This document shows positions 1-64,000 of a stretch of DNA of 64,000 nt, in pieces (position 1 is the first letter of the stretch; each line of letters begins with the position of its first letter). A program made the position numbers and the translations under genes. The notes beneath the pieces are model-generated. The model had not been told where the DNA came from. It did no database searches and worked only from the letters and a program-made list of their open reading frames with translations. The stretch comes from a virus. The stretch lies in UHGV virus genome UHGV-1370948. One strand, 5' to 3'.

Positions 1-89
1 GTTCAGACGTCTAGTATCGGCGTACTGGCGTCAATGCGTGGTGGCCCCATTGGTCAAAGCATCACATCTTTATCTTGCTAAGGAAAAGC

Positions 90-335
90 ATGAAAATCGT
101 TATTTATGGAAAGGACAGCTGCTCTTACTGCAAACGTGCGGTAGAGCTGGCCAAGCAGTTAAAATCTCAGGGTCATGGTGACTATGAGTATATCGATATC
201 GTTGAAGCTGGCATTGATGCCGCTGCGCTGGGTGAGTTAGTGGGGAAGCCGGTGCGAACGGTTCCGCAGATCTTCGTCGAGGGCGAGCCTATCGGCGGCT
301 ACACGGAACTGGTTACTTTAACCTCCATCCTGTAA
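90..335 (+). CDS. glutaredoxin-like thioredoxin-fold protein (phage NrdC-like)
   Basis: CSYC redox motif close to the N-terminus after MKIVIYG. About 80 aa, with the GGY..L tail typical of glutaredoxins. RBS taaggaaaagc-ATG resembles the phage consensus used elsewhere in the window. Confidence 0.65.
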   Translation: MKIVIYGKDSCSYCKRAVELAKQLKSQGHGDYEYIDIVEAGIDAAALGELVGKPVRTVPQIFVEGEPIGGYTELVTLTSIL

Positions 336-340
336 GACAA

Positions 341-367
341 AGGGGCCATTCGGCCCCTTTTTTCTTT
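341..367 (+). terminator. rho-independent terminator after the glutaredoxin gene
   Basis: aggggcc-attc-ggcccct stem followed by a TTTTTTCTTT tract. Confidence 0.6.
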
Positions 368-424
368 GTGGACACACACAAAGAAAAGAGACTAAATTAG
401 CTCTAAATTTAGCACTATTTAGAG

Positions 425-682
425 GTGATTATGTTTACTGAAACTGTTCTAGCCAAGCACACATCTTCCATTAGCGAGTTTAAAAAGAACCCTTCTGCCG
501 CTATGAGCGAGTCTAATGGCGAGCCTGTGGCTGTACTTAGCCACAATAAACCTGCTTTTTACTGCGTCCCACCAGCACTGTTTGCTCTTATGATCGACCA
601 TATTGGCGACCAGATGCTTCTTGAGAAGGCCGTGGGTAGGCTGGACGATGAAGAGGTTGAAGTCAGCCTGGATCAGCTGTAA
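425..682 (+). CDS. Phd/YefM-family antitoxin-like small protein (no cognate toxin adjacent)
   Basis: About 85 aa with an N-terminal ISEFKKNPSAAMSESNGEPVAVLSHNKPAFY pattern typical of Phd/YefM antitoxins. Lies directly upstream of hsdM. An ATG at 431 is an alternative start. Confidence 0.4.
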   Translation: MIMFTETVLAKHTSSISEFKKNPSAAMSESNGEPVAVLSHNKPAFYCVPPALFALMIDHIGDQMLLEKAVGRLDDEEVEVSLDQL

Positions 683-836
683 TGAGTAGTGGTTTCAAGG
701 TAAAAATCATCAATGATTAACAGTCGACTCTATAGTTCTCACAATGTCCGCATAATCGTAATATACTAATCCTGTTAGTGATTTAATCTACCTACCAAAC
801 CGTGGGCAACACATTCTATTAATCAGGAAAACGCAG

Positions 837-2389
837 ATGACCAGCCTGCAACAACGCGCCGAATTACACCGTCAGATATGGGCTATTGCGAACGAGGTTC
901 GCGGTGCCGTTGACGGATGGGACTTTAAACAATACGTCTTAGGGGCGCTGTTTTACCGTTTTATCAGTGAGAACTTCACCAGTTACATCGAAGCCGGTGA
1001 TGACAGTGTTCAGTATGCCGGAATGGCTGACAGTGATATTGGTGATGAGATTAAGGACGATGCGGTCAGAACAAAGGGGTATTTTATCGCTCCAAGCCAG
1101 CTGTTCTGTAATGTGGCGAAGCGTGCCAATACGAATGACCACCTGAATGCTGATTTAAACAGTATCTTTGTTGCGATTGAAAGCTCTGCATCCGGTTATC
1201 CGTCAGAAGCCGCCATTAAGGGACTGTTTGCTGATTTTGATACGACCAGTAACCGGCTGGGCAGTACCGTTAAAGAGAAAAATATCCGGCTTGCTGCGGT
1301 ACTGAAAGGGGTTGAGGGGCTGGCTCTCGGGGATTTTGATGCCCATCAGATTGACCTGTTCGGTGATGCCTATGAGTTTCTGATATCCAATTATGCCGCC
1401 AATGCGGGTAAGTCCGGCGGTGAGTTCTTTACCCCGCAGCATGTCTCTAAGCTGATTGCTCAGCTGGCCATGCACGGACAGACCTCCGTCAATAAAATCT
1501 ATGACCCTGCGGCCGGTTCAGGTTCTCTGCTGCTTCAGGCCAAGAAACACTTTGATAATCACATTATCGAGGACGGTTTCTTTGGTCAGGAGATTAACCA
1601 TACGACCTTTAACCTGGCGCGTATGAATATGTTCCTGCACAACATCAACTACGACAAGTTTGATATCCGGTTAGGGAACACATTACTGGCCCCTGAATTT
1701 AAAGACCAGAAGCCGTTTGATGCGATTGTGTCTAACCCGCCGTACTCCGTGAAATGGGTGGGCAGTGATGACCCGACCCTGATTAACGATGACCGCTTTG
1801 CACCTGCGGGGGTACTGGCCCCGAAATCTAAAGCTGACTTTGCATTCGTACTTCACGCCCTGAATTACCTGTCTGCGAAAGGCCGTGCCGCGATTGTCTG
1901 TTTCCCCGGCATTTTCTACCGTGGCGGAGCTGAGCAGAAAATCCGACAGTATCTGGTTGATAACAACTATGTGGAAACCGTGATATCACTGGCCCCGAAC
2001 CTGTTCTTCGGTACCACCATTGAGGTTAATATTCTGGTGCTGTCAAAGCATAAGGCCGACACCAAAGTACAGTTTATCGATGCCAGCAGTCTGTTTAAGA
2101 AAGAGACCAACAACAACGTTCTTACCGATGCCCATATAGAACAGATTATGGCGGTGTTCGACAGTAAAGCCGATGCAGACTATCTGGCTAAATCTGTTAC
2201 TGCTGAAGCCATTGCAGCTAATGATTACAACCTGTCTGTCAGTAGCTACGTGGAAGCCAAAGATACCCGCGAAATCGTCAACATAGCCGAACTGAATGCT
2301 GAGCTGAAAAAGACCGTCACCAGAATAGACCAGCTTCGTACTGATATTGATGCGATTGTTGCTGAGATTGAAGGTAGCGAGGTACAGGC

Positions 2390-2393
<4 letters not shown>
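837..2393 (+). CDS. hsdM: type I restriction-modification methyltransferase subunit HsdM (EcoR124-like, type IC)
   Basis: 518 aa. Carries the N6-adenine MTase motifs ([15 protein letters not shown]). Overlaps the hsdS start by 4 nt. Confidence 0.92.
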
Positions 2394-3607
<1,214 letters not shown>

Positions 3608-3732
3608 CATAAACGCCCCTGCCAGAGAGAATATCTGGCTGGCAGGGTTGTTTGCATAGCTATAGCCCGATATTCACACTCTAAGGGCATCACCGTTTCA
3701 TTCTTCGCAGCATAACGACAGCAGGGAGCAGC

Positions 3733-6700
3733 ATGACACAGCAGACCAGAACCATCGCCGAATCCAATAACTTCATCGTGCTGGATAAATACGTTACAGA
3801 ATGGGAAGCCGGTGACCGCTACCAGAGTGAGTCGGAGTTAGAGCGCGAGCTGATTCAGGACTTGCGTAATCAGGGCTATGAGTTTGTGCCTGATTTAACC
3901 TCCCAGTCGGCGATGCTGGCGAATGTCAGGGTGCAACTTCAGACACTGAATCAGGTGGTGTTTAACGAAGGCGAATGGCGACGTTTTACCGAGCAGTATC
4001 TGGATAATCCGAGCGATACGATAGTCGATAAGACCCGTAAAATTCACACCGATTACATCTGTGACTTTACCTTCGATGACGGACGACTGGAAAACATCTA
4101 CCTGATTGACAAGAAAAGCCTTGTCCGTAACAAGGTGCAGGTTATCCAGCAGTTTGAGCAAACCGGCAGCCATGCCAATCGCTATGATGTCACGGTGCTG
4201 GTTAACGGCTTACCTCTGGTGCAAATCGAACTGAAAAAGCGGGGCGTAGCGATTCGGGAAGCCTTCAATCAGATACACCGCTACAGCAAAGAGAGCTTTA
4301 ATACCGAGAACTCCCTGTTCAAATATTTGCAGCTCTTCGTGATTTCAAACGGAACCGATACCCGTTACTTTGCCAATACCACAAAGCGGGATAAAAACAG
4401 CTTTGATTTCACCATGAACTGGGCGCGGTCTGATAACACCCTGATTAAAGACCTTAAAGACTTTACCGCCACCTTCTTCCAGAAACACACCTTACTCAAT
4501 GTTCTGTTCAACTACACCGTGTTTGATGTCAGCAACAATCTGCTGATTATGCGTCCCTACCAGATAGCAGCGACGGAGCGGATTTTGTGGAAAATCAACG
4601 GGGCTTATCAGGCAAAAAAATGGAGCTCCAGAGAGGGGGGCGGCTTTATCTGGCACACCACAGGTAGTGGTAAAACCTTAACCAGCTTTAAAGCCGCAAG
4701 GCTGGCAACTGAACTGGATTTCATTGATAAAGTGTTCTTTGTGGTTGACCGTAAAGACCTTGATTACCAGACTATGAAGGAGTATCAGCGTTTCTCACCT
4801 GACAGCGTTAATGGCTCTGACAGCACCGCAGGGCTGAAGCGTAATCTGGAGAAGAATGACAATAAAATCATTGTCACCACAATCCAGAAACTGAACAACC
4901 TGATGAAAGGTGAAGCCGATTTACCGGTCTATCAGCAACAGGTGGTCTTTATCTTCGATGAGTGTCACCGCAGTCAGTTCGGTGAAGCCCAGAAGAACCT
5001 GAAAAAGAAATTCAAACGTTTCTATCAGTTTGGCTTTACCGGTACACCGATATTTGTCGGTAAAAATGCCTTAGGGGATGAAGACACCGCCAGCGTATTC
5101 GGGGCAGAACTACACTCTTACATCATCACCGATGCTATTCGTGATGAAAAGGTGCTCAAGTTTAAAGTCGATTACAACGACGTTCGCCCGCAGTTCAAAG
5201 AGCTGGAAACGGAAACAGACGAAAAGAAACTCAGCGCCGCCGAGAATAAACACGCTTTGCTGCATCCGATGCGGATTAGCGAAGTCACGCATTACATCCT
5301 GAAGAATTTCCGTCAAAAAACACATCGGGCATTCTCTGGTGCTACAGGCTTCAATGCCATGTTTGCCGTCAGCAGTGTGGATGCAGCCAAAGCCTACTAT
5401 GAAGCGTTCAGAATCATACAGCAGTCGGCTGTTGAACAGGATAAGAACTACAAGCCTCTGAAGGTGGCGACCATCTTCTCCTTTGCCGCCAATGAAGAGC
5501 AGGACGCGGTCGGTGATATCAATGATGAAGGGTTTGATGTCACGGCGATGAACAGCAGTGCGCGGGAGTTTCTGGAATCGGCTATCAGTGACTACAATGC
5601 CATGTTTAAGGTTAACCATAGTACTGATGGCAACAACTTCCAGAACTACTATCGTGACCTCTCTGAGCGCGTCAAAAAGCAGGAAGTAGACCTGCTGATT
5701 GTGGTCGGGATGTTCCTGACCGGATTTGATGCCCCGACACTCAATACCCTGTTTGTGGACAAGAACCTGCGCTACCACGGCCTGATGCAGGCATTCTCCC
5801 GCACTAACCGGATTTATAACGCCACCAAAACCTTCGGGAATATTGTCACCTTCCGTGATTTAGAACAGGCCACAGTGGATGCCATTACCCTGTTCGGGAA
5901 GAGCAATACCCGAAGCGTGGTGATGGAAAAAAGTTATGACGAGTACATGGAAGGCTTCACGGACACGCTTACCGGAGAGGCGCGACGTGGCTTCACAGAT
6001 ATCGTGAGCGAGCTGGAGACGCGTTTCCCGAAACCCGCAGACATTGAGTCCGAAAAAGAGAAAAAAGCCTTCGTTAAGCTGTTCGGGGAATATCTTCGGG
6101 TAGAGAACATACTGCAAAACTACGATGAGTTTACCACGCTGAAAGCGCTGCAAACTGTTGACCTCAGTGACCCGGTAGCCGTGGAGGCGTTTAAAGCCGG
6201 GCACTATCTGGATGATGAGGCTTTCGCTGTGCTCCAGACAGTACGCTTACCCGCTGAGCGTAAAATTCAGGACTATCGCTCCAGCTACAACGATATCCGT
6301 GAGTGGCAGCGCCGTGAGCGTGATGCAAACACCAAAGATAAAAATAGCGTTGACTGGGATGATGTGGTCTTTGAGATTGATTTGCTGAAATCGCAGGAGA
6401 TTAACCTCGATTACATCCTGGGGCTGATTTACGAGCATCATCAAAAGAGTACGGATAAAGAGACGCTGAAAGAGGAAGTGAAGCGCTTAATCCGGGCCAG
6501 TCTGGGGAACCGTGCAAAAGAGGGGCTGATGGTCGATTTTATCGAACAGACGAATCTCGATGCCCTGCCGGGCAAAGAGGGCGTCATTGAAGCCTTCTAT
6601 ACCTTTGCACAACAGGCTCAGCAGCGTGAGGCAGAAGCCTTAATCAAAGAGGAAAACCTGAATGAGGACGCCGCCCGGCGCTACATCAGAAATTCTCTCA

Positions 6701-6855
6701 AGCGCGAATATGCCACGGAGAACGGCACTGCGCTGAATGAAACATTACCTAAGCTCAGTCCGCTGAACCCACAATACAGAACCAAAAAGCAGACGGTCTT
6801 TCAGAAGTTCGTGGCCTTTATCGATAAGTTCAAAGGCGTCGGTGGAAGTGTCTGA
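3733..6855 (+). CDS. hsdR: type I restriction endonuclease subunit HsdR (EcoR124-like)
   Basis: 1040 aa. SF2 helicase motifs (TGSGKT, DECH) and strong resemblance to R.EcoR124I as recalled from memory. Confidence 0.92.
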
Positions 6856-6950
6856 TACATCTGATATCACATGGGAGGCTTCGGCCTCCTGATTAAGTTC
6901 TCAGGATTTCTCTCCGCCATATGAAACCATACGGAATAGTTGTGCTGTAG

Positions 6951-7241
6951 GTGATTAAGTCATTTGCGAACAAGTGTCCAACTTATTTGCTAATAGGGGA
7001 TCAGATAAATGCGAATGCACAGGTATTGGCAAAGCGTATGGAGTCTCTTGGTGCCTTGACAATGCCGAAAAATAGGCTCTCACTTAAACACAATTGCTAC
7101 AAGATTAAGCTAAAGAATGACGGTTATCGTCTGGCCTATACGGTCAGAGACGACGAGAACGGGGAAGTTAGCGTTGTTGCCGTGGATAGACGTGATGAAA
7201 TTTACAACGAATTGAAGAAAAGGCTTGATGCTGATGTTTGA
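6951..7241 (+). CDS. RelE/ParE-superfamily (HigB 'killer'-like) toxin
   Basis: 96 aa. Starts MIKSF and has the C-terminal KHNCYKIKLKNDGYRLAYTVRDDENGEVSVVAVDRRDEIY pattern of RelE/ParE-fold toxins. Confidence 0.5.
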   Translation: MIKSFANKCPTYLLIGDQINANAQVLAKRMESLGALTMPKNRLSLKHNCYKIKLKNDGYRLAYTVRDDENGEVSVVAVDRRDEIYNELKKRLDADV

Positions 7242-7554
7242 TAGATTATCCCCAGAGCAAATTCGCGAGTTCCTGCTGGAACAAGGGTTTTTGAGAGTAC
7301 GCCAGCTCGAAGACAGTAGTTGGATCGGTGTGCTAAGGCTTGCTTTTACAACGTCGGTCTGTATGGATATTGACGAATTTTCGCCCTTTCGTTATCGCTG
7401 GTGTTTCGCTGACCCAGCAGAGGCAAACCACTTTTTCGAGACGGCCGTAGATTATGACGAAGCGCCGACGAAGCGCGATTCGTTGAAGGGGCACCGGTAT
7501 CGTGGTGAGCCGCTTCTGCGTGAAAAGGATGAGTTCGGCTTTGATAAGTGGTAA
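7225..7554 (+). CDS. hypothetical protein, possible antitoxin partner of the upstream toxin
   Basis: 109 aa. Overlaps the toxin ORF by 17 nt. No recognisable HTH motif. Confidence 0.3.
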   Translation: MMLMFDRLSPEQIREFLLEQGFLRVRQLEDSSWIGVLRLAFTTSVCMDIDEFSPFRYRWCFADPAEANHFFETAVDYDEAPTKRDSLKGHRYRGEPLLREKDEFGFDKW

Positions 7555-7637
7555 AAACTGTGGTTTTACTTGCACTGCGCTACAGTATAGAATGACAAGC
7601 GTTGTACATAGCCAGCAAAATGCGGGCGGTAAAAATT

Positions 7638-8162
7638 ATGAAAGAATCAATCACAAAAATTGCAATGGTTTTGGCGCTTGCCTTATCCGGGATAACGCAT
7701 GAATCGTGCGCTAAAGAAACTGTATGCGCTCAGCACATCGTTGCCCCTGGCATCGGCGTATCGTTCAGCGAGGAAGTTATGTCAAACATCAATAAGATGA
7801 ATGAGGTAACTGCAGAAGGTCGTGAACTTTACGCGAGAATTGATGAACTTGCAGAACGCGACTATGAAGCGGCAAAAATGGCTGCTGAGGGGATGCGTGC
7901 AGACATCATCGGAGCCTTGGCTATTGCTGAATTTTTATTCCAGGCACTGCCAGATGTTTCGGTGATCCGTTCATTCCCCAAAGACTCGATGCAGTACAAA
8001 CTTTGCAGAGCGGTCGCAGAAGCACGACACAATGCAAAAAATCTGGACAACCTGTTAAATCAGATACTGAACGTCAGCCCGTATCGTGAGTCAAACATCA
8101 ACCACGATGCACTGACATTACTAGCGGAACGTGGTACAAGGGCTGCGGCTAAATGGCATTGA
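7638..8162 (+). CDS. hypothetical secreted protein
   Basis: N-terminal signal-peptide-like segment MKESITKIAMVLALALSG, then a helical body. Overlaps the downstream toxin-like gene by 10 nt. The ORF could start earlier, at 7602. Confidence 0.35.
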   Translation: MKESITKIAMVLALALSGITHESCAKETVCAQHIVAPGIGVSFSEEVMSNINKMNEVTAEGRELYARIDELAERDYEAAKMAAEGMRADIIGALAIAEFLFQALPDVSVIRSFPKDSMQYKLCRAVAEARHNAKNLDNLLNQILNVSPYRESNINHDALTLLAERGTRAAAKWH

Positions 8163-8569
8163 TTGTCGAATTTAACCCGGATACAAGATCCGAGTTTTTA
8201 GACCCAACTTTCAAAAAGTACCCCGATTTAGAAAGCCAACTCAAAGCCGAATTTATTTATTGTAAGACGAAAAACGTCACAACGAATATTTTCGGCAACG
8301 ATGCCATTTTCACTTTCCCCTCTTACGCAGTAGAGGCACAGTTGTCTCGCGTTCATATCAAGCTGCCGAGCGAAGCGCCGTGGCCCCACGGCATACCCGA
8401 TCGTCAAAAGAAAAGTAACACTTACCTGGTTTACGCCCAGCATATGTGGAACCTTTCGAGCTATTCCATTCTGGCTCTTGTAACTCCAGCGCATGACCTA
8501 ATGAGTGCAGCAAACACTCAACTAATTTCTCGCTTTTCAGCCTACGCAGAGGCTTTTCACTCCCGTTAA
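8153..8569 (+). CDS. YafO-like toxin (ribosome-dependent mRNA interferase family)
   Basis: 138 aa. Blocks IFGNDA, RVHIKL, LVYAQ, ILALVTP and AEAF align with E. coli YafO as recalled from memory. Confidence 0.4.
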   Translation: MALIVEFNPDTRSEFLDPTFKKYPDLESQLKAEFIYCKTKNVTTNIFGNDAIFTFPSYAVEAQLSRVHIKLPSEAPWPHGIPDRQKKSNTYLVYAQHMWNLSSYSILALVTPAHDLMSAANTQLISRFSAYAEAFHSR

Positions 8570-8621
8570 TCTGCAAGACAGAGTCCCATAAAGACCATCA
8601 GATTTCATCAAAACGCCCTTT

Positions 8622-8654
8622 TGTGATTCCATACCTATAGAGTATGGAATCACA
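8622..8654. repeat. perfect 12-13-bp inverted repeat (tgtgattccatac / tatggaatcaca) with an 8-nt loop
   Basis: Direct read. No U-tract follows on either strand, so it is not a canonical terminator. Candidate operator or recombination site upstream of the integrase. Confidence 0.5.
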
Positions 8655-8704
8655 GGAAAAAAACGGTTATTCTGGGTTGACCTTATAGCTAAAATACCGT
8701 TAAA

Positions 8705-8724
8705 TACTGTATATACATACAGTT
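8705..8724. promoter_or_regulatory. LexA (SOS) box TACTGTATATACATACAGTT immediately upstream of the integrase start
   Basis: CTGT-N8-ACAG with an AT-rich spacer, about 18/20 matches to the E. coli consensus TACTGTATATATATACAGTA. Ends 2 nt before the annotated ATG at 8727. Confidence 0.7.
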
Positions 8725-8726
8725 AC

Positions 8727-9773
8727 ATGGAGGCGGCGATGTTAAATTCGTTCGAGATCGATAAAGCTTTGGAAAATTGTTCTGCTGAAACAGTTCAATA
8801 TCTCCAGCGCTGCCAAACCATGACCGGCTCACAAATGATGGCCATGGATGCCGATTCGAAATTCAGTGAAGCCTTTATGTTTTTCACGCGTTTATCACTC
8901 CTTGTGACTCGGCGGCGTCCTGAGCTGGGTGTTCACTGCATTCTCATTCACGCCATGCCGGTTATCGGCGACAAAAAAGTTTCGGACATCAACCGCCTCA
9001 CAGTTAACAGACTAATTAATGCCTTGGTGTTGGATGGCAAGTTAGTACAAAGCCGGCGCGTTTTTTCTGTTTTAAAACAGTTCCTTGGGTGGTGTGAGTT
9101 CCAGGGCGTGATCGAGACTTCCCCACTTGGAGCGATGTCTCTTAACAAAGTTGCTGGCGGACTGAAGCCAAGACCTCGGGAGCGTGTGTTGTCGGATGAT
9201 GAGCTGGAAAAATTTTGGCACATGTGGGACTTTGCCGATGTTTCAGAGAGCACGCGTTGGGCCGCGCGTTTCGTGCTCTGCTCAGCCAGACGGCCGGATG
9301 AAGTGCTCCGGGCTAAACGAGCTGAATTCGATCTCAATAATGATGTATGGAATCAGGGTAGTAGGAATAAGTCTGGTCGTGAACATTCACTACCCATTAG
9401 CCCCATAATGAAGCTGTGCATTAATAAAATGATGGCCGCAGCCGGGAATAGCGAGTGGCTAGTTCCCTCCCCAAAGAATGAGACGAAGCCTGCATCCAAG
9501 GTTCTGATAGCTCAGGCATCAAGAAGAATTATGAGTAGAGATTATCTTTCCGATAACATCCCGGCCCCCTTCGAAATCAGAGATTTACGAAGAACGGCCA
9601 GAAGCACACTCTCTCGACTTGGTGTAGAGCAAGACGTGGCTCGTAAAATCATGAACCACAGTCTTGAGGGAATAGATCGCGTCTATGACAGACACGACTA
9701 TCTTGACCGAATGTCCGAGGCAATGTCAGCATACTCTGAATTCTTAATTGAAACATGTAAGATCAATCAGTAA
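8727..9773 (+). CDS. tyrosine recombinase / phage integrase
   Basis: 348 aa. C-terminal catalytic region with conserved Arg (ARRPDE), an RRTARS box and the RVYDRHDY tyrosine motif. An ATG at 8739 is an alternative start. Confidence 0.8.
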   Translation: MEAAMLNSFEIDKALENCSAETVQYLQRCQTMTGSQMMAMDADSKFSEAFMFFTRLSLLVTRRRPELGVHCILIHAMPVIGDKKVSDINRLTVNRLINALVLDGKLVQSRRVFSVLKQFLGWCEFQGVIETSPLGAMSLNKVAGGLKPRPRERVLSDDELEKFWHMWDFADVSESTRWAARFVLCSARRPDEVLRAKRAEFDLNNDVWNQGSRNKSGREHSLPISPIMKLCINKMMAAAGNSEWLVPSPKNETKPASKVLIAQASRRIMSRDYLSDNIPAPFEIRDLRRTARSTLSRLGVEQDVARKIMNHSLEGIDRVYDRHDYLDRMSEAMSAYSEFLIETCKINQ

Positions 9774-10068
9774 TACCTAACTTACTCTTCAGAGCATCAT
9801 TTTCATTCTTTATTTTTTTAACAAATTCATAGATTTCGGGGAATCTCTCGGATAAGTACATCATCATAAAATCGTCTGGCGGCGCACCAACAGCTCTCGC
9901 GAATGGGATGACCTTGTCTAACGAAAGATGAGCACGGCCAGATTTGATGAGAGAAATGTTGTTAGCGTTCTCAAATCCAACTTCTTTTGCAATCTGAGCT
10001 TGTGTTTTGCCACAGGTGAGCATCGCTGCGGTCATAAACGGACGGTAACGCCCTTTGGGTTCGTACAT
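9763..10068 (-). CDS. XRE-family HTH transcriptional repressor (cI/C2-like)
   Basis: 101 aa. HTH segment TQAQIAKEVGFENANNISLIKSGR. Lies divergent to the early region, with direct-repeat operators just upstream. Confidence 0.7.
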   Translation of the reverse strand: MYEPKGRYRPFMTAAMLTCGKTQAQIAKEVGFENANNISLIKSGRAHLSLDKVIPFARAVGAPPDDFMMMYLSERFPEIYEFVKKIKNENDALKSKLGITD

Positions 10069-10092
10069 GTTATAGTCTGCCTTGTATTGAAT

Positions 10093-10149
10093 TATTTTAG
10101 TAAGTAAGTAACCACATACTATTAAATCATTTTAGTAAGTAATCACATA
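10093..10149. promoter_or_regulatory. two direct repeats ATTTTAGTAAGTAA(GTAAC/TC)CACATA, candidate operators of the divergent repressor
   Basis: Direct read at 10093-10117 and 10129-10149. Both contain the TAAGTAA half-site that is also found in the dispersed palindromes. Confidence 0.5.
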
Positions 10150-10369
10150 TTTACGTATTGTTCAAGACTAAACCACTAAACCAAAAATGTAAACCCACAC
10201 CGCCAACTTTGGGCTACGGCGCTAAATAACCACAAAATAGAATAAAAATCAATAGGCTAAGTCTGCTTTTTTGATGCAAATTTGTTGTAATCTTAAAAAA
10301 ATAATAGTAACTTTGACATGAATCATTTAAGACATACTAATAAGCAATAAACTATTTAATGGTATTAAC

Positions 10370-10588
10370 ATGAATGCAATTTTGAACTGGATGTCGACGG
10401 CGACAAAACTATCAGCAATATCTTTGAGTGACCAAATCGGAGCCGACATCATTTGCGAACTGGGCGCGAAAGATGGACACATAGCAGGCTCCGATGATCT
10501 TTTTTTCCATATTAATCATCTAGATAAAGATTTCGCTTTAGTACAGGGAATTTCGAACTACACTCTCATTTGCATTCACACCAACTAA
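10370..10588 (+). CDS. hypothetical protein, first gene downstream of the operator region
   Basis: 72 aa. TTGACA -35 at 10313-10318 with a TACTAAT-like -10 upstream. Occupies the position expected for a cro-like gene but has no obvious HTH. Confidence 0.3.
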   Translation: MNAILNWMSTATKLSAISLSDQIGADIICELGAKDGHIAGSDDLFFHINHLDKDFALVQGISNYTLICIHTN

Positions 10589-10635
10589 GATTTACCCTTC
10601 CTTTTTGGCTTTATACTTTCATTGATTGTGATTAT

Positions 10636-10672
10636 CATACCCATAAATAATAAGCATTTATTTATGGGTATG
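10636..10672. promoter_or_regulatory. perfect 15-bp inverted repeat CATACCCATAAATAA / TTATTTATGGGTATG ending 2 nt before the cobT-like start codon
   Basis: Direct read. The loop taagcat relates it to the ATAAGxxTTACTTAT palindrome family. Confidence 0.5.
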
Positions 10673-10674
10673 TC

Positions 10675-12663
10675 ATGAAAAAGACTTCAGTTAAAGATAT
10701 CACTAAGTTTCGCGAGGCGATTAAAAACGTCGTTTCAATGCTGGTAGCACGCAACATCCCCGTCATAGAACGTGGAGATAAGGCATATGTTGAATACAAC
10801 AAAGCCGGCGAACCTCTCTGCATCTGCATACCATCAATACCCGACGACGCCAGCGACAAGTTCCTGATGGCGGTACGCGGATTCATCGATCACGAAGTCG
10901 CTCACGTCCTTTTCACAGACAGTACGAAAGCCACCAGCTTCGTCTGGAACGCCGTAGAAGACACCTTCATTGAGCGAAAAATGGGGGAGATGTTCAAAGG
11001 CTCCAGAGCAAACCTCATCAACACACAAAAGCATGTCATCGATACGGTTTTCATTCCTAAAGAAATGGAGGCCATTGCTGAAAAGCTGGGCGATCAGACC
11101 CGTATGTTTATGGAGTTCTATCTGGTTCCCGTGCTGCGTGCTTGGAATGATCAAACGCCGTTCATCGACTACATGGAAGACCGCTGGGAGCGCGTTAAAG
11201 AGCCTGTATCAATCCTGATTAAACATGGCGTCGATAAGATGATCCCCAAAATATGCAGCACGAGCGATAGTGTGGCAGTGGCCTCGCTAATTGTCCGACT
11301 ACTGGTCGACAAGCCAATGGAAAGTGAAGACCCAGGTGAATCAAAGGAAAATGGGGAAGGTAAAGGAAAGTCTTCAAGCGAATCGTCTAATGACGATTGC
11401 GGTGATGGCGATCTACCCTGGCATGGCGATGATGAGCCTGAAGATAGTGAGGAAAAGGATTCCCCAGGATCAGTTGATAACGAAGAGGGGGAAACCGAAT
11501 CGGCCGACGACGGAGATGGCGGCTCTTCACAGTCAGAAGAAGACAAAAAGGCTGATGGTATCGGAGACGAACCTGGCGACCCGGAAAGCGGAGCGAGGGA
11601 TATACCAAAACCAACGAAAGGTGATCTGGAAAAGCTGGAGTCAACCAAACTTCCAAAAGGCGCCATGGATATGTCTATGGAAGGGGCAATGAAGATGATT
11701 ATTTCCAGCGAATCCGAATTGTCGACCGGCTATCGTCCGTATGAGCGCACTTACGACTTTATGGGGAGGCTTGAGCACGCATCGGAGTTCTTCAGAAACG
11801 TTCTGGCCACTTCGCCGAAAGGGTTCCACATGTACGGTGACGCTGATAACTACATGGTGATCCCAAAACATGAGGCCGTCTTCAATAAGAATATTAAGCC
11901 TCTAATTGGCGATGACATCGTCGCGACACTCGCTAAAGACCTTGAGCGAACGATAGCCAGCCAGAACCGCAATCAGTTTGTTCCAGGTCAGCGTCGCGGC
12001 CGACTGCATGGCCCAAGTCTGTATCGCCTGTCCGTCGATGATGACCGAGTTTTTCGCAAGCTGGAGGTCAAACGCGCGGTCAACTCATGCGTGCAGATTG
12101 TTATTGATATGTCTGGCTCCATGAGAGGGCAAAAAATCAAGACAGCTTGTGCAGCAGCCTACACACTGGCGGATGCATTGGCGCGTATCAACGTGAAAAC
12201 TATGATAACCGGCTTCACAACATCTTCTCTGGCGATGCCTGGGAAGTCCGAGTTTAACCGCTCTGAAGCGCTTTTTCTGCCAATTATCAAGGGGTGGGAG
12301 ACGCCGATATCCAGCAAACAAACGATATGCAACCTAGGTGCTCTCGCAGGTACGATGATACTGGCTGAAAATATCGATGGAGAAAGCATACTGGCCTTGC
12401 TTCAACATTTCTCTGGCCGCCAGGAAGATCGCAAAATCATGATTGTGCTTAGTGACGGAAGCCCAGCGGCTCAGGGGCGTGGTTTGACTGGCCACCTGAA
12501 AATGGTCACAAAACAGATTGAGCAGGATACCGATATCCATCTTCTAGGGATCGGGATTTTGACAGACGCTCCGCGTCACTTCTACCGCGACAACATCTGT
12601 CTGAACAATGTTGGTGATTTAGCCGAAACGCTCATCAAGCAAATGCAACGCCTACTTTCGTAG
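10675..12663 (+). CDS. CobT-like vWA-domain protein with a polyacidic disordered segment
   Basis: 662 aa. C-terminal vWA MIDAS motif (VQIVIDMSGSM). Long run of D/E/S/G-rich low-complexity sequence. Paired with an AAA+ protein downstream, as in phage CobS/CobT modules. Confidence 0.65.
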   Translation: MKKTSVKDITKFREAIKNVVSMLVARNIPVIERGDKAYVEYNKAGEPLCICIPSIPDDASDKFLMAVRGFIDHEVAHVLFTDSTKATSFVWNAVEDTFIERKMGEMFKGSRANLINTQKHVIDTVFIPKEMEAIAEKLGDQTRMFMEFYLVPVLRAWNDQTPFIDYMEDRWERVKEPVSILIKHGVDKMIPKICSTSDSVAVASLIVRLLVDKPMESEDPGESKENGEGKGKSSSESSNDDCGDGDLPWHGDDEPEDSEEKDSPGSVDNEEGETESADDGDGGSSQSEEDKKADGIGDEPGDPESGARDIPKPTKGDLEKLESTKLPKGAMDMSMEGAMKMIISSESELSTGYRPYERTYDFMGRLEHASEFFRNVLATSPKGFHMYGDADNYMVIPKHEAVFNKNIKPLIGDDIVATLAKDLERTIASQNRNQFVPGQRRGRLHGPSLYRLSVDDDRVFRKLEVKRAVNSCVQIVIDMSGSMRGQKIKTACAAAYTLADALARINVKTMITGFTTSSLAMPGKSEFNRSEALFLPIIKGWETPISSKQTICNLGALAGTMILAENIDGESILALLQHFSGRQEDRKIMIVLSDGSPAAQGRGLTGHLKMVTKQIEQDTDIHLLGIGILTDAPRHFYRDNICLNNVGDLAETLIKQMQRLLS

Positions 12664-12761
12664 CCGTTTTTTTGGGCAAGGATGATAAGTAAATACTTAT
12701 TTCCTTGTCTGTTATATATAAGTATCATTGACACATCAGAACTACTTCAAAAGGAAAACAC

Positions 12762-14012
12762 ATGTCGGTCGAATTGCAGAACAAAACAGTCGCTGAACAA
12801 GAAAAATCTCGCGAGATCGAAGAAAAGCCTATTTTGTGCAAATGGTGTGGCGGCGAGACCCATCATGTCGGTTCTCATTTCATTGGAAAAAAATGCTCTA
12901 GCATCCCGAAAGAGCACGAAAACAAGACGCCTAATGAATTGATGAAAATCTATGTTGCTGCATTTCCTGAAGCCCCGACTATGTCTGCAGCTGCCGCCAA
13001 ACGTCTGAAAGAGCACCAGGTCAAAAAGAAAGAAGAGCCATCTGTGACTCACGTCGGATATGCCGGTTTCGAAGACTACATGGTCGAAAAGGTTGCAGTG
13101 CATGAAATACTCGGTCTCGATGCTGACTTATTGAAGACGGCATCTGGCGAACCTTTGCGCATCACCGTAAACATCAACAAACCATTCCCGGAATTCGTGC
13201 CAAAAGCGAATCCTGACTATGTGTTCGGCGACATCGAGTTGCTTAAAGACGTGCTTATGATGATCGAGATGCGTATCCCTGGGTATCTATGGGGTCACGC
13301 AGGAACCGGCAAGAGCACGCTACCAACTCAGCTTTGCGCTCGACTAAACCGCCCTATCATCCGTGCGCAGCACACCGCGTCCACTGAAGAGTCGCATATC
13401 TGCGGGCAAATTCTTGTGCGCAGTGGTGCGACTTATTTCGAGCCAGGTCTTCTGGCAAGTGCAATGCGTAACGGGTGGGTTTATCTGGCAGATGAATATG
13501 ATTTCGCGTTCCCGCAAATCCTTGGCGTTTACCAGCCAGTGTTGGAAGGCGAACCACTGATCATCAAAGAAGCGACCCCGGAGTGGCGCTACGTCGAACC
13601 GCATAAACGATTCGCTTTCATCGGAACTGGCAACACCAATGGTTCCGGTGATGAAACTGGATTGTATCAGGGCACGAATATCCAGAACGCAGCTAACTTC
13701 TCTCGTTTCGGCATCGTCTCACACGTCAAGTACATGGACAGGTCTCATGAGTCCGCGATGCTGGAGAAAATGGGTTTACCGAAAGTGTACGCGACCATGC
13801 TTATCGATTTCGCAACCCGAATCCGTAGCGGGTATGAGGCAGGAAATATTAGCCAACCCATCGGGCCACGTGAACTGCGCAATGCAGCAGTGATTGGAAT
13901 GGCGCACAAAAACTTCAAGAAAGGCGTGACGAAGTCTTTCATCAATAAATTACCGTCCACCAGCGCGGTATCCGCAACCGAGATAGCGCAGCGCATCTTT
14001 GGTGATGAATAA
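12762..14012 (+). CDS. CobS-like / MoxR-family AAA+ ATPase
   Basis: 416 aa. Walker A HAGTGKST, plus Walker B and sensor regions typical of the CbbQ/CobS AAA_5 family. Confidence 0.7.
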   Translation: MSVELQNKTVAEQEKSREIEEKPILCKWCGGETHHVGSHFIGKKCSSIPKEHENKTPNELMKIYVAAFPEAPTMSAAAAKRLKEHQVKKKEEPSVTHVGYAGFEDYMVEKVAVHEILGLDADLLKTASGEPLRITVNINKPFPEFVPKANPDYVFGDIELLKDVLMMIEMRIPGYLWGHAGTGKSTLPTQLCARLNRPIIRAQHTASTEESHICGQILVRSGATYFEPGLLASAMRNGWVYLADEYDFAFPQILGVYQPVLEGEPLIIKEATPEWRYVEPHKRFAFIGTGNTNGSGDETGLYQGTNIQNAANFSRFGIVSHVKYMDRSHESAMLEKMGLPKVYATMLIDFATRIRSGYEAGNISQPIGPRELRNAAVIGMAHKNFKKGVTKSFINKLPSTSAVSATEIAQRIFGDE

Positions 14013-14193
14013 AGGTTGCTTTGGCTCAGCATTGACAGCCTCGGAAAAAAGCGAGATCTGCGCCCGATGTGGTGACAGATCTCGCTGTCATGATGAAGCC
14101 CGTAAAAACATTGAGGCTATGTTTGGGAAGTTTGTCGGATTCCCGATTGACAGCGTTAAAAATAAAAAAAGAACCACGAAGGAAAGCACATGA
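14005..14193 (+). CDS. hypothetical small Cys-rich protein
   Basis: About 62 aa. CARCGDRSRCH motif. Fills the gap between the cobS-like gene and dnaE. Start codon uncertain (TTG 13999, GTG 14002 or ATG 14005). Confidence 0.25.
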   Translation: MNKGCFGSALTASEKSEICARCGDRSRCHDEARKNIEAMFGKFVGFPIDSVKNKKRTTKEST

Positions 14194-16562
14194 AGGCATT
14201 AATGGTACGCACCGATTTTTCTCTTGGTGAATCGGCGCTGAAAGCAAGCCGCGTAGCGAAGGCTGCGAAAGAGTTAGGTTATTCAGCCATTATCAGCGCA
14301 GACACAATGAGTCTGGCTTCAATCATCCCGCTGCAGCAGTCGGCTGGTGATGACCTGGCTGTTATTTGCGGCGTCCGTCTGGTCATTAGTGACAATCCGC
14401 TTTATGAAGGCATGGTCAGAAAAGCCAAAGAGGAAGGTACAGAGATTCCGGTATGCAAGCCTGGTCGTCTGTACAGCTTCACAGCGTTGATAAAGAACGA
14501 TGAAGGGTATAAAGATCTGTGTGAGCTGATGACGTTGGGCAACCGCCGCGAACAGTTTTACTTTTTCCCGCGCATCTCGTTGGAGCAGCTGGCCGAAACG
14601 TATTCAAAGGGCAACATCCTTCTACTGACGTCTGATCGCGATAGCATATTTCATCGGCAGGACTTCGTTAAAATCCTGACTAAATTGCTGGAGGTTGGTG
14701 GGCGTGGCAACTTCTACAGCGTTGTGTATCCGATTGCTACGCCTCTCTACGATCAGTTGAACATGAAGGCGATGAAGGTGGCTAATGCGCTTAAAATCGC
14801 CCCTGTTGCGTTCTATCCAGCTTATTACGAGAAAGAAGAGGACGCAGACCTGCGCGACATTGCGCATATGGTTATCAATAACATCAAAACGGATCAGCCA
14901 TATCGTTTTCACATCCCACACCAGCGCGACAACTCAATCCAGAACCGCAAGCATTTGCTGGTTCGCTTGATGGAATTCTCGAAACGCATGGGTATCGAGG
15001 GTATTAGTTCCGCGATGGTTAACGAGACTCAGGACGAAATCATTGCGGCGTGCAGCTGGCGCTGGCATGAGATGCCGGTCAGTCTGCCAGTTATGGCGGA
15101 AGATGAGGGTGATTCGTTGACGCGAATGGCGGCAGAAGGATTGAAGCGTCGTTTAACAACGCTTGAATTTGGTTGGAAGCCACCAGCAGAGCAGTATCAG
15201 GTTTACATCAACCGTTTACGTTATGAGTTGAGTGTTCTGAAAAAGCTGGGATTTTGCGGCTACTTCCTGATGGTTGAAAATCTACTGTCATGGGCGCGTA
15301 AACAGGATATCCCGGTCGGGCCGGGTCGCGGATCGTCCGCCGGTTCACTTGTTGCGTGGGCGATTGGGATCACCAACATCGACCCGCTACGCCACGGTCT
15401 CCTGTTTGAGCGCTTCATCAACCCTGAACGTCTGGATTTGCCTGACGCGGATCTGGACTTTAGCCAGGCGCTCCGCCCCCGCGTTCTCGAATATCTTGAA
15501 GAGCATTACGGCGAAAAATATGTGGCTGGCATTCCAAACTTCTCTTATCTGGGTATGGCGTCGGCACTACGTGACACGGCACGTATCTACGGCGTGTCTA
15601 CCGAAGATATGGCGGTATCTAAGCAGTTGAAGCAATTCGATGATGAGGGATTATCTCTTGAAGAGACTCGTGAGCAGCTGGGCGCCCTCGACAAATACGC
15701 GAAAGCAAACCCGGAAGCATTCGACGCCGCGTGCAAACTCCAGTCACTGATGCGCAGCTATGGTAAGCACGCCGCGGGTGTCATCGTTTCTGGCGTACCA
15801 CTGACTGAGCGAACACCAGTTGAATTACGCAACGGGGTGCGCTGTATCGCGTTTGACAAGCGTTTCTGTGAATCTATGGGGCTTATCAAGCTGGACGTGT
15901 TAGGGCTGGCTACGCTCGATCTACTGGCTCTCGCTAAACGCTACATCAAAGAGAACGAGGGGATCGACGTTAACCTCGACGCAATCCCTCTCGATGATAA
16001 ACGCGTCCTTGAGGGTATGGCGTTGGGTGAAACAACTGGCGTGTTCCAGTTCGAGTCTGGCGGCATGAGAAACCTGCTTAAAAACCTTGGAAGCGGCATC
16101 AAACCAATGTCGTTTGAAATGGCCGTCGCCACTACCGCGCTATATCGCCCAGGCCCAATGCAGTCCGGCATGATGGATACCTACGTCAGCGTTGCGCGTG
16201 GTTATGAGGACGCTCACTCACTTCACCCAAGCCTTGACGAATTGACCAAAGAAACCAACGGGGTTTTGGTCTATCAGGAACAAATCATGAAAGCGTCGCA
16301 GATCCTCGCCGGCTTCTCTCTGTCGGAAGCAGATATGGTAAGGAAGGCGATTGGTAAAAAAGACATCGAGAAGATGAAAAAGATTGGTGCCGACTTTTCA
16401 GATCGTGCGCAGCTTGGTTGGTTGGAAGTCCAGACTGACGACGGCCAGATTGTCACTGTTCATCGCGCCGCGCTTCATCCGTGCTCTGATGGTAAGAAGC
16501 GCACTGTCGAGCAAGCCATGAAAGAAGATGCCGACATTATTGAATTTGACACCTCTAAGTAA
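14190..16562 (+). CDS. dnaE: DNA polymerase III alpha subunit, N-terminal piece (PHP, palm and part of the fingers domain)
   Basis: 790 aa. PHP domain at the N-terminus. Core motifs GPGRGSSAGSLVAWAIGITNIDPL, LFERFINPER and LYRPGPMQSGMMD match DnaE. Confidence 0.85.
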   Translation: MKALMVRTDFSLGESALKASRVAKAAKELGYSAIISADTMSLASIIPLQQSAGDDLAVICGVRLVISDNPLYEGMVRKAKEEGTEIPVCKPGRLYSFTALIKNDEGYKDLCELMTLGNRREQFYFFPRISLEQLAETYSKGNILLLTSDRDSIFHRQDFVKILTKLLEVGGRGNFYSVVYPIATPLYDQLNMKAMKVANALKIAPVAFYPAYYEKEEDADLRDIAHMVINNIKTDQPYRFHIPHQRDNSIQNRKHLLVRLMEFSKRMGIEGISSAMVNETQDEIIAACSWRWHEMPVSLPVMAEDEGDSLTRMAAEGLKRRLTTLEFGWKPPAEQYQVYINRLRYELSVLKKLGFCGYFLMVENLLSWARKQDIPVGPGRGSSAGSLVAWAIGITNIDPLRHGLLFERFINPERLDLPDADLDFSQALRPRVLEYLEEHYGEKYVAGIPNFSYLGMASALRDTARIYGVSTEDMAVSKQLKQFDDEGLSLEETREQLGALDKYAKANPEAFDAACKLQSLMRSYGKHAAGVIVSGVPLTERTPVELRNGVRCIAFDKRFCESMGLIKLDVLGLATLDLLALAKRYIKENEGIDVNLDAIPLDDKRVLEGMALGETTGVFQFESGGMRNLLKNLGSGIKPMSFEMAVATTALYRPGPMQSGMMDTYVSVARGYEDAHSLHPSLDELTKETNGVLVYQEQIMKASQILAGFSLSEADMVRKAIGKKDIEKMKKIGADFSDRAQLGWLEVQTDDGQIVTVHRAALHPCSDGKKRTVEQAMKEDADIIEFDTSK

Positions 16563-16575
16563 TAAGTAAAATGTG

Positions 16576-16615
16576 AAAACAAGTTGTTTTTTAGTTTCTG
16601 AAAACAACTTGTTTA
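16576..16615 (+). promoter_or_regulatory. two tandem copies of the AAACAAnTTGTTT palindrome in the 70-nt gap that splits dnaE
   Basis: aaaacaagttgtttt at 16576-16590 and aaaacaacttgttta at 16601-16615. Preceded by taataagtaa stop codons. Followed by the consensus RBS. Confidence 0.5.
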
Positions 16616-16632
16616 ATGACAAAGGAAAACAC

Positions 16633-17793
16633 ATGAAGATTACTAAAATCATCTCAGAGAAGCCCGGACTCAGCGAATCAAAAGCAAAAGAGGTCTGGGA
16701 TGCTTTCGAGAAATTCGGGTCGTATGGCTTTAACAAATCACACGCCGTGGCCTATACCGCAATCAGCTACCAGGCAATGTATCTGAAGACTCACCATCCG
16801 GCTGCATTCTTCGCCGCCGCACTGACAATTCAGGATGATGAAAAACACCGAGCTGTTGTAAAGGATGCACTGGCACGCGGCGTTATTGTGATGCCGCCAG
16901 ACATCAATCTCTCAACTGACCGCATCGAAATAGTCGAACTGAAGGATGGCCGGGCGGCGCTATATGCCCCCTTCTCAGCTGTCAAAGGTTGTTCTGAAAA
17001 AGGCAGCTTAGCCATTATGCGTGCTCGCGAGCGTGTAGGTGGTAAGTTTGAGTCGCGAGCACAATTCAAGGAAGCGATAGAGGCCAGACTTTGCAATATC
17101 CGAGTTCAGGAGGCTCTGGAAGCCGTTGGTGCATTTGCCAGTATTGAGCCTGGCAGCGAACCGGCGATGGCAGAATCCCGCCGCAAGGCTCAATCAGAGC
17201 TGATGGGAAGCCTCATTATCGATGCGGTAAAAGTGAGTCGCCCGTTCGAGATGAATCCGAAACGCCAGGCAGAAGTGTCGATGTTGATGGAAGAGCTGCG
17301 TAAAGAGGTCGGGGTGGGCGAAGATCTGGTTACTCCGCATATCGGCGTATCGCCAAAAATAATGATTATCCTCGACACAGCAAACGGCAACGATATCAGG
17401 ACGGGGATCTTCATGGAGAACGGCTACGAAGATTTTAAGGCGAAAATGCTCGTTAATGGCGATCTGCGCATGAGCGAGGTGTACGTTACCGGCGTCATTA
17501 AGCAAGATAAGAAGTTGCCACTGTCCCGCGACGCAGAGAACACCTACATCGAGTTTATGAAGAAAGAGCTTGAGCTGGTTAAACCAACCTACGTCCTGAC
17601 GTGTGGTCGCCTATCGGCCAGTCTCTTCAACGACAAAACCAAGGCAACGGATTTGGTCGGACGTAAGGAATACTTTGGCGCAATGGACTTGACCGTGTTT
17701 TACGGATTCAATCCGGGCATACTTCACTTCAGACCGGAAGAAGGTGAGAAATTGGAACTTATTATGGAAGACATTAAGGAAGCATTGTCATGA
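16633..17793 (+). CDS. dnaE: DNA polymerase III alpha subunit, C-terminal piece
   Basis: Starts at the consensus aaaggaaaacac-ATG. SYGFNKSHAVAYTAISYQAMYLKTHHPAAFFAA aligns with DnaE residues around 750-790. About 387 aa from this start. Confidence 0.8.
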   Translation: MKITKIISEKPGLSESKAKEVWDAFEKFGSYGFNKSHAVAYTAISYQAMYLKTHHPAAFFAAALTIQDDEKHRAVVKDALARGVIVMPPDINLSTDRIEIVELKDGRAALYAPFSAVKGCSEKGSLAIMRARERVGGKFESRAQFKEAIEARLCNIRVQEALEAVGAFASIEPGSEPAMAESRRKAQSELMGSLIIDAVKVSRPFEMNPKRQAEVSMLMEELRKEVGVGEDLVTPHIGVSPKIMIILDTANGNDIRTGIFMENGYEDFKAKMLVNGDLRMSEVYVTGVIKQDKKLPLSRDAENTYIEFMKKELELVKPTYVLTCGRLSASLFNDKTKATDLVGRKEYFGAMDLTVFYGFNPGILHFRPEEGEKLELIMEDIKEALS

Positions 17794-18212
17794 GCGAGGT
17801 TACAGTGTCACAGGAGTATATCGATAAGGCAATTATCGCTCTAAATAAGTCAGCATTCTGGGAGTTCGCAGACTGTCCCGTCACCATTCGTCTCGCTATG
17901 CGGCAGGCGGAGCTTGATGGGCGCCGAGCGAATAGCGCAGCACGTAGCGCAGCAAAGATAATTCTGAAGCGCGTGCGCGACCCGATGGTTCGAGATTATG
18001 TCGCTGTGATAGCTAAATCAAGCAATGTCAAAAAACACCTTGCTGAGTTTGAGGCTTATCGAGACCGACTGATATCAAAGGTTGCGGAGGAATTTGTCGA
18101 GGTAGGTAAAGCGGCCAGCGTCAAAGACTACCGTCTCCAGCGTGCTCAGCGTATAGCCATTACCGGGCGGGGAGTCGGAAAAAGAACGCTGGCAGAAATG
18201 TACGTAGCCTAA
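17790..18212 (+). CDS. hypothetical protein
   Basis: 140 aa. Start overlaps the stop of the dnaE C-terminal piece. Confidence 0.5.
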   Translation: MSEVTVSQEYIDKAIIALNKSAFWEFADCPVTIRLAMRQAELDGRRANSAARSAAKIILKRVRDPMVRDYVAVIAKSSNVKKHLAEFEAYRDRLISKVAEEFVEVGKAASVKDYRLQRAQRIAITGRGVGKRTLAEMYVA

Positions 18213-18257
18213 TTGTTCGTGTTAATATTTAAGCTCAAAGATAAGTAAGGATTTACT

Positions 18258-18422
18258 ATGGATTTAACCATTCCAATGTTCGTTTTAGCCTACTTAATCG
18301 CTGGCATCGGTTTCGCGAAAATCTGGTCTGAAGCGGCGAGTTGCGGTGATGTTGAGCTGAAGATAATCGGCTGCATCTTCTGGCCGATTGGACTGTTTGT
18401 TAGCGCTTTCTGGAGCTGGTAA
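18258..18422 (+). CDS. small membrane protein (54 aa, two predicted TM segments)
   Basis: Translated by hand as MDLTIPMFVLAYLIAGIGFAKIW...FWSW. RBS taagga. Its stop overlaps the next ATG. Below the 60-aa ORF-track cutoff. Confidence 0.4.
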   Translation: MDLTIPMFVLAYLIAGIGFAKIWSEAASCGDVELKIIGCIFWPIGLFVSAFWSW

Positions 18423-18862
18423 TGGATAAGGCGATCATCAAAGAAGTGATGGATGACATCAGGCTTGATACGCATGATTTGGACGCTGTCTGGCGTCGTC
18501 AGCCGGAGCTTGTCGCCATTTATGGTTTTAAACAGGTTGAGGCTGAAAGCGCCGCGAATGCTGCAAAGCGAGATTTAGAATCCATCGAAGCACGTCTCTA
18601 TTCGACGACGCGTGCCGGTCTGAGTTTCGACGGTGTGAAGATCAGCGAATCGACGATTGAAGCCAAAATAAAGTCGTCTCCGGCGTATCTTTCGGCTCGC
18701 CAAAAGTACGATGACGCGAAGTATCTCGCTGAGTTTTACAAGCAGGTTGTAAACGCACTCGGACACCGTCGAGACATGATCGTTCAGGCGTCTAAAAAGG
18801 CAATTTCCGAATACGAAAGAACAGGTGTTGAACGATTCAACGCCCCTAAAAATGTATCTTGA
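18422..18862 (+). CDS. hypothetical protein
   Basis: 146 aa ORF. Confidence 0.5.
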   Translation: MDKAIIKEVMDDIRLDTHDLDAVWRRQPELVAIYGFKQVEAESAANAAKRDLESIEARLYSTTRAGLSFDGVKISESTIEAKIKSSPAYLSARQKYDDAKYLAEFYKQVVNALGHRRDMIVQASKKAISEYERTGVERFNAPKNVS

Positions 18863-18928
18863 TAATAAGTGATCGCTTATCTATCATAACCAAGTGCAAT
18901 AAAAGCCATTAACAATAAAGGAAAACAC

Positions 18929-19906
18929 ATGTCCGCTTTAATGAACCTTCTGAAGAAAAGCCAAGAAGTTGCGAAAAACGCACGCGGCAATCGCGGGAAC
19001 GATCTGCAAAAGATGCAACCAGGCGAAAACTACGTTCGCATCATCCTGAACAAAGACGACCCTGACAATATTCCATTCTCCCACAAGTACGGCATTCACT
19101 ATGCCAAATCTAAAGGCGAAGATGGGAAGGACGTATACAGCGCTCATCTGTGCTTTCAGCATACCCATGATAAGCCGTGCGAAATGTGCGAAATGGTTAT
19201 GGAAGCTAAAGCGAAGTACAAAGGCAACAAAGCCATGGAAAAAGTCATTGACGATATGCGTGCCTCTCCGCGCATGGCTGTTGTCGGCATGTGGTCTCAG
19301 AAAGAAGACTTCAGCGACACCGACAAGACTTCTCTCATCGATATGCCTATGTCCGTGTTTGACGACCTGATGGACGCCATTATGCAGGATATGAACGATG
19401 AGATCGGCGAGCCGCTGAGCCGCGAAAAAGGTTACGCGTATCAAATTACTCGCACCGGCTCTGGTCTGGACACTGATTACAAAGTCAAACCGATGCGTAA
19501 AAACAAAACAGCCGTTCCGGCTAAGTTCTGGGATAACCAACCGTCTCTGGAACAGTTTGTAAACCAGACCGATCCGACAAAACTGATGGCGACCTCCAAA
19601 ATGATTGCTCGCGCGACCGGCATCGCACTGCCAGCGTCTATGGGTTCAAGCGCCGGCGCTCTGCCAACCCCAACCGGCAAAGCAGCTGCATCTCTTCCGG
19701 GCATGACCATTACCGGAGTTGATGACTCAACTGCCGAAGCCTCTTTGCTGGATAAAGAAGTTGAATACGCGAAAGAAGCCGTATTCGAGCCAGAAGAGAA
19801 AGAGGTAAAAGAAGTAAAAGAAGCGCCAGCAAGCGAGCCAGCAGCTGAGCCGGAAAACGAAGATCTGGATGACATTTACGCGCAACTTAACGCGCTTTCA
19901 ATGTAA
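18929..19906 (+). CDS. single-stranded DNA-binding protein, T4 gp32-like (putative)
   Basis: 325 aa. H-x-C-x6-H-x3-C-x2-C zinc-site-like motif (HLCFQHTHDKPCEMCE). Acidic C-terminal tail EPEEKEVKEVKEAP...EDLDDIYAQLNAL. Confidence 0.45.
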   Translation: MSALMNLLKKSQEVAKNARGNRGNDLQKMQPGENYVRIILNKDDPDNIPFSHKYGIHYAKSKGEDGKDVYSAHLCFQHTHDKPCEMCEMVMEAKAKYKGNKAMEKVIDDMRASPRMAVVGMWSQKEDFSDTDKTSLIDMPMSVFDDLMDAIMQDMNDEIGEPLSREKGYAYQITRTGSGLDTDYKVKPMRKNKTAVPAKFWDNQPSLEQFVNQTDPTKLMATSKMIARATGIALPASMGSSAGALPTPTGKAAASLPGMTITGVDDSTAEASLLDKEVEYAKEAVFEPEEKEVKEVKEAPASEPAAEPENEDLDDIYAQLNALSM

Positions 19907-19923
19907 GCCAGCCGTTGATTTTA

Positions 19924-19950
19924 AAGGCGTCTTCGGACGCCTTATTTATT
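19924..19950 (+). terminator. rho-independent terminator
   Basis: aaggcgtc-ttcg-gacgcctt followed by atttatt. Confidence 0.55.
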
Positions 19951-19951
19951 C

Positions 19952-20929
19952 GTGGAGAACAATGCCGTGAACATTTTAATAATCGACGGAAATAGCCTCG
20001 GTTACTACCACCAGCAGCAACCAAAAAAACTCCATAGCGGCGATATGGAGACCCACGCAGTGTTTGGTTTTATCACCAACATGCGCCGCTATGCTTCGCT
20101 TCTGAAGGCTCGACCAATAGTTCTGTGGGATGGTTTCAGCGATAAGCGTCGCGAGTTTTACCCGGACTACAAAGCCAATCGTGACGACAACGCAGAAATG
20201 AAACAGATGAAAGAAGGTTTTGCAGTCCAAAAGCCCTTCATCAAAAAAGCAATCACCTCGCTGGGTGTTGATCAGATTACTGCAATCGACGGTGAAGCTG
20301 ACGATTTGGCCGGAATTCTGAAGAAGCGTTATGTTGCGTCGAAAGACGTCGAGCACATCTACCTGTTAACCGCGGACTCCGACTGGATTCAGCTGGTTGA
20401 CGAAAAGGTAACATGGGTCAGTTTGCGCGAGGATACTAAGCATAAGCGCATCAATATCGAGGCGTTCCCTGAGTTGACTGGCTACCCAACGCCACGCGGC
20501 TATCTGGAAGGTAAAGCGCTGCAGGGTGACAAGTCGGACAACATTCAGCAAGTCGGTGGCATTGGTGACAAAGGCGCGATGGATCTGATTAACGAGTATG
20601 GCTCCATTGTTACGCTGGTTAAGGGGATTTGCGATGGATCTATTGTCATGGACAAAGGTCGCAACAAAACGGCAGTGAATAACCTGGCAAAGAACGCTTT
20701 CAATGAGAAAACCGGCTGTCGGATGCTTGAAGCGTTTATGCGGAATATTAAGTTGATGGATCTCATCGACACCAAATTCGCCCCGGAGAAGCTGGAGATT
20801 ATTCGCGGTGAGCAAAGTCTGGAAGCATTTAAGCAAATCTGTATGCAGTTAAATTTCCAGTCAATCCTCAGCGATCTGGATGTTTTTGTCGTGCCGTTCG
20901 TTAAGCGCTGCGGGTTGGTGGCTGAATGA
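19952..20929 (+). CDS. 5'-3' exonuclease / flap endonuclease (T5 D15 / T4 RNase H family)
   Basis: IIDGNSL motif and acidic metal-binding clusters. GTG start at 19952. A GTG at 19967 with a GGAGA RBS is an alternative. Confidence 0.7.
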   Translation: MENNAVNILIIDGNSLGYYHQQQPKKLHSGDMETHAVFGFITNMRRYASLLKARPIVLWDGFSDKRREFYPDYKANRDDNAEMKQMKEGFAVQKPFIKKAITSLGVDQITAIDGEADDLAGILKKRYVASKDVEHIYLLTADSDWIQLVDEKVTWVSLREDTKHKRINIEAFPELTGYPTPRGYLEGKALQGDKSDNIQQVGGIGDKGAMDLINEYGSIVTLVKGICDGSIVMDKGRNKTAVNNLAKNAFNEKTGCRMLEAFMRNIKLMDLIDTKFAPEKLEIIRGEQSLEAFKQICMQLNFQSILSDLDVFVVPFVKRCGLVAE

Positions 20930-21186
20930 TTGCGTCAATTATTACTGGAAAATCCACTACGCCGACCGCGCTGGCGAAGGAGTTAGTCTTCACCTATGGC
21001 GAGTATGTCGTGTCTGATTTTAACGCGTGCATCGTCGGTCACAAAATCGCTCTGACAGCGCGTGAAGTAGATATCGTGAAAGGCCATATTCTCACCATCA
21101 TTGAGCGATCCGCAAAAATGATGAACTGCGACACCATCACATTTAACCGTGAACAAGCCGAAAAAGAAATCGGCTTAACTAAATAA
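20926..21186 (+). CDS. hypothetical protein
   Basis: 86 aa. Start overlaps the upstream stop. Confidence 0.45.
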   Translation: MIASIITGKSTTPTALAKELVFTYGEYVVSDFNACIVGHKIALTAREVDIVKGHILTIIERSAKMMNCDTITFNREQAEKEIGLTK

Positions 21187-21202
21187 AACCAAAGGAAAAC
21201 AC

Positions 21203-22270
21203 ATGAAAAAGTCACCATTAGCAGTAGCCATGAAAAAACGTATCGGCGGAAATGATGAGATCCAGAAAGTCGAGCAATGGCTGGACACCGGTTTTCCCCC
21301 GTTAAACGAAGCCGTTTCTGGTGATCTGGAAGGCGGTCTTCCTTGTGGGCGTATTGTGGAGATTTTTGGACCTCCGTCTGCAGGCAAAACTTTCCTCGCA
21401 ACCCGCGCGATGATTGCAGCGCAGAAGGTCGGAGGTATCGCCGTATTCCTCGATCATGAAAACAGTTTTGACGTTGGTCTGGCTGAAGTTATGGGACTTC
21501 AATCTGATGAAGATGAAGGTAATTGGGTCTATAAGCAGCCTGACACCTTTGAGGATGCCATCGACTTGACCGGGCAAATCTTGTCTCTGGTTCGCAAGGA
21601 GAGTCTGATCCCAGCTGAAGCGCCCATCGTCATTGTCTATGACTCGCTGGCCTCAATGGTTCCGCGCCAGAAGTTCGAGAAGTTCGAGAAGATGGCGGAT
21701 GGCACGGCCAAAGAGAAAGACGAGCTGAATATGAACGACAACACGGCACTGGCTCGCGCGACTTCGGCAAATCTCCCAACGCTGGCTAAGTGGGCGCAGA
21801 AGTACAATGCCTGCCTCATTTTCCTGAACCAGGTTCGTACAAAAATGGGCGTCATGTTCGGAGACCCTACCACTTCACCAGGCGGCGACTCCCCGAAATT
21901 CTACGCTTCCGTCCGCATCAAGCTGGGTGGCGGTCAGTTGAAAGAAGGCGGCGATCGTGTTGGTCAGCTGGTTAAAGCAGAGTGCGTCAAAAACAAGGTG
22001 GCGCCACCGTTCCAGAAATGTGAATGGAACTTCTACTTCGACCCTTCGCGTGGTCTGGACGTCGTAGAATCGCTTGTAGAGTACATGCTTGATAAGGGAT
22101 ACATTCCGAAGACGTCCACCGGGCGCATCGAGATTGGCGACAAGAAGTATACAAAGTCCCAGATCGTCGATATGTACCGCGAGAAGGATTTGAGCGAAAT
22201 CGTGAAGGCTATTAAGTCGATTCAGGCGAAGATGAAGTCAAAGGACGAATTAGAGCCAGCTGACGCGTAA
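21203..22270 (+). CDS. RecA/UvsX-family recombinase
   Basis: 355 aa. Walker A GPPSAGKT. RecA-like core order with loop L1/L2 regions. Confidence 0.7.
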   Translation: MKKSPLAVAMKKRIGGNDEIQKVEQWLDTGFPPLNEAVSGDLEGGLPCGRIVEIFGPPSAGKTFLATRAMIAAQKVGGIAVFLDHENSFDVGLAEVMGLQSDEDEGNWVYKQPDTFEDAIDLTGQILSLVRKESLIPAEAPIVIVYDSLASMVPRQKFEKFEKMADGTAKEKDELNMNDNTALARATSANLPTLAKWAQKYNACLIFLNQVRTKMGVMFGDPTTSPGGDSPKFYASVRIKLGGGQLKEGGDRVGQLVKAECVKNKVAPPFQKCEWNFYFDPSRGLDVVESLVEYMLDKGYIPKTSTGRIEIGDKKYTKSQIVDMYREKDLSEIVKAIKSIQAKMKSKDELEPADA

Positions 22271-22287
22271 ATCACCAGAGAGCGACC

Positions 22288-23013
22288 TCAGTCGCTCTCT
22301 TTACTTCCCTTTCTAACACCAACTTTAGAGAAATGACCATACATTGCGCCAAGGCTGGCAAATGGAAATTTTTCGCCCATTTGAGACCGAATGTCCTTGC
22401 CTGTATATTCGCCAGATGCCCACATATCAGTACATACAGCTCTAAGTTGAACACGAGGATTTACCGGTTTCGGTTTAGGGGGCTTCTCACGAGGTTTTCT
22501 CGGATGCTCAGGTACGATGCCATTTTTCTTAAACCAGCGTCTAAGTGCGCCGACGTTTTTCATACCTAACTCGGGAGAGAGTTCATCAAAGATTTGTCGG
22601 GTTGTGTGCTGGCCGGCTTTCCTTAATTCCACGGCTCTTTCTCTCAAAATTGCTCGCGGATTCTTCGGAGCGTCGGTCGACTCCGAGTTTCTTACGTATC
22701 CATTTTGCCGGAACCAGAAAAGAAGAGATTCCTTGCGCTGTATACCCAGACGGCCTTTAAACATTTCAAGTAATTCGGGGGCGCTATACAGACCTGAAAT
22801 CCATAACTCGGCAGCTTTATGCCTGTTTTCATTAATTTTTTCTTTGGACTTGGAGCCTCGGATCGTGCCTTGTGATGAAAGCCAATGAACGAGTTCAGCT
22901 GAAGAACTCATGCCCATTCGTTTTCCTAACACCATAAGGATCATGTCAGCATCAAAGGCCCCATTCTCCCATAGCTCAATGGCTTTTAACCCCGCCAACT
23001 CTCTGTCTGTCAT
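22288..23013 (-). CDS. hypothetical protein built from four tandem repeats of about 55 aa (A-x-ELW-x-x-G ... L-x-x-W-x-x-x-G), HTH-like
   Basis: 241 aa on the opposite strand. Internal repeats visible by eye: AIELWENGAF..., AAELWISGLY..., AVELRKAGQH..., AVCTDMWASGEY.... Confidence 0.5.
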   Translation of the reverse strand: MTDRELAGLKAIELWENGAFDADMILMVLGKRMGMSSSAELVHWLSSQGTIRGSKSKEKINENRHKAAELWISGLYSAPELLEMFKGRLGIQRKESLLFWFRQNGYVRNSESTDAPKNPRAILRERAVELRKAGQHTTRQIFDELSPELGMKNVGALRRWFKKNGIVPEHPRKPREKPPKPKPVNPRVQLRAVCTDMWASGEYTGKDIRSQMGEKFPFASLGAMYGHFSKVGVRKGSKESD

Positions 23014-23136
23014 TCGTCTTCCCGGCCGTTAAAACGATCATGGTATGCAGGATAAAAACAGGGTTCAACATGTTTTGCTTGATGATAAGTAAGCGCTTAT
23101 CTATTATGTGTAAGCTTTTCAACAAGAGAAAACACA

Positions 23137-23348
23137 TGACCACAAAACTGTATTTGAAAATCTGCGTCACGATCGGGTTTGCGATGACGATGGTAGGGTT
23201 AGTTATCCCCTATCTCATCTCTCAAAAAAGCGACATCACTGTCCTGATTGGCTTCGTGCTGATGTTCGCAACCCCCTTCGCTTCCTATAAAGCGGCTAAA
23301 AGCATTATCCATCAACTAATTCTCTTCACGGCACATTCACAGAGGTAA
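23137..23348 (+). CDS. small membrane protein (about 70 aa)
   Basis: Starts after gagaaaacac-ATG. Two hydrophobic segments. Confidence 0.45.
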
Positions 23349-23472
23349 AAAACAGTGACATTGCAGAGTAATAGGTAAGTAGAAAGATAATTCTGTGACC
23401 GCGTAACATTTTTGATTCACCTCAATTAAGAACATAAGATAACAACTTGTTTATTACAACAAAGGAAAACAC

Positions 23473-23745
23473 ATGAAAGCCTTATTACACGTCCACGCTT
23501 CACTGAACTCTTCGTACTCCCCCTATTCCATTCTGGAATTTCCTGAAGGGACGGACGAAGATCAGCTTCAATCCTTGGCCATTAAATTTCTTCCGTCTCT
23601 TTACGGTGACGAGGAAACCGTTTTCGTTGACGAGGACGGTGTTTGCTGGAACAACGGAGAGTGTTGGTATATCGAGGACTTACGTCTCATTAGTGAAGAA
23701 GACGCGGCGCACTTGACCCGTATTCTGGGCATTTCCACGCTCTAA
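23473..23745 (+). CDS. hypothetical acidic protein
   Basis: 90 aa. Consensus RBS. Its own upstream AACAACTTGTTTA motif. Confidence 0.5.
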   Translation: MKALLHVHASLNSSYSPYSILEFPEGTDEDQLQSLAIKFLPSLYGDEETVFVDEDGVCWNNGECWYIEDLRLISEEDAAHLTRILGISTL

Positions 23746-23779
23746 ATAATAAGTAGACATTTATTTAATGAGGTGTAAT

Positions 23780-23938
23780 ATGCCGCTCCTGTATTTGACC
23801 ACGTCGATTTTTCTGCTCTTTGATAGTGTTTTTGTTGGGAGTTTTCGCAAAGCACTGGCTCCCGTGAATGGTCGGATCATAGACGTACTCGTGGGCGTTT
23901 TTCTGGCCATCGCTTTAGGGAAGTGCTTCGCATCATGA
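23780..23938 (+). CDS. small membrane protein (52 aa)
   Basis: Hand translation MPLLYLTTSIFLLFDSVFVG...LAIALGKCFAS. Its stop overlaps the next gene's ATG. Confidence 0.35.
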   Translation: MPLLYLTTSIFLLFDSVFVGSFRKALAPVNGRIIDVLVGVFLAIALGKCFAS

Positions 23939-24273
23939 AAAAGATTATTGCAGCCTCTATGATCCTCTTCTCATCCGTGGCGTTTGGAGAGAGTGAGACC
24001 GTCATGAAGTGCCAGATGAACATTATGCGTATAAGCAGCGGAAAAATGATCGGAGATCCGCATCAGTTGGCGGAGGCGATTCTGACAGCGGATACGCGAC
24101 AGTTCTATGCTGTCATCGGTGAGCGAATCATCAGTTCACCAATACTTTCAGAGCAAAAAGGTGGTTTAGCCGCATACCAAGCTGGCGCCGCTTACTTTAT
24201 GCGTAAAGACACCTTTGGTGTTATTTATGATGACTTCGGATATGTGTTTGATGAATGTGAAAAGGTTGCGTAA
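23935..24273 (+). CDS. hypothetical secreted protein
   Basis: Signal peptide MKKIIAASMILFSSVAFG. GTG at 23923 is an alternative start. Confidence 0.5.
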   Translation: MKKIIAASMILFSSVAFGESETVMKCQMNIMRISSGKMIGDPHQLAEAILTADTRQFYAVIGERIISSPILSEQKGGLAAYQAGAAYFMRKDTFGVIYDDFGYVFDECEKVA

Positions 24274-24488
24274 TGAACAACATCGCTAACAGCATGGAAA
24301 TTGAAAAAATAAGACCATACTGGCGTGCAAAAGGATTTACTCGCCCGGAAGACTTCTCAACAAGACTGGAGCGTGACGACTGCCAGATTGTGTACCGCTA
24401 TCGTTCGTGGCAGATGATTGAAATCGGCGAGACAAAAGCAAAGGCTAAATCACATCGCCTCTACAACCTTCTGTCTTCAATCACCTGA
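24273..24488 (+). CDS. hypothetical protein
   Basis: 71 aa ORF with an overlapping start. Confidence 0.4.
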   Translation: MNNIANSMEIEKIRPYWRAKGFTRPEDFSTRLERDDCQIVYRYRSWQMIEIGETKAKAKSHRLYNLLSSIT

Positions 24489-24516
24489 CATTAGATAAAT
24501 TGTTAGTGGTTACTAA

Positions 24517-24552
24517 CCCTTTGATATCAACATCTCACAGGTTAGTAACCAC
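24517..24552. promoter_or_regulatory. two 11-bp palindromes GGTTAcTAACC / GGTTAgTAACC, 25 bp apart
   Basis: Direct read, within larger inverted repeats (ttagtggttactaacc ... ggttagtaaccactag). Confidence 0.4.
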
Positions 24553-24597
24553 TAGGGGGCTAAATGGAACCCTCTAAAAATGAATCCTGATCGAAGT

Positions 24598-24852
24598 CAC
24601 CGCTGACGGCATAGTGTACCGCTAACAGCATATCAATTACCGCTGGTAACATACATTGAGCCGCTGACAGCATATCCACAACCGCTGACAGCATACGAAA
24701 TAAAAAAGCCCTCTATTCGAGGGCTTAAATTTGGTGTGAATAAACGATTCCAGACCTTCCTAATCACCGCTGACAGCATATCTAATAGTCAAATCACCGC
24801 TGGCAGCATACCATTTGCCGTTCACAGCATATATTGCACCGCTCAGAGCATA
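24598..24852. repeat. nine 15-bp iterons (consensus ACCGCTGACAGCATA) downstream of repA, in blocks of 5 and 4 split by a hairpin
   Basis: Direct read. Copies at about 24598, 24618, 24639, 24660, 24681, 24765, 24794, 24817 and 24837. Spacing of about 21 bp within each block. Confidence 0.8.
24703..24735 (-). terminator. rho-independent terminator (minus strand) between the iteron blocks
   Basis: gccctcgaatagagggc stem, followed on the minus strand by ttttttatt. Confidence 0.55.
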
Positions 24853-25965
24853 TCAAAGCAACTTCAGACCGTTACTAAGTATCTCAATTAGCTTTATATT
24901 CTCAGGCGTCAAATCTGCAGAAAGTTCAGCTATCTTCTTGATCATGTTTTGTTTTACGACGTCCAGCTCGCCGCTCTCTTGTGGCCCTTCCACTTGCTCT
25001 GCAGGCTTCTCAGGCTTCGACGGTTTCTCTTCACCAATGACTTTAAGTTTCGGGTTGCGTCCATGAATCTGAATAAATACAGAGCGACCACGCTTCACCT
25101 CTGAGTAATCGAGGTAGCCAAGCTCTTTAAGAGACTTCAGACCGTTTCGAATGGTCTGATTTTGGGAGCTGATGCTTGAGCTATTCAGATTCAACCTCGC
25201 ACGCAAACGAGCCAGAGATATTGGCGCCGGCCGCGCCGGAAGACTTTCAATGAAGGTGTATAGCGCCTGGGCGGTTTCTTTACGTGGAAGTTTGTTGATG
25301 ACCTTCAGTTGGAGAAGAACTTTGTGGTCAAACCGGTATAGCTCTGACAGCTTTGGTTCGGCGTGAAATATGATGGTGTTATTTTTCTCATTGTAATCCA
25401 CGCTATTCACCAGATGAACCATGAGCAGAGATATCTTGTTCGAGCCGTCCACGTTCTTCTCTTCGTATGTGCGCTGGAACGAAAGCGTTGTGCGCATTAT
25501 CTTCAGCAGGCTGTTCGTAATCCTGTCTCGCAGCGTCTTGCGTATCTGGGAAGATGGATACCCACAGAACTTGGCAAACTTCGTGATGCTTAGCTCAACG
25601 CGCCCACTGGCCTCCCCATACTCGGCAAGTGATCGGACGACACCAACCCACGTCTTGAAGTCGTGATCCATATCGAGACGTGGACCGGTTATTTTGATAT
25701 CGGAATAACCCTCAGATCTCGCAACCTCCAGTTGCACCAGTTCTTTTGAGGCGTCTATCTGGTTGGAGTTATTTCGTTTACTATTCTTCGTGCCTTTGAG
25801 CGTGGGAACGAACAATCCAAGTCTCATCAACGCAATGGGTTGTACGGTATTGTTGCTGTTAGGGGTGAGGTCGCCTGTGAATAACGCCGGAACACTTTCG
25901 TCGATCGCGTCATCATCATCGATTAACGGTATGTTTTCTTTCTTCTTTTTTTTGCCTGTGGACAT
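24853..25965 (-). CDS. repA: RepA-like iteron-binding replication initiator (putative)
   Basis: 370 aa. N-terminal Lys/Asp-rich stretch. Flanked on both sides by iterons. Not alignable from memory, so the call rests mainly on context. Confidence 0.55.
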   Translation of the reverse strand: MSTGKKKKKENIPLIDDDDAIDESVPALFTGDLTPNSNNTVQPIALMRLGLFVPTLKGTKNSKRNNSNQIDASKELVQLEVARSEGYSDIKITGPRLDMDHDFKTWVGVVRSLAEYGEASGRVELSITKFAKFCGYPSSQIRKTLRDRITNSLLKIMRTTLSFQRTYEEKNVDGSNKISLLMVHLVNSVDYNEKNNTIIFHAEPKLSELYRFDHKVLLQLKVINKLPRKETAQALYTFIESLPARPAPISLARLRARLNLNSSSISSQNQTIRNGLKSLKELGYLDYSEVKRGRSVFIQIHGRNPKLKVIGEEKPSKPEKPAEQVEGPQESGELDVVKQNMIKKIAELSADLTPENIKLIEILSNGLKLL

Positions 25966-25985
25966 GTGGACACCTCATTGCTTAA

Positions 25986-26086
25986 ACCGCTGGTAGCATA
26001 CTTCATTTACCGTTAGCAGCATACACAAAACAGTCCACAGCATATCGCACGCCGCTCGCAGCATATATTTTTCCGCTGACAGCATA
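25986..26086. repeat. five iterons of the same family immediately upstream of repA, overlapping its promoter region
   Basis: accgctggtagcata, accgttagcagcata, (c)agtccacagcata, gccgctcgcagcata, tccgctgacagcata. Confidence 0.75.
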
Positions 26087-26127
26087 CGCCAATGGTCTTT
26101 CAGAGCAGGCGTGGCGCGGGTTGCGAG

Positions 26128-26208
26128 GATCGGGGATCTCTTTTGATCTAATGTATGATCTATATAGGGATCTTATTATTGGGATCTATCCAGTTGATAT
26201 GTGGATAA
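26128..26208. promoter_or_regulatory. origin-like region: six GATC sites within 59 bp (five inside GATCT heptamers) plus a perfect DnaA box TGTGGATAA
   Basis: Direct read. GATC at 26128, 26135, 26145, 26157, 26169 and 26183. DnaA box at 26200-26208. Confidence 0.65.
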
Positions 26209-26281
26209 CTTTTCAAGGCATTTTAGTACGTGAGCCTTGTTTTTGGTTTAATGTGATAAAAAATACAAGGCCAAGCATCAA

Positions 26282-26929
26282 ATGAATATCAAACAGTCGC
26301 GTTACATCAGAAGACTTGAAGATGGGACTTACACCATCAAGTCTGACTCTAAACTGGTTGCTTCCAGGGACATGTGTGAGGTTTGCGGCATCAAAACCGC
26401 CTGCCCGATCTACAAAACCCGGGCATCACTGCTGGAACAAGGTGCGTCATTTGAAATCAACACATGCGCACGATACGTTCCACTCATTTCCTTCAGAAAA
26501 CCTTATCTTGGCTTAAAGGAAGCTTACTTCAACACAATGCGCAGCGGCGTAACCTGGGTCAACCGCGTCAGTGAAAATTCTGTCGTTTGTCTGGTTGGCG
26601 CTGAGAACGGCGAGATAATTCGCTTTGCTCGCGTCGCGAAGGTATTCTCTGGCCCCGTCGACAAAATGCTCAAGATAAACGCCAGGTTCAACCATCTGTG
26701 TCTCGGCGGCAAAACGCAGGATGAGGTAAGAACCGTTATTCAAAAGTCATACGGTCACTTCTTAAAAGAAGACAGCTTGCTGACGGTGATCTACCTGAAA
26801 AGCCTAAAGCACGAGTACGATTGGGAGTATCATACCGAAGAAGAAATCCGAATGATGGAGGACATCACCCCTCCAGATAACGTCGTGAGTCTCGATGAGT
26901 TAAGACGCAGGTTCGAAGAGAAGATTTAA
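26282..26929 (+). CDS. hypothetical protein with a CxxC...C motif
   Basis: 215 aa ORF next to the origin. Confidence 0.5.
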   Translation: MNIKQSRYIRRLEDGTYTIKSDSKLVASRDMCEVCGIKTACPIYKTRASLLEQGASFEINTCARYVPLISFRKPYLGLKEAYFNTMRSGVTWVNRVSENSVVCLVGAENGEIIRFARVAKVFSGPVDKMLKINARFNHLCLGGKTQDEVRTVIQKSYGHFLKEDSLLTVIYLKSLKHEYDWEYHTEEEIRMMEDITPPDNVVSLDELRRRFEEKI

Positions 26930-27164
26930 CCGCGCATATTCCTCCCCCTCCGCTATTGTGAGGGGTTTTCTCGCCCAACCCAAACATTCCCCCAACTTAA
27001 TCACAAAACCTCACTGAGAGCGTCTGGTGGCCTCGCTCCTTCCTTTATGATGAAAAATAGATAAGCATTTACTTATCTAATGGTGTTTAATATGCACCTG
27101 ATGAAGTCGCTTGGTGGCCTGTTAACCCACTCTATCATCGAATAAAACAACAACAGGAAAACAC

Positions 27165-28250
27165 ATGAAAACGATATACGGTGTGATTTCAGACCCACAC
27201 TATCATAGCTGGTCTGCGTTCTCGACAATCAGCGTCAGCGGTCTGAATTCTCGTTTAAAAATTCAGCTCGATGCAACCATCGAGGCGGCAAAAGCGATCA
27301 AAGCTTCTGGCGCAAAATACATGTTTGTTGCCGGCGACACATTCCATACGCGCGGCTCTATAACGCCTTCCGTACTCCACTTCGTCACTGAAGCATACAA
27401 AACCATCATTAACGAAATCGGTCTGGAAGTCTGGATGCTGGCAGGCAATCACGATCTGGAAACCAATGACTCAGTATTTTCGGCAAATGCGGCAGCATCA
27501 TTGCAGTCAATTGGCGTAAACATCGTTTGTGGCCCGGCCCAGAGCGTGAAAATTGATGATGTAACAGTCCACTTTATCAGCTGGCGTAACAGTCATGCCG
27601 AACTGCTGGCGGATATGAAATCGCTTCGTGAGAAAGCTGGTGCCGGAATCCACGACATCGTGATCCACACAGGTATCAACAAAGCCATTCCGACAATGCC
27701 AGACGTTGGCATTGAGGCGAATGATTTGAAGGAACTCGGCTTCCGTCTGGTTCTTTCCGGCCACTATCACAATCACAAAGAGATAATCCCTGGTGTCGTG
27801 TCAGTCGGTGCGTTAACCCACCAGAATTGGGGCGACGTTGGTACGTTGGCCGGGTTCATGTTGGTTCAGGAAGACGGTTCATTCACGCAGCACGAAACAT
27901 CGGCACCGAAGTTTGTATCTCTGGAAGGCGATGTGACTGAAGACGATATTCGCGGCAATTATGTTCGCTATCGCGCAGTCATTGAGAACGACGCCGAGGC
28001 AGTGCAAATAAAAGAGCAACTGGCGACGCTGGGTGCCGCGGGTGTTGTGACAAATCTCATCAAAAAAGCGTCGATGATGGCTGGAACTGCAAGCACCGAA
28101 TCCACCAGCAAAATCGACAGTCTCTCTGAATCAATCAGTGCCTACTGCAAGGTTGTCCACGATACGGATGGCGGCTTCGATCTGGCTAAGCTCGACTCAC
28201 TATGCAACGAAATCCTATTAGAAGCGGAAAGCGCGGGGACGTCTGAATGA
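27165..28250 (+). CDS. sbcD: SbcD/Mre11-family nuclease (T4 gp47-like)
   Basis: Calcineurin-like phosphoesterase motifs DPHY, GDTFH and GNHD. Confidence 0.8.
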   Translation: MKTIYGVISDPHYHSWSAFSTISVSGLNSRLKIQLDATIEAAKAIKASGAKYMFVAGDTFHTRGSITPSVLHFVTEAYKTIINEIGLEVWMLAGNHDLETNDSVFSANAAASLQSIGVNIVCGPAQSVKIDDVTVHFISWRNSHAELLADMKSLREKAGAGIHDIVIHTGINKAIPTMPDVGIEANDLKELGFRLVLSGHYHNHKEIIPGVVSVGALTHQNWGDVGTLAGFMLVQEDGSFTQHETSAPKFVSLEGDVTEDDIRGNYVRYRAVIENDAEAVQIKEQLATLGAAGVVTNLIKKASMMAGTASTESTSKIDSLSESISAYCKVVHDTDGGFDLAKLDSLCNEILLEAESAGTSE

Positions 28251-30163
28251 AATTCCTAAATCTGAAAGTTGAAAACTTTATGGTCATTGCTGAGGCCAGC
28301 GTTGATTTGGATAGCCGAGGCTTGGTTCTGATTCAGGGCATTAACGCCGCGGACTCCAGTGCAGCGAGTAATGGCGCCGGCAAATCAACGCTGATGAATG
28401 CTTTGATGTGGTGTTTGTACGGGGAAACAGCCACTGGATACAAGGGCGATGACGTTCTGAACTCAACGACGCCAAAGAACTGCCGCGTTTCCGTGACCAT
28501 TGAAGACGAAGGTAAGCAATATGCGGTAATTCGTCACCGTGCTCACAAAGAATTCAAAAATCGTCTCATTGTCCGCAGTGAAGACGGTGATTTGACCAAA
28601 GGCAAGGACACGCTGACTCAGGAACTGGTTGAGCGGCTGATCGGCTCTTCGAAAGAAGTATTCATGGCATCCATCTATGCCAGTCAGGAAGCCATGCCGG
28701 ATTTACCAGGTATGACGGATAAAAACCTGAAGGCAATTGTTGAAGAAGCAGCTGGCATCGACCGTCTGACAAAGGCTTATGCTATCGCTCGCGACAGAGC
28801 TAATGCGATGAGCGCTCGACTGGACAGAGCAAACGCACAAGCCGAAAGCACAGTGTCGCTTATCACTTCGACAGAGACAGAGATTGAGACCAGTACAGCA
28901 GCAGCCGAGGCGTGGGAGAGAACGCGTTCCGTTCGTCTCGACGAAGCACGAGCTGAAGCGACTATGATCGAAGTCAAGGTAACAGAGGCCAGCATGGAAA
29001 TGGCCGACATCCCGGCCACCATCAGCAAAATTGAGAATCAAATCACGGATGAAAAGAAAAAGCTTTCCGGCAGGGCTGAACATGATAAGAAAGTTCAGGC
29101 AGCGAACACAATGGTGGCTGATGCAGCGGCGGAGATCCGAGCGACTGAATCAGCCCGCGACAGAGCCGTTAGCGCAGCAAAAAAAGCCAAGCTGAATGCG
29201 GATAATGTCAATTCAAGCGTAGGCAAGCCATGTTCGACGTGCGGTAAGCCATACACTAGCGGTGATCTGTCTCACGTTCATGACAACTACGTCGGCGAAG
29301 TCCGTAAGTATGTAGGCGAAGCTAAATCACTAACAGCGGATTTAGCGGCCAAAACGGAGCGTCACGATAAAATCGTCGTGCTGCGTGATCGTCTTGTCGC
29401 CTCGACCCCCGACGTCTCCGCAATCACTGAGCGCATTTCTGAGCTTACCCGTAGTCTGGGTAACGTAAAGTCACGACAAGTTGAAATAAAAGCGGCAGAG
29501 AGTGCTCTGGCTCGCGCAAACGCACAAGTGAAAGCGATCTCGGAAGAAGTTAACCCTCACAATGCAGCCATTTCCCGTCATCGCGAAAATCTGGCAATCC
29601 ACAAAGAGAAGCTGAAAGAGATCCGACGCGAAATCGAAGGGATGAAAGATCAGGCACTGCTGCTTGAGAAGGCGCGTCAGGTTTACTCTCCGGCCGGAGT
29701 TCGTTCACATATTCTGACGGCGGTAACACCATTCCTGAACGATAAAACGGCGGAATATCTGAGCACGATGTCGGACGGCAACATCTCTGCCATCTGGTCG
29801 ACGATGGATACCACGAAGAAAGGAGAGATCCGCGACAAATTCAACATTGCCGTTGAGAAGACCGGATTCAGTAAAGACTTCCGCGGTCTGTCCGGTGGTG
29901 AAAAGCGGAAAGTGCGTCTGGCTTGTGCGCTGGCTCTTCAGGATATGGTCGCGAACCGGGCCAGCAAAAGCATTCAGTTGTTTATCGGCGATGAGATCGA
30001 TGATGCACTGGATTCGGCGGGACTTGAGCGTCTGATGGGGATTCTGGAAGCGAAGGCGCGTGAGCGTGGTACGGTGATGATCGTCTCGCACAAGGAGATG
30101 AAGTCGTGGTTCCGCGAAACGGTGACGCTGGAAGTCAAAGAGGGCCGCAGCTATGTCGTTTAA
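28247..30163 (+). CDS. sbcC: SbcC/Rad50-family ATPase (T4 gp46-like)
   Basis: 638 aa. N-terminal Walker A GAGKST. Long coiled-coil middle. C-terminal signature and D-loop region (LSGGEKRKV... DEIDDALD). Confidence 0.8.
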   Translation: MKFLNLKVENFMVIAEASVDLDSRGLVLIQGINAADSSAASNGAGKSTLMNALMWCLYGETATGYKGDDVLNSTTPKNCRVSVTIEDEGKQYAVIRHRAHKEFKNRLIVRSEDGDLTKGKDTLTQELVERLIGSSKEVFMASIYASQEAMPDLPGMTDKNLKAIVEEAAGIDRLTKAYAIARDRANAMSARLDRANAQAESTVSLITSTETEIETSTAAAEAWERTRSVRLDEARAEATMIEVKVTEASMEMADIPATISKIENQITDEKKKLSGRAEHDKKVQAANTMVADAAAEIRATESARDRAVSAAKKAKLNADNVNSSVGKPCSTCGKPYTSGDLSHVHDNYVGEVRKYVGEAKSLTADLAAKTERHDKIVVLRDRLVASTPDVSAITERISELTRSLGNVKSRQVEIKAAESALARANAQVKAISEEVNPHNAAISRHRENLAIHKEKLKEIRREIEGMKDQALLLEKARQVYSPAGVRSHILTAVTPFLNDKTAEYLSTMSDGNISAIWSTMDTTKKGEIRDKFNIAVEKTGFSKDFRGLSGGEKRKVRLACALALQDMVANRASKSIQLFIGDEIDDALDSAGLERLMGILEAKARERGTVMIVSHKEMKSWFRETVTLEVKEGRSYVV

Positions 30164-30851
30164 TCCGACAGGCAATCAGTTTGGTCAGATCGTTACCTGC
30201 GTTGCTGCAGCGCGGGTAATGGCTATGCGTTTTGGCGGTATTGTAGACTTCGGTTCTTTCACAAGCCATTACAAAGACAAGCTGACACACCAGCGCATTG
30301 CCGAGACAAGCGAAGCTCTGTTTGACGCTCAATGGATAGGCGATTCATCGCTTGTTTACATGGGGAATGTATTTGGTGTCGATCATATGGGCGACAGCAT
30401 CATCATTTCGAGCAAGGAAGACACTGATATTGTCTTTAACCCGGTGAAGTCCGTCAAAATGTCTGGCCGTATCCAGCATATGAGCGCAAGGATGGCTGTT
30501 CGCCGCGTTCAGAATGACATGGCTCGATTTGGGCAACGACATAAATCAAAGGCATTTTCGAAGGTGGAGATGCCGGTAACGCTGATTAGCGATGGTGTTC
30601 TGCACTTCGGCATATGCTTCGATGACAAAGTTGAAACAGGTTTCATCGTGTCGGCTGCTGACCCAGATGACGCAAATGAAAGCCTTCAGTACGCCAGTGA
30701 AACTATGAAAAAACTGGCCGTTTGTATCACTGAAATATGGCCCGATATCATTGCCGGCTTCTCAGAAATTCGGGCATCGGACTGCGAACTTGATGAATTT
30801 AGCGAGGTGAGAGAGCTTCGAAAAGCTAACCCCATTTGGGGAACGTGGTAA
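30153..30851 (+). CDS. hypothetical protein
   Basis: 232 aa ORF overlapping the sbcC stop. Confidence 0.5.
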   Translation: MSFNPTGNQFGQIVTCVAAARVMAMRFGGIVDFGSFTSHYKDKLTHQRIAETSEALFDAQWIGDSSLVYMGNVFGVDHMGDSIIISSKEDTDIVFNPVKSVKMSGRIQHMSARMAVRRVQNDMARFGQRHKSKAFSKVEMPVTLISDGVLHFGICFDDKVETGFIVSAADPDDANESLQYASETMKKLAVCITEIWPDIIAGFSEIRASDCELDEFSEVRELRKANPIWGTW

Positions 30852-30867
30852 CAACAAAGGAAAGCAC

Positions 30868-31440
30868 ATGAGTAATAAAATTATTAAATTCGCCGGGTTT
30901 GACCCAAGTCTTCGCAACTTTGGGATCGTCACTGGCTCATTAAACCTCGATACGTCAGAAGTGTCCGATGTGTCAATAAAACTGATTGAAACAGAGGCTA
31001 CTTCAGCAAAAAAAACTGTTCGAACCAATAGCGATGATCTGCGTCGGGCGAACGAAATATGGCGAGGCATTAAGCCAATCGTTGATAGCGTAAATATCGT
31101 GTTTGCAGAGCTGCCTGTGGGTAGCCAGTCTTCCCGCGCCCAAACGTCATACGGCCTGTGTCTCGGCGTTCTGGCGTGTATCGATAAACCCATTATTCAG
31201 TTGACACCAAATGACATCAAAATGCATATCGGCGGAAAAAAAGACACCTCCAAAAACACCATCATTGAATGGGCGGTATCTAAGCATCCGGATGCTGGCT
31301 GGTTTACGAAGAAGGTTAAAGGTGAAGTGAGTATTGTCAGCAAAAACGAACATCCGGCCGACGCATTGGCTGCGGTTTATACCGGACTGGAGACGGATCA
31401 ATACCGTCAAGCTGTCTCTATGATGAGAGCATTCTTTTAA
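30868..31440 (+). CDS. RuvC-like Holliday junction resolvase (putative)
   Basis: 190 aa. N-terminal FAGFDPSLRNFGIV resembles the RuvC ILGIDPG motif. Acidic residues at the expected positions. Confidence 0.55.
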   Translation: MSNKIIKFAGFDPSLRNFGIVTGSLNLDTSEVSDVSIKLIETEATSAKKTVRTNSDDLRRANEIWRGIKPIVDSVNIVFAELPVGSQSSRAQTSYGLCLGVLACIDKPIIQLTPNDIKMHIGGKKDTSKNTIIEWAVSKHPDAGWFTKKVKGEVSIVSKNEHPADALAAVYTGLETDQYRQAVSMMRAFF

Positions 31441-31480
31441 GTTAGCTTTATTGATAAGTAAGAGTTTACTTATTACTATA

Positions 31481-31510
31481 GGCCACTACATTTAGTGGCC
31501 TTTTTCTTTT
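31481..31510 (+). terminator. rho-independent terminator
   Basis: ggccact-acattt-agtggcc followed by tttttctttt. Confidence 0.6.
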
Positions 31511-33848
31511 GGATAACAACATGATTCGAATCATCAAACGGAATGGCAGTGTCGAAGCACTGTCTGAAGAGAAGTATAACCGCGTCGTTATGTGGGCAAC
31601 GGACGGTGTTGATGGCGTAAGCGCCTCTGCCGTCGCTATGGGAGCCGCAGCGAGTATCGTTGACGGCATGACGACAAGCCAAGTACACGACGCTCTAATC
31701 AAAGCTGCCGCCGATCTTATCAGTGCCGACACACCTAACTACAGCCAGGTTGCTGCGCGTCTGAGTATTTTCAAAATTCGCAAAGATGCCCACGGCCAAT
31801 ACGAATACCCTGACTTCTACGAACACATCCTGAAGAACGTTACTCGCGGCGTTTATGATGACGAAATCATGCATAAATACAGCTGCGAAGAGATCGACGA
31901 GCTGGGCGCGTACATGAAGCCTGAGCGTGACGACAACTTCGGTTACGCGGCCACGACCCAGCTGCGCGGCAAATATCTGGTACAACATCGAGTCAGCGGG
32001 GAAATCTATGAGTCACCTCAACATATCTACATGCTGGTGGGCATGTGTCTATATCAGGACTGGGCTGACGGTGATATGGGCAAAACACGGCTGGAAATGG
32101 TCAAAGGCTTTTACGATGTCACTAGTACATTCAAGCTGTCGTTACCTACTCCAATTATGGCCGGTGTCCGCACTCCTACTCGCCAGTTCTCAAGTTGCGT
32201 CCTGATCGAGTCCGGTGATTCACTGAAGTCCATCAATGCAACGACCTCGGCCATTGTGGAGTACATCTCCCAGCGTGCCGGCATCGGCGTTAACTTCGGT
32301 TCTATTCGTGCGCTGGGTAGCCCTATTCGCAACGGTGAAGCGACCCATACAGGTGTTATTCCGTTCCTGAAGCTGTTCCAGGCGGCTGTTAAGTCCTGTT
32401 CTCAAGGTGGTGTCCGCGGTGGTGCGGCAACGGCTTATTATCCGCTATGGCATCTGGAGGCGAATAGTTTGCTGGTGCTGAAGAATAACCGTGGTGTCGA
32501 AAGTAACCGTGTTCGCCACATGGACTACGGTGTTGAATTGAACCGCTTAATGTACCGTCGTTTGATCGAGGGTGGAGCTATCACGCTGTTTAGCCCTCAT
32601 GATGTTCCCGGTCTTCTGAATGCCTTCTATGCTGACCAGGATGAGTTTGAGCGTCTATATGTTCAGTACGAAAATGACCCGTCAATCCGCAAAGAGTCTG
32701 TGCCTGCAGTGGAGCTATTCTCTTCGCTTATGCAGGAACGAGCATCTACCGGCCGTATCTACATCGCCAACATCGACCATATGAATACGCATGGCGCTTT
32801 CGATGAGGCTGTGGCGCCTATTAAGCAATCTAACCTTTGCGCCGAAATTGCCCTGCCGACTAAGCCGCTGGCATTTACTGACGATCCGAACGGCGAAATC
32901 GCGCTGTGTACTCTGTCCGCATTCAATCTTGGCGCTCTTGAGTCTCTGGCAGATCTGGAAGAAGTAGCCTTCTACGCTGTCTCTGCGCTGGACTGTCTGC
33001 TTGATTATCAGGACTATCCGATGTTTGCGGCGGAAACACCAGCCAAGGCGCGTCGTAGTTTGGGGATTGGTGTAACCAACTTCGCTTACTGGCTGGCTAA
33101 GAACGGTGCAAAGTATTCCGGCGTTGATGGAAACAAACTGGTTCACGAAACATTTGAAGCGGTTCAGTTCTATTTGCTGAAGGCCAGTAACCTGCTTGCA
33201 TCAGATAAGGGAGCGTGCGAATGGTTTAGCCAGACGAAATATGCGAAAGGTTTGCTGCCTATCGATCACTACCGCAAGCAGCTGGACGCCCCAGAACTGA
33301 ATGCCAACCACCCTCTTCTTCTGGATTGGGATGGGTTGCGAAAAGATATTGAGCGATACGGTCTACGCAACTCCACTCTGTCCGCTCAAATGCCCTGTGA
33401 GACCTCCAGCCAAATTACCAACTCTACCAATGGCATTGAGCCGCCGCGTGGCCCGGTATCCGTGAAGTCGTCCAAAGATGGTGTCGTGAAGATGGTCGTG
33501 CCGGAATTTTCTCGCATTGGCGACGCTTACGAGTACCTGTGGGACATCGCTGATAACTTTGGCTACCTGACCAAAGTGGCGATCATGCAGAAGTTCATCG
33601 ATCAGTCTATTTCTGCCAATACCAACTATGACCCGACGCGCTTCCCCAATGGCCGCGTGCCAATGCAAAAGATGCTGACTGATTTGCTGGATGCGTATCG
33701 CATGGGGGTGAAGACGCTTTATTACCACAACACCCGCGATGGCGCCGGCGCTCGCGAAGACGACAAGATCACACATCAGGCGCATCTTCCATCTTCGACC
33801 GAATTTGTCGAGGAAGAGGATGAGTGCGGCGGCGCTTGCAAAATCTGA
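31509..33848 (+). CDS. nrdA: ribonucleoside-diphosphate reductase class Ia alpha subunit
   Basis: 779 aa. N-terminal ATP-cone. Catalytic region motifs (SNLCAEI, CTLSAFNLG). C-terminal CGGACKI tail. Confidence 0.9.
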   Translation: MDNNMIRIIKRNGSVEALSEEKYNRVVMWATDGVDGVSASAVAMGAAASIVDGMTTSQVHDALIKAAADLISADTPNYSQVAARLSIFKIRKDAHGQYEYPDFYEHILKNVTRGVYDDEIMHKYSCEEIDELGAYMKPERDDNFGYAATTQLRGKYLVQHRVSGEIYESPQHIYMLVGMCLYQDWADGDMGKTRLEMVKGFYDVTSTFKLSLPTPIMAGVRTPTRQFSSCVLIESGDSLKSINATTSAIVEYISQRAGIGVNFGSIRALGSPIRNGEATHTGVIPFLKLFQAAVKSCSQGGVRGGAATAYYPLWHLEANSLLVLKNNRGVESNRVRHMDYGVELNRLMYRRLIEGGAITLFSPHDVPGLLNAFYADQDEFERLYVQYENDPSIRKESVPAVELFSSLMQERASTGRIYIANIDHMNTHGAFDEAVAPIKQSNLCAEIALPTKPLAFTDDPNGEIALCTLSAFNLGALESLADLEEVAFYAVSALDCLLDYQDYPMFAAETPAKARRSLGIGVTNFAYWLAKNGAKYSGVDGNKLVHETFEAVQFYLLKASNLLASDKGACEWFSQTKYAKGLLPIDHYRKQLDAPELNANHPLLLDWDGLRKDIERYGLRNSTLSAQMPCETSSQITNSTNGIEPPRGPVSVKSSKDGVVKMVVPEFSRIGDAYEYLWDIADNFGYLTKVAIMQKFIDQSISANTNYDPTRFPNGRVPMQKMLTDLLDAYRMGVKTLYYHNTRDGAGAREDDKITHQAHLPSSTEFVEEEDECGGACKI

Positions 33849-33942
33849 TAACTAGGTGGGCGAAAGCCCGCCTTTCTTCTCTGTTTGAGAGCCTGCTAAG
33901 CCCACATACCATTACGTTACTGACAACTGAAGCGAATAAAAA

Positions 33943-34347
33943 ATGACTGTTTACGATCTGTCTGAGTTCGAAATCAACATCCGCCTGGCGAAGTTGATGA
34001 AATTGCAGGTTCAGGAAATTGATGACAGCCGATCAACCGGCATGACGTCGTGGTATCACCACCAGATGCCGCATACAGTCTGGGTTACGGACGGCGAATC
34101 ACCGTGGCGCCAGTTTTGCGCGACGCGTTCATGGGAAGACATTGGCCCGGTGATAACAGATTTGCAGATCGCGCTTATTCCAGAAGCCCACGAAGGTCGT
34201 TTAGGCACTGAAGACTCTGAAATGTGGGGTGCAAACGTCTATTACTCTGGCGGCGAAGAGTTTACTACTCGATATGTCCAGCGACCTGAGCTGGCCGCGT
34301 CTATTGCCGCACTTGTCGCGTTAAGCGGCACTGAATTTATTAAATAA
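33943..34347 (+). CDS. hypothetical protein between nrdA and nrdB
   Basis: 134 aa ORF. Confidence 0.45.
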
Positions 34348-34360
34348 CAAAGGAAAACAC

Positions 34361-35503
34361 ATGTCATATTCAACCTTCCGTCTCGGCGCAAACGACGCGA
34401 CGAAAGAACCAATGTTTCTCGGCAACTCCGTTAACGTTTCGCGCTACGACGTTCAAAAGTACCGTGAATTCGAAAAGCTGATTGAGAAACAGCTGTCATT
34501 CTTCTGGCGCCCGGAAGAGGTCGATATCTCGCAAGACCGAATCGACTACATGACGAAATTGGCCGATCATGAGCGGCATATCTTCACCAGTAACCTGCGC
34601 TACCAGACACTATTGGACAGCGTTCAAGGCCGTAGCCCTAACGTTACGCTGCTGCCGCTGGCTTCCATCCCGGAGCTTGAAACGTGGATTGAAACCTGGG
34701 CCTTCTCCGAGACCATTCACAGCCGCAGCTACACCCATATCATTCGAGGCATGGTTGATGATCCAAGCGAGATTTTCGACGGCATCGTAACTGATGAACA
34801 GATTATCAGCCGCGCATCGAGCGTATCGGCAGAGTACGACAAGCTTTATCAAATGGTCTGCGCTCGCGAGCATCTCGGGGAAGATGAATTTGAGCGTCTG
34901 TACGCGTCTGAGTTCGGCGGGAAGCCATACCCGATGCAACGCCAGCTGTTCCGCACCCTCGTGTCTGTAAACGCGCTGGAAGCGATTCGTTTTTATGTCA
35001 GTTTTGCCTGCACGTTCGCGTTTGGCGAGCGAAAGCTGCTGGAAGGCAACGCGAAGATTATGCGACTGATTGCGCGTGACGAGGCGCTGCACTGCGAAGG
35101 CACTGAGCGCATGTTGCGAAATATGCGAAATGGTCGCGAAGGTTTGCTGTGGAAGCAGATCGCCGAAGAAGAAGAGCCGTTTGTCTACCAGACGATGCTC
35201 GACGTGGCCGAGCAGGAAATGCGTTGGGCTGATTATCTGTTCAAAGACGGCTCGATGATTGGTCTGAATGCGAAGATCCTGAAACAGTACGTGAAGTACC
35301 GCACAAATCTGGCGATGAAGCGACTTCATCTCAACCCTCTGTTTGACGATGTCACTTTCGATCCGCTGCCGTGGATGAACAGCTGGCTGTTCACCGACAA
35401 CGTTCAGGTGGCGCCGCAGGAAACGGAGATCCCTTCGTATCTGGTGGGGCAAATTGACGCAGCCGTTGATACATCAATGCTTGGCGGATTTGGCGATCTG
35501 TAA
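34361..35503 (+). CDS. nrdB: ribonucleoside-diphosphate reductase beta subunit
   Basis: 380 aa. Di-iron ligand helices (ExxH motifs). Tyrosyl radical region. Confidence 0.9.
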
Positions 35504-35577
35504 GCCTTTTAGTTTGTTTTTGTGACCTGGTTCGCTGGGTCACAATAATCACATCATTCAAATGCACGGAATTAAAA

Positions 35578-36444
35578 ATGTTAAAGAAAGTATTAGAGAA
35601 ATCTCGCCTGAAATCTGAAGCCAAAAATGGTGCAGAAATCGACACGCTTTACGAGATCTACCCTGGCGGCTTCGACATTACGATGAAAATCGGCGAGATG
35701 GTGTCAGAGTTTCATGAATTATTTCAGCATCCGATCGCGGTCGACGTCACGCCTGAGCTTTTAGAACTGCGGGCTGGTCTTATCCGTGAAGAGGCTGTAG
35801 ACGAAGCTGCCGAAGCCGTTGAACGCCTGGACATGGATAAGGTTCTGGACGCTATGGCCGATGGTTTATACGTTGGTATTGGCACATTGATCAGCGTGCG
35901 TGGCGGTGTGGCTAACACCATGGCCCACTTCACAAAAGAGCAGAGCGAAGACATTTACACCAGCTATGTTCATGCTCATAGCAAAAAGCCGCAGGAAGAC
36001 ATCATCCTCGGGCTATCTCAGTTTGGTGTGGCCGTAGAAGAGCTTGAAATTATTGCGGCCAAAATCCGATCTGGGTATGCGGATACCACCAGTCTGGCCG
36101 TGGACTTGCGTGGCGCAATGAATCGCATCTACGTGGCGTCACAGATGGTTTATCACCTGGCGGATTTGATGAATGTCCCTGTTGTTGATCTGGTGGCCGA
36201 AGTCCATCGCAGTAATATGACTAAGCTTTGGCCGGCTGACGCCGAACTGCGCATGAAGTTGGTTGCGAAGTGCAAATACGACAAAGATGACCTGGCATTC
36301 CGTGTTGCTGAAGGTCGGGATGGCATGATCGGATATCGAATTTCTGATGGCAAGATCCTGAAATCGCCGACATATGACTCGGCGGACTTGTCCCGGTTTG
36401 TTGATATGGCAATGAACTCAATAATCGGGCGTCACTTTTTCTAA
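35578..36444 (+). CDS. MazG-like nucleotide pyrophosphohydrolase (putative)
   Basis: 288 aa. Helical EExxExxxA...D acidic ladders (REEAVDEAAEAVERLD). Assignment is tentative. Confidence 0.35.
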   Translation: MLKKVLEKSRLKSEAKNGAEIDTLYEIYPGGFDITMKIGEMVSEFHELFQHPIAVDVTPELLELRAGLIREEAVDEAAEAVERLDMDKVLDAMADGLYVGIGTLISVRGGVANTMAHFTKEQSEDIYTSYVHAHSKKPQEDIILGLSQFGVAVEELEIIAAKIRSGYADTTSLAVDLRGAMNRIYVASQMVYHLADLMNVPVVDLVAEVHRSNMTKLWPADAELRMKLVAKCKYDKDDLAFRVAEGRDGMIGYRISDGKILKSPTYDSADLSRFVDMAMNSIIGRHFF

Positions 36445-36547
36445 AAAAGATGAATTATGCCTTGATAAGTAAATACTTATTGATGTATATTCTTTCCCGC
36501 CTTGTATTATTTTGTTTTGCTTAAACACCACCCCGTAAGAACCTTAG

Positions 36548-36579
36548 CGGTCGGCCATTTGGTCGACCGTTTTTTTTTC
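36548..36579 (+). terminator. rho-independent terminator
   Basis: cggtcggcc-attt-ggtcgaccg followed by a T9 tract. Confidence 0.6.
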
Positions 36580-36639
36580 TGCAATACCTCTTGTTGTTGT
36601 GTAAAATAAGTAAATCATTACTTACCAACGAGAGACGAA

Positions 36640-37731
36640 ATGAACGAACTATTCGAAAACGGCCTTTTGACCGATTCATCCTACGCCTGTGTTCTCGCGG
36701 AAGCCGCCTCCTCCAACATTAAGTCAGACAATCGCACTGGAACTCCTACTATTGGCACCTGCTATGTGAATTCACAGTATCCGCTCTGGGGCGCTGCCGT
36801 TCCGCTTATCTCCGCCAAAGCCGTCAATCTGAAGCCTCTACTTGTAGAGCTTGAGTGGTATTTGAAAGGAACCGGTGATGTCTCTTTTCTGCGCGAACAC
36901 AACGTAAAAATCTGGGATGCATGGGTAAAAGAAGACGGCACGCTTGGCCCGGTATATGGCAAGCAATGGCGTCGCTGGAACGATACCCGGATCGTCAATC
37001 GATATGAATTCGTTAAAAACGGTCTGGACTATCGCAAGCGCGGCTACAAAGTCGAGGGTTATCTGGGCCACGAAGAAGATCGCGTCGTTCTCTCTCGTGA
37101 AATTGACCAGTTACAGCGCATCGTCGACAAGCTGCGAAGCAACCCGACTGATCGTCGCATGATGATGAGCGCGTGGAATGTTGGAGAACTCGAAGACATG
37201 GCACTGCCGCCGTGCCACTTCATGTATCACGTTTGGAGCCGCGAACTCGGCTTTGAAGAGCGTCTGCGCCAGGCCAATGCCATCGGTGAGGTTCATGCAA
37301 AATATCTCCACGAGTCACGCTATACGGCTCTACTGGCCGAGATTGAGCGCCGCGGCGAAGCCAGCGAAGAAATGCTGGACTCATTAAACATCCCCCGCCG
37401 TGCGCTCTGTTCGGCAATGATTCAACGTAGCGTCGATGTGTTCGTCGGTATGCCATTCAATATCGCCGGCTACGGCATCCTGACGTCTCTGATTGCTCAG
37501 ATCACCAACCACATGCCGATGATGTTCTCTCACTTCGGTATGGACGTTCACGTCTACGAAAACCACATGGACGGTGTTAACGAGATGATGGATCGCGACA
37601 TCCCGGAAAATTCAGACCCGGTCGTCATTTTTCCCGAGTCGTGGAAAGAGATTGATGACTTCTGCTGGCAGGACGTTCGCATCGAAGGTTACGCGCCGCA
37701 TCCGTGGATCAAAGTGCCGGTGGCTGTTTGA
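36640..37731 (+). CDS. thyA: thymidylate synthase (ThyA family) with two insertions
   Basis: 363 aa. GPVYGKQWR, catalytic ALPPCH, DVFVGMPFNIAGY (Asn, dUMP-type) and the ThyA-like C-terminus IEGYAPHPWIKVPVAV. Insertions of about 35 aa and about 55 aa relative to E. coli ThyA. Confidence 0.8.
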   Translation: MNELFENGLLTDSSYACVLAEAASSNIKSDNRTGTPTIGTCYVNSQYPLWGAAVPLISAKAVNLKPLLVELEWYLKGTGDVSFLREHNVKIWDAWVKEDGTLGPVYGKQWRRWNDTRIVNRYEFVKNGLDYRKRGYKVEGYLGHEEDRVVLSREIDQLQRIVDKLRSNPTDRRMMMSAWNVGELEDMALPPCHFMYHVWSRELGFEERLRQANAIGEVHAKYLHESRYTALLAEIERRGEASEEMLDSLNIPRRALCSAMIQRSVDVFVGMPFNIAGYGILTSLIAQITNHMPMMFSHFGMDVHVYENHMDGVNEMMDRDIPENSDPVVIFPESWKEIDDFCWQDVRIEGYAPHPWIKVPVAV

Positions 37732-37732
37732 T

Positions 37733-38146
37733 ATGGCTAAGGGAATGTTCGCGCTCGTGGAGCTGGATGACGTAGTCGCAGACAGCAGACACCGCGCCTC
37801 CGTAGACATTGAAAAAGACCGCATCGACATGATGTCCGGTGACGAGCTGATTTACCCAACGAGCAGGATGCTGAAAGGCTTCTATCGCTCGGGTATTGAA
37901 ATCGTGCTGGTCACAACCAAACGTCTTTTGAAAGAAGAGCGGGAAGTTACCCGGGCGTGGCTTTCCGCTCACGGCGTCAGTTACGACTATTTGGTTCAGG
38001 CCGAAAGCGTGGAGCATCTGGCTCGATGGATCAAAGACAACCAGCGGGAAAATATTTTTGTCATGGCGATTTGTGCTGGCAACAAGCTAATCAGCATGGC
38101 GAATAACCACCCGCACAAGCCTCATATTTACCAGGTTCAACGATGA
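37733..38146 (+). CDS. HAD-superfamily phosphatase (possible nucleotidase)
   Basis: Begins MAKGMFALVELDDVVAD, a DxDxV motif I. About 137 aa. Confidence 0.4.
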   Translation: MAKGMFALVELDDVVADSRHRASVDIEKDRIDMMSGDELIYPTSRMLKGFYRSGIEIVLVTTKRLLKEEREVTRAWLSAHGVSYDYLVQAESVEHLARWIKDNQRENIFVMAICAGNKLISMANNHPHKPHIYQVQR

Positions 38147-38625
38147 GAATGATAGCGGCCGTTGGCCGAAATTTTGAAATAGGCAGAGGAAATGATCTGC
38201 CTTGGAAATGCCCCGCAGAACTGAGTCTCTTCAGACAGTTGACGCATGGGTTCACCGTAATCATGGGCAGAAAAACAGCCGAGAGTCTGGGTAAGGCATT
38301 GCCGGGTCGACGCAACGTAATGCTGACACGTTCACCAGCTGTAGTGGCGCCTCAAGGCATCCAGAACGCCTCAGTCGAACGCTGTTTGCGCGAGTTCCCC
38401 AATGCGTGGGTTATCGGTGGCGCCGTCGTGTATGAGGTGATGCTTCCGCATGTGACGGAAATTTGGCTGAGCCATATCAATATTGAAGTGCCGGATGCAG
38501 ACGCTTTCTTCCCGTTTGAAGCAATGCGTCAGATGGGTTTTGAAGCGGTTGATAAGGTGAATGAATTTGCTGGTGATGAGAATTCACCATCGTTTAAACA
38601 AATTGTTTACAGGAAGTTGAAATGA
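38143..38625 (+). CDS. dihydrofolate reductase
   Basis: 160 aa. MIAAVGRNFEIG...LPW...VIMGRKT..S.G..LPGRRNV aligns with FolA. Confidence 0.8.
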   Translation: MRMIAAVGRNFEIGRGNDLPWKCPAELSLFRQLTHGFTVIMGRKTAESLGKALPGRRNVMLTRSPAVVAPQGIQNASVERCLREFPNAWVIGGAVVYEVMLPHVTEIWLSHINIEVPDADAFFPFEAMRQMGFEAVDKVNEFAGDENSPSFKQIVYRKLK

Positions 38626-39272
38626 AAATTGGCCTTTGTGGTGCGCAAGGAACGGGTAAAACGACGCTGGCGAAAGCTTACAGTGAAGTGTCAGGTATCC
38701 CATACATCGACGCTAAAGTCGGCGATTTTCTCAACGAGATAGACGTAGATTTGTCACGAAGCGATATGCCGATTGTTGAACGGATGAAGGCGCAATTAAT
38801 GGTGGCCGGCCACATCGCGAGCATAACTGAGGCGCCAGATCTCCTCAAAACCGGGTTTATTATCGACCGCACGCCTATCGACGTCATGGCGTACACCCAC
38901 GACATTGCCGTTCCACACTACAAAAATGATGAGGTGCTGGAGCTGTATGCTCAGACGCATATGGTATGTATGGACGCGGTCTCGGAGAATTTTAATCTGT
39001 GTCTCATGCTGCGCCCCGGTGTCCAGCTTTCCTCGCAAGACCATTACCGAAAGCAGAGAGCCTCACTGCAGCCGTTCTACGTTAACCACATCGATATGCT
39101 CATGGTTTCGATGATCATGTCGTTTTCAACGAAAGTGGTTGCCGGCTCACTATCTCGATTTGCGTTTATGCAGGACGACGTTGTTGACCTGAGCCTCCGC
39201 GTCGATGCCCTGGAGGACATCGTGAGAAATATCGCTTTAAATTCTGTTACGAAGCGCGAGCCTTGTCATTGA
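38622..39272 (+). CDS. P-loop NTPase, probable (d)NMP kinase
   Basis: GAQGTGKTT Walker A at the N-terminus. About 216 aa. Confidence 0.5.
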   Translation: MKIGLCGAQGTGKTTLAKAYSEVSGIPYIDAKVGDFLNEIDVDLSRSDMPIVERMKAQLMVAGHIASITEAPDLLKTGFIIDRTPIDVMAYTHDIAVPHYKNDEVLELYAQTHMVCMDAVSENFNLCLMLRPGVQLSSQDHYRKQRASLQPFYVNHIDMLMVSMIMSFSTKVVAGSLSRFAFMQDDVVDLSLRVDALEDIVRNIALNSVTKREPCH

Positions 39273-39327
39273 TATTGATCCCCTGTTCGCATGAGTCAGA
39301 ATAATAAAAAAAAACAGAGGAAAGCAC

Positions 39328-39735
39328 ATGTATAGCGCTGCCGAAGAACTTGACAGAAAAGTTTCAGAAACCCTTGTGGACATAATCAAAAAGCAGACTG
39401 GCGGTTTGATGACGACGAATGAGGCGAAAGCAGCCATTCATTCGGTGTTCTGTTCTGTCATGGGTCTGGTAGGCCCGGATGTCGCCGAACTTCTAGAAGA
39501 GGCAATGAATACGATAGAGAAGGAGCGACCGTCGCCGTTCCCTCTCTATCTGAAAACTGCCAATGGCGTTTATATCTCGGTAACGCCAGACCCTATGATC
39601 AGGAGAGTTTTCGTCAGGGTTATGGCTGGTGAATATCGAACAATGAATTACGAGTGCGAAAGCGCAAGCAGCACGATTAAAAAGGCACTTGAAGTGGTGC
39701 AGTTACTTGTCAAACAGGGTGCAAAACGACTATGA
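39328..39735 (+). CDS. hypothetical protein
   Basis: 135 aa. Consensus RBS. Confidence 0.5.
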   Translation: MYSAAEELDRKVSETLVDIIKKQTGGLMTTNEAKAAIHSVFCSVMGLVGPDVAELLEEAMNTIEKERPSPFPLYLKTANGVYISVTPDPMIRRVFVRVMAGEYRTMNYECESASSTIKKALEVVQLLVKQGAKRL

Positions 39736-40274
39736 CAGTTGCAACAGGTGTGGATATTGAGACCACTGGTCTCGATGTTTACTCAGGTCATAAAATTATT
39801 GAGATCGCTCTTGTCTCATATGAGTTAGAGACCTCGCGGAAAATTCATGAAGTGTCGCTGAGGTTCAACCCACGGCGCAGCATTGACGCGAAAGCCCAGG
39901 CAGTCCACCACATCTCGCTTGAGATGCTGGCCGACTGTCCACTGTTCGAAGATAAAGCCGCTGCGCTGGCTAAAGCATTGGCAGCGGCGGATGTGTGGGT
40001 CGCGCACAACGGTCGACAGTTCGATATCCCCTTCATCACCAAGCAAATGAGTGATTGCGGCGTAGAGCTACCGCAGCGTCCGCTGGTGGACACCATGGAT
40101 GCGCGGTGGGCATGTGAGAACGGCAAGATCCCCCGATTACAGGAACTAGCCGTCGCCATGGGATTCGTCTATGACGAGGAAAAGGCGCATGGGGCGCTTT
40201 ATGATACTGACCTCATGATGAAGTGTTTTATGAAGGCCAGAAACGATTACGGATTCTTCCCAATACCTTCCTGA
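39732..40274 (+). CDS. DnaQ-like (DEDDh) 3'-5' exonuclease
   Basis: Exo I motif DIETTGL. Exo II (HNGRQFDIPF) and Exo III (HGALYD) regions. Confidence 0.7.
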   Translation: MTVATGVDIETTGLDVYSGHKIIEIALVSYELETSRKIHEVSLRFNPRRSIDAKAQAVHHISLEMLADCPLFEDKAAALAKALAAADVWVAHNGRQFDIPFITKQMSDCGVELPQRPLVDTMDARWACENGKIPRLQELAVAMGFVYDEEKAHGALYDTDLMMKCFMKARNDYGFFPIPS

Positions 40275-40295
40275 TTACCACCACACCAAAAAGTC

Positions 40296-40315
40296 GCCGC
40301 CTGGCGGCTTTTCTT
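40296..40315 (+). terminator. short GC hairpin followed by a T-tract (weak terminator)
   Basis: gccgc-ctg-gcggc followed by ttttctt. Confidence 0.4.
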
Positions 40316-40416
40316 ATGCCTCAAAACAAGATGTTTACCTGATTGATTTATCTTTTATGCCTGCTGTCGCATGTCAAAATAACTTCATTGAAACGATTAC
40401 AACAAAGGAAAAACAC

Positions 40417-41211
40417 ATGAGCGCTACACATTCAACTAATAAAGAAAACAGCAACGCAGACCTGATCGCAATGCTGTCAGAGCTAGATGGCTTAAACCCC
40501 ATTGAAGAGCACGAAGAGGTTGCGGGTGAAGTTGTTGAGGTGAAAAAACCTACGACCTACACGACTGATGATCTGTTCAGCGAACTCTTGCCGCTGGTCT
40601 CATCTGAAAAGCCCGTCAGAAGTGAAGAAGAGGCGATACAGGAGCTTCTAAGTAATATTGATGATGAAATTAAGCCGATTGAGAAATCGATAGAAGTGGT
40701 TGAAGAGCCGGTTGAAGCTGTTGCAGCGCCAGTAGCTGAAGAACAGGCATCGGATACAAAGTCAGAACCTGAAAAGCCGAAACGCTCACCATCTTCAACC
40801 GGCGCTCGCAAAAAACGGTTCTCAATGGATCAACTTTCAGACGAAGTCATGGCTGAGCTAGGTTTTGAACGCAAAGCCTTCATGGATGCATATAATGCTT
40901 GTCCGGTAAAAGCGATGGACAAGGTGCAGAACTTTATGGCCTGGAGTCAGGGGTTGGCTGAGCTTAGCGTATATACCCAGATATCGGTCACTCATCTCAT
41001 TAACGCAGGCACCAGCGATACGGCAGGATTCCGTCTGGCTATGATGAGCAATCCAACAAAGCCATACCCTTCATCGACCGCGTCAGCGCAGGCGGGGCAG
41101 ATGATGAGCATCCTTCCGGTGTTGGGGATGGCGATCAAAGATGGTAAAACGCTCACGTTGAATGAAGATTCACCGTTGGTTAAGAAATTTAGAAGAGAAA
41201 TACTTTTGTGA
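40417..41211 (+). CDS. hypothetical acidic protein
   Basis: Consensus RBS. E/D-rich middle region. Confidence 0.5.
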   Translation: MSATHSTNKENSNADLIAMLSELDGLNPIEEHEEVAGEVVEVKKPTTYTTDDLFSELLPLVSSEKPVRSEEEAIQELLSNIDDEIKPIEKSIEVVEEPVEAVAAPVAEEQASDTKSEPEKPKRSPSSTGARKKRFSMDQLSDEVMAELGFERKAFMDAYNACPVKAMDKVQNFMAWSQGLAELSVYTQISVTHLINAGTSDTAGFRLAMMSNPTKPYPSSTASAQAGQMMSILPVLGMAIKDGKTLTLNEDSPLVKKFRREILL

Positions 41212-41481
41212 AGAAACATTATCATGCATAGCTATTTTTCGGTAAAGTTACGGTTTTGCTTATGTCTGATGCTGTGATATGTACAATTCTTTTGAAAGGA
41301 AGTTGTGTATGTTTGAAAACACAAGCGGCCGCTTTCTTACCTTGTTACATGCTTTCATGAGTTATGTTATGCTGCTTGAGGTATCATAAGGCTAAGAATC
41401 TTAAGCACTTAGTCAGTGAATTGGTTAAGTTATCTACGATTTGTGTATTAACAAGATGGATAAATGAAAATGGTTGTAAAA

Positions 41482-41898
41482 ATGAAAAAACAAATCATCG
41501 CATCCTTGCTGCTTATGGTTGGCTTTAATGCGTCGGCAGAACCTGTTTGTCGTTACGCAGCATTTCAATTAAATGATCCTTCGACAGAAGTATTGCTTTG
41601 TAAAAATACAACTGGAAATCTAATAATAGCAAGTAGAGTAAATGGAAGGATAGATAATCATTTTTGGGGCGTTCCAGATAAACAACTGAAAAAAATAGAA
41701 AAGATAGAAAACGGCTCAAATGTAAAGGGCTATCAAGTTACTTACTATAATTTATTGAATCATAAGGTGGTTGTTTCTCTCTTAGTTAAAGATAATAATG
41801 GAAAAATAACATCTGAAATGAGAAAGGTGAATAAACAAGAACATGTGGATGACACTATCAAAATGAATCCAAATGGTATGACATTCAATTTTTATTGA
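41482..41898 (+). CDS. hypothetical secreted protein in an AT-rich block
   Basis: Signal peptide MKKQIIASLLLMVGFNASA. Beta-rich. ATG at 41464 is an alternative start. Confidence 0.5.
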   Translation: MKKQIIASLLLMVGFNASAEPVCRYAAFQLNDPSTEVLLCKNTTGNLIIASRVNGRIDNHFWGVPDKQLKKIEKIENGSNVKGYQVTYYNLLNHKVVVSLLVKDNNGKITSEMRKVNKQEHVDDTIKMNPNGMTFNFY

Positions 41899-41939
41899 AA
41901 TGTCGTCGATGGGCAAGCCTATTAAAGGAATGATTTTCA

Positions 41940-43025
41940 ATGAAAGAGCAAATAGACCTAGCAATAAAAGAAGATAAGATTTTTTTTCTTGGTAAAAAAT
42001 TACAAGATGATTGGTATCAGGCTTTTGCTGAGTGGTCTGATATAGCCCGGAAGGATAATAATCCTGAAGCATATTTCAATATGGCGTATTGCTATTTAAC
42101 AAGCAATGGAACCAAAAAAAATATAGAGAAGGCTATTGAATATTATGAACTTGCTGGCTCATTAGGTTTAAATGAAGCCTACACTCACGCTTACAAAGCA
42201 AGAGCGGAATATATTTTCAAGGATGACATTAATGATTATATTTCTTATCTAGAATCTTTGAAAGAAAAGGGTGTTTGGAGTCATGACCCTGACGAAAAAG
42301 GGTGCAGAACTTATTTTTCTTGTGAGCACGAAGCATTGCAATTTCAGGATGTTATGATACAACTCTCACTGAGATCATCGCCTGGCGATAGAGCGGCAAA
42401 AGCTAAAGAGCTGCGGGGAAAATATAAGGCCCACTACATAAATTTGGTTTTAGATCATTTCATTGCAATATCTGAAGTTTCAGCTGAAGTGGAGTACAGA
42501 GAATCAAAAATTAGCCACCTAGAACATAAAGGAAGAATACATAAAGGCAATTCATTGTTAAGCACAAGATATTCATATAAGGTTGAATATTTGGCTAAGC
42601 TAAAAAATAATGGCAAGGGAGATGCACATTTTGATTTTACATTCCGCGCTGCGAATATGGCAGAGATGAAGGCAGCACATGACAAAGACCCACTCAATGG
42701 GTTGAACAAGCTGTATACAAAAATCTCCAATATAATGTTAAAGCCAGGGGAGCAGGTAGAGAAAATATTGGTAACTGATTTGCCAGTAAAAAACCTGAGT
42801 TCAAACTGCGTAAACTTTTCTTATGATTTTAAAAGAAATTTTGAGAGGTATTACGTGTCAAGTAGTTATAGAGGCTATATCACCTATGATTTTGACATCA
42901 AACCTGGGAGTATTTCAGTTGTCAGAAAGGCAAGTGAAACTGAAAAATATAAGATAAAGCAATTTATAGCTTATGCGGTAGTGATCTTGGGTATCTATCT
43001 CTACATAAAGCACTTATTGGGTTGA
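41940..43025 (+). CDS. Sel1/TPR-like repeat protein with a C-terminal transmembrane anchor
   Basis: Sel1-like repeat NNPEAYFNMAYCYLTSNGTKKNIEKAIEYYELAGSLGLNEA. C-terminal hydrophobic IAYAVVILGIYLYI. Lies in the AT-rich block. Confidence 0.55.
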   Translation: MKEQIDLAIKEDKIFFLGKKLQDDWYQAFAEWSDIARKDNNPEAYFNMAYCYLTSNGTKKNIEKAIEYYELAGSLGLNEAYTHAYKARAEYIFKDDINDYISYLESLKEKGVWSHDPDEKGCRTYFSCEHEALQFQDVMIQLSLRSSPGDRAAKAKELRGKYKAHYINLVLDHFIAISEVSAEVEYRESKISHLEHKGRIHKGNSLLSTRYSYKVEYLAKLKNNGKGDAHFDFTFRAANMAEMKAAHDKDPLNGLNKLYTKISNIMLKPGEQVEKILVTDLPVKNLSSNCVNFSYDFKRNFERYYVSSSYRGYITYDFDIKPGSISVVRKASETEKYKIKQFIAYAVVILGIYLYIKHLLG

Positions 43026-43224
43026 ACACTCCTAGGCCGTTCCACTACTTTGCCAGACTTTCTAAAAAGCCCCATGTGGGCTTTTTCTCTTGACTAGCAC
43101 CATCGCATCACTCACCACAGAAAAACGCGATCCCGAGCGTTACAGAGAAGATCCCGATACGCCCTCTTGTCAGTTACAATTAATCCTGTAAAATAAGTAA
43201 GCATCTACCTATTTAAGTTATCCA

Positions 43225-43857
43225 GTGAACGGTTCTCAGAAAATAAAAAACAGAGAGCGCGATGGCAATCTACGCGACCTCTGGCGAACGCCTCTGTGGT
43301 TGTTTCATGCTTTCGAAGTTTATCTCGGCATGAAGTTCCAGGTCGACGTCGCGTGCAACAAAGACAATGCGATCCTGCCTGACTTTATCGGCGTAGAACG
43401 TGACGCGCTAAAGTCCAGCTGGTGCGAAGCCGGTACAATCGCATTCCTCAACCCGCCCTACTCCAAAATCAAACCATGGATAGACGCCGCGGCGCGTGAA
43501 CAGGTCAATGGTGTTACAACTGTCATGCTGGTTCCTCAGTCCCTCGACACTCAGTGGTATCTGGACGTTAAGCGCAGCGCGAATCAGACCGTACTTATTG
43601 TTGGCGGTCGCGTCGCTTTTATGGAGCCAGATACAACGCTGGGATTGGTTGAAGTTCGCGAGAATACTGGCGGTAGCATGTTGCTGGTCTTCCGGGGCTT
43701 CTATGGCGCTGCTGGACACCAGACGACGGAGATCGACATCGGCGTGATGAAATTGTTGGGTGGCTATGATCCACTAACGGCGAAACGGAAGCCACGTAAG
43801 AAGCCTGTTAAGAAAGCATCTCCACCCCTTAATAAAAAGACTTTAAAAGCGCTTTAA
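43225..43857 (+). CDS. phage Dam-family DNA N6-adenine methyltransferase
   Basis: WRTPLWLF...NPPYS...VMLVPQS pattern of the phage N6A-MTase (Dam) family. Lys-rich C-terminal tail. Confidence 0.8.
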   Translation: MNGSQKIKNRERDGNLRDLWRTPLWLFHAFEVYLGMKFQVDVACNKDNAILPDFIGVERDALKSSWCEAGTIAFLNPPYSKIKPWIDAAAREQVNGVTTVMLVPQSLDTQWYLDVKRSANQTVLIVGGRVAFMEPDTTLGLVEVRENTGGSMLLVFRGFYGAAGHQTTEIDIGVMKLLGGYDPLTAKRKPRKKPVKKASPPLNKKTLKAL

Positions 43858-43881
43858 ATAATATACAGAGCCAGGCTTATT

Positions 43882-43925
43882 TAAGAGATTCAGGCACTTG
43901 CGTGCCTTAATCTCTCTTTTGTCTG
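43882..43925 (+). terminator. long hairpin followed by a T-rich tract
   Basis: agagattcaggcac-ttgc-gtgccttaatctct followed by cttttgtc. Confidence 0.5.
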
Positions 43926-44013
43926 GAGTGTATTCAAAAGAACCTCAAACACCAGCTTTGTAGCCTGTTTAATGGCTTTAAGATGGCTTTAACAAAACGA
44001 AAAGGATCGCAAA

Positions 44014-44238
44014 ATGACTTATGAAACAAACATCGTCGCCCTGGCGGAGAACGAATTTCTGGACAACACTCGGAAGCTGATGGAGAAGCGAGATACGGCC
44101 TTTAGTCTTTATCAATGGGTCGTTGATAGTCTGCGTGAAGGAAAACACACTGAAGAGATTGGGATGCTGGTTGGCGACCTGATTAACTCAAACTTTGCTC
44201 TTGAGGTGCAGCTCAAGGGTCGTTCTGAGGCTCGATGA
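44014..44238 (+). CDS. hypothetical protein
   Basis: 74 aa. Its stop is immediately followed by an ATAAGTAA...TTACTTAT palindrome. Confidence 0.4.
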   Translation: MTYETNIVALAENEFLDNTRKLMEKRDTAFSLYQWVVDSLREGKHTEEIGMLVGDLINSNFALEVQLKGRSEAR

Positions 44239-44888
44239 TAAGTAATTATTTACTTATAAATATCTGGCATGTATCATTGCTGGGCTACCAATGGTAGCCC
44301 AAATTTTTTAGCAGCCAAGCTAACACAAAATGGCAACGACACCAGTCTCTCGGTGAGAAACGGTCGGGACTGGTGGAGCAGTAAAGAACCTTGAGCAAGC
44401 GCTCTTGGGAAGGCCCAGACGGGATTTGTAGCATAGGGTCTGTATTGCCGGTGTGGACGCGAAGTGGTAACTCGCGTCGGTTGAGGGCAAAAGCTACAGG
44501 GCTGTGAGACAGGGGGAGCGACTTAGATACCTGACTCACAGAATAAAAGCTCAACCATTAAATTCTAAGAGGAACCTATACGAGTAAGCCCTTTCCACGA
44601 GAATGAAAGTGCTTACCAGTAGGGGGAGTTGCTGGACTTACGCCTAACTTTTTCGATTAAAAAGACACTGATTCGACCGAACCGTTAAACAATATGGGTC
44701 GAAGTTTTTTTAACGAAATCGTTAGGATAAGTATGTCCAGCAGCCCCTACCGAGAAGATTAAAAACATCAGCGAAACGGCGAAACAGAGAAGCGTAAGGC
44801 AACGAACTGGAAAGGCGAAATGGCGAAAAAACCAACAAAACAAAAAGGCATCAAATACAACCGGCAGAAACATATCTCTGACAAAAAC

Positions 44889-45389
44889 ATGGCGACAAAA
44901 TTTGACCCGCGTTTGAAAGAGGTTGTTCTGTATACGGACGGATCATGCCTGAAGAACCCAGGCGGTGCTGGTGGAGTTGCGGCCATCGTTCGTTTTGGCG
45001 AACACTATAAAACAGTTCAAGAAGGTTTTCGCTCCACAACCAATAACCGCATGGAAATGCTCGCTGCGATCCGAGGGTTGGATCTACTTAATCAAAAATG
45101 CAACGTGACGATCTACACGGATAGCCAGTACCTAATTAATGGCATTTCGCTGTGGATTAAAGGTTGGAAAAAGCGCGGCTGGAAGCTGGCGAACGGTGAG
45201 CGGGTTAAAAATGTGGATCTCTGGCAGGAGCTGGATGCTGCGGTATCCGGTCATCGTGTCCGTTGGTGTTGGGTTAAAGGTCATGATGGAAACCCAGACA
45301 ATGAGCTGTGCGACATGATGGCGCGATCGGCTGCTGAATCGCCAACGATGGTTGATCGTATTTACGAATCTATTTGTGCCTATAATTAA
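44889..45389 (+). CDS. rnhA: ribonuclease HI
   Basis: YTDGSC, RMEMLAAIRGL, YTDSQY and the WVKGHDGNPDNELCD motifs. ATG at 44820 would add a basic 23-aa N-terminal extension. Confidence 0.75.
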   Translation: MATKFDPRLKEVVLYTDGSCLKNPGGAGGVAAIVRFGEHYKTVQEGFRSTTNNRMEMLAAIRGLDLLNQKCNVTIYTDSQYLINGISLWIKGWKKRGWKLANGERVKNVDLWQELDAAVSGHRVRWCWVKGHDGNPDNELCDMMARSAAESPTMVDRIYESICAYN

Positions 45390-45487
45390 TAAGTAAGTGT
45401 TTACTTATTCGCTGGCGTGTTGTATCTTTGGTCTGCAAGGATGATAGCGCGGTTAGCGCTTGTCTCATGGAAGAGACGACCTGTAAG

Positions 45488-45517
45488 CGGCTGAGTTTTC
45501 TCAGCCGCAACTATTTT
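45488..45517 (+). terminator. rho-independent terminator
   Basis: gcggctgag-tttt-ctcagccgc followed by aactatttt. Confidence 0.5.
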
Positions 45518-45539
45518 AAGGCTCCTGTTAAGAGGCTTT

Positions 45540-46034
45540 ATGATTAATTACCTCTCCGATCTTCTTCGAAATAAGCGGTTTGAGCGAAATGTCATCTCAA
45601 ATCTAAACTTCCTCGAAAGTCGTATCCAAAACCTCAATGAGCGAATCCGAGTGCTTGAAAGCACCGTAGTGTCACAAGCCAACACGATCACCTCTCTCAC
45701 GAAGAGCAGTGATTCGACGCCGCGCCCCGACCCGTTCCCTGATAAAAACTTTGCCCATGGAAAATTACCAAAGAAAAAGACTACAGCCGCTGGCGCTTCT
45801 GGTTATCGGGCTGACTCTGTCACCTCTCGGCATCGCGCCAGTTACGCAGATGATGCAGCCGGCGCTCAGCAATTCACGGAAAACAGAAGCCAAGTCCACG
45901 AGGACAGCGCATCTGTCTCCAGACATCACGGCTCATCCCACCACCACGACTCCAGTTCCTGCTACAGCAGCCACGGGGACGTTGGAGGGTATGACTCTGG
46001 ATGCTCCGATTCGTCGTCCGGGTCTTTTGACTGA
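45540..46034 (+). CDS. hypothetical protein (coiled-coil N-terminus, Ser/His-rich disordered C-terminus)
   Basis: 164 aa ORF. Its own upstream AAACAAATTGTTTA motif lies downstream, ahead of the next gene. Confidence 0.4.
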   Translation: MINYLSDLLRNKRFERNVISNLNFLESRIQNLNERIRVLESTVVSQANTITSLTKSSDSTPRPDPFPDKNFAHGKLPKKKTTAAGASGYRADSVTSRHRASYADDAAGAQQFTENRSQVHEDSASVSRHHGSSHHHDSSSCYSSHGDVGGYDSGCSDSSSGSFD

Positions 46035-46102
46035 GTCATTAGCCTGATATTTAAACCTAAAAAACAAATTGTTTAACAGCATAAGAAAACAAAGGAAATC
46101 AC

Positions 46103-46528
46103 ATGTTTGGTATGTTTAAAAAGAAAGTCCGCAAAGCAGCCGTTGAAGTTAAGAAAATGGAGAACCGCGATGCTGTAGAAGCAACCGTATGGGGCGCTTA
46201 TGCGATCGCCTATGCGGATGGCTCATGCGACGCGAAAGAGATCAGCGTTCTGGAAAAAACCATCTCCGCTCTGCCCTCTTTCTCCCCGTTTGCTGGCGAG
46301 ATTGCCCAGATGAGCGCCAATATTCGCTCTCGCTACGAAGCATCCCCTCGCTCCGCAAACGCTGAAGCCATGCGCCAGCTGGCCGACGTTGCCGGTACAA
46401 CCGATGCGGTCGACGTTTTATGTCTGTGCCTGGATATCGCTGATAACGACGGCATCGATGAGAAAGAAGAGGTGATGCTGAAGAAGATCGCTCAGGCGTT
46501 GCAGTTGTCGCTGGATCAGTATCTGTGA
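46103..46528 (+). CDS. TerB-like domain protein (putative)
   Basis: 141 aa. WGAYAIAYADGSCDAKEISVLEKTIS ... DGIDEKEEVMLKKIAQAL pattern typical of TerB / DjlA-N domains. Confidence 0.45.
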   Translation: MFGMFKKKVRKAAVEVKKMENRDAVEATVWGAYAIAYADGSCDAKEISVLEKTISALPSFSPFAGEIAQMSANIRSRYEASPRSANAEAMRQLADVAGTTDAVDVLCLCLDIADNDGIDEKEEVMLKKIAQALQLSLDQYL

Positions 46529-46683
46529 TGGCTCGCGTCAGCATTGCGCTGGCGCTGCTGGTTTTGTCTGTGCTGGTGGATTTCACCAGCCGGATTCTGT
46601 CAGTGGCCGCGGACGGTGTTTTGGTCATAACAGGCATAACTCTATTACTGCCTGCTCTGATTAAAGGTGCCAAGACAAAGTAA
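46528..46683 (+). CDS. small membrane protein (51 aa)
   Basis: Hand translation MARVSIALALLVLSVLVDFTSRILSVAADGVLVITGITLLLPALIKGAKTK. ATG overlaps the TerB-like stop. Followed by a strong terminator. Confidence 0.35.
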   Translation: MARVSIALALLVLSVLVDFTSRILSVAADGVLVITGITLLLPALIKGAKTK

Positions 46684-46703
46684 GGAGCTTCGGCTCCTTT
46701 TTT
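46684..46703 (+). terminator. rho-independent terminator
   Basis: ggagc-ttcg-gctcc followed by a T6 tract. Confidence 0.65.
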
Positions 46704-46781
46704 ATCGAACTGTGAAATTTCCGTAGTTTGTTTTTTCGCCCTGCTCTGCTGAGCGAGAATGTACGCTTCAATTATTAAAGA

Positions 46782-47468
46782 GTGAAAACGTTGGAAGACT
46801 TAACTCCTGCAGAACCTAAATCCATGAAGTCAGTTGGATATATTTACGTCATTGAAGATGTTCAAAGAGGGCTAGTAAAGATTGGGAAGAGCGTCGATCC
46901 AGTCGCCCGGATATCCAATATTGTCAACATCAGCGGAATTACCAAGATAAAACAATTCATATCACACCGTATCGCTGGCTATAGCCAGGTAGAGCATCGA
47001 ATGCATGTCATCTTTACAGACCATCGGGTACGAGGTGAATGGTTTCGCTGTGACTTCGAGGAGGCTAAATCAGCCCTGATTTCTATCCTCCCCGCAGAGA
47101 TAACCGAAGAGGAGGTTGTCGAGACGAGAAAGCGAGACATGGAGCGTTCCGCATCGGCCTTAGAGACTATGCGTGAAAAGTTTTCAGGCTCATCAACCGA
47201 TATACGGCGAACTCCAATGGACTGGACGCTCGAATTTTTGTCGTCAGCCCATCAATTCGTTTTAGCTCAGCAAAAGCTTTATGGCGATGTGAGAGCGCTG
47301 GGCCGGCTTGGGGTCGTTTACGAGGGCTATCTCGAGTTATTTGCGGCCCTAGAGGACTGCATCTCAATCGCGCAAGAGATAAACGAGGAAGAGGCTATAG
47401 CAAGTCTCACGAAATACGAAAGAGCCTGCTTTATAGATAAAGCGCGCAAAGCTGCTGAGTATATCTAA
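46782..47468 (+). CDS. T5orf172 / GIY-YIG-like domain protein
   Basis: GYIYVIEDVQRGLVKIGKSVDPVARI...EWFRCDFEEA matches the T5orf172 (MUG113) GIY-YIG-like domain. Helical C-terminal domain of about 110 aa. Start is GTG 46782 or ATG 46824. Confidence 0.55.
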   Translation: MKTLEDLTPAEPKSMKSVGYIYVIEDVQRGLVKIGKSVDPVARISNIVNISGITKIKQFISHRIAGYSQVEHRMHVIFTDHRVRGEWFRCDFEEAKSALISILPAEITEEEVVETRKRDMERSASALETMREKFSGSSTDIRRTPMDWTLEFLSSAHQFVLAQQKLYGDVRALGRLGVVYEGYLELFAALEDCISIAQEINEEEAIASLTKYERACFIDKARKAAEYI

Positions 47469-47560
47469 GCCTAATTAAACATGGACTGGCGCCTTTAGAG
47501 TCAGTTCATAATTAATCACATCAGAAAACAACTTGTTATCAAAACAAAAAAGGAAAACAC

Positions 47561-47995
47561 ATGTGCATTCGCTGTGAAGAACGTAAAGCCAAAAAAGAAG
47601 AAGTCCTGAGCCGTGCCAACGAAATCGCTGATATTGCCACCTTAGCTACTGGAGAAATCAACAACATTCCCGATGCGCTGCGGATGACAGCTCGTCTTGA
47701 GGCATTGGGTAGCGAAGGGCTGCTTGAACCTGCGAACTTGTTCCTCCTGATCGCCCACTTTGCCAGCCAGAACAAAGAGCTGGAGGCTCACAACAAGCGA
47801 CTTCATGAGACTCTGAATTATATGACGATGAGCGAAAAAGCTGCGCCGGCGGACGGTAATAAAATGTCGAATGAAGAGGCTCTGCGTATCGTCGAAACGG
47901 TCGTGAATACCTTTGAGCTGGCCCAGGCACGAGCAATGGAAGGTGCGAATGCTCAGATCCGGGAGCTGAAGAATCGCTTTGGGATTAATAAGTAA
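47561..47995 (+). CDS. hypothetical coiled-coil protein
   Basis: 144 aa. Consensus RBS and upstream AACAACTTGTTA motif. Confidence 0.5.
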   Translation: MCIRCEERKAKKEEVLSRANEIADIATLATGEINNIPDALRMTARLEALGSEGLLEPANLFLLIAHFASQNKELEAHNKRLHETLNYMTMSEKAAPADGNKMSNEEALRIVETVVNTFELAQARAMEGANAQIRELKNRFGINK

Positions 47996-48000
47996 AGCCA

Positions 48001-48030
48001 AGGCGCAGCTGTTCCGCTGCGCCTTTTCTG
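48001..48030 (+). terminator. rho-independent terminator
   Basis: aggcgcagc-tgttcc-gctgcgcct (perfect 9-bp stem) followed by tttctg. Confidence 0.55.
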
Positions 48031-48039
48031 GAGCATTCT

Positions 48040-48357
48040 ATGAAAATACCGATCATTCTTTTAGCCGTTGCGTTGGCCGGCTGTAGCACTCGACCTGTTA
48101 ACACAATCAAGTTCCCGGATCGCGCGTATCAATACGGTGTCTATGGCACTGTTCATGTGCAATACGACGTCAACAAAGACGGCCGCATAGAAAATATCGT
48201 GGTCAACGGCGACGGCGACGGCTTTTTTACAAAGCAGATCGTCAATGACATGAAGCATTGGCGGCTTGAGAAAGGCCATCCGATGAAAGCCCAGAAGCTT
48301 ACCGTAGCTTTCGAAAGAGATCGTGTTCGAGCTAAAGGTGGATTCCTTGAAAATTAA
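48040..48357 (+). CDS. lipoprotein with a TonB C-terminal-like domain
   Basis: Lipobox LAGC in MKIPIILLAVALAGCST. Body KFPDRAYQYGVYGTVHVQYDVNKDGRIENIVV...W resembles the TonB-C fold consensus. Confidence 0.5.
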   Translation: MKIPIILLAVALAGCSTRPVNTIKFPDRAYQYGVYGTVHVQYDVNKDGRIENIVVNGDGDGFFTKQIVNDMKHWRLEKGHPMKAQKLTVAFERDRVRAKGGFLEN

Positions 48358-48405
48358 ACTTCCCGGTCGTCACGGCGGCTGGCTATTAGTGGCGGAGACC
48401 CGAAA

Positions 48406-48945
48406 ATGATTAATGGAAATGTAATTCGTCAGGCAAATGACGGCGGCAATACCTGGATAGATTGCTCAGAAGAAGCCTTCAAACGAGCGAAAGAAAACGG
48501 TACGCCGGTGCGAGAAGTCCATTTGAATGACGAATCCTTCCGTGCGGCATTTGATGTCTGGCAGGATAAGACGGATTGGGTTCAGAAAGACCGGCGTTTT
48601 AATGTGTTAAAGCCTTGGGGGTGGCATCGTGCCGATGTGCTGAAGGCATTTATTGAGCATCTGGAAGAAAGCAACGCTCAGGTCATCCAGTCACGCGACC
48701 ACTACAAGCGCATGGCCGAGGAATCGCTGAAATGCGCAGCAGGTTGCCAGGTGGAAGTGGTTTCTGCGCCAGGTGGAGAGCGAGTGATTAAAGAGCCTAT
48801 GGCGAAACTACCGCCTCACATTTATCGTGAGCTGGTTTCTGAACTGACGCAGACCGCAAAGAAGCACTGCGGAACCGGTTCAATGAGAGAGGCACTGAGT
48901 TACGTGCTTTCTCGCTACGTAGAACCGGATCACTCGAAGAAATGA
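48406..48945 (+). CDS. hypothetical protein
   Basis: 179 aa ORF. Confidence 0.5.
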   Translation: MINGNVIRQANDGGNTWIDCSEEAFKRAKENGTPVREVHLNDESFRAAFDVWQDKTDWVQKDRRFNVLKPWGWHRADVLKAFIEHLEESNAQVIQSRDHYKRMAEESLKCAAGCQVEVVSAPGGERVIKEPMAKLPPHIYRELVSELTQTAKKHCGTGSMREALSYVLSRYVEPDHSKK

Positions 48946-48948
48946 ATA

Positions 48949-48970
48949 AGGGGCAAAAGCCCCTTTTTGT
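48949..48970. terminator. bidirectional rho-independent terminator between convergent genes
   Basis: aggggc-aaaa-gcccct, with a T-tract on one side and an A-tract on the other. Confidence 0.6.
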
Positions 48971-49620
48971 TAATACCCCTGGAAGTAGGCATAGGGGATT
49001 TTTAACCCCCCTCTTCCGCCAAATGATTGTGAGAAGTTTTTTTGATATTTTGACGTATACTTCACCTGGATTTCAGAGCCAGTCCATTTAATGAGAAGAC
49101 CAGAATAACCTGTCGATTCACCATCGTCAGAAATATTGCCAGGCACCATGTTCATCAAAATCCACGGATTGAAGCCCGGAGAGAAAGACACTATCTGACT
49201 ATCGACCGGCGAGTTTGCTGGTAGATCGATAAAGCCCCTGACGCGAGGCACACGACTGGCGCTTTTTGCACTCCATATCAGATCGCCGTTACCATTCATC
49301 ACATCAAGATATCCGCTCTCAACGCCAAGGTTTCGAGTTGTCCTGATGATTTGCCCGCTTCCGTTCTGAAAGCTAAAGGCGCCAGGCATGGCGAAGGCAC
49401 CGGCATTTAAACGAAACCAGTATAGGTAGCCTGGTACTGGCGTGTCTGCTGGTTTTAGAAAACCAAATGGGTATGACCCCCCGAACGGGTTGTCGATTTT
49501 GTAGTACCCGTTATCTGTCAGCCCGTCGATGTTTCTGATGTCAGAAAAGAGCGTTGTCTTGTTGTCTGAGTCTATTTGCAGCGCACCTGCGTCGTTATAG
49601 ACCTCAAATCCGTAACTCAT
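48970..49620 (-). CDS. hypothetical Gly/Asn/Ser-rich beta protein
   Basis: 216 aa. N-terminus MSYGFEVYNDAGALQID is paralogous to the upstream neighbour. Confidence 0.5.
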   Translation of the reverse strand: MSYGFEVYNDAGALQIDSDNKTTLFSDIRNIDGLTDNGYYKIDNPFGGSYPFGFLKPADTPVPGYLYWFRLNAGAFAMPGAFSFQNGSGQIIRTTRNLGVESGYLDVMNGNGDLIWSAKSASRVPRVRGFIDLPANSPVDSQIVSFSPGFNPWILMNMVPGNISDDGESTGYSGLLIKWTGSEIQVKYTSKYQKNFSQSFGGRGGLKIPYAYFQGY

Positions 49621-49629
49621 ATCTTATCC

Positions 49630-49926
49630 CTAAGCATATCGATATACTTCTACTGTGAAAGTCTGGGACGTGCCGTATCCAGACAGCGTAAATAAGGTAA
49701 ATGCATTGTCGCTTACTGCGCAAAAAGCCTCGTTAAAGGCGCTTCCATAAGAACCGGCAACAATCACAGCGTAGGCGTTGCTGGCGTTGATACCCGAAAC
49801 GCCTTGAGTAACTGAATTGCCACCGCCTGTTCCCACATTGTAAGTCCCTATGTACCTGCAGTTATAATCACTGGTATCGACAACAAGGTTCCCATTTTCG
49901 TCCCAGCATTGAAGCCCGAATCCCAT
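49630..49926 (-). CDS. hypothetical Gly-rich protein, N-terminal paralog of the downstream gene
   Basis: 98 aa. N-terminus MGFGLQCWDENGNLVVD. Confidence 0.5.
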   Translation of the reverse strand: MGFGLQCWDENGNLVVDTSDYNCRYIGTYNVGTGGGNSVTQGVSGINASNAYAVIVAGSYGSAFNEAFCAVSDNAFTLFTLSGYGTSQTFTVEVYRYA

Positions 49927-50018
49927 AGCTAAATCCTTTGCAATGACCCGGTTTCAGTTCCTAAATTTTACAACCTAATAAAATAACCAAACAACTTGTT
50001 TTCTGCCTTTTTATACGT

Positions 50019-50318
50019 GTGATAATAAGTGAAACAAGAAAACAATTGGGCCAAGACATGATTTTCAGACAGCGTCACTATCTCTTTATCCGCGAGCACT
50101 ACAAACACGACCGCTTCGAGGGGCGCAACGATGCCACTTGGGGGCGCGACTACTCTTATCGCGTGGCCCAGAGCGGTCTGGACTCACTAGCGAAGTATGG
50201 CTACAGCCTCATCTCGCAGCATGAATCGAAAACTGGCGAAGCAGTGTATTACGATCGCAACCTGAATATCCTGACCGGCGACCAGATTAAGGTCGCTCTC
50301 AGAGGGGAACTGGTATGA
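50019..50318 (+). CDS. hypothetical protein, translationally coupled to the downstream HD hydrolase
   Basis: 99 aa. ATGA overlap with the next gene. Confidence 0.45.
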   Translation: MIISETRKQLGQDMIFRQRHYLFIREHYKHDRFEGRNDATWGRDYSYRVAQSGLDSLAKYGYSLISQHESKTGEAVYYDRNLNILTGDQIKVALRGELV

Positions 50319-50953
50319 ATATTATCGACAAGGCGCACATGTTTGCAGCCGGCGCCCATGCTGGCGTAGGTCAAAAGCGGAAGTATACCGGCGAGGACTA
50401 CATTCACCACCCGGTTGCCGTTGCGGAGATTGTGCGGAATCACGGTGGCACTGATGAAATGGTTGCGGCGGCGATGCTGCATGACACCATTGAAGATACT
50501 CAGGTGACGTTCGGCCACATCTTCAGTCTGTTTGGGGACCGCGTCGCCGAGATGGTCGATGCGATCAGCAATAAAGCACTGCCTGAAGACGGAAATCGCG
50601 AGACGCGCTTCTTCATTAACGTGAAAGCCCTGCGTGAGCGTCTGGACATGCAGAGCCGCGTCATTAAGTTGGCTGACCTGATTCATAACACTCAGTCTAT
50701 CACCAGGCACGACCAGGAATTTGCAGCGCAGTACCTTGCTGAAAAGGCTTTTAAGCTGCGTGTGCTGTTCACCGACGCTGAGATTGGTGTGTCGGGCGAA
50801 GAGATAGAGTCCAGAACCGGCGACCACCCTCTTTTGATTGAAGCGGAGAAGATGGTTGCCACGGCGCTTTCTCAGCTTCCCGACGAGCTATTCCTCAAAT
50901 CAGATCGAATTAATGCCGAACTGATGGAGAAGTGGGAAAAGACGGAAGCCTGA
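50315..50953 (+). CDS. HD-domain (p)ppGpp hydrolase-like protein (SpoT/Mesh1-type small alarmone hydrolase)
   Basis: HHPVAVAEIV...AAAMLHDTIEDT...LFGDRVAEMVDAIS...KLADLIHN aligns motif by motif with the SpoT hydrolase domain. Confidence 0.75.
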   Translation: MNIIDKAHMFAAGAHAGVGQKRKYTGEDYIHHPVAVAEIVRNHGGTDEMVAAAMLHDTIEDTQVTFGHIFSLFGDRVAEMVDAISNKALPEDGNRETRFFINVKALRERLDMQSRVIKLADLIHNTQSITRHDQEFAAQYLAEKAFKLRVLFTDAEIGVSGEEIESRTGDHPLLIEAEKMVATALSQLPDELFLKSDRINAELMEKWEKTEA

Positions 50954-50966
50954 CACTATCAACCGA

Positions 50967-50990
50967 AGACCGCCGTCGCGGTCTTTTCTT
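50967..50990 (+). terminator. rho-independent terminator
   Basis: agaccgc-cgtc-gcggtct followed by tttctt. Confidence 0.5.
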
Positions 50991-51073
50991 AATGCCTTAA
51001 ACAATTTGTTTTTTGCCTTATCTGGTGTGAAATAATATCAACAATAAGAAAACAAATTGTTTAGGAGTTAACT

Positions 51074-52738
51074 ATGTCGACCGCCATTTCAATCATCAAC
51101 AACACAGCTGGCGCCGTGGATTTCCGCAAGGAAATGAACGTCATTCATGACATCGTGGCGGAGTGCGAAAGCGAGATCGCCTTGATGAATCAGGTGCATG
51201 ATTTCGTTTATTCCGGCTCGCGCGTGTCGATGATCAACCGCCTGCAGGAATTGAGCCGCAGACCGAACGATGAGAATCTCCGCAGCGTGCCGAAGTTGAG
51301 CGCAGTTGATTTGGATTTCGTAAAGCAAAACATCTGGGCGGAATACTGGCGCAAGGTTACTGATATGACCGGTGCTCTTCTCATCATGCCAGCTGAGCGC
51401 CGCGACCAGTGGCGTGCCCAGTTCACGCTAGGCGTCCAGAAGACCGTTAAAAAAGATTTTGGCGGATTTGAGCGCCGCGTTGACGAGTTCGTTGGCGTGC
51501 CAGAGTTCACGGCCGAAACAGTTATCCCGACGATGACCTCGCTACTGAATGACCGTCATAAGTATCTGGCTGAGCGCGTATATGGCTTGTTCAAGGCACT
51601 GAGTCCTACGCACAAAACCAACAAAACATACGGCTTCAGTGAAAAGTTGATCATCGCGAACTGCATTACCGATTTCTGGAACCGGAGCGTCTCGGTTAAT
51701 TACCACAAGTCGGACATCATCGACGACCTGCGCGTACTACTGCACTTCTTTGCGCACAAAGAGTTTATCACCATCAATCCCTGCGCCGAGGCACTGTCAG
51801 CCGCATACAGAACGCATAACTGTGAAACCGGTGAATGGATGAACATCGACGGTAACTTACTGCGCGTGAAGATTTTCAAAAACGGTAACGCCCATTTTGA
51901 GATCCACCCCGACGTCGCCTGGAAGCTTAACGAGGTACTGGCACACAGTATGCCTGCAGCTATCCCGGCACCATGTCGAAAGGCACCAACAACAAAGGCG
52001 CCAAAAGAGTTCGGTTACATCCAGAAGACCGTATCTGAAAGAACCAGAGGTGTTATTCGCGATCGCCGCCATAGTAAAGACAATACGTGGTACTTCCCGG
52101 ACTCGTCACTGCAAAAGGCTCAAATAGAAGACCTTGAGCGCACGCTGAGATTTATCGGTGGCGTGAAGGAGCGAGGCAGTTGGCTGTTCCCGTATGAGCC
52201 AACCGCAACATTCGACAGCATCGTGTCCATGGGCCTCATTCCAGAGGTTAAGTCACACCAGTTCTACCCAACACCGGCATCCATTGCTCAGTACGTCGCG
52301 CAGATCCTGAAATGCACGCCAACTGACCGAGTGCTGGAACCATCCGCGGGTCGTGGTGATTTGCTGGCATTCCTCAATGCGACGCCGGAGAACGTGACCT
52401 GCGTGGAAATATCGCCACTGTTTTGTGACATCCTGTCTGCAAAGGGGTACGACGTTCATAACAAAGACTTTATCGACTGGTCGAAGCAGCTGCCTTATGA
52501 CTACGACAAGATCGCAATCAACCCACCGTATTCAGAAGGTCGAGCAAAAGAGCACACGCTCACGGCACTAAATCATCTCAGCGAAGATGGGATGATGGCG
52601 GCAGTCCTGCCAGCCGGGTACAAGCCGGAAGAATGGATAGGCAATCAGTTCGTATGTGCTAAATCAGGCCGAGAGTTCTCAGGTGAGTTTGAGGACACCG
52701 GCATCACAGTCGCAGTATTCGTTTTCAAAAGAGCATAG
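51074..52738 (+). CDS. N6-adenine DNA methyltransferase (gamma-class C-terminal domain) fused to an unknown 350-aa N-terminal domain
   Basis: C-terminal FYPTP...VLEPSAGRGDLL (motif I) followed by INPPYS (motif IV). N-terminal 350 aa not recognisable. Confidence 0.65.
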   Translation: MSTAISIINNTAGAVDFRKEMNVIHDIVAECESEIALMNQVHDFVYSGSRVSMINRLQELSRRPNDENLRSVPKLSAVDLDFVKQNIWAEYWRKVTDMTGALLIMPAERRDQWRAQFTLGVQKTVKKDFGGFERRVDEFVGVPEFTAETVIPTMTSLLNDRHKYLAERVYGLFKALSPTHKTNKTYGFSEKLIIANCITDFWNRSVSVNYHKSDIIDDLRVLLHFFAHKEFITINPCAEALSAAYRTHNCETGEWMNIDGNLLRVKIFKNGNAHFEIHPDVAWKLNEVLAHSMPAAIPAPCRKAPTTKAPKEFGYIQKTVSERTRGVIRDRRHSKDNTWYFPDSSLQKAQIEDLERTLRFIGGVKERGSWLFPYEPTATFDSIVSMGLIPEVKSHQFYPTPASIAQYVAQILKCTPTDRVLEPSAGRGDLLAFLNATPENVTCVEISPLFCDILSAKGYDVHNKDFIDWSKQLPYDYDKIAINPPYSEGRAKEHTLTALNHLSEDGMMAAVLPAGYKPEEWIGNQFVCAKSGREFSGEFEDTGITVAVFVFKRA

Positions 52739-52746
52739 AGGCGCAG

Positions 52747-52926
52747 ATGATTGAGTTAACGCTGAAGGAGTACAACGCCATCCACACAGACTATCGGGGC
52801 GTATGGTCAACGGAGCGAACCGACTGGCCCGATTGGGAAAGCGTGAGAGAGAAATTCATGGGCAAACGAACCATGATGAAGCACGGTGGTCTGTTGATTG
52901 AAGATCTTCACTTTCGTATTGTTTAG
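52747..52926 (+). CDS. hypothetical small protein (59 aa)
   Basis: Hand-translated ORF MIELTLKEYNAIHTDYRGVW.... Start overlaps the MTase stop region. Confidence 0.25.
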   Translation: MIELTLKEYNAIHTDYRGVWSTERTDWPDWESVREKFMGKRTMMKHGGLLIEDLHFRIV

Positions 52927-52967
52927 AATGAAACGGCTTGTAAAAAATCCACTAATCAGAGATTGAA

Positions 52968-53579
52968 ATGAAAATTAAAAACATTGGCATCGTTGCAATA
53001 CTTTTTCTGGCTTCAGGTTGTAATGATGTAGCCGTTAAACCATATGAAATGGTGCTCAACAAAACACCATCTCAGGTGGATATGGCAGGTTATACGATGG
53101 TTGATCAGGACGGGGAGGCAACGGACAAACCAATCAAAGCCAAGGATCGTTTTTCTCAGTATCTATACGCACCATCAGAATACGTAGGCAAAGCCCTCAA
53201 GGAAGAGAAAGACGCAGATTTAGTCATCTTTGGCACATTAGACGGGAAAATTGCGTTCTCCATCGTCAATGTGAGTGTGAATGAGATGAAGACGGTGCAG
53301 GATGTGCTGAAGAGTAAATATGGCCCAGCTCAGGCGACTCGCGCTGGCGTGAGAGATCAAGCCGCTTTCGAGTCAAGTCCAGGCTTCTGCAAAGCGTACA
53401 ATCCAGAAGCAGGGTTAGAACAGAACCACTGCCCTATGGACTATTACGAAATTTACGGCAATGTAGATGAGGCATATATGCTGGTTAAGACTAAGAGCAT
53501 CTACGCTAACGGCCCTGAGAAGTTGACAGTGGTAGGAATAACCAGAGACGCAAAAAACTACGAGGACAGCGTTAAGTAA
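52968..53579 (+). CDS. hypothetical lipoprotein
   Basis: MKIKNIGIVAILFLASGCND lipobox. Confidence 0.5.
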   Translation: MKIKNIGIVAILFLASGCNDVAVKPYEMVLNKTPSQVDMAGYTMVDQDGEATDKPIKAKDRFSQYLYAPSEYVGKALKEEKDADLVIFGTLDGKIAFSIVNVSVNEMKTVQDVLKSKYGPAQATRAGVRDQAAFESSPGFCKAYNPEAGLEQNHCPMDYYEIYGNVDEAYMLVKTKSIYANGPEKLTVVGITRDAKNYEDSVK

Positions 53580-53652
53580 TCACCTTAAACAATTTGTTTT
53601 CTACCTTTTCTGGTTTGTGATAATAACGTCAACCAGAAAAGGAGAACCCAAC

Positions 53653-53880
53653 ATGACCCCTTCCAACACATACCTGACAGTCAGCTTGACCCACCCAGAA
53701 AAAGTAACCTCAGAGAACCTCGCTGAACTTTACCGTGACTGGATGAACAACTACCTTTCCGTCTCCGCGTTCGCAGAGGATTACGGCATCACAGTGCCAC
53801 AGGCGGAGATGACCATCGCAAAAGGTCGCATGGTTCACGAAGCAGCCGCCGAGTGGTTGAAAGAGTTCAACAAAGCCTAA
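53653..53880 (+). CDS. hypothetical protein
   Basis: AAGGAG RBS 7 nt upstream of the ATG. About 75 aa. A promoter motif lies at 53587. Confidence 0.4.
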   Translation: MTPSNTYLTVSLTHPEKVTSENLAELYRDWMNNYLSVSAFAEDYGITVPQAEMTIAKGRMVHEAAAEWLKEFNKA

Positions 53881-53950
53881 AACAACTTGTTTTCTGCCTA
53901 TAGCAAGTTCAGATAATAAAACCATTAAGAAAACAACAAAGAGAAAACAC

Positions 53951-54271
53951 ATGAGCCTGAATATCACTGAGTCATATAAAGTCGCCGTTATCAGCACCGC
54001 CCATGTCACCCAGGCTGATTCCGAGATACTGCCTCAAATCTCCTTCGACCCGATTACTGATCGCGGCCACAACTGGATTCACGGCACTGAGTATGGCTGG
54101 ATTGTTCGTGCCGGGCTTCATGCTGAGGCATGGAAGGAGTCTTTACGTGAAGCGGGGATCAGCTGGTCGGCGATCGAGAACATCGAGAAAGTCTTGGGCG
54201 CTGGTTTTGAGGTCGTGCATTTTGACTGCGACGCAGATACGATTGACGGCTTGCAAGTTTGGGATTGGTAA
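53951..54271 (+). CDS. hypothetical protein
   Basis: 106 aa. Consensus RBS agagaaaacac-ATG. Confidence 0.45.
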   Translation: MSLNITESYKVAVISTAHVTQADSEILPQISFDPITDRGHNWIHGTEYGWIVRAGLHAEAWKESLREAGISWSAIENIEKVLGAGFEVVHFDCDADTIDGLQVWDW

Positions 54272-54273
54272 CT

Positions 54274-54450
54274 ATGCCTGAAGATGTAGTGAATGACTGT
54301 CTGGTCGAACTGGACAGAGAGATTACCCCGGAGATCATCGCCAAGATTGTACAGATGCTGCCGTCCGACATAACCCACCTCGCTGAAGAGTGGGGGTGGA
54401 ACGACACTGAGGTTGGGGATAAGGTTTACACGTTCATCAAGTCGCACTAA
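54274..54450 (+). CDS. hypothetical small protein
   Basis: About 58 aa in the ORF-track frame starting at an internal ATG. Confidence 0.3.
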   Translation: MPEDVVNDCLVELDREITPEIIAKIVQMLPSDITHLAEEWGWNDTEVGDKVYTFIKSH

Positions 54451-54461
54451 TGGAGATAGTA

Positions 54462-54773
54462 ATGAAGAAAGTAGGCATTCTCGTTTTAGCACTTATGGCA
54501 AGTTTCGGTGCTTCAGCTAAACCTCTTACGGAAGCCGGTTTGAAAAAACATGCTGAGAACGTTTGTGGAATGAGAGATACATTGGATCTAAAAGTACCTT
54601 TCGATAACAAAGCTCCAACTGAGCCATTGAACACTGTAAACCGTGGTGTTGTTCATGCTGCCAGAGATGCTGCTCAAGTAAACAAAAAGGTCATTAACGG
54701 GAGTCTTTCTGACTGCCAGGACATCGTTGCAAAGCAATACAGTTCTGACGAGAAAAAATACGCCGCTGATTGA
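54462..54773 (+). CDS. hypothetical secreted protein
   Basis: GGAGAT RBS. Signal peptide MKKVGILVLALMASFGASA. Confidence 0.45.
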   Translation: MKKVGILVLALMASFGASAKPLTEAGLKKHAENVCGMRDTLDLKVPFDNKAPTEPLNTVNRGVVHAARDAAQVNKKVINGSLSDCQDIVAKQYSSDEKKYAAD

Positions 54774-55689
54774 CCTTTCACTGACGTAAACAGTCAACCT
54801 CTTGCAGTTTCTATAAGGAGAGGTTGATCATCACTTTCCCACCTAATCAACCACTCACCAACCCGCCACACCGCTATAAACAAGGCAATAACACACACAA
54901 GAAAACAACTTGTTTGCAGATCAACGTAACGTCAAACCAAAACCACTTTTTTCCCTCATTTTTTGACATTTCGCCATCGCCACTCTTACACCGCCAGAAT
55001 CCCCACCAGAACGCACAGGTTTCGATTAAACAGGAAAAGCCACACCAACACCCAATCACAAAACAGAATCGTTTAAAACGCGTTACAGAGCGTTTAAGAG
55101 GATAAGCCAATCAGCTCGAAAATCGAGAGAAGAACCACCAACAACACATTCAGGCAAAACCTTTTATCATAACCGAAAGAGCGGAACCGGCATACCACCA
55201 ACCAGAGGAAGTGAGGCTCAAAAATTCCCAAGAACACCACTCGACTTATCGCAGGCATTGAGACACCCGCCAAACCCCAACAGGCACGAAAACACCATCC
55301 AGCTTTCCCCAGGCACACGAGAGAAACGATGAAGAGATAATCCCATACCTGCCATTCCTCGATAGCAGAGCAACCTCAAATTCCCAGAATTGCGGAAAGC
55401 AGTCAGGACAAGGCTTAAAGCTACATTCACCCAGATAACAACTTGTTTAAGCGCACAAGAAAACAAACAGTCGGCTACCTGCCATCTCCCAGAACAAAAC
55501 GACGAAACAATCACTTCGCCTATATGCCATTACCCAAGGTAAAACGAATCCCGGATAAGAGAACAACCCAGAGGAAAACCACCAGGAAAGAACAACCACA
55601 TCACAGGAAGCGATAGAAGGAAATCCCGTAGAGAAGAACACTCCCAGATACACACTCACTATAGGAACGATAGAGAAGGTCAGAAGAAA

Positions 55690-55763
55690 TTTGGGAAGAT
55701 ACCCAGAACAGTTTGGGAACAGGAAAGGGACAGTTTGGGAAGGTCATTTACCGTTTTGGGAAG
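55690..55763. repeat. four direct repeats TTTGGGAAG/C with 21-23-bp phasing
   Basis: Direct read. Copies at 55690, 55713, 55734 and 55755. Confidence 0.7.
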
Positions 55764-55940
55764 GTAGCGTTAAGGGAGTTCTGGGGTATTGGGATTAAGG
55801 CGTTATAGAGGGAAGAGGTTTGGGCGTTTAGGCGTTTGTGTAAGTAGGGTCAGAAAAAAAGTCGCGCTTCCGTTTTCGTAGAAATTCAAGCTGTGATTTT
55901 CCAGCCCTGCAAAAACGTTGGCGCCGTCCAGTCACCCTAC

Positions 55941-56027
55941 GGTCAGAAAACGGGTCGGTAGCCTTTTAGCCGCGGTAAAACGGGGAACGGCCAGATACAG
56001 CCTACGGTCGGGAAACGGGGAGGTTGC
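55941..56027. repeat. three roughly 22-nt direct repeats GGTCAGAAAACGGGTCGGTAGCC / CGGTAAAACGGGGAACGGCC / GGTCGGGAAACGGGGAGGTTGCC at about 32-bp spacing
   Basis: Direct read. A fourth, degenerate copy lies at about 56150 (ctgtcagaaaatcgacgggtgtc). Confidence 0.6.
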
Positions 56028-56281
56028 CGTGTAGATGAGGCAGCTTAATGGAAGGTTAGCCGAGTGGCCGCGGGAGTTGGGAGGCTGGTGGCATGAGGCG
56101 ACCCAGGCATAGGTCCGTATAAATACGGTCACACCACCAGCGAGATTCATTCTGTCAGAAAATCGACGGGTGTCAATGAGTTAAGTCCGGCCATTTTATC
56201 GTGTTCCCCTTTCTAATGTGCTTTTTCGCCGCTGTGTTATTGCGATAATAACCAGCATAAGAAAACAACGGAGTAAAGCAC

Positions 56282-56491
56282 ATGTACAAGCATTTAAATA
56301 TCAGCATCACACTTCAAGGCGTGGACACTGATGAGATTTCTTTGGATGACGTTATTCGCTCTGAGGATGTAGCGGGGCGCATTGGTTCACTAATTGGCGA
56401 AGGATATCGCGAAGGCTCGTTTGACTTCTCTATCTCTGACGAACCACTGTCAGTGGCCTGGAATTGCACCACGACGGAGACACCTGAATGA
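56282..56491 (+). CDS. hypothetical protein
   Basis: 69 aa. RBS gagtaaagcac-ATG. Overlaps the next gene. Confidence 0.4.
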   Translation: MYKHLNISITLQGVDTDEISLDDVIRSEDVAGRIGSLIGEGYREGSFDFSISDEPLSVAWNCTTTETPE

Positions 56492-56856
56492 GTCTGGAAA
56501 TTAAACCCCTGCTGGAGCCAACGAAGGCTGTGATGGGCGCCTGTAACGATTTGCGGTTCGTGTTTCCGTATACCGGCAATCTGACGGCGGAGAAGAAGAC
56601 GGAGATGGCCCGTAAACTCTGTGGCTGGTGGAATAGTGACGCCGGGTGGGAAGCGCTGAAAAAGAACGGCCGCTTTCGAACGGACATTCGCCTTGATATG
56701 GCTAATAGCCTGTCTTTCTTCGATCGCTTCTGTGGCCGGTACAAATCTGTTGAGGCGAAGATTATGGTCATGACGACCGGCGAAGAGATGGTGAGCTATA
56801 CCGGCGACAACTGCGGCGGAAGCAATCACCTGCATAACTTTGTGATTATCAGGTAA
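56488..56856 (+). CDS. hypothetical protein
   Basis: 122 aa. Translationally coupled to the upstream gene. Confidence 0.45.
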   Translation: MSLEIKPLLEPTKAVMGACNDLRFVFPYTGNLTAEKKTEMARKLCGWWNSDAGWEALKKNGRFRTDIRLDMANSLSFFDRFCGRYKSVEAKIMVMTTGEEMVSYTGDNCGGSNHLHNFVIIR

Positions 56857-56861
56857 GACAT

Positions 56862-56886
56862 GCCACCAGCAACGGTGGCTTTTATG
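56862..56886 (+). terminator. rho-independent terminator
   Basis: gccacc-agcaac-ggtggc followed by ttttatg. Confidence 0.5.
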
Positions 56887-56982
56887 CGATAGCTCCCTGC
56901 GGCGGTTTTCTTTGTTTTCTCGCATTGTTTGTTTTCTTAACGCCTTAAACAAGTTGTTTTCACCCTCATCAGCGCTGCTAAC

Positions 56983-57348
56983 ATGTATCTCAACGAAACA
57001 CGAAGCGAGATTTACACCATGAACAACACTGAACGCCTTTTTGCTGCTTTCTACGCTACCCAGCGCAACACGTTTAAAGAGGAACGAAATAGCCTAGTCT
57101 CTATCGTCACTCTGCTGGACATTGTTGCAAACGGATCTGCGATACGAGTATTCAAAGAAAGCACCGTGTCGTTCGATGATGGAATTTCTCGTCGCGTTGT
57201 CGTTAGTGTGCGCCGCAGTAAACTGAAGTCGGGTTGGACTGCTGTGCAGAAAATTTTCCCTATTTCGCAGCTTGAGACAGCCATCTTGTATGCAAACAAA
57301 GTGGCTCAGAAAGAGATTTCAAGAGAGTCCCTTGCTGCTATCGCATAA
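56983..57348 (+). CDS. hypothetical protein
   Basis: 121 aa. Promoter motif at 56947. ATG at 57019 is an alternative start. Confidence 0.4.
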   Translation: MYLNETRSEIYTMNNTERLFAAFYATQRNTFKEERNSLVSIVTLLDIVANGSAIRVFKESTVSFDDGISRRVVVSVRRSKLKSGWTAVQKIFPISQLETAILYANKVAQKEISRESLAAIA

Positions 57349-57379
57349 TCATGTGCTTAGTAGTCGCAGAATTGTCTAC

Positions 57380-57408
57380 AGCCCCTTCTTCCTTTTGGGG
57401 CTTTTTTG
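57380..57408 (+). terminator. rho-independent terminator
   Basis: agcccc-loop-ggggct followed by tttttg. Confidence 0.55.
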
Positions 57409-57473
57409 CGTTTGTATTGTAAGTGTTTACTTACCGGTATATATTTACCTTGCTCAACAACATGGAGGTAGCA

Positions 57474-57920
57474 ATGAGCCTTAAACGTACCGATTTGGTA
57501 TACGACCTGTTTTACGCATCTAACACTGACCCGATGACCGCGGATCGCATCGCAACGCTGACCATTCAGCTGCGCGACGAAGCCGGCGTAACTCAACTAT
57601 CAACCCAACTGTCTCGCACCGTTCTGCGCTCCAATAAGCAGAAAGTCTATGCCGTAGGGCAGCAGATGATTAACGACGGCGGCGACCCGCTGCTGGTGGC
57701 CGCAGAAGCATTCTTCCGCAAAGACACCGCAACACTGACCGAAGGGCTGATTTCCGAGGTACTGGACTTCATCGAAGGGAATCTTGCCGCCGGCAGTACC
57801 TGGATGGGTGTTTACGGTATGAAGATTTACTCCGGCGAAGCACTGACCGAGCTGCTGCCCGTAGACGTTCTGAAAGCCGACGGGACCGATTCAGCGACAA
57901 CCGGTGCAACCACCGCCTAA
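57474..57920 (+). CDS. hypothetical protein
   Basis: GGAGGT RBS upstream of ATG 57474. About 148 aa. Thr/Ala-rich C-terminus. Confidence 0.45.
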   Translation: MSLKRTDLVYDLFYASNTDPMTADRIATLTIQLRDEAGVTQLSTQLSRTVLRSNKQKVYAVGQQMINDGGDPLLVAAEAFFRKDTATLTEGLISEVLDFIEGNLAAGSTWMGVYGMKIYSGEALTELLPVDVLKADGTDSATTGATTA

Positions 57921-57939
57921 CGGCTATAACGCCTGTCAA

Positions 57940-57968
57940 AGCCACGCTAAGCCGTGGCTTTTTTCTTT
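57940..57968 (+). terminator. rho-independent terminator
   Basis: agccacg-ctaagc-cgtggct followed by tttttcttt. Confidence 0.6.
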
Positions 57969-58151
57969 GATACCCTTCGAACACCACCAGGCTACCGCAC
58001 GGCTAAAACACCACTCAATTACCCTTCGGCTGCAGCCAGGCTACAGGCATTGCACCGTCATTGTTTCCTCGCTGCCTTAAACAACTTGTTTATTGCCTCA
58101 GTACCACTGCGATAATGCTTTCCATCAAAACAAAAACACAAAGGAAAGCAC

Positions 58152-58634
58152 ATGAACCAGTTACTGACCGTTAATACTCGCTTTGGCACATCCACCGCGC
58201 TGTTCAACACTATCCATAAGCGCTTAATAACTGTCATGCACGGCGATGAGGATGTAACCACCAGCCTGCAGGAATGGGAAAGGAATTCATTACAGCAGGA
58301 TCTGGCAAATGGCTTCGGTTACACGCAAACCTTTAAAGCCGCTCGCGTCGTCTCCACCGGGTTCGGAACGTTTATTTTCCCACTGCGCGGGAGAGACTGT
58401 GAAAGCCGCCGTTTCGAAATGGCTGTGCAGATCGCAGGATGGTTGGCCGAAACACGACCGCATCAGGATTCAGCCTACCAGACAAGCGCAGCCGTTCGAG
58501 CTGTCGAAAATAGTGAGCGGTACACCAACGTCGTCTACAAAGCCGGTCACGACCAATTCAGTATCGTCATAAACGGCAACACGCTGGGGAAAACGCGTAT
58601 CAAATCCGACATTATCGTGCTGGAAGGTAAGTAA
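58152..58634 (+). CDS. hypothetical protein
   Basis: 160 aa. Consensus RBS. Promoter motif at 58078 followed by a TGcGATAAT -10. Confidence 0.5.
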   Translation: MNQLLTVNTRFGTSTALFNTIHKRLITVMHGDEDVTTSLQEWERNSLQQDLANGFGYTQTFKAARVVSTGFGTFIFPLRGRDCESRRFEMAVQIAGWLAETRPHQDSAYQTSAAVRAVENSERYTNVVYKAGHDQFSIVINGNTLGKTRIKSDIIVLEGK

Positions 58635-58647
58635 AGCGGAAAGAGAA

Positions 58648-58670
58648 GGGGAGACGATGTTCTCCCTTTT
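58648..58670 (+). terminator. rho-independent terminator
   Basis: ggggaga-cgatgt-tctccc followed by tttt. Confidence 0.55.
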
Positions 58671-59114
58671 CACCGTTTAAGTGGCGCCGCAGGGAAACGG
58701 GCAAAAAGCCTATTAAGGTGAAAATTTCGGGAAACGGCTGGGTTTGCATATACAGCGGCGGAAATGTGTAGAGGTGTCCCTACGGACTACCCAGAAGGCC
58801 ACGCCAAGGCGTCGTTTTTAAGGGTGGGGGTTAGAATGTGACGAGCCATCTTTAACGCTAAATGGCTTTAACGCTAAATGGCTGGATAGCCAGCTTTTAG
58901 CCAGCGCCCACGGAAAAAATAATACAGAAAGCCACGCGGGATCGGTTAAAACGCCTCGCAAAACATGAAATATCGCTAAAACGAACTGTAAGCCATTTTA
59001 AGCGCTTTTTATTGTTGGCAATATGATTGGCTGTCTATGGCTATAAAAAGCGCTTAGAATCGATTTGGCGCGTTCTGTTTTGTGTCGTCTCTGTTATTGT
59101 TTAGCGTATAACGC

Positions 59115-59240
59115 AAAAAGCGCCATCGTGGGCGCTTTTCTTTCGTCTGGTATGCTCGGATCACTGGAAACGCAAAAAGCGCCCATAGTGGGCGCTGGTG
59201 GCTGTATAGCGGAAACGAAAAAAGCGCCCATGGTGGGCGC
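59115..59240 (-). repeat. three tandem copies of a roughly 35-bp unit, each containing the hairpin AGCGCCCA-nnn-TGGGCGCT flanked by an A/T run. These act as stacked rho-independent terminators for the minus-strand gene ending at 59247
   Basis: Direct read. Hairpins at 59115-59140, 59174-59196 and 59217-59240. On the minus strand each hairpin is followed by TTTTT. Confidence 0.7.
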
Positions 59241-59246
59241 TAGATG

Positions 59247-59900
59247 TTACTTGTTAAAGCTGGTAGCGATATGATTAAACAAATCATTTTTAACAAATTT
59301 GAATTTTGCCATGCCAAATTCAGATTTTCCGCCATCTTTGATCGCTTCCACAATTCCCAAATCACGGAAGAGTTTAATCAATTGATTTGCTTGCGTATAT
59401 GTTGCATCTGGCTTCATCTCGTTCTCTTGTTTAGCTTTATTCATGATTTTGAAAACGTCGCCATTGCTAAACGTCGTCGGATCTTTCTTGATAAGCTCAA
59501 TCATTGCGAAAACGCGTGAGTTAGTAGAAAGCGCGCTATTGAATGAACATTTACCAGAAGCCATCGACGCCATCAGATAAGCCAGCTTTTCGAGCGCATA
59601 GCTATTCGCTAATGTTTCACGGAAAAACAGCTCTGGATCTTTTTTAGCAATCTTAATGGAGAAGTAGAAAACGCCACACTGTTTATCATCGCGCATCGCT
59701 TCCAGAATGTTGTTATCAAAGTAAGCGCTTTTTGTTTGCGCAGCACGTAGATCCGCTTTGTCCTTCTTGGTATCCATGCCAGCAGATAAACGCTCGTTAA
59801 ATTTGATTTCCATCGCTTTCGCGCTTGCGCTCAATTCTTTTGATACAACGATCGCAGCATTCAGGACGTCGGATTTTTTGAGATTGTTAAGAGTAGTCAT
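59247..59900 (-). CDS. hypothetical protein
   Basis: 217 aa. Minus-strand RBS aaaggaaaataaa-ATG. TTGCGT -35 and GATAAT -10 lie in the AT-rich 59900-60170 region. Confidence 0.5.
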   Translation of the reverse strand: MTTLNNLKKSDVLNAAIVVSKELSASAKAMEIKFNERLSAGMDTKKDKADLRAAQTKSAYFDNNILEAMRDDKQCGVFYFSIKIAKKDPELFFRETLANSYALEKLAYLMASMASGKCSFNSALSTNSRVFAMIELIKKDPTTFSNGDVFKIMNKAKQENEMKPDATYTQANQLIKLFRDLGIVEAIKDGGKSEFGMAKFKFVKNDLFNHIATSFNK

Positions 59901-60175
59901 TTTATTTTCCTTTATTTAAATTGATTGGCTTTCGCCAGATTCGAAACGTTTATTTGTTTGCGTCGTTTCGTTGAGTTCCATTATCGATATATAAAAATTT
60001 TACGCAAGCTTTTTTTTTGATGAATTGCAAAAAAGTAAAGTCTTAGAAAAAAACGCACATAGCTGGAAGGTGTTCCCTAAATAAATAACCAAACGAGGCT
60101 TTTACCCTTATATATTACGAGAGGCTAGGGAGGTGGGATTTAATTAATTAAAGGGTTGTGATACATAAAAAAATA

Positions 60176-60190
60176 CCGACACTTGGTCGG
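60176..60190 (-). terminator. rho-independent terminator (minus strand)
   Basis: ccgac-acttg-gtcgg preceded on the plus strand by aaaaaaata, which is a U-tract on the minus strand. Confidence 0.55.
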
Positions 60191-60200
60191 CATTATTACC

Positions 60201-60749
60201 TTATATTTCTTGATTAAGGGGAATGATTCGGTCAACCCAATCATAGAAAATCTGGACGACTCTGCCGTCCGACAACCTTATACCTGCTGACTGCTCATTC
60301 ATGCCGGTGGACACGCCATTCAAGACTCGGTTGTCTGAGAGATAGACCCTTATAGGCTTTCCCTGCTGGTGGGCGTATCGGATAACTTGAAAGAAATCTT
60401 TCCCCGAACGCACAAAGCCACCATCCTCAAAATCCCCGCGCTTCAGTGTCGTTTGACCCTTATAGGCTGTGTCGACTTCAGAGGCGGCAATGCGCTCTGC
60501 CGAGATGATGTAATCGACGGGTATGATGACGCGATTAGCCTTATGGTCGTCGGTTAATGGGCTGAGATAGATACGATGGGACTTGATGTCAAATCCAGTA
60601 ACAAGCATCGAGAAAACCAGCTCGTTCGCTGTAACCACCCTTACAGGTAATTTTCTGCGTTGCGCGTTCTTGAAATAATCCATCGTTGTGTTTAGGTTTC
60701 TTTCTTTCTCAGCGTCTATGCCGTAAGTGAAGTCTGTAGGTGCGTTCAT
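60201..60749 (-). CDS. hypothetical protein
   Basis: 182 aa. Third gene of the helicase operon. Confidence 0.5.
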   Translation of the reverse strand: MNAPTDFTYGIDAEKERNLNTTMDYFKNAQRRKLPVRVVTANELVFSMLVTGFDIKSHRIYLSPLTDDHKANRVIIPVDYIISAERIAASEVDTAYKGQTTLKRGDFEDGGFVRSGKDFFQVIRYAHQQGKPIRVYLSDNRVLNGVSTGMNEQSAGIRLSDGRVVQIFYDWVDRIIPLNQEI

Positions 60750-60814
60750 GATATTAACCAGACATTAGAATTAAAATAAATAGTACGCCCACCATGAGCG
60801 TACTATCAAATATT

Positions 60815-61165
60815 TTATTTTTGTGTATTTTCTATTGCCATCTTTTTTAATATTCTTAAATCATCATCATTCATTTCTGAATTTAGAAATACCTGAACAA
60901 TGTCGTTTCTAATCTTGTCACCGAAAATATCAGATAAATCTTTACTGAAGTGTTTGACGTTAAGGTTTTCAAGCAGGAGGTTGATGATGCATGTTTTTGA
61001 CAGCTTTATATTTTCTGCACGTAGCAAGTGTTGAATTTTAAGAAGCTTACCATCAGCCTTTGCAGAAAGTTTGAGATGGCAGTTTACTGGTCTATCAGTC
61101 ACTGCCTCTTGGCGCCCACGATCTGAGTCGGTTTTGGATGGTTGATGTTGCATTTGCTCTTTCAT
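60815..61165 (-). CDS. hypothetical protein
   Basis: 116 aa. Second gene of the helicase operon. Confidence 0.45.
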   Translation of the reverse strand: MKEQMQHQPSKTDSDRGRQEAVTDRPVNCHLKLSAKADGKLLKIQHLLRAENIKLSKTCIINLLLENLNVKHFSKDLSDIFGDKIRNDIVQVFLNSEMNDDDLRILKKMAIENTQK

Positions 61166-61210
61166 AAACTTTACCCTAAAGGAGCCGGCTCAAAAGACCG
61201 GCCACACACT

Positions 61211-62788
61211 TTACGATTCAAGAATCGAGAAGTCGAATTTCCCGTCTATATCTAAAATGCCTTCAGAAAAACCAGGCGTAGTGGAAATGATGTGTTTTCT
61301 CTCGTAAGAGTGAGACATCAGATGTTTGTTGGACGTATCCAGAAAATCGGCAATGAAACATACGTTCGCTTTCCCCTTTTTCTTTCGTAGACCACGACCC
61401 ACGCGTTGTCGAAGTTCAACTTCAGCCTTGCCACCACCGGCTATGATGACCGCGCCTACGCTTGGCACATCTACGCCGACGTCCAGAATTGTCGAGCCGA
61501 TAAGAACGTCGATTTTCCCCGCGGCCAGTTCTGCCAGTTTTGCGGAACGAGTTGCGGCAGATGACTTGCCGTTGATAAAGCTCGAAACCAGCCCACGCTC
61601 TTCCAACATAGTCTTTAGAATCTGCCCATGCCGTTCATGTCTAACCAGCGTCATGCAGCTCAGATTGTGGCGCTTAAACTCTTCAGCAGTATCCACGATA
61701 GCTCGGTTTCTGGCGAGATTATACGTGATACCTAACTGATAAGCTTTTTGGTATGCGGTCGACATACTAACGCGGAAGTTGACATGTTTGCCTGTTAATT
61801 CCTTGTTTAGAAGCTCGATATCTGGAACGTACCCGATTTTACGATAAAGGAAAACTGGTTTTGCTAAAATACCCTTATCAATCAGATATTTTTCAGACAC
61901 TTTGATTTCTATTCGACCAGATACAGCCATCAGACGCATGTTATCTTCGGTACTGTCCTTCATGAAAGGCGTCGCGGTTAGCGCAAGACGATAGTCTGCG
62001 TTTTTGCAGAGTCTGGCGATTTCATAAAAACTCTCACCCGACGCCTCATGAGCTTCCTCAAGGATTAGAAGCGAGACCTTAGACAGCATTTGTTTCATCA
62101 GTTCACGTCGACGTAGATGAAATTCTCGTTTCTCTTTCGACAGATCGCTACCAGGCTCGCTCAGGAAGCTGGATAGCGTCTGGACAGTCGCCACGTTAAT
62201 AAATCGAGAGAACTTCAGCTCGCCGGAACCAATGATACCGACCTTTTCGTTTTTGAGCCACGGCTCACCATGGGCAGCTCGATAATCGATGGACTCCTGG
62301 AAATTGTCAGCCATCTGGAACATTAGCATCGAGCGAGTGGTGATAAACAGCGTCATCCTGCCGATCCTTGCTGCGGCTTTGCACGCGATTTGCGATTTGC
62401 CGCCACCGGTGGCAACCTGAGCAATCATTCCACCAAATCGAACCAGGCGCTCACAAGTCTCGTCCTGATAGGCGTAATCAGGATTGTATGGGAATGGGCT
62501 TACGACGGGGTTTGGGTTGCCTAGAGGTTTGGTCAGTTCTTTTCGAACCAGAGCACATTTGATGCCAGACCGGCCAAGATCTGCAGCAACGGCACGAGCG
62601 AACCCGGCCGGAAATACACCGTTGGCCCAGCTGAACATTGAGCTTTGACCATCCCAGCCACTTCCGCCGCCGCCGTATCTTCCGCCGTCTACTTCATAGC
62701 TGAGCATTTTCTGTATTTTCAATTTCACATCGTCATTTGCTCCCTTGACGATGGCATTGACTGCGTCAAACACGATTCTGACTGTCAT
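61211..62788 (-). CDS. SF2 DEAD/DEAH-box helicase (type III restriction res-subunit-like) with a 190-aa N-terminal extension
   Basis: Motif I ATGGGKS, motif II LILEEAHE, motif III LTATP, motif VI QRVGRGLR. The N-terminal Gly-rich segment is of unknown function. Confidence 0.75.
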   Translation of the reverse strand: MTVRIVFDAVNAIVKGANDDVKLKIQKMLSYEVDGGRYGGGGSGWDGQSSMFSWANGVFPAGFARAVAADLGRSGIKCALVRKELTKPLGNPNPVVSPFPYNPDYAYQDETCERLVRFGGMIAQVATGGGKSQIACKAAARIGRMTLFITTRSMLMFQMADNFQESIDYRAAHGEPWLKNEKVGIIGSGELKFSRFINVATVQTLSSFLSEPGSDLSKEKREFHLRRRELMKQMLSKVSLLILEEAHEASGESFYEIARLCKNADYRLALTATPFMKDSTEDNMRLMAVSGRIEIKVSEKYLIDKGILAKPVFLYRKIGYVPDIELLNKELTGKHVNFRVSMSTAYQKAYQLGITYNLARNRAIVDTAEEFKRHNLSCMTLVRHERHGQILKTMLEERGLVSSFINGKSSAATRSAKLAELAAGKIDVLIGSTILDVGVDVPSVGAVIIAGGGKAEVELRQRVGRGLRKKKGKANVCFIADFLDTSNKHLMSHSYERKHIISTTPGFSEGILDIDGKFDFSILES

Positions 62789-62853
62789 TTTTTGATTTCC
62801 TTCGTGCCTTATTTGTGTTAATTGGGTATTCTATGTAAGTAATCATTTACTAA

Positions 62854-63567
62854 ATGGATTGTATCAAAAATATGGACGTTAAAATCAGTATTTTGACGGT
62901 GGAGACAGCGCAGTTACGGCCGAATCCCTGGAATACGAATGTCGTTGGCGCTCGAAACTTCGACAAGCTGAAAAACTCAATCGACCGGCTTGGCTTTTTT
63001 AAGCCGATTCTGGTTCGTGAGTTGCTGGACGGCACTTACGAAATTCTCGGTGGGGAGCACCGCTGGCGTGCCGCTATTGAGCAGGGTATGGCAACCGTTC
63101 CAGTCACCTCCGTTGGCGTGATTGATGACAACACCGCCAAGCAGATGTCACTGGTTGATAATGAGCGTTACGGTGAAGATGATGCCGTCGAGCTGCAGCG
63201 CCTTATTGAAAGTATTCAGGCTGAAATTGACTATTCGCTGGCAGATATTGCCCCGTATGACGAGGAAATGACTGAAACGCTGGCGCGTGAGTCCAGTATC
63301 GACCTGGAAGAGCTGGGTCTGTTGGGCGAAGAGGAAGATCACGTCGTTGAGCCGGACACTCGCGAGAAGAAGGAGCGTCTTGGCGTTGAACACCAGACTA
63401 TGCGCTTCAAGGTTTCGTTTGACACGGCAGAGAGCGTGACGGAAGTCATCAAAACTATCATCCGGGAGCAGGGGATTAAAACCGGCAGCGAAATGGAAGA
63501 CGCTGGCGAAGCTCTGGTGTGGCTCACTCAATATTACAAGGACGTGACCGATGAAAAAGTCGTTTGA
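62854..63567 (+). CDS. ParB N-terminal-domain (ParB/Srx-like) protein
   Basis: ILGGEHRWRAA motif. 237 aa. Acidic C-terminal half. Confidence 0.6.
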   Translation: MDCIKNMDVKISILTVETAQLRPNPWNTNVVGARNFDKLKNSIDRLGFFKPILVRELLDGTYEILGGEHRWRAAIEQGMATVPVTSVGVIDDNTAKQMSLVDNERYGEDDAVELQRLIESIQAEIDYSLADIAPYDEEMTETLARESSIDLEELGLLGEEEDHVVEPDTREKKERLGVEHQTMRFKVSFDTAESVTEVIKTIIREQGIKTGSEMEDAGEALVWLTQYYKDVTDEKVV

Positions 63568-63570
63568 AAT

Positions 63571-64000
63571 TCAGTATCTCGATCCGCGTACTCTCATCCC
63601 GTATGAGAAAAACGCCAAAAAGCACGATGAGCGCCAGATTAAAGACCTGGCTGCAGCCATCATTAGTCGTGGATTTGACCAGCCAATCACCGTTGACAAG
63701 CATCGTGTAATCATTACCGGCCATGGTCGTCGTGAAGCGGCTCTGGTGGCTGGTTTGGCTCTTGTGCCTGTCATTGTTCGTGACGATCTGACAGAAAGCG
63801 CTGTGCGAGCGAAACGTCTCGAAGACAACCGCTTAGCCAGTATCGATTATGACGCTATTCGTATGCAGGAAGAGCTAAACGAACTACTTCAGGACGAAGA
63901 CGTTGAGATCTACGGCTTTGACGAGCGTGAGTTGAAGGTTTTCATCGAAGACCTGACCGAAAAAATGGCTGACGATACGTTGATCGACGACCTGAATGAA
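63571..64000 (+). CDS. second ParB-like nuclease-domain protein (truncated by the window end)
   Basis: ITGHGRREAA motif. The ORF continues past the window end. Confidence 0.55.

Follow-up and report, generated by a model that had tools for sequence, protein, structure and literature searches.

A probable prophage-plasmid maintenance replicon related to P1 R and RepFIB in an SSU5-like Klebsiella phage-plasmid

The stretch of 64,000 nucleotides analysed here (the window), which stems from the virus genome UHGV-1370948, contains a compact locus that is very probably the replicon by which an SSU5-like Klebsiella phage-plasmid is maintained in its prophage-plasmid state. The locus is a relative of both the P1 R replicon and RepFIB and would initiate and limit replication by the RepA-, DnaA- and Dam-dependent mechanism proposed below. 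Its parts follow one another as in the annotated P1 record, that is a DnaA box, GATC heptamers, five iterons, repA and nine further iterons (Table 1), an order that had already been pointed out in the first-pass annotation. There, the locus was described as a P1-type replicon, a reading that is supported and even falls short, given that its likeness to the P1 R replicon reflects homology, beyond mere similarity: RepA is 48% identical to P1 RepA, and the origin DNA can be aligned base for base with P1 oriR and RepFIB. Judged by sequence, the replicon is a member of the P1 RepA/RepFIB iteron replicon family, but it is not a P1/IncY replicon, since its iterons differ, its nine downstream copies are all direct and no parA is adjacent. 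The literature searched contained no dissection of this particular replicon.

Table 1. Features of the replicon and associated elements; positions refer to the window.
Feature	Position	Strand	Details
Possible orphan 15th iteron	24106-24120	-	ACCGATGACAGCATA; 1 mismatch, inverted, inside an ORF
Distal control iterons, five (incA-like)	24599-24695	-	starts 24599, 24618, 24639, 24660, 24681; motif scan
Intrinsic terminator for repA transcription	24706-24726	-	8 pairs, then TTTTTTATTT
Proximal control iterons, four	24766-24852	-	starts 24766, 24796, 24817, 24838; motif scan
repA	24853-25965	-	370 aa; P1 RepA/RepFIB RepA family initiator, predicted to bind iterons; homology and Pfam
Two overlapping weak DnaA-box-like motifs	25957-25973	-	ATGTCCACA, GTGTCCACA; 2 mismatches each
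Origin iterons, five (incC-like)	25986-26086	-	starts 25986, 26009, 26030, 26051, 26072; motif scan
G+C-rich spacer (64% G+C)	26087-26127		CCGCGCCACGCCTG in repA sense; kept in P1 oriR and close relatives
Six GATC sites	26128-26186		26128, 26135, 26145, 26157, 26169, 26183
DnaA box pair	26192-26208	-	perfect TTATCCACA at 26200-26208; degenerate ATATCAACT at 26192-26200
Phage-type N6-adenine methyltransferase, Pfam Dam family	43225-43857	+	PF05869, E 4.8e-34; TIGR01712

RepA and related replicons

The repA gene was found where it had been annotated, as a 370-aa open reading frame on the minus strand, and its ATG start codon is preceded by GAGG. The product is named RepB family plasmid replication initiator protein by NCBI and contains the Pfam domain Rep3_N (PF01051, WH1) at residues 120-239 (37.2 bits, cutoff 22.4, E 4.7e-9); no NCBIfam model matched RepA. 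A BLASTP comparison with P1 RepA yielded 48% identity over P1 residues 20-284 (E 6e-89), and a tblastn search against P1 and P7 gave 45.5% identity (E 2e-63). Sequence identity amounts to about 51-53% with the RepA proteins of RepFIB replicons, about 47-48% with RepA of the Salmonella phage SSU5 and 77-80% with pKPHS1-type RepAs (79% with that of pKPHS1 itself), and 367 of the 370 residues are identical in a relative that shows 1.6% DNA divergence across the locus. Rep_3/RepE-class winged-helix initiators such as RepE, pi and pPS10 RepA combine WH1 with WH2 in a two-winged-helix fold, which P1 RepA reportedly shares. Sequence and profile searches of the PDB with RepA of the window returned no meaningful matches, and the alignment of the family profile with RepE of the F plasmid (F sequence compared: NC_002483) using hhalign was weak (E 0.011, probability 3.8%). 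The single-sequence AlphaFold model of RepA has a pLDDT of 38.9, which is too low for a reading of the fold.

The likeness to the P1/P7 R replicon extends from RepA, which is homologous across almost all of P1 RepA, to the arrangement of the surrounding DNA. In both cases, one or two DnaA boxes are followed by five AGATCC-type heptamers and one additional GATC, a GC-rich spacer with CCGCGCCACG(C/T)CTGG, the upstream iterons, repA and nine iterons. The five upstream iterons are phased by 21-22 bp in P1 and by 21-23 bp in the window, and the nine downstream iterons start at the repA stop codon. At the aligned elements, the P1 record is annotated with a DnaA site, Dam sites 1-5, incC iterons, PrepA and incA iterons, and P1, like the carrier of the window replicon, is a phage-plasmid. 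However, the P1 iteron GATGTGTGCTGGAGGGAAA and the window iteron, which reads TATGCTGTCAGCGGT in repA sense, have the TGCTG core alone in common. The two had initially been called unrelated, which is correct insofar as the sequences differ, but not with regard to this core and to the register, which is the same. P1 possesses three direct and six inverted control iterons, whereas the nine of the window are all direct and split into four and five by a terminator. Furthermore, P1 has a tandem pair of DnaA boxes, while the second box of the window is degenerate, and RepA of the window carries around 30 extra residues at its N-terminus and around 60 at its C-terminus. The parAB-parS operon, which lies next to the P1 replicon, has no counterpart in the window: no partition operon adjoins the iteron array, whose neighbour is a 71-aa open reading frame, and no parA is found there.

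RepFIB replicons (P307, F, pColV-K30 REPI, pO157) possess the closest classical RepA, including the C-terminal tail, and share with the window the same DnaA box, five to six GATC sites with a spacing of 11-13 bp as well as iterons on either side of repA (BCDD'D'' upstream, E-K downstream). Their iteron TAAGCTGTAGTCAGT matches that of the window at 10-11 of 15 bases, but is of different specificity. Downstream of repA, RepFIB has about six to seven iterons in mixed orientation, in contrast to the nine direct copies of the window, and RepFIB is carried by conjugative plasmids instead of a phage-plasmid. In addition, repA of F RepFIB starts with CTG rather than ATG (PMC11983097).

The IncFIB(pKPHS1) replicon, named after the K. 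pneumoniae plasmid pKPHS1, and those of the related SSU5-like phage-plasmids p4727 and PhiR41_1 have the same iteron consensus, the same 5+9 layout and a base-identical origin geometry, and the gene neighbours are syntenic in pKPHS1-type plasmids. They form a separate RepA lineage, however, in which the spacers and the gap within the downstream array have diverged and to which the terminator of the window is foreign. SSU5 is likewise a member of this phage-plasmid group, with a syntenic repA locus and an alignable origin, but it uses a different iteron, TCCACTGTAGTGAGT, of which about 14 copies in mixed orientation lie downstream. pHCM2 and pMT1 are presumably to be placed with the SSU5 replicon group.

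Iteron arrays

A scan for ACCGCTGACAGCATA, allowing for up to three mismatches, returned 18 matches in the 64 kb compared to 1.5 expected, a number reached by none of 100 shuffled sequences. Thirteen of the 18 matches, all on the + strand, are located within the upstream and downstream blocks. The fourteenth iteron (26030-26044) has four mismatches, yet lies in the exact 21-bp register. Positions C2, G4 and CATA12-15 show no variation among the 14 iterons, which are mostly spaced by 21 bp (23, 21, 21 and 21 bp in the origin array). The scan thereby bears out the earlier count of five iterons upstream and nine downstream of repA, the latter in blocks of five and four around the terminator; the coordinates of the downstream array also hold, except that its start had been set one base early (24598 instead of 24599). 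The last proximal iteron abuts the repA stop codon, as does the annotated first incA iteron of P1. An iteron-like site at 24282-24296 was judged to be a chance match, with three mismatches and two invariant positions violated.

The 98.4% relative L002 retains the full set of 14 iterons, and its distal block is changed at variable positions only, and the distal five-iteron block is also present in pKPHS1 and p4727. The geometry of the origin iterons is identical in pKPHS1 and in two further related replicons, L007 and L008. In a comparison of three replicons whose RepA proteins are 77-80% identical, conservation reaches 79-92% in the iterons and 78-84% in the GATC cluster compared to 54-69% in the inter-iteron spacers. 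The iterons are under constraint, and those upstream of repA would be bound by RepA. In seven of seven replicons, the upstream and downstream arrays share one motif within each replicon, and this motif shifts across the seven in step with the divergence of RepA.

It is conceivable that the nine-repeat array does not control copy number, but acts as a centromere or as a barrier to replication forks or transcription, or is simply neutral duplicated DNA. With no partition operon adjacent, a centromere must sit somewhere, and a terminator splits the array. However, the repeats have the motif of the origin iterons and change along with RepA across the seven replicons, exactly nine copies are kept in the window, L007, L008, pKPHS1 and P1, and both P1 incA and the E-K blocks of RepFIB are incompatibility and control determinants (for RepFIB: PMC11983097). 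We consider a role other than copy control very unlikely. With respect to copy control, the downstream iteron block of RepFIB alone was found to displace the replicon, whereas the upstream block did not, which the authors read as handcuffing (PMC11983097).

A possible orphan iteron sits 480 bp beyond the downstream array; it retains every invariant position, is missing from L007 and L008, and its membership in the replicon is uncertain. Beside the array, a conserved GTGGTTACTAAC palindrome is located at 24504-24554. The TTATTCACA boxes at 24735 and 25876 have no conserved counterpart in L007 or L008 and are not assigned a function.

The repA terminator was located between the two downstream blocks, in agreement with the first-pass annotation. 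Its hairpin (-15.3 kcal/mol, z = -3.4) lies inside the array after the fourth iteron and separates the four repA-proximal from the five distal copies. It is missing from the matching gap in L007 and L008 and is therefore lineage-specific. The terminator, the orphan iteron, the palindrome and possibly the element's own methylase could constitute a control layer that P1 and RepFIB do not have, for instance one that couples copy number to the lysis-lysogeny decision; the terminator would then keep the four proximal iterons in the repA transcript and insulate the five distal ones. Such an additional layer seems quite improbable to us. An Rfam scan of positions 23500-27000 produced sub-threshold matches only, which are due to the terminator hairpin. 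A replicon controlled by antisense RNA was rejected, as no Rfam antisense-RNA regulator was detected in this region.

Origin core, promoter and methylation

Six GATC sites are packed into 59 bp, five of them as GATCT, just as previously annotated; read in repA sense, they form five AGATC(C/A) heptamers and one CGATCC. This cluster is the densest in the window, followed by one with 3 sites per 60 bp. Its sites occupy the same positions in L007 and L008, and in P1 oriR its aligned counterpart is the set of five annotated Dam sites. The DNA from the DnaA box through the cluster has an A+T content of 64%, and the cluster is presumed to be the Dam/SeqA target and the DNA-unwinding region. The perfect DnaA box predicted at 26200 is indeed present and reads TGTGGATAA. 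The DnaA box pair forms the outer boundary of the replicon; just past the box, similarity to relatives drops to 29-43%. The origin DNA can be aligned with P1 oriR, JK004, RepFIB and SSU5, including the DnaA box, the AGATCC heptamers and the GC spacer with CCGCGCCACGCCTG. A pair of weak DnaA-box-like motifs straddles the repA start codon, a place at which relatives have better boxes: L007 carries GTATCCACA at this position, P1 and JK004 have CTATCCACA and TTATCCACA around 20 nt upstream of repA, and a C-to-T exchange at 25971 in L002 generates a box with one mismatch. For P1, a single DnaA box is reportedly sufficient, and methylation dependence is said to be indicated for both P1 and the RepFIB-type REPI replicon. 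By analogy, the origin of the window would depend on DnaA and Dam.

The Dam-family methylase reported in the first annotation is encoded in the window, 17 kb from the replicon and amid phage nucleotide-metabolism genes; a link between this enzyme and origin control is speculation. With a PF05869/TIGR01712 open reading frame on the element and the position of the GATC cluster kept across the lineage, the heptamers might be methylated by this enzyme instead of host Dam. Licensing would then be self-contained, for instance where the host is dam-deficient or by coupling to phage gene expression. However, the gene lies far off among the phage nucleotide-metabolism genes, and its specificity for GATC is putative. 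Enterobacterial hosts carry their own Dam, and the same GATC cluster is found in RepFIB plasmids, which would argue that host Dam suffices. Methylation by the element's own enzyme is regarded as unlikely.

A consensus scan found no sigma-70 promoter in or near the origin iterons, and a relaxed scan, which recovered P1 PrepA with 8 of 12 matches, revealed neither a comparable nor a conserved site in the window, L007 or L008. An overlap of the iterons with the repA promoter, as claimed in the first-pass annotation, was hence not confirmed: it is drawn solely from P1, and the promoter of repA is presumed to be located within the origin iteron block. Because no sigma-70 consensus promoter could be placed, the same is true for autoregulation by promoter occlusion, which is proposed by analogy with P1 only.

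Role in plasmid maintenance and implications

The locus is 100% identical between the window and the record of a 111.9-kb K. pneumoniae SSU5-like phage-plasmid, and the records carrying it are circular plasmids of 108-116 kb. At the DNA level, the replicon has matches in 170 PLSDB records, and carriers of the ~110-kb phage-plasmid class, which is very common, come from Klebsiella, Escherichia and Cronobacter. MOB-suite assigns the window's record to rep_cluster_2469 and pKPHS1 to IncFIB. One could argue that the locus represents a relic or an origin of the lytic phase, with the plasmid maintained by another replicon, as phage-type replication proteins are present, with DNA polymerase III-like and helicase genes annotated in pKPHS1, and repA does not appear in the gene table that PLSDB gives for the 100% identical record. 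This table is stated to be incomplete, however, and repA is intact, with the three exchanges in 370 residues and the 1.6% DNA divergence mentioned above. In addition, the iterons are constrained, and the P1/RepFIB-type locus is the sole replicon type listed by PLSDB/MOB-suite in both records examined. In P1, the homologous locus is the origin of the plasmid state, and the lytic origin oriL is separate. A relic or lytic-phase origin is therefore highly improbable, and the evidence favours a maintenance replicon.

In the mechanism proposed for this maintenance replicon, RepA monomers would bind the five phased origin iterons and host DnaA the perfect box at the outer boundary. Together, RepA and DnaA would open the A+T-rich region of the GATC heptamers, where the host replisome would be loaded. 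The heptamers would require adenine methylation to fire and, being hemimethylated after replication, would be sequestered by SeqA. RepA bound to the origin iterons would repress its own transcription, and the nine downstream iterons would titrate RepA and pair with the origin iterons via RepA (handcuffing). Titration and handcuffing would then lead to a low copy number and determine incompatibility. RepA binding, dependence on DnaA and Dam, autoregulation and handcuffing are all inferred by homology.

The replicon is an ordinary plasmid-maintenance origin and a true relative of P1 and RepFIB. It reveals no new biology, but extends the well-studied P1/RepFIB model to one further lineage. Since the window and pKPHS1 lineages use one iteron consensus, while their RepA proteins are only 79% identical, cross-incompatibility between them is predicted. 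The base-level map of the parts can help with annotation, with incompatibility and typing schemes and with the design of curing cassettes; with regard to curing, it was the downstream iteron block on its own that proved effective in RepFIB (PMC11983097).

Iteron arrays and origin

Allowing up to three mismatches, the motif ACCGCTGACAGCATA matches 18 times in the 64-kb window, compared to 1.5 matches expected, and none of 100 shuffles reached 18. Thirteen of these matches, every one on the + strand, lie in two blocks flanking repA; a 14th copy (26030-26044) carries four mismatches, yet keeps exact 21-bp register between its neighbours. All 14 copies carry C2, G4 and CATA12-15 unchanged, and one downstream iteron abuts the repA stop codon. 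The first-pass annotation had described five iterons upstream and nine downstream of repA, which the scan and the 21-bp register bear out; its sole slip was to start the iteron region at 24598 instead of 24599. An orphan iteron-like site, ACCGATGACAGCATA, with one mismatch and all invariant positions intact, lies inverted inside a nearby ORF, around 480 bp beyond the downstream array. The estimated expectation for a one-mismatch match is about 0.005 per window; the site is present in 98-100% relatives and missing from 77% relatives.

Beyond the upstream block, six GATC sites, five of them as GATCT, form the densest such cluster in the window (the runner-up has three per 60 bp). This cluster and the perfect DnaA box next to it were both found where they had been reported, and the A+T content from the box through the cluster is 64%. 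The relaxed DnaA-box consensus TTATNCACA has three matches in the 64-kb window, all within the replicon and in one shared orientation; neither of the two imperfect matches is conserved in the relatives p4727 or PhiR41_1. Two overlapping TGTCCACA motifs stand astride the repA start codon, a site occupied by a better DnaA box in relatives and in P1, and a C-to-T change at 25971 in a close relative yields a one-mismatch box.

The first-pass annotation had the upstream iterons overlapping the repA promoter. A consensus promoter scan returned no site there, and a relaxed scan, which recovered P1 PrepA, found nothing conserved in the window lineage. An antisense-RNA-controlled replicon of the IncFII type is ruled out, since no Rfam RNA regulator is present at the replicon.

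Coordinates of the replicon features and of other genes discussed in the text
Feature	Position	Details
Orphan iteron-like site	24106-24120	- strand; inside ORF 23923-24273
Inverted repeat	24504-24518 / 24540-24554	between stop of ORF 24273-24488 and outermost iteron
Distal downstream iterons	starts 24599, 24618, 24639, 24660, 24681	
Hairpin	24726-24706	- strand
Proximal downstream iterons	starts 24766, 24796, 24817, 24838	
repA	24853-25965	- strand, 370 aa
RepA C-terminal tail	24853-25042	residues ~310-370
Homopolymer run	25942-25955	T8 on + strand
TGTCCACA motifs	25957-25973	
Upstream iterons	starts 25986, 26009, 26030, 26051, 26072	
GATC cluster	26128-26186	
Perfect DnaA box	26200-26208	TGTGGATAA
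Relaxed DnaA-box matches	24735, 25876, 26200	
Type I restriction-modification (M, S, R), Phd/YefM antitoxin and YafO toxin genes	868-6832 and 462-713 / 8130-8546	
Sel1-repeat ORF	41940-43025	361 aa
Dam-family methylase	43225-43857	

RepA and descent from a common ancestor with P1

RepA contains a Rep3_N (WH1) domain (Pfam, E 4.7e-9) and is 48% identical to P1 RepA over residues 20-284 of the 286 of the latter (E 6e-89), a match also obtained by tblastn. Identity is approximately 51-53% to RepFIB RepA (pO157, F-type plasmids) and 47-48% to SSU5 RepA. NCBI already lists the identical protein under the name "RepB family plasmid replication initiator protein"; together with its 90% cluster it turns up on hundreds of contigs. 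No match was found in NCBIfam, nor in the PDB by sequence and profile searches; hhalign gave a weak match of the RepA family to RepE, and a single-sequence structure model was unusable (pLDDT 38.9). The support for a putative two-winged-helix fold comes from the Pfam WH1 match and the homology to P1 RepA. The C-terminal tail of around 60 amino acids, made up of a Pro/Glu/Lys-rich linker and then two predicted helices, is missing from P1 RepA and partly shared by RepFIB and SSU5 RepA. At the 5' end of repA, a homopolymer run encodes the lysines of MSTGKKKKKE and might be prone to slippage or sequencing errors. In the PLSDB gene table, which is stated to be incomplete, repA is not listed for the three RefSeq records with 100% identity.

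The annotated P1 record runs from a DnaA site over Dam sites 5 to 1, incC iterons 14-10 with PrepA within, and repA to incA iterons 9-1, which start at the final base of repA. The window has identical parts in identical order, including the iteron at the repA stop codon. Furthermore, the origin DNA can be aligned among the window (TTATCCACA-TATCAACTGGATAGATCCCAATAAT...AGATCCCCGATCC...CCGCGCCACGCCTG), P1 (TTATCCACATTATCCACTGGATAGATCCAATAAT...AGATCCCTGATCG...CCGCGCCACGTCTGG), Cronobacter JK004, RepFIB and SSU5. The likeness, previously worded as mirroring the P1 R replicon, is thus stronger than claimed: RepA identity, part order and origin alignment show it to be common descent. In contrast to P1, which has three direct and six inverted control iterons and tandem DnaA boxes, the window has nine direct iterons, split 4+5 by a terminator, and one perfect and one degenerate box; its RepA carries extra N- and C-terminal segments, and no par operon adjoins the array. 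These differences are variation within the family and no new design.

Seven replicons were compared, and within each of them the arrays on both sides of repA carry one common motif. From one replicon to another this motif shifts in parallel with the divergence of RepA; this pattern argues that the iterons belong to RepA. Read in repA sense, the motif is TATGCTGTCAGCGGT in the window, p4727, PhiR41_1 and pKPHS1, TCCACTGTAGTGAGT in SSU5, TAAGCTGTAGTCAGT in RepFIB, TGTGCTGGAGGGAAA in P1 and TGCGCTGGAGGGAAA in JK004. The RepFIB iteron agrees with that of the window at 10-11 of 15 positions. The view that the iteron is unrelated to that of P1 holds only roughly: the sequences differ, but a CTG core occupies the same register in all compared motifs.

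Three replicons with 77-80% identical RepA were compared position by position. Identity is 79-92% in the iterons, 78-84% in the GATC cluster, 54-69% in the inter-iteron spacers and 29-43% beyond the DnaA box, a sharp drop that marks the outer edge of the replicon. The GATC sites and five origin iterons have the same coordinates in all three. In a 98.4%-identical relative, all 14 iterons persist and changes fall solely at variable positions, and nine downstream copies occur in the window, p4727, PhiR41_1, pKPHS1 and P1.

Terminator, methylase and proposed control of initiation

The 85-bp gap of the downstream array contains a hairpin of eight pairs followed by TTTTTTATTT, which folds with -15.3 kcal/mol (z = -3.4). 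These properties mark it as a terminator of repA transcription, sited after four iterons, in agreement with the earlier description of blocks of five and four with the terminator between them. The equivalent gap of p4727 and PhiR41_1 lacks such a hairpin, and the array terminator is therefore lineage-specific. Outside the outermost iteron, the 15-bp arms TAGTGGTTACTAACC ... GGTTAGTAACCACTA form a perfect inverted repeat around a spacer of 21 nt (RNA fold -25.3 kcal/mol, z = -5). No T-run lies 3' of this repeat, which could bind a protein or act as an unusual terminator. Its GTGGTTACTAAC motif occurs nowhere else in the window and is also found beside or inside the downstream arrays of the relatives p4727 and PhiR41_1 (at 2954-2967 and 2994-3005 of L007 and at 2754-2765 of L008).

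By homology, RepA and DnaA would open the A+T-rich heptamer region beside the five origin iterons; the origin would be licensed when its GATCs are methylated and sequestered when they are hemimethylated. The P1 replicon and the RepFIB-type REPI replicon are methylation-dependent. RepA bound to the origin iterons would repress repA, and the nine iterons downstream would hold initiation in check through titration and handcuffing. The RepFIB replicon is displaced by its downstream iteron block alone but not by the upstream block, a result that the authors interpret as handcuffing of one array with the other (PMC11983097).

The Dam-family methylase noted in the first-pass annotation was recovered by Pfam Dam (PF05869, E 4.8e-34) and TIGR01712. 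Control of the origin by this enzyme is speculative, because its gene lies 17 kb from the replicon among nucleotide-metabolism genes, any GATC specificity of the enzyme is putative, and RepFIB plasmids have the same GATC cluster. Directly upstream of the methylase gene lies a Sel1-repeat ORF. In the otherwise near-identical plasmid NZ_CP097685.1, the methylase is located around 1.28 kb earlier in corresponding coordinates, so that, judging by coordinates, this ORF may be an insertion.

Carrier element and place among IncFIB replicons

The 2.2-kb replicon locus is 100% identical to K. pneumoniae plasmid NZ_CP097685.1 (111.9 kb, circular, non-mobilizable, rep_cluster_2469 by MOB-suite), and 23 further plasmids of 108-116 kb match it with 97.5-100% identity; in PLSDB, 170 records match at the DNA level. 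By gene content, the carrier is an SSU5-like phage-plasmid. According to the annotation of an identical record, it also encodes a complete type I restriction-modification system, a Phd/YefM antitoxin and a YafO toxin.

Plasmid-typing tools already assign phage-plasmids of the SSU5 group to IncFIB. pKPHS1, namesake of the IncFIB(pKPHS1) type, shares the iteron and the 5+9 layout of the window, and the two RepA proteins are 79% identical. In pKPHS1, the deposited 'replication protein A' CDS (201-1418 of L013, 405 aa) begins within the origin iterons and, judged by the conserved ATG start of repA in the window, appears to be around 40 codons too long. No paper dissecting the replicon of the window was found in the literature searched. 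Taken together, the analysis supports a textbook P1/RepFIB-type replicon, which is a sister lineage (rep_cluster_2469) within a well-known family. Since the iteron consensus is common to both lineages despite 21% RepA divergence, the window and pKPHS1 lineages may be mutually incompatible.

Follow-up and report, generated by a model that had tools for sequence, protein, structure and literature searches.

Cor of phages phi80, N15 and HK022 is a prophage-encoded outer-membrane lipoprotein from the tail-gene region that blocks FhuA, a TonB-dependent receptor. Phage T5 has Llp (PDB 8A60), a small acylated lipoprotein of the outer membrane whose gene adjoins that of the receptor-binding protein. 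Bound to FhuA from the periplasmic side, Llp remodels the plug, collapses extracellular loops 7 and 8 and allosterically inactivates FhuA as a phage receptor; the acyl anchor is needed, and the mechanism is experimentally established. A precedent for a decoy is provided by engineered periplasmic TonB fragments, which inhibit TonB-dependent transport. In phage Rtp, an accessory gene of the receptor-binding protein (RBP) locus behind gpJ encodes an exclusion factor that binds the periplasmic face of LptD (bioRxiv 10.64898/2026.04.02.716166). Judged by its description only, it is comparable to the protein reported here in that a cognate receptor is blocked from the periplasmic side, although LptD is not a TonB-dependent transporter.

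The closest described arrangement is that of the lytic Drexlerviridae phage IsaakIselin (Bas10). The terminal receptor of IsaakIselin, and of IME347 with the same genes, is the TonB-dependent transporter YncD (PMC8594841, BASEL). Receptor specificity can be predicted from the allele present at the locus downstream of gpJ, and cognate genes for superinfection exclusion are considered to be part of such loci (PMC8594841). In a 2025 paper YncD was renamed PqqU, and the two receptor-binding proteins were named RBP-1 and RBP-2 and modelled on the extracellular face of PqqU (PMC12124388). The third gene of the locus, SIP-1 (QXV80559), encodes a protein with a signal peptide that resembles the TonB C-terminus by Foldseek; AF2-multimer puts it at the periplasmic side of PqqU, and on this structural basis a role as a superinfection blocker was predicted (PMC12124388). 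The same paper reported that IsaakIselin infects a tonB mutant and that PQQ-bound, loop-closed PqqU is refractory to the phage (PMC12124388).

The window analysed here (the whole 64-kb stretch of DNA) belongs to an SSU5-like phage-plasmid of Klebsiella pneumoniae. It is 99.8% identical to non-mobilizable K. pneumoniae plasmids of about 108.5 kb, such as pCAVP366-109, which carry terminase, portal, capsid and tape measure genes, a gene for a 4233-aa tail-tip protein, partition genes and a large DNA-metabolism block. It has the same three-part arrangement as the IsaakIselin locus, with a far less diverged TonB domain of the lipidated type in the place of SIP-1 (Table 1). Computation supports reading this lipoprotein as a superinfection-exclusion factor with PqqU as its likely specific target. 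We give a probability of roughly 0.6 to the fuller proposal, in which a receptor-directed exclusion factor forms part of an acquired three-gene host-recognition cassette (RBP-2, RBP-1, lipoprotein).

The window lipoprotein and SIP-1 are both small exported TonB-C-like proteins encoded beside the same type of RBP-1/RBP-2 pair. SIP-1 differs in having a plain signal peptide with no lipobox, no Pfam TonB_C match and no BLAST-level similarity to the window lipoprotein. Its gene lies beside gpJ in a lytic phage, whereas the window cassette lies in a phage-plasmid far from the tail genes, with the lipoprotein gene convergent with the RBP genes. The resemblance to Llp and Cor is one of kind. No kinship of sequence or fold to Llp was found, there being no Llp structure among the Foldseek PDB matches, and Llp is not a TonB mimic. 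Cor is not homologous either, as the sole match to a Cor PHROG (E 0.08) covers the signal peptide.

Table 1. Features of the cassette region (positions are those of the window)
Feature	Position	Strand	Basis or remarks
GC-rich hairpin with a stem of 10 pairs, separating the lipoprotein gene from the 144-aa gene upstream	48000..48025		Terminator score on the - strand only
Lipoprotein gene, putative superinfection-exclusion factor	48040..48357	+	Signal peptide with lipobox and TonB C-terminal domain, 105 aa
Signal peptide and lipobox, codons 1-15	48040..48084	+	Read from the sequence; Cys15 codon at 48082-48084
TonB_C domain, residues 23-88 by Pfam	48106..48303	+	Pfam, PDB profile, alignment with TonB
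179-aa gene between the lipoprotein gene and RBP-1	48406..48945	+	Variable filler, probably outside the module
Hairpin separating the RBP pair from the + strand genes that converge on it	48948..48965		Terminator-like in both directions
Homologue of IsaakIselin RBP-1 (QXV80560), 216 aa, putative PqqU-binding RBP	48970..49620	-	45% identity, E 6e-67 to bas10_0025
Homologue of IsaakIselin RBP-2 (QXV80561), 98 aa, RBP-1 partner	49630..49926	-	36% identity, E 3e-20 to bas10_0026

The lipoprotein and its TonB C-terminal domain

The lipoprotein ORF has 105 codons, from ATG to TAA, lies at exactly the position given in the first-pass annotation and is preceded by a GGAG ribosome-binding site (48030-48033), 6 nt ahead of the start codon. 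No sigma-70 promoter was found upstream of the gene. The encoded N-terminus reads MKIPIILLAVALAG-C15-S, with Lys2, a hydrophobic core, the lipobox L12-A13-G14-C15 and Ser at position +2. LAGC conforms to the lipobox pattern [LVI][ASTVI][GAS]C, and a lipobox was also present in all five of the other orthologues examined, down to 50% identity (LAGC, LAGC, LVGC, LTAC and LTGC). Under the rule of the Lol pathway, Ser at +2 without an Asp retention signal leads to sorting to the outer membrane, and the Ser at +2 predicts this destination for the lipoprotein. About five residues separate the lipid-anchor Cys from the folded domain. The first-pass annotation had described a 105-aa lipoprotein whose body follows the pattern of the TonB C-terminal domain. 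The ORF, the canonical lipobox and its retention in orthologues bear out the first part of that description, and the string PDRAYQYGVYGTVHVQYDVNKDGRIENIVV...HW on which the second part relied is present in the translation.

The second part also holds, since Pfam, PDB profiles and AF2/Foldseek all identify the body of the protein as a TonB C-terminal domain. Pfam TonB_C (PF03544) matches residues 23-88 with 30.4 bits (E 5.6e-7), above its gathering cut-off of 24.6 bits, and TIGR01352 (tonB_Cterm) falls slightly under its own cut-off (26.6 against 27.1 bits). The NCBIfam equivalogs for enterobacterial TonB are matched at E 1e-12 over only the last 70 or so model positions, and their scores of 31-48 bits compare with whole-protein cut-offs of 265-448. 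When the family profile of the lipoprotein was compared with PDB sequences, TonB and FusB matches spanned E 3e-13 to 1e-9, with the FusB C-terminal domain at E 2.9e-13 and that of E. coli TonB at 4.6e-10. Identity to the C-terminal domain of K. pneumoniae TonB is about 28%, and to TonB C-terminal domains overall about 27-32%. The lipoprotein gene is the only TonB_C-like ORF in the window.

Aligned with the TonB proteins of E. coli and K. pneumoniae, the lipoprotein keeps conserved core residues at F25-P26, R28, G48, F63, W74 and F91, the counterparts of which in E. coli TonB we take to be the YP motif, R166, G186, F202, W213 and F230. F25-P26, G48, F63, W74 and F91 are invariant or nearly so across the TonB-domain alignment. 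The position of TonB Q160 is occupied by Thr22. The strand L87-F91, which extends slightly past the Pfam envelope, corresponds to the TonB strand that pairs with TonB boxes.

An AF2 model of the lipoprotein (core pLDDT 80-90; H27-32, E36-44, E49-56, H64-71, E85-91) has a three-stranded sheet against helices that superposes on solved TonB C-terminal domains. The rmsd to FusB (7zc8) and to TonB in complex with BtuB (2gsk_B) and FhuA (2grx_C) is 1.6-1.8 Å over 72-73 residues, and is 1.7-1.8 Å for the two receptor-bound TonB forms. It had been proposed earlier that a predicted fold unlike TonB-C would speak against the annotation; the fold does resemble it, and the best ten Foldseek matches in the PDB are all TonB or FusB C-terminal domains, with TM scores of 0.70-0.79 on the target. 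TolA domain III trails the TonB-type matches (E > 0.2), and a search of BFVD structures with the model gave nothing under E 0.2. The body of the lipoprotein is therefore a genuine TonB C-terminal domain, and the resemblance is far above chance.

The RefSeq product name for the lipoprotein is "energy transducer TonB". The protein shares the fold and clear sequence homology with TonB C-terminal domains (1U07, 2GSK, 2GRX; Pectobacterium FusB, 7ZC8), but TonB has an inner-membrane anchor and a spacer, and the lipoprotein has neither and carries instead a predicted lipid anchor in the outer membrane. Its total of 105 aa includes neither the N-terminal membrane anchor that couples TonB to ExbB/ExbD nor a proline-rich spacer. 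Lacking both, and with its lipid anchor predicted in the opposite membrane, it cannot transduce energy, and the RefSeq name is misleading. A recent copy of the host tonB gene is ruled out by the 28% identity to the K. pneumoniae domain. An EF-hand considered at DVNKDGRIEN was also rejected, as it scored 12.3 bits against a cut-off of 25.9 and the stretch is a TonB beta-hairpin turn.

The receptor-binding protein cassette and its relatives

The RBP pair lies about 0.6 kb downstream of the lipoprotein gene, on the opposite strand and convergent with it, so that a small exported protein is encoded beside the RBP genes of its own element. Relatives of RBP-1 are assigned to Pfam DUF8377, and an RBP-1 homologue occurs in 59 phage records, among them the YncD-targeting phages IsaakIselin and IME347. 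In two more divergent phage-plasmids the lipoprotein gene abuts RBP-1, with gaps of 34 and 191 nt, and we therefore regard the intervening 179-aa gene as filler. In K. oxytoca a different gene, of 97 aa, stands in its place. The 179-aa gene has no Pfam family and a short DNA match to the 'Ead domain protein' of a Klebsiella phage. The upstream 144-aa neighbour is a soluble protein, and PADLOC defence-system models matched none of four genes.

Identification of the element's own receptor had been set as a task by the first-pass annotation. Homology of the window pair to RBP-1 and RBP-2 suggests that it is PqqU (YncD), and pqqU is present in K. pneumoniae with 77.7% identity to the E. coli gene product. 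The J C-termini of IsaakIselin, HK639 and a Chimaeribacter prophage share 30-33% identity with the last 260-285 aa of the 4233-aa tail-tip protein, and this C-terminal domain of the tail-tip protein is a candidate site at which the RBP pair would dock.

Among 1.84 billion proteins searched there were many of 94-114 aa that consist of a signal peptide or lipobox followed by TonB_C only. Gene context was looked up for six of these distant homologues, from Pantoea, Erwinia tracheiphila and Chimaeribacter (27-31% identity), and all six lie in the tail modules of lambdoid prophages. Five of them stand directly behind gpJ with its small accessory genes (one or two) and ahead of the tail-fibre gene, in the slot where cor-type exclusion genes are classically found. 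Three of the five directly adjoin a gene of the DUF8377 (RBP-1) family. A single conserved module of RBP-1 and TonB_C in all the prophage homologues was considered and rejected, as the post-J genes of two prophages (229-240 aa) are not detectably DUF8377. It follows that the target need not always be PqqU, and these two homologues may be directed at other transporters.

The link between the window lipoprotein and SIP-1 appears to run through a third family. In HK639 an unannotated ORF for a 120-aa lipoprotein adjoins RBP-1, and SIP-1 falls in this HK639-type family (HMM E 1e-18), which has no Pfam match. A broad profile of secreted TonB_C proteins matched the HK639-type profile at 97.4% (E 1e-11) with signal peptides and at 87% (E 4e-6) without them, and the narrow profile of the window family matched it at 16% without signal peptides. 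Compared directly with SIP-1 alone, the window family gave a weak hhalign match of 56%. The AF2 model of the HK639-type family has a core pLDDT of about 90, and its best eight PDB matches are TonB or FusB C-terminal domains (best E 4e-3). Profile comparison and the shared predicted fold suggest that the window lipoprotein and SIP-1 may be related via the HK639-type family.

Proposed mode of exclusion and competing readings

We propose that the lipoprotein is exported, lipidated at Cys15 and held in the inner leaflet of the outer membrane, where its tether of about five residues would keep the domain right beneath the barrels of outer-membrane transporters. The fold and the conserved residues show that it retains the TonB-type sheet edge used for pairing with TonB boxes. 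The domain would dock at the periplasmic face and TonB box of the transporter recognised by the element's own RBP pair. That transporter is most likely PqqU, because of the linkage to the RBP genes and the published SIP-1:PqqU model, and the lipoprotein surface would then touch the plug or barrel rim. Docking would lock PqqU in a state that RBP-1 and RBP-2 cannot use, as T5 Llp does with FhuA, and TonB-driven uptake of PQQ would probably be blocked as a side effect.

Simple competition with TonB cannot explain exclusion, because IsaakIselin infects tonB mutants, and an allosteric block of the kind known from T5 Llp must therefore be assumed. The allosteric route appears the likelier of the two. 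We speculate that a TonB box trapped in an extended, "ligand-loaded" position might favour the closed-loop form of PqqU. Carrier or infected cells would be shielded from the same phage and from related PqqU-targeting phages, and progeny virions might also be spared dead-end adsorption to debris.

Several observations were counted against the exclusion proposal. The cassette is about 37 kb from the tail genes, in the early/DNA-metabolism region, and the lipoprotein gene has no recognisable sigma-70 promoter of its own. Homology to SIP-1 at the sequence level is weak, and the role of SIP-1 is itself a structural prediction. Two of the six prophage homologues stand beside genes other than DUF8377, and in one Enterobacter phage-plasmid there is no TonB_C-like ORF within 3 kb of RBP-1.

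The main alternative is general antagonism, in which the lipoprotein would compete with host TonB by binding the TonB boxes of many, or all, of the TonB-dependent transporters. Cells would then be broadly resistant to TonB-dependent phages, group B colicins and klebicins, and microcins, at a cost to siderophore, B12 and PQQ uptake. The lipoprotein is indeed much closer than SIP-1 to real TonB C-terminal domains (Pfam, NCBIfam), it conserves the box-pairing strand and the equivalent of R166, and periplasmic TonB fragments are inhibitory when overproduced. With p2 of Kp1604, a similar SSU5-like plasmid, three lytic phages plated 10-100-fold less efficiently and virulence was reduced (PMC8969562), which was taken to favour broad antagonism; these effects are whole-plasmid phenotypes that are not assignable to the lipoprotein gene, and they are compatible with receptor-directed exclusion and general antagonism alike. 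The tight and repeated linkage to one RBP module, and to the post-gpJ RBP loci of prophages, argues for a cognate target. Moreover, K. pneumoniae would pay heavily for a general block of iron uptake, and yet SSU5-like phage-plasmids of this kind are common in clinical isolates, and the domain has only about 28% identity to its host counterpart, with Thr in the place of Q160. We therefore consider general antagonism unlikely, and a single cognate transporter fits the evidence better than the jamming of all TonB boxes. Less probable again is an accessory protein of the periplasm or outer membrane with no role in exclusion, for instance a tether to peptidoglycan or the envelope, or an adaptor by which transporter activity would be changed to the advantage of the host, a form of lysogenic conversion affecting nutrient uptake. 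Such a role would suit the versatility of TonB/TolA-type C-terminal domains in protein binding, the abundance of multi-copy TonB_C proteins with other architectures, and the lack of a match to any defence-system model. It fits poorly with the confinement of close orthologues to Klebsiella SSU5-like phage-plasmids, and with the finding that every short homologue with examined context sits in a prophage tail module beside receptor-recognition genes.

Two further readings are contradicted by context, fold and selection, and we regard each as very improbable. A lysis function, as the outer-membrane component of a spanin, was suggested by a match to phrog_1267 ('Rz-like spanin', E 2e-6), and o-spanins are likewise small outer-membrane lipoproteins. 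However, no i-spanin partner, holin or endolysin was found among the neighbours within several kb, and the globular TonB C-terminal fold is unlike that of an extended, proline-rich o-spanin. The better PHROG match, phrog_34172, is a 251-position profile covered at its C-terminal end only, as for full-length TonB. The other reading is a non-functional piece of captured host tonB, for which there is a parallel in the 10-kb ColRNAI bacteriocin plasmids of K. pneumoniae. These carry a 121-aa 'TonB family protein' without a signal peptide, the C-terminal part of which is near-identical to chromosomal K. pneumoniae TonB. The window protein has only 28% identity to host TonB, and it comes with a lipoprotein signal peptide and a ribosome-binding site of its own; in orthologues the ORF stays intact even at synonymous saturation, and dN/dS is 0.15-0.24.

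Significance, spread and selection

The concept of a TonB-mimicking exclusion protein beside RBPs of the PqqU type was already published in 2025 as a structural prediction. New here are a clearly TonB-homologous version with a lipobox, in a clinically common Klebsiella phage-plasmid and outside the tail module, and the exported TonB_C proteins at the RBP loci of Erwiniaceae prophages. Also new are the joining, by fold and profile, of three sequence families (phage-plasmids, Erwiniaceae prophages and HK639/Drexlerviridae), and the finding that RefSeq mislabels such lipoproteins as TonB. The receptor-directed reading offers a concrete receptor hypothesis (PqqU) for a common and poorly understood family of K. 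pneumoniae phage-plasmids, and it suggests that a mechanism predicted for one E. coli phage spans three sequence families. The name "energy transducer TonB" would hide a likely phage-resistance determinant. In Klebsiella phage therapy, carriage of such a gene would predict resistance to phages with the same transporter as receptor, and for the study of TonB-box signalling a natural TonB-domain decoy anchored in the outer membrane would be a useful tool.

A broader idea, which we hold doubtful, is that stand-alone exported TonB C-terminal domains are a modular class of phage exclusion proteins. They would move with RBP cassettes among lytic Drexlerviridae, lambdoid prophages and phage-plasmids, each tuned to the transporter of its phage. 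The Klebsiella version, the least diverged from TonB and lipid-anchored, might then bind the TonB boxes of several transporters. If so, carriage of the plasmid would measurably alter PQQ and siderophore uptake, sensitivity to bacteriocins and phages, and virulence in K. pneumoniae.

Close orthologues (50-99% identity) were found only in Klebsiella SSU5-like phage-plasmids and in matching metagenome and viral contigs. In PLSDB the lipoprotein is present on 29 Klebsiella plasmids, and RBP-1 on 29. A tblastn search of 50,697 phage records for close homologues was negative, and SSU5 and its phage relatives therefore lack the gene. In SSU5 and in Klebsiella phage pJN2-26 the flanking genes are present and all three cassette genes are absent from the syntenic region, which identifies the cassette as acquired.

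The lipoprotein gene is under purifying selection. Among orthologue pairs without synonymous saturation its dN/dS falls in the range given above, and ORF length (102-105 codons) and the lipobox are retained among orthologues even where synonymous sites are saturated. For the same orthologue pair, dN was 0.23 for the lipoprotein and 0.12 for RBP-1, the lipoprotein being the faster evolving of the two proteins.

Lipoprotein genes beside receptor-binding and tail genes

The prophage of Erwinia tracheiphila (CP089942.1) carries a tandem pair of small TonB_C-like ORFs 3' of the tail-tip gene (gpJ), suggesting that the putative exclusion gene has been duplicated there. A TonB_C lipoprotein gene is also found in a prophage of Pantoea sp. 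Al-1710, flanked by gpK-like and gpI-like tail genes, with other cargo inserted around it in the form of three alpha/beta-hydrolase genes and a GDSL-lipase autotransporter.

In HK639, the RBP-1 homologue adjoins a 120-aa lipoprotein ORF (lipobox LVAGC) that is missing from the annotation; in its place, the other strand of that DNA is annotated with a 52-aa ORF (HK639_26). About 50 homologues of this lipoprotein were found, in Enterobacter, Kosakonia and E. coli; Pfam domains are absent from all of them. The HK639 protein is predicted by modelling to adopt a TonB-C-like fold.

In the Enterobacter sp. CP102 phage-plasmid pCP102, umuC comes next after the gene for an RBP-1 homologue (70% identity). 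Neither a TonB_C-like nor an HK639-type ORF occurs within 3 kb of it, and pCP102 is therefore a case of the receptor-binding protein without an exclusion gene nearby.

Features of the window and of comparison loci (L numbers; outside the window, own coordinates)
Feature	Location	Remarks
164-aa ORF	window 45540-46034	between rnhA and TerB gene; C-terminus Ser/His/Asp-rich, low-complexity
TerB-family gene (141 aa); DUF3927 small membrane protein gene overlapping it	window 46103-46683	
GIY-YIG nuclease gene	window 46782-47468	variable slot upstream of cassette
E. tracheiphila TonB_C-like ORFs	L018 7632-7958 and 8001-8288	HMM E 5e-12 and 2e-31
Pantoea sp. Al-1710 prophage	L015 3938-10579	
HK639 lipoprotein ORF	NC_016158.1 23538-23897 (= L006 6601-6963)	- strand of L006
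pCP102	NZ_CP104015.1 13686-20333 (L028)	
'TolA' and 'TonB family' genes	L002 4567-5300	K. pneumoniae p44-3, NZ_CP025464.1, 10,060 bp
Tail-tip protein, 4233 aa	NZ_CP145150.1 53718-66419 (= L007 23719-36420)	phage-plasmid, beyond the window

Genes upstream of the cassette

In most related plasmids, the slot taken in the window by the GIY-YIG nuclease gene is filled by a Rha-family regulator gene, and the alignment of the 4-kb query is then split in two, with 81% covered. The TerB-family/DUF3927 pair is conserved; pJN2-26 and K. oxytoca relatives have it too. For the stretch of the 164-aa ORF, the gene table of PLSDB has no entry.

TonB fragments on bacteriocin plasmids and the tail-tip protein

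On the 10-kb ColRNAI bacteriocin plasmids widespread in K. pneumoniae, the colicin-like tRNase/immunity/lysis operon is adjoined by two genes, one named 'TolA' (123 aa) and one named 'TonB family' (121 aa). The TonB piece lacks a signal peptide and is almost identical to the C-terminal domain of chromosomal TonB. There were matches in about 340 records of mobilizable plasmids.

The tail-tip protein of the phage-plasmid is J-like in its N-terminal ~1000 aa and C-terminal ~270 aa, the two ends being separated by ~2900 aa of extra sequence.

Follow-up and report, generated by a model that had tools for sequence, protein, structure and literature searches.

What is the role of a 1.5-kb stretch without genes in the genome of a phage that also lives as a plasmid? 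The DNA analysed here, 64,000 nt long and hereafter termed the window, contains such an interval between the stop of one gene at position 54773 and the start of the next at position 56282. The interval (54774–56281) comes from a Klebsiella SSU5-like phage-plasmid. No CDS is annotated within it in 100%-identical plasmids, and among the 859 plasmids with the SSU5-type version, most have no annotated feature of any kind at the locus. In current annotations the region is either empty or filled with spurious ORFs (SSU5_108-110, CYRAN_103/104). A literature search found no published description of the locus and no replication, transcription or protein-binding experiments on it.

The longest ORFs in the interval span 93 aa (TTG start, plus strand), 98 aa (GTG, minus strand) and 72 aa (ATG, minus strand), and none is conserved. 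Each of the three plus-strand frames is interrupted by 9–14 stops, 3-nt periodicity is absent (mean z 0.5), and the indels that separate close relatives measure 1, 2, 9, 21, 22, 34 and 43 nt. A protein-coding gene of odd composition was not supported, given the stops in all plus frames, the indels that are not multiples of three (1, 2, 22, 34 and 43 nt) and the period-3 score. An earlier sequence-only reading of the window had described the 1.5-kb region as ORF-free, which the flanking gene ends and the lack of a conserved ORF bear out; the coding gene of unusual composition that it had named as a refuting outcome was not seen, given the stops and the missing periodicity. No tRNA or tmRNA was detected in the element.

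PLSDB holds about 890 records of the element, 859 plasmids with the SSU5-type version and 32 with the window type, and the module-bearing SSU5-type phage-plasmids reside in Klebsiella, E. coli, Salmonella and relatives. In at least five diverged lineages the ORF-free module lies 5′ of one and the same gene, which is small and acidic; carriers of the module include SSU5, pHCM2, Cyrano and plasmids of Enterobacter, Citrobacter and Buttiauxella. BLAST is often blind between these lineages, and the order of parts is nonetheless preserved: a left control region, a TTGACA-17-TTAYAY site, palindromes, an A/C tract, a purine/G-cluster block, a short conserved block, a GRAAAMGG array and a convergent minus-strand promoter. 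Within one clade the diversity of the element is 0.03–0.05, close to that of the flanking genes. The locus constitutes a mosaic joint, at which the flanking genes vary between plasmids while the element stays. Natural variants without most of the element (L010, L053) still persist as plasmids or contigs. Since lineages too far apart for BLAST still share architecture and composition, the comparison indicates that 54774–56281 is an ancient, strongly conserved functional non-coding module.

Similarity between plasmids begins at the left boundary (54770–54829, plus strand), upstream of which the genes vary, and within-clade diversity falls there from 0.4–0.8 to 0.03–0.05. This boundary comprises a TTGACC (54770–54775) that overlaps the stop codon of the upstream gene, an imperfect hairpin TCAACCTCT/AGAGGTTGA (54794–54802 and 54819–54827), and a family-wide block, TTTCTATAAG..GTTGATC, with TATAAG at 54812–54817 and GATC at 54826–54829; the segment 54808–54829 can be aligned in at least five of eight diverged lineages. 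The most conserved block of the element (54888–54935, plus strand) resembles an early promoter and leader without a gene. It consists of AATAAC..ACAAGAAAACAA fused to a palindrome, followed by GATCAACG-N4-GTCAA, and its form is homologous to that of the downstream gene's promoter and leader (56244–56268), with GGCAAT in place of GATAAT. A promoter-like site on the plus strand, P+ (54963–54991), follows; it is oriented toward the A/C-rich tract and combines TTGACA (54963–54968), a 17-nt spacer and TTACAC (54986–54991). The pattern TTGAC(A/G/T)/TTGAT(C/G)-17-TTA(C/T)A(C/T) occupies the same relative position in every lineage while the spacer sequence varies. P+ was missed by a generic promoter scan, and its weak -10 hexamer (TTACAC/TTATAC) is poor for σ70.

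The palindrome within the most conserved block, AAACAACTTGTTT (54903–54915), is 13 bp long, and a second one, TAACAACTTGTTT (55436–55448), is followed by the leader-like ACAAGAAAACAA (55455–55466). A palindrome together with AAGAAAACAA is also found inside the element in the SSU5, L012 and L023 lineages. The 13-bp palindrome recurs at about 16 intergenic sites, where it overlaps GATAAT promoters or lies just 3′ of them, and by this placement it appears to behave like a dispersed operator. The sequence-only reading had seen two promoter palindromes aimed into the tract; both are present, but a palindrome has no direction, and the label "promoter palindrome" was dropped in favour of an operator-like one on account of the intergenic copies.

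At the other end, the right boundary (56221–56281, plus strand) is the promoter and leader of a linked 69-aa gene, with GATAAT at 56244–56249, ATAAGAAAACAA at 56257–56268 and the ATG at 56282. To its left lies a predicted minus-strand promoter, P- (56149–56176), directed leftward into the repeat array and composed of TTGACA (56176–56171), a 16-nt spacer and TGaCAGAAT (-10 at 56154–56149). It is one of only two promoter-like matches returned by the generic scan, is TG-extended and agrees at 10 of 12 positions. The consensus TTGACA/TTGAGA/TTGTGA-16-TGnCAGAAT is kept in three lineages with differing spacers; SSU5 and pHCM2 lack the site and have a small minus-strand ORF instead.

The body of the element (54830–55680, plus strand) is rich in A and C and poor in G and T (A 38.4%, C 29.5%, G 16.3%, T 15.7%). 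Its A+C content of 68% lies 7.6 SD above the background of the window (50.6 ± 2.3% in 850-nt windows; maximum elsewhere 57%), and in 200-nt windows the C/G ratio reaches 3.45 in the tract against at most 2.07 elsewhere. The strong skew of the top strand over some 850 nt that had been proposed is therefore real, but at 68% A+C the description "almost exclusively A and C" does not hold. The same skew occurs in every lineage over a tract of about 700–900 nt, with 100-nt bins mostly at 58–80% and up to 83% A+C, and in all lineages it sets in no more than about 10–20 nt from the TATAAG..GTTGATC block of the left boundary. Several motifs recur on the same strand of the tract: TGCCAT(T/C)NC at 55351, 55481 and 55526, CCCAGA six times, CCACCA five times and, in other lineages, GCCATTAY three to five times on the plus strand only (0.1 expected), and CCA is enriched on this strand with z up to 5. 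Predicted folding gives -106 kcal/mol for 696 nt of plus-strand RNA against -186 kcal/mol for the complement, that is, -0.15 versus -0.27 kcal/mol per nt. The tract has the composition of a rut site (at least 80 nt, untranslated, unstructured, C above G), with 29.5% C against 16.3% G over 850 nt.

A purine-rich transition (55550–55690, plus strand; A+G 67–68%) follows, with CAGGAAA/CAGGAAG and ATAGAG motifs and a conserved GAGAACAACCCAGAGGAAAAC at 55559–55579; its counterpart in L054 is about 200 nt of nearly pure purine. At about 55700 the skew flips from C>G and A>T to G>C and T>A, and the segment 55690–55860 contains 36.8% G, 28.1% A, 26.3% T and 8.8% C. The switch from an A+C tract to an A+G-rich segment had been recognized in the sequence-only reading; the switch stands, and the segment is better termed C-poor and G-rich. 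By composition alone (67–68% purine over 55550–55750, 8.8% C over 55690–55860) this part has the character of hybrid-favouring sequence. The C-poor G-cluster block (55762–55860, plus strand) contains GGGAGTTCTGGGGTATTGGG and, at 55823–55838, GGCGTTTAGGCGTTTG. At 55769 its G4Hunter score reaches 1.40, one of the highest in the 64-kb window, where the 99.9th percentile is 1.24. Eight relatives were scored over the upstream 2.1 kb; in seven of them the G-richest 25-mer falls in the block before the anchor, with G4Hunter scores of 1.3–1.9 across the set. This conserved anchor is CGTAGAAATTCAAGC (55877–55891, plus strand), which reads CGTATTTATTCAAG in other lineages, and before it, at an invariant distance of 39 nt, stands T(A/G)TAAG together with a purine-run/pyrimidine-run hairpin. 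The hairpin is weak, since 86% of cells pair versus 81% in shuffles and the pairing is mostly compositional. In the L012 lineage the counterpart of the anchor area scores as terminator-like on the plus strand, with a hairpin and a U-rich tail at the end of the tract; the lineages of the window, SSU5 and pHCM2 do not keep this terminator.

Two arrays of direct repeats accompany these blocks. The first (55690–55762, plus strand) consists of four copies of TTTGGGAA at 55690, 55712, 55734 and 55755, with spacings of 22, 22 and 21 bp and unrelated spacers, in agreement with the four repeats at 21–23-bp spacing (55690–55763) that had been noticed earlier. One of the four copies lacks the G at the ninth base, and only two further copies occur elsewhere in the window. 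In close relatives the copy number ranges from 2 to 4 through deletions of exactly 21, 22 or 43 nt. The second array (55938–56030, plus strand) is built of (A/G)(A/G)AA(A/C)GG motifs at 55947, 55977, 55984 and 56012. It is irregular here and is the positional homologue of a strict 22-bp array in the SSU5, pHCM2, Cyrano and L012 lineages. A unit of roughly 22 nt had been described three times at about 32-bp spacing, with a degenerate fourth copy near 56150; the unit exists, with starts at 55938, 55972 and 56003 and a GTCAGAAAA-type copy at 56154, but it is loose (spacings of 34 and 31). A 37-nt pair at 55933 and 55998 is 78% identical, an extra 34-nt unit is present in L003, L004, L006 and L007, and TCGGGAAACGGG (56008–56019) is kept in at least five of eight lineages.

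Runs of four GRAAAMGG motifs spaced by 21–23 bp, mostly exactly 22 bp, occur in 29 of 50 loci, SSU5, pHCM2 and Cyrano among them, and two further copies 22 bp apart often come after a 31-nt gap, again with unrelated spacers; the array is irregular in the window's own lineage and in L023 and L054. The longest run in 2000 shuffles was two. Because runs of four at about 22 bp with unrelated spacers recur in 29 of 50 loci against two in shuffles, these counts indicate that the repeat spacing is under selection. The motif itself varies by lineage (TTTGGGAA versus GRAAAMGGCTGG). Both the fourfold TTTGGGAA and the GRAAAMGG runs of those 29 loci conform to the usual description of iterons as three or more direct repeats of 17–22 bp in helical phase. 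In an unrelated phage contig, arrays spaced at 22 bp around a GGAAACGG core occur within a 373-aa ORF that lies 3′ of a cII-like gene. An inverted pair of Chi octamers, GCTGGTGG (56084–56091 on the plus and 56134–56141 on the minus strand), forms the arms of one hairpin, and CCACCAGC near the right end is also present in the L012, L015, L016, L019, L020, L026 and L054 versions; with 18 copies per 64 kb, Chi is frequent here and the pair carries low weight.

The sequence-only reading had also suggested a regulatory RNA, and a structured one was not supported. Rfam gave no relevant match in the window or five relatives, there was no excess folding energy (z-scores -0.60, -0.82, -0.46 and +1.00), and the only consensus helix pairs mostly through base composition. 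The A/C tract shows no excess complementarity to the G-rich tract, nor do the two ends of the element to each other. GGA occurs 9–24 times per element versus 9–17 expected (z -0.5 to 2.6) and CA.GGA 0–4 times, and GGA motifs were not seen in hairpin loops; a CsrB-type sponge RNA was not supported, given this weak enrichment and missing loop context.

The gene neighbourhood was considered next to these features. A helicase gene (61211–62788, minus strand) and a ParB_N protein gene (62854–63567), followed by a second ParB/Srx gene, confirm the helicase and two ParB-like genes that had been placed within a few kilobases; nothing links the ParB-like genes, 6.5 kb away, functionally to the element. 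The ParB_N proteins resemble ParB/Srx nuclease-type phage proteins and are encoded in a late operon leading to the terminase. A small ParA-like ATPase and a 72-aa protein are encoded about 70 kb from the element, and no obvious repeat centromere lies beside the ParA-like gene. The only Rep gene encodes a Rep3_N RepA (24853–25965) with iterons CCGCTGACAGCATA; a link of the element to this plasmid RepA was not supported, as these iterons are unrelated to the element repeats and 30 kb away. No Rep or initiator domain was found in the neighbouring ORFs with Pfam and PHROGs, and the always-linked downstream protein, 69 aa long and very acidic, is unlikely to bind DNA. The replication and recombination gene set of the genome is T4-like, with a RecA/UvsX-like recombinase, SbcCD-like proteins, a DnaB-like helicase, a primase, a split DnaE, NrdAB and thymidylate synthase. 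The window element contains no TTWTNCACA (DnaA) or WATCAANNNNTTR sites, and a DnaA box occurs once each in two lineages only. GATC is depleted in the element and not clustered, GC content is 41–60% throughout without an AT-rich unwinding element, and the genes flanking the element are all co-oriented. Cumulative skew over the whole plasmid is governed by gene orientation and is uninformative on origin use.

The sequence-only reading had offered a second origin, a centromere or a noncoding-RNA locus. Among the functions that could account for this layout, a lytic origin fits best. We tentatively propose, at a confidence short of an even chance, that the module is the cis-acting non-coding part of the lytic programme, a repressor-controlled, transcription-activated origin of the R-loop type with iterons. 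Such a lytic origin would be separate from the RepA/iteron origin of the plasmid state, whose iterons differ and lie 30 kb off. In the lysogen, a regulator bound to the dispersed AAACAAnTTGTTT operators would silence the locus. Upon induction, transcription from P+ would proceed rightward through about 700–900 nt of untranslated, unstructured A/C-rich RNA and reach the purine-rich, G-clustered, C-poor block, where the nascent purine/G-rich RNA may stay hybridised to the pyrimidine-rich template. The displaced strand and the 22-bp-phased repeats would then serve as an assembly site for a phage protein, the DnaB-like helicase, primase and the DnaE polymerase, and the convergent minus-strand promoter could modulate initiation. 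Transcription, repression, hybrid formation and initiation at the locus are all inferred from the arrangement of parts.

Several observations were counted in favour of an origin. The order of parts and the skew, common to at least five lineages diverged beyond BLAST, point to functional constraint; the iteron-like arrays hold a 22-bp phase while their copy number shifts by whole units; a promoter-like site marks where the skewed tract begins in every lineage, together with operator-type palindromes inside or next to the element; and the G-cluster block keeps a fixed position before the anchor in most lineages, with 150–250 purine-rich nt before it. The skew flip at about 55700 has the polarity of an origin and not of a terminus, and the skew polarity, the G-clusters and the conserved upstream promoter-like site seem compatible with a transcription-dependent origin. 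The T4-like gene set was likewise counted, as T4 starts replication from promoter-dependent R-loops. The persistence of variants lacking most of the element (L010, L053) fits a lytic-only role. In Cyrano, two ORFs called inside the element are not among the lysogeny-expressed genes in a table excerpt from PMC9928086, which, as far as that excerpt goes, was taken as lysogenic silence. Against an origin stand the lack of an AT-rich unwinding element and of an adjacent initiator-like gene, the absence from the window version of any canonical site for DnaA or IHF, the depletion of GATC, the irregular GRAAAMGG array in the window, L023 and L054 lineages and the poor -10 of P+. Moreover, a C-rich RNA that is not translated would be expected to attract Rho strongly, and this would work against a long primer transcript.

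The likeness to iteron origins such as the R6K gamma ori, with its 22-bp iterons, and the lambda ori in gene O extends to four to six direct repeats with a core of about 8–12 bp, a 22-bp centre-to-centre spacing kept as spacers diverge and copy number changing by whole units; the GGAAACGG array in the other phage contig, in the 373-aa ORF after a cII-like gene, occupies the lambdoid O position. Unlike these origins, the element has no adjacent Rep/O initiator gene, AT-rich unwinding region or DnaA boxes, and the Rep3-family RepA of the genome uses other iterons elsewhere. With ColE1 RNA II, T4 oriF/oriG and P1 oriL (C1-repressed P53) it shares a promoter-like site hundreds of nucleotides 5′ of a purine/G-rich zone and pointing into it, an untranslated leader, repressor-type operators, a candidate antisense promoter and a T4-like gene set. 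However, there is no homology to the ColE1, T4 or P1 origins, and hybrid and primer would be putative here; its predicted leader is unstructured while ColE1 RNA II is highly structured, and it is ORF-free while P1 oriL lies within repL. In cluster A mycobacteriophages, a non-coding transcribed region is needed for extrachromosomal prophage replication without a Rep (Wetzel et al. 2020, PMC7157519). The mycobacteriophage regions serve the prophage state, adjoin parABS and measure about 0.4–0.5 kb (PMC7157519), whereas the plasmid state here has RepA and the Cyrano table excerpt (PMC9928086) gives no sign of lysogenic expression of the element. Herpesviruses (EBV, KSHV, HCMV; example PMC12203722) also possess a latent origin and a separate, repressed, ORF-poor lytic origin, oriLyt, which is G-rich, strand-asymmetric and repeat-bearing and gives non-coding transcripts that are G-rich and form R-loops; this is analogy only, as these are eukaryotic viruses with no sequence or proteins in common.

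Part of the evidence may be read at the RNA level instead. An unstructured A/C-rich non-coding RNA of about 0.9 kb could bind a factor such as Rho, Hfq, CsrA, S1 or a phage protein, as its decoy or loading platform, or could be a cis-acting leader, with the phased DNA repeats a separate feature; we consider this unlikely. What is conserved in the tract is composition and not sequence, the strand-specific skew begins near the left-boundary block in all lineages, an RNA poor in G and U cannot base-pair (-0.15 versus -0.27 kcal/mol per nt), and the same-strand motifs (GCCATTAY, CCA), the C/G maximum of 3.45, a signature of Rho-utilisation sites, and the L012 hairpin with its U-rich tail agree with it. 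Yet the exact 22-bp spacing of the downstream repeats is left unexplained, the promoter-like sites are weak, the L012 terminator is not shared by the window, SSU5 and pHCM2 lineages, no Rfam family or excess complementarity was detected, and the in-element ORFs of Cyrano are missing from the excerpted table of lysogeny-expressed genes (PMC9928086). As in CsrB/RsmZ sponge RNAs, motifs are repeated on one strand, here CAGGAAA/CAGGAAG and CAGGGAAA, but GGA enrichment is weak (z 0–2.6), the motifs lie outside hairpin loops, there is no Rfam match and the RNA would be far longer. A small but real chance also goes to an undescribed type of phage element, whose body of about 0.8 kb would be conserved for the near-absence of G and U in its transcript, either as a high-capacity decoy or loading strip for a host RNA factor, with Rho the obvious candidate, or as an obligatory unstructured leader that brings RNA polymerase to a G-cluster/iteron initiation site. 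If the C-rich tract were instead a giant Rho-dependent terminator against read-through from the upstream early operons, with arrays and palindromes as phage-regulator sites timing the downstream gene block, the element would be an insulator or control region, which we regard as quite unlikely. Read-through is expected from co-oriented flanking genes, the tract resembles rut regions such as lambda tR1 in being untranslated, C-rich, G-poor and unstructured in prediction, far above the ~80 nt that Rho needs, operators and the next gene's own promoter lie at the right boundary, and flanking genes swap while the element stays. A terminator, on the other hand, needs neither 800 nt, ten times the required length, nor five or more conserved islands and phased 22-bp arrays; the conserved promoter-like site 5′ of the tract would yield abortive RNA only, and the whole 1.5 kb is conserved as strongly as coding DNA.

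The repeats could also recall a partition centromere or DNA–protein scaffold bound by a plasmid partition adaptor (the small ParA-like ATPase plus the 72-aa protein) or by the ParB-like proteins. Type Ib/II centromeres (pSK41, R1 parC) resemble such helically phased direct repeats of variable copy number, N15, also a phage-plasmid, carries scattered centromere sites a long way from its sop genes, and the ParA-like gene has no obvious repeat centromere of its own. This explanation is nevertheless improbable: the par-like genes are not adjacent (~70 kb; ParB_N/Srx 6.5 kb), the ParB_N proteins look nuclease-type and belong to the operon toward the terminase, the 800-nt skewed tract and G-clusters are unexplained, plasmids without most of the element exist, and the motif is lineage-dependent. 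Finally, a functionless decayed gene or junk spacer, kept by linkage and skewed by mutational bias, would suit an element whose left part resembles a dead early promoter and leader copy and of which parts are lost in some natural plasmids. We hold it highly improbable, as architecture, spacing and composition survive divergence beyond BLAST, exact 22-bp spacing with diverged spacers needs selection, an A+C content of 68–80% far exceeds known replication and transcription skews, no trace of a reading frame or 3-nt periodicity is left, and about 900 genomes of a capsid-limited phage would not all have kept a useless 1.5 kb.

In Klebsiella, E. coli, Enterobacter and Salmonella, SSU5-type phage-plasmids rank with the commonest extrachromosomal elements, and some bear resistance genes. 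If the RNA-level explanation were true, the module would represent unusual selection for a long structure-free RNA in a phage, and a body conserved for lack of structure would tie the control of host transcription termination to the change from the plasmid state to lytic replication in a large family of clinically common phage-plasmids. Now that the parts of the 1.5-kb module are defined, the switch from RepA-driven to lytic replication becomes directly testable. Should the lytic-origin reading prove true, these phage-plasmids would provide a bacterial case of the herpesvirus-style arrangement of a latent and a separate lytic origin.

The stretch 54700-56400 is matched at 100% identity by the Klebsiella plasmids NZ_CP084809.1 and OW968253.1 and at 82-97% by about 30 other plasmids (non-mobilizable, ~110 kb, from Klebsiella and Citrobacter). 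In a search of the phage collection, the only recognisable part was the gene 3' of the region, which Salmonella phage SSU5 and Klebsiella SSU5-like phages share at 72-74% identity. The annotated plasmid carries virion and packaging genes (terminase, portal, capsid and tail) together with a replication set comprising a DnaB-like helicase, primase, ligase, split DnaE, RecA-like recombinase, NrdAB, thymidylate synthase and a Rep3-family RepA. The plasmid matches and this gene content indicate that the window is part of an SSU5-type phage-plasmid. Upstream of the ORF-free region analysed here (the element), a coordinate offset of ~1.1 kb between window ~41.7-43 kb and NZ_CP084809.1 68082-69062, presumably due to an ISKpn26 (IS5-like) copy within that record, means that the two are not strictly collinear.

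The plasmid-state origin consists of the repA gene (24853-25965, minus strand) and about 13 iterons with the core CCGCTGACAGCATA, which flank it on both sides (24594-24859 and 25986-26093) at spacings that are multiples of ~21 bp. These iterons are unrelated to the repeats of the element, and a role of the latter as a RepA incompatibility or control locus was rejected. It is also unlikely to be a pac site, the terminase genes being ~13 kb distant. A candidate type Ib partition pair, a gene for a small ParA/MipZ-like ATPase and a 72-aa ORF behind it, is located outside the window, ~70 kb from the element (NZ_CP084809.1 12066-13101), and no obvious repeat centromere was found beside the ParA-like gene. 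The DnaE-type (Pol III alpha) polymerase is encoded by two ORFs within 14190-17793, one with the PHP, NTPase and finger domains (14190-16562) and one with the HHH_6 part (about 16640-17793); the short gap between them holds a ribosome-binding site and two copies (16577, 16602) of an operator palindrome that also occurs in the element.

The element is non-coding. The upstream gene ends at 54773, the next begins at 56282, and nothing is annotated in between; the ORF-free character originally claimed for the region holds. The longest internal ORFs have 93, 98 and 72 codons, each plus-strand frame contains 9-14 stops, indels among close relatives measure 1, 2, 21, 22, 34 and 43 nt, and no 3-nt periodicity was detected. 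A hidden gene was rejected on these grounds, and the coding gene of unusual composition that the sequence-only reading had named as refuting its proposal was looked for in the stops, indels and periodicity and not found. The top strand of the body (54830-55680) had been described as almost exclusively A and C; the skew is indeed strong, but its extent was overstated, as the composition is A 38.4, C 29.5, G 16.3 and T 15.7%. The resulting A+C content of 68% compares with 50.6 +/- 2.3% in 850-nt windows elsewhere (maximum 57%), making this skew the strongest within the window. The following segment (55690-55860) is C-poor (8.8%) and G-rich (36.8%), and the flip at about 55700 shows origin-type polarity. 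No 10.5-bp periodicity was found in the A/C tract. Whole-plasmid GC or keto skew was discarded as a means of locating origins, since gene orientation and the element itself dominate the signal.

In SSU5, pHCM2 and E. coli phage Cyrano, as well as in plasmids or viral contigs of Enterobacter, Citrobacter, Buttiauxella, Salmonella and Klebsiella origin, the same 69-72-aa gene is immediately preceded by an ORF-poor gap of 1.4-2.0 kb. BLAST mostly detects no similarity between these sequences and the window; nevertheless, they share its A+C profile, in which the majority of 100-nt bins reach 58-80% (up to 83% in L054, one of the other lineages) across 700-1000 nt before the switch. The order of parts is likewise retained among lineages: a left block TTTCTATAAG..GTTGATC; a leader-like block CAYAAGAAAACAA..ATCAACG-N4-GTCAAC; the promoter-like TTGAC(A/G/T)-17-TTAYAY; the palindrome with AAGAAAACAA; the A/C-rich body with 3-5 same-strand GCCATTAY motifs; a purine-rich block; a G-cluster; the anchor CGTA(G/T)WWATTCAAG (55877-55891 in the window); the GRAAAMGG array; in three lineages, a minus-strand TTGNNA-16-TGnCAGAAT promoter; and the promoter of the downstream gene. 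The SSU5-type version by itself has matches in 859 PLSDB plasmids (449 from Klebsiella, 224 from Escherichia, 91 from Enterobacter, 49 from Salmonella, and others), almost always with no annotated feature beneath. In one clade of 19 sequences, diversity over the element is 0.03-0.05, about equal to that of the flanking genes; to the left of the TATAAG block it jumps to 0.4-0.8, which marks a mosaic boundary. TATAAG was dropped as a genome-wide (late) promoter motif, as its occurrences in the plasmid show no consistent pattern of sites. In SSU5, pHCM2 and some Citrobacter lineages, the downstream gene is separated from the array by an insertion with a 243-nt minus-strand ORF (L002, SSU5, 5685-5927; L018, pHCM2, 2213-2455; L017, 1156-1398), which occupies the place of the minus-strand promoter found in other lineages.

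The gene that invariably accompanies the right end of the element (56282-56491; phrog_15489) encodes a strongly acidic protein of 69-72 aa with no Pfam domain and 25 columns invariant between lineages, which might be a DNA mimic or an anti-defence protein. Being strongly acidic and lacking a known domain, it is unlikely to bind the arrays. No initiator or DNA-binding domain was found in the proteins neighbouring the element.

The 13-bp palindrome AAACAAnTTGTTT occurs twice in the element (54903-54915 and 55436-55448), as previously noticed, but the role assigned to these copies, promoters pointing into the A/C-rich stretch, gives way to that of a dispersed operator-like site. It is present at about 16 intergenic positions in the window (16577, 16602, 23440, 38596, 40324, 46062, 47526, 49989, 50999, 51050, 53587, 53880, 54903, 55436, 56947 and 58079), giving 36 strand-hits against 7.5 expected. 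Each site either overlaps a GATAAT promoter at its -35 position or falls just 3' of the -10 within a common leader, ATAAGAAAACAA followed by AAGGA and ATG. This set resembles the dispersed operators of one phage regulator acting on a large number of early operons, much as in the P1 C1 regulon, and we infer that the regulator is the prophage repressor.

The repeat arrays proved to be organised by spacing. The four-copy repeat described earlier is present as four plus-strand TTTGGGAA cores (55690, 55712, 55734 and 55755; spacing 22/22/21), although the trailing G at the ninth base occurs in only three of the four. GGCGTTTAGGCGTTTG follows at 55823-55838, and the reported triplet of a 22-nt unit does exist at 55938, 55972 and 56003, but more loosely than claimed. 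In SSU5, pHCM2, Cyrano and the lineages L012, L015, L016 and L019, four GRAAAMGG cores (extended form roughly GRAAMGGCTGG) stand in a row at exactly 22 nt, usually followed after a 31-nt gap by two further copies, and their 15-nt spacers are mutually unrelated and differ from lineage to lineage. Four-copy runs at 21-23 nt occur at 29 of 50 loci, the longest run in 2000 shuffles being two. The window's lineage has this array in irregular form (spacings 30, 7 and 28), and the 22/22/21 array of TTTGGGAA, 150 nt to its left, is found instead; the two array types of the family are TTTGGGAA and GRAAAMGGCTGG. Deletions of exactly 21, 22 or 43 nt leave relatives with two, three or four TTTGGGAA copies. 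The repeats are under selection for spacing. A conserved core and spacing with free spacers is the pattern to be expected if proteins bind along one face of B-DNA; a target at the RNA level would have no need of it. Scanning the whole collection for the 22-bp pattern returned the SSU5 family and ordinary tandem iterons in other phages, one such array lying within a 373-aa ORF downstream of a cII-like gene.

DnaA, IHF and Fis sites and GATC clusters were absent from the element or depleted: the window's version contains no canonical DnaA or IHF site, and its only GATC copies are in the left control region. The 12-mer ACTCACTATAGG (55654-55665) matches the T7 core promoter perfectly but was attributed to chance, given that all close relatives carry CACCATAGG at this position and that the window showed neither another good copy nor an ORF for a single-subunit RNA polymerase. 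An inverted Chi pair (56084/56134) and a recurring CCACCAGC near the right end carry little weight because the Chi octamer GCTGGTGG is 12-fold over-represented window-wide (18 against 1.5 expected). Chi lies on the minus strand at, for example, 569-28102 and on the plus strand at, for example, 32033-46572, flipping at 28.1-32.0 kb near the RepA origin, and is of mixed orientation beyond 56 kb. ACCACCA occurs 12 times on the plus strand of the window and never on the minus strand.

A structured RNA was rejected. Rfam returned no match for the window or five relatives, no tRNA was found, and folding energies on both strands did not differ from shuffles (z = -0.60, -0.82, -0.46 and +1.00). Neither the A/C tract and the G-rich (G/T) block nor the C-rich 5' end and the G-rich 3' end showed complementarity in excess of shuffles. 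The sole consensus helix, a purine run paired with a pyrimidine run before the anchor, is mostly compositional (86% of cells against 81% in shuffles); in the L012 lineage it scores as terminator-like and is followed by GTATTTATT, whereas the window, SSU5 and pHCM2 lineages have GTAGAAATT in place of this U-rich tail.

The element is a conserved, non-coding, strand-asymmetric module that combines left-end promoter-like and operator-type sites, an unstructured A/C-rich body, a purine/G-cluster block, helically phased arrays of repeats and a convergent promoter, the last present in several lineages. The best single model covering all of these parts, which we advance tentatively, is a repressor-controlled, transcription-activated lytic origin. 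Rightward transcription would deliver purine/G-rich nascent RNA onto the C-poor non-template strand, and the adjoining iteron-like array would bring in a phage factor together with the phage's helicase, primase and DnaE machinery. This model agrees with the polarity of the skew flip, with the T4-like replication and recombination gene set, and with the dispensability of the element in the plasmid state. The last point comes from natural variants: in L010 (K. michiganensis) the centre (window 55000-55790) is swapped for unrelated sequence, the recombinant L011 (C. freundii) retains no more than the initial ~580 nt, after which SSU5-type genes follow, and in the IMG/VR contig L053 an IS-like insertion with an opposite-strand ORF replaces nearly the whole element, so that it is unnecessary for plasmid maintenance. 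Against a lytic origin stand the lack of an unwinding element, of host-factor boxes and of an initiator gene, the weakness of the promoters, and a leader expected to be Rho-sensitive.

The plus-strand RNA of the A/C tract is almost structure-free (-106 kcal/mol per 696 nt, against -186 for its complement), and a transcript kept deliberately so could act at the RNA level by loading or decoying Rho, Hfq or another factor; we give this a small chance. GGA motifs are weakly enriched and CCA motifs enriched with z up to 5. A Rho-dependent insulator coupled to a regulatory protein array is in our view unlikely. A centromere or other scaffold, which the sequence-only reading had entertained for the same repeats alongside a second origin and a noncoding-RNA locus, appears quite improbable beside variants that persist as plasmids. 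That the element has no function is very improbable in view of its retained order of parts, even though natural variants have lost parts of it. The two ORFs called within the Cyrano element are absent from the excerpt considered here of the table of lysogeny-expressed genes in PMC9928086.

No description of the element was found in the searchable literature, and searches on SSU5, pHCM2 and phage-plasmids turned up nothing specific to this locus as regards an origin, a non-coding RNA or a transcriptome. With a small probability, the structure-free RNA body is of a kind that has yet to be described. Unlike members of the iteron-origin family, the element has no Rep gene, unwinding element or DnaA boxes, and it belongs to none of the Rfam families. 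By analogy, it most resembles a hybrid of two origin types, the iteron type (R6K or lambda) and the transcription or R-loop type (ColE1, T4 oriF/G), with P1 oriL as a parallel for the proposed repressor control. RNA-based prophage origins in mycobacteriophages provide a precedent for non-coding origins of extrachromosomal prophages (PMC7157519). The overall logic would be like that of herpesviruses with their oriLyt, in which a latent origin is accompanied by a separate lytic one.
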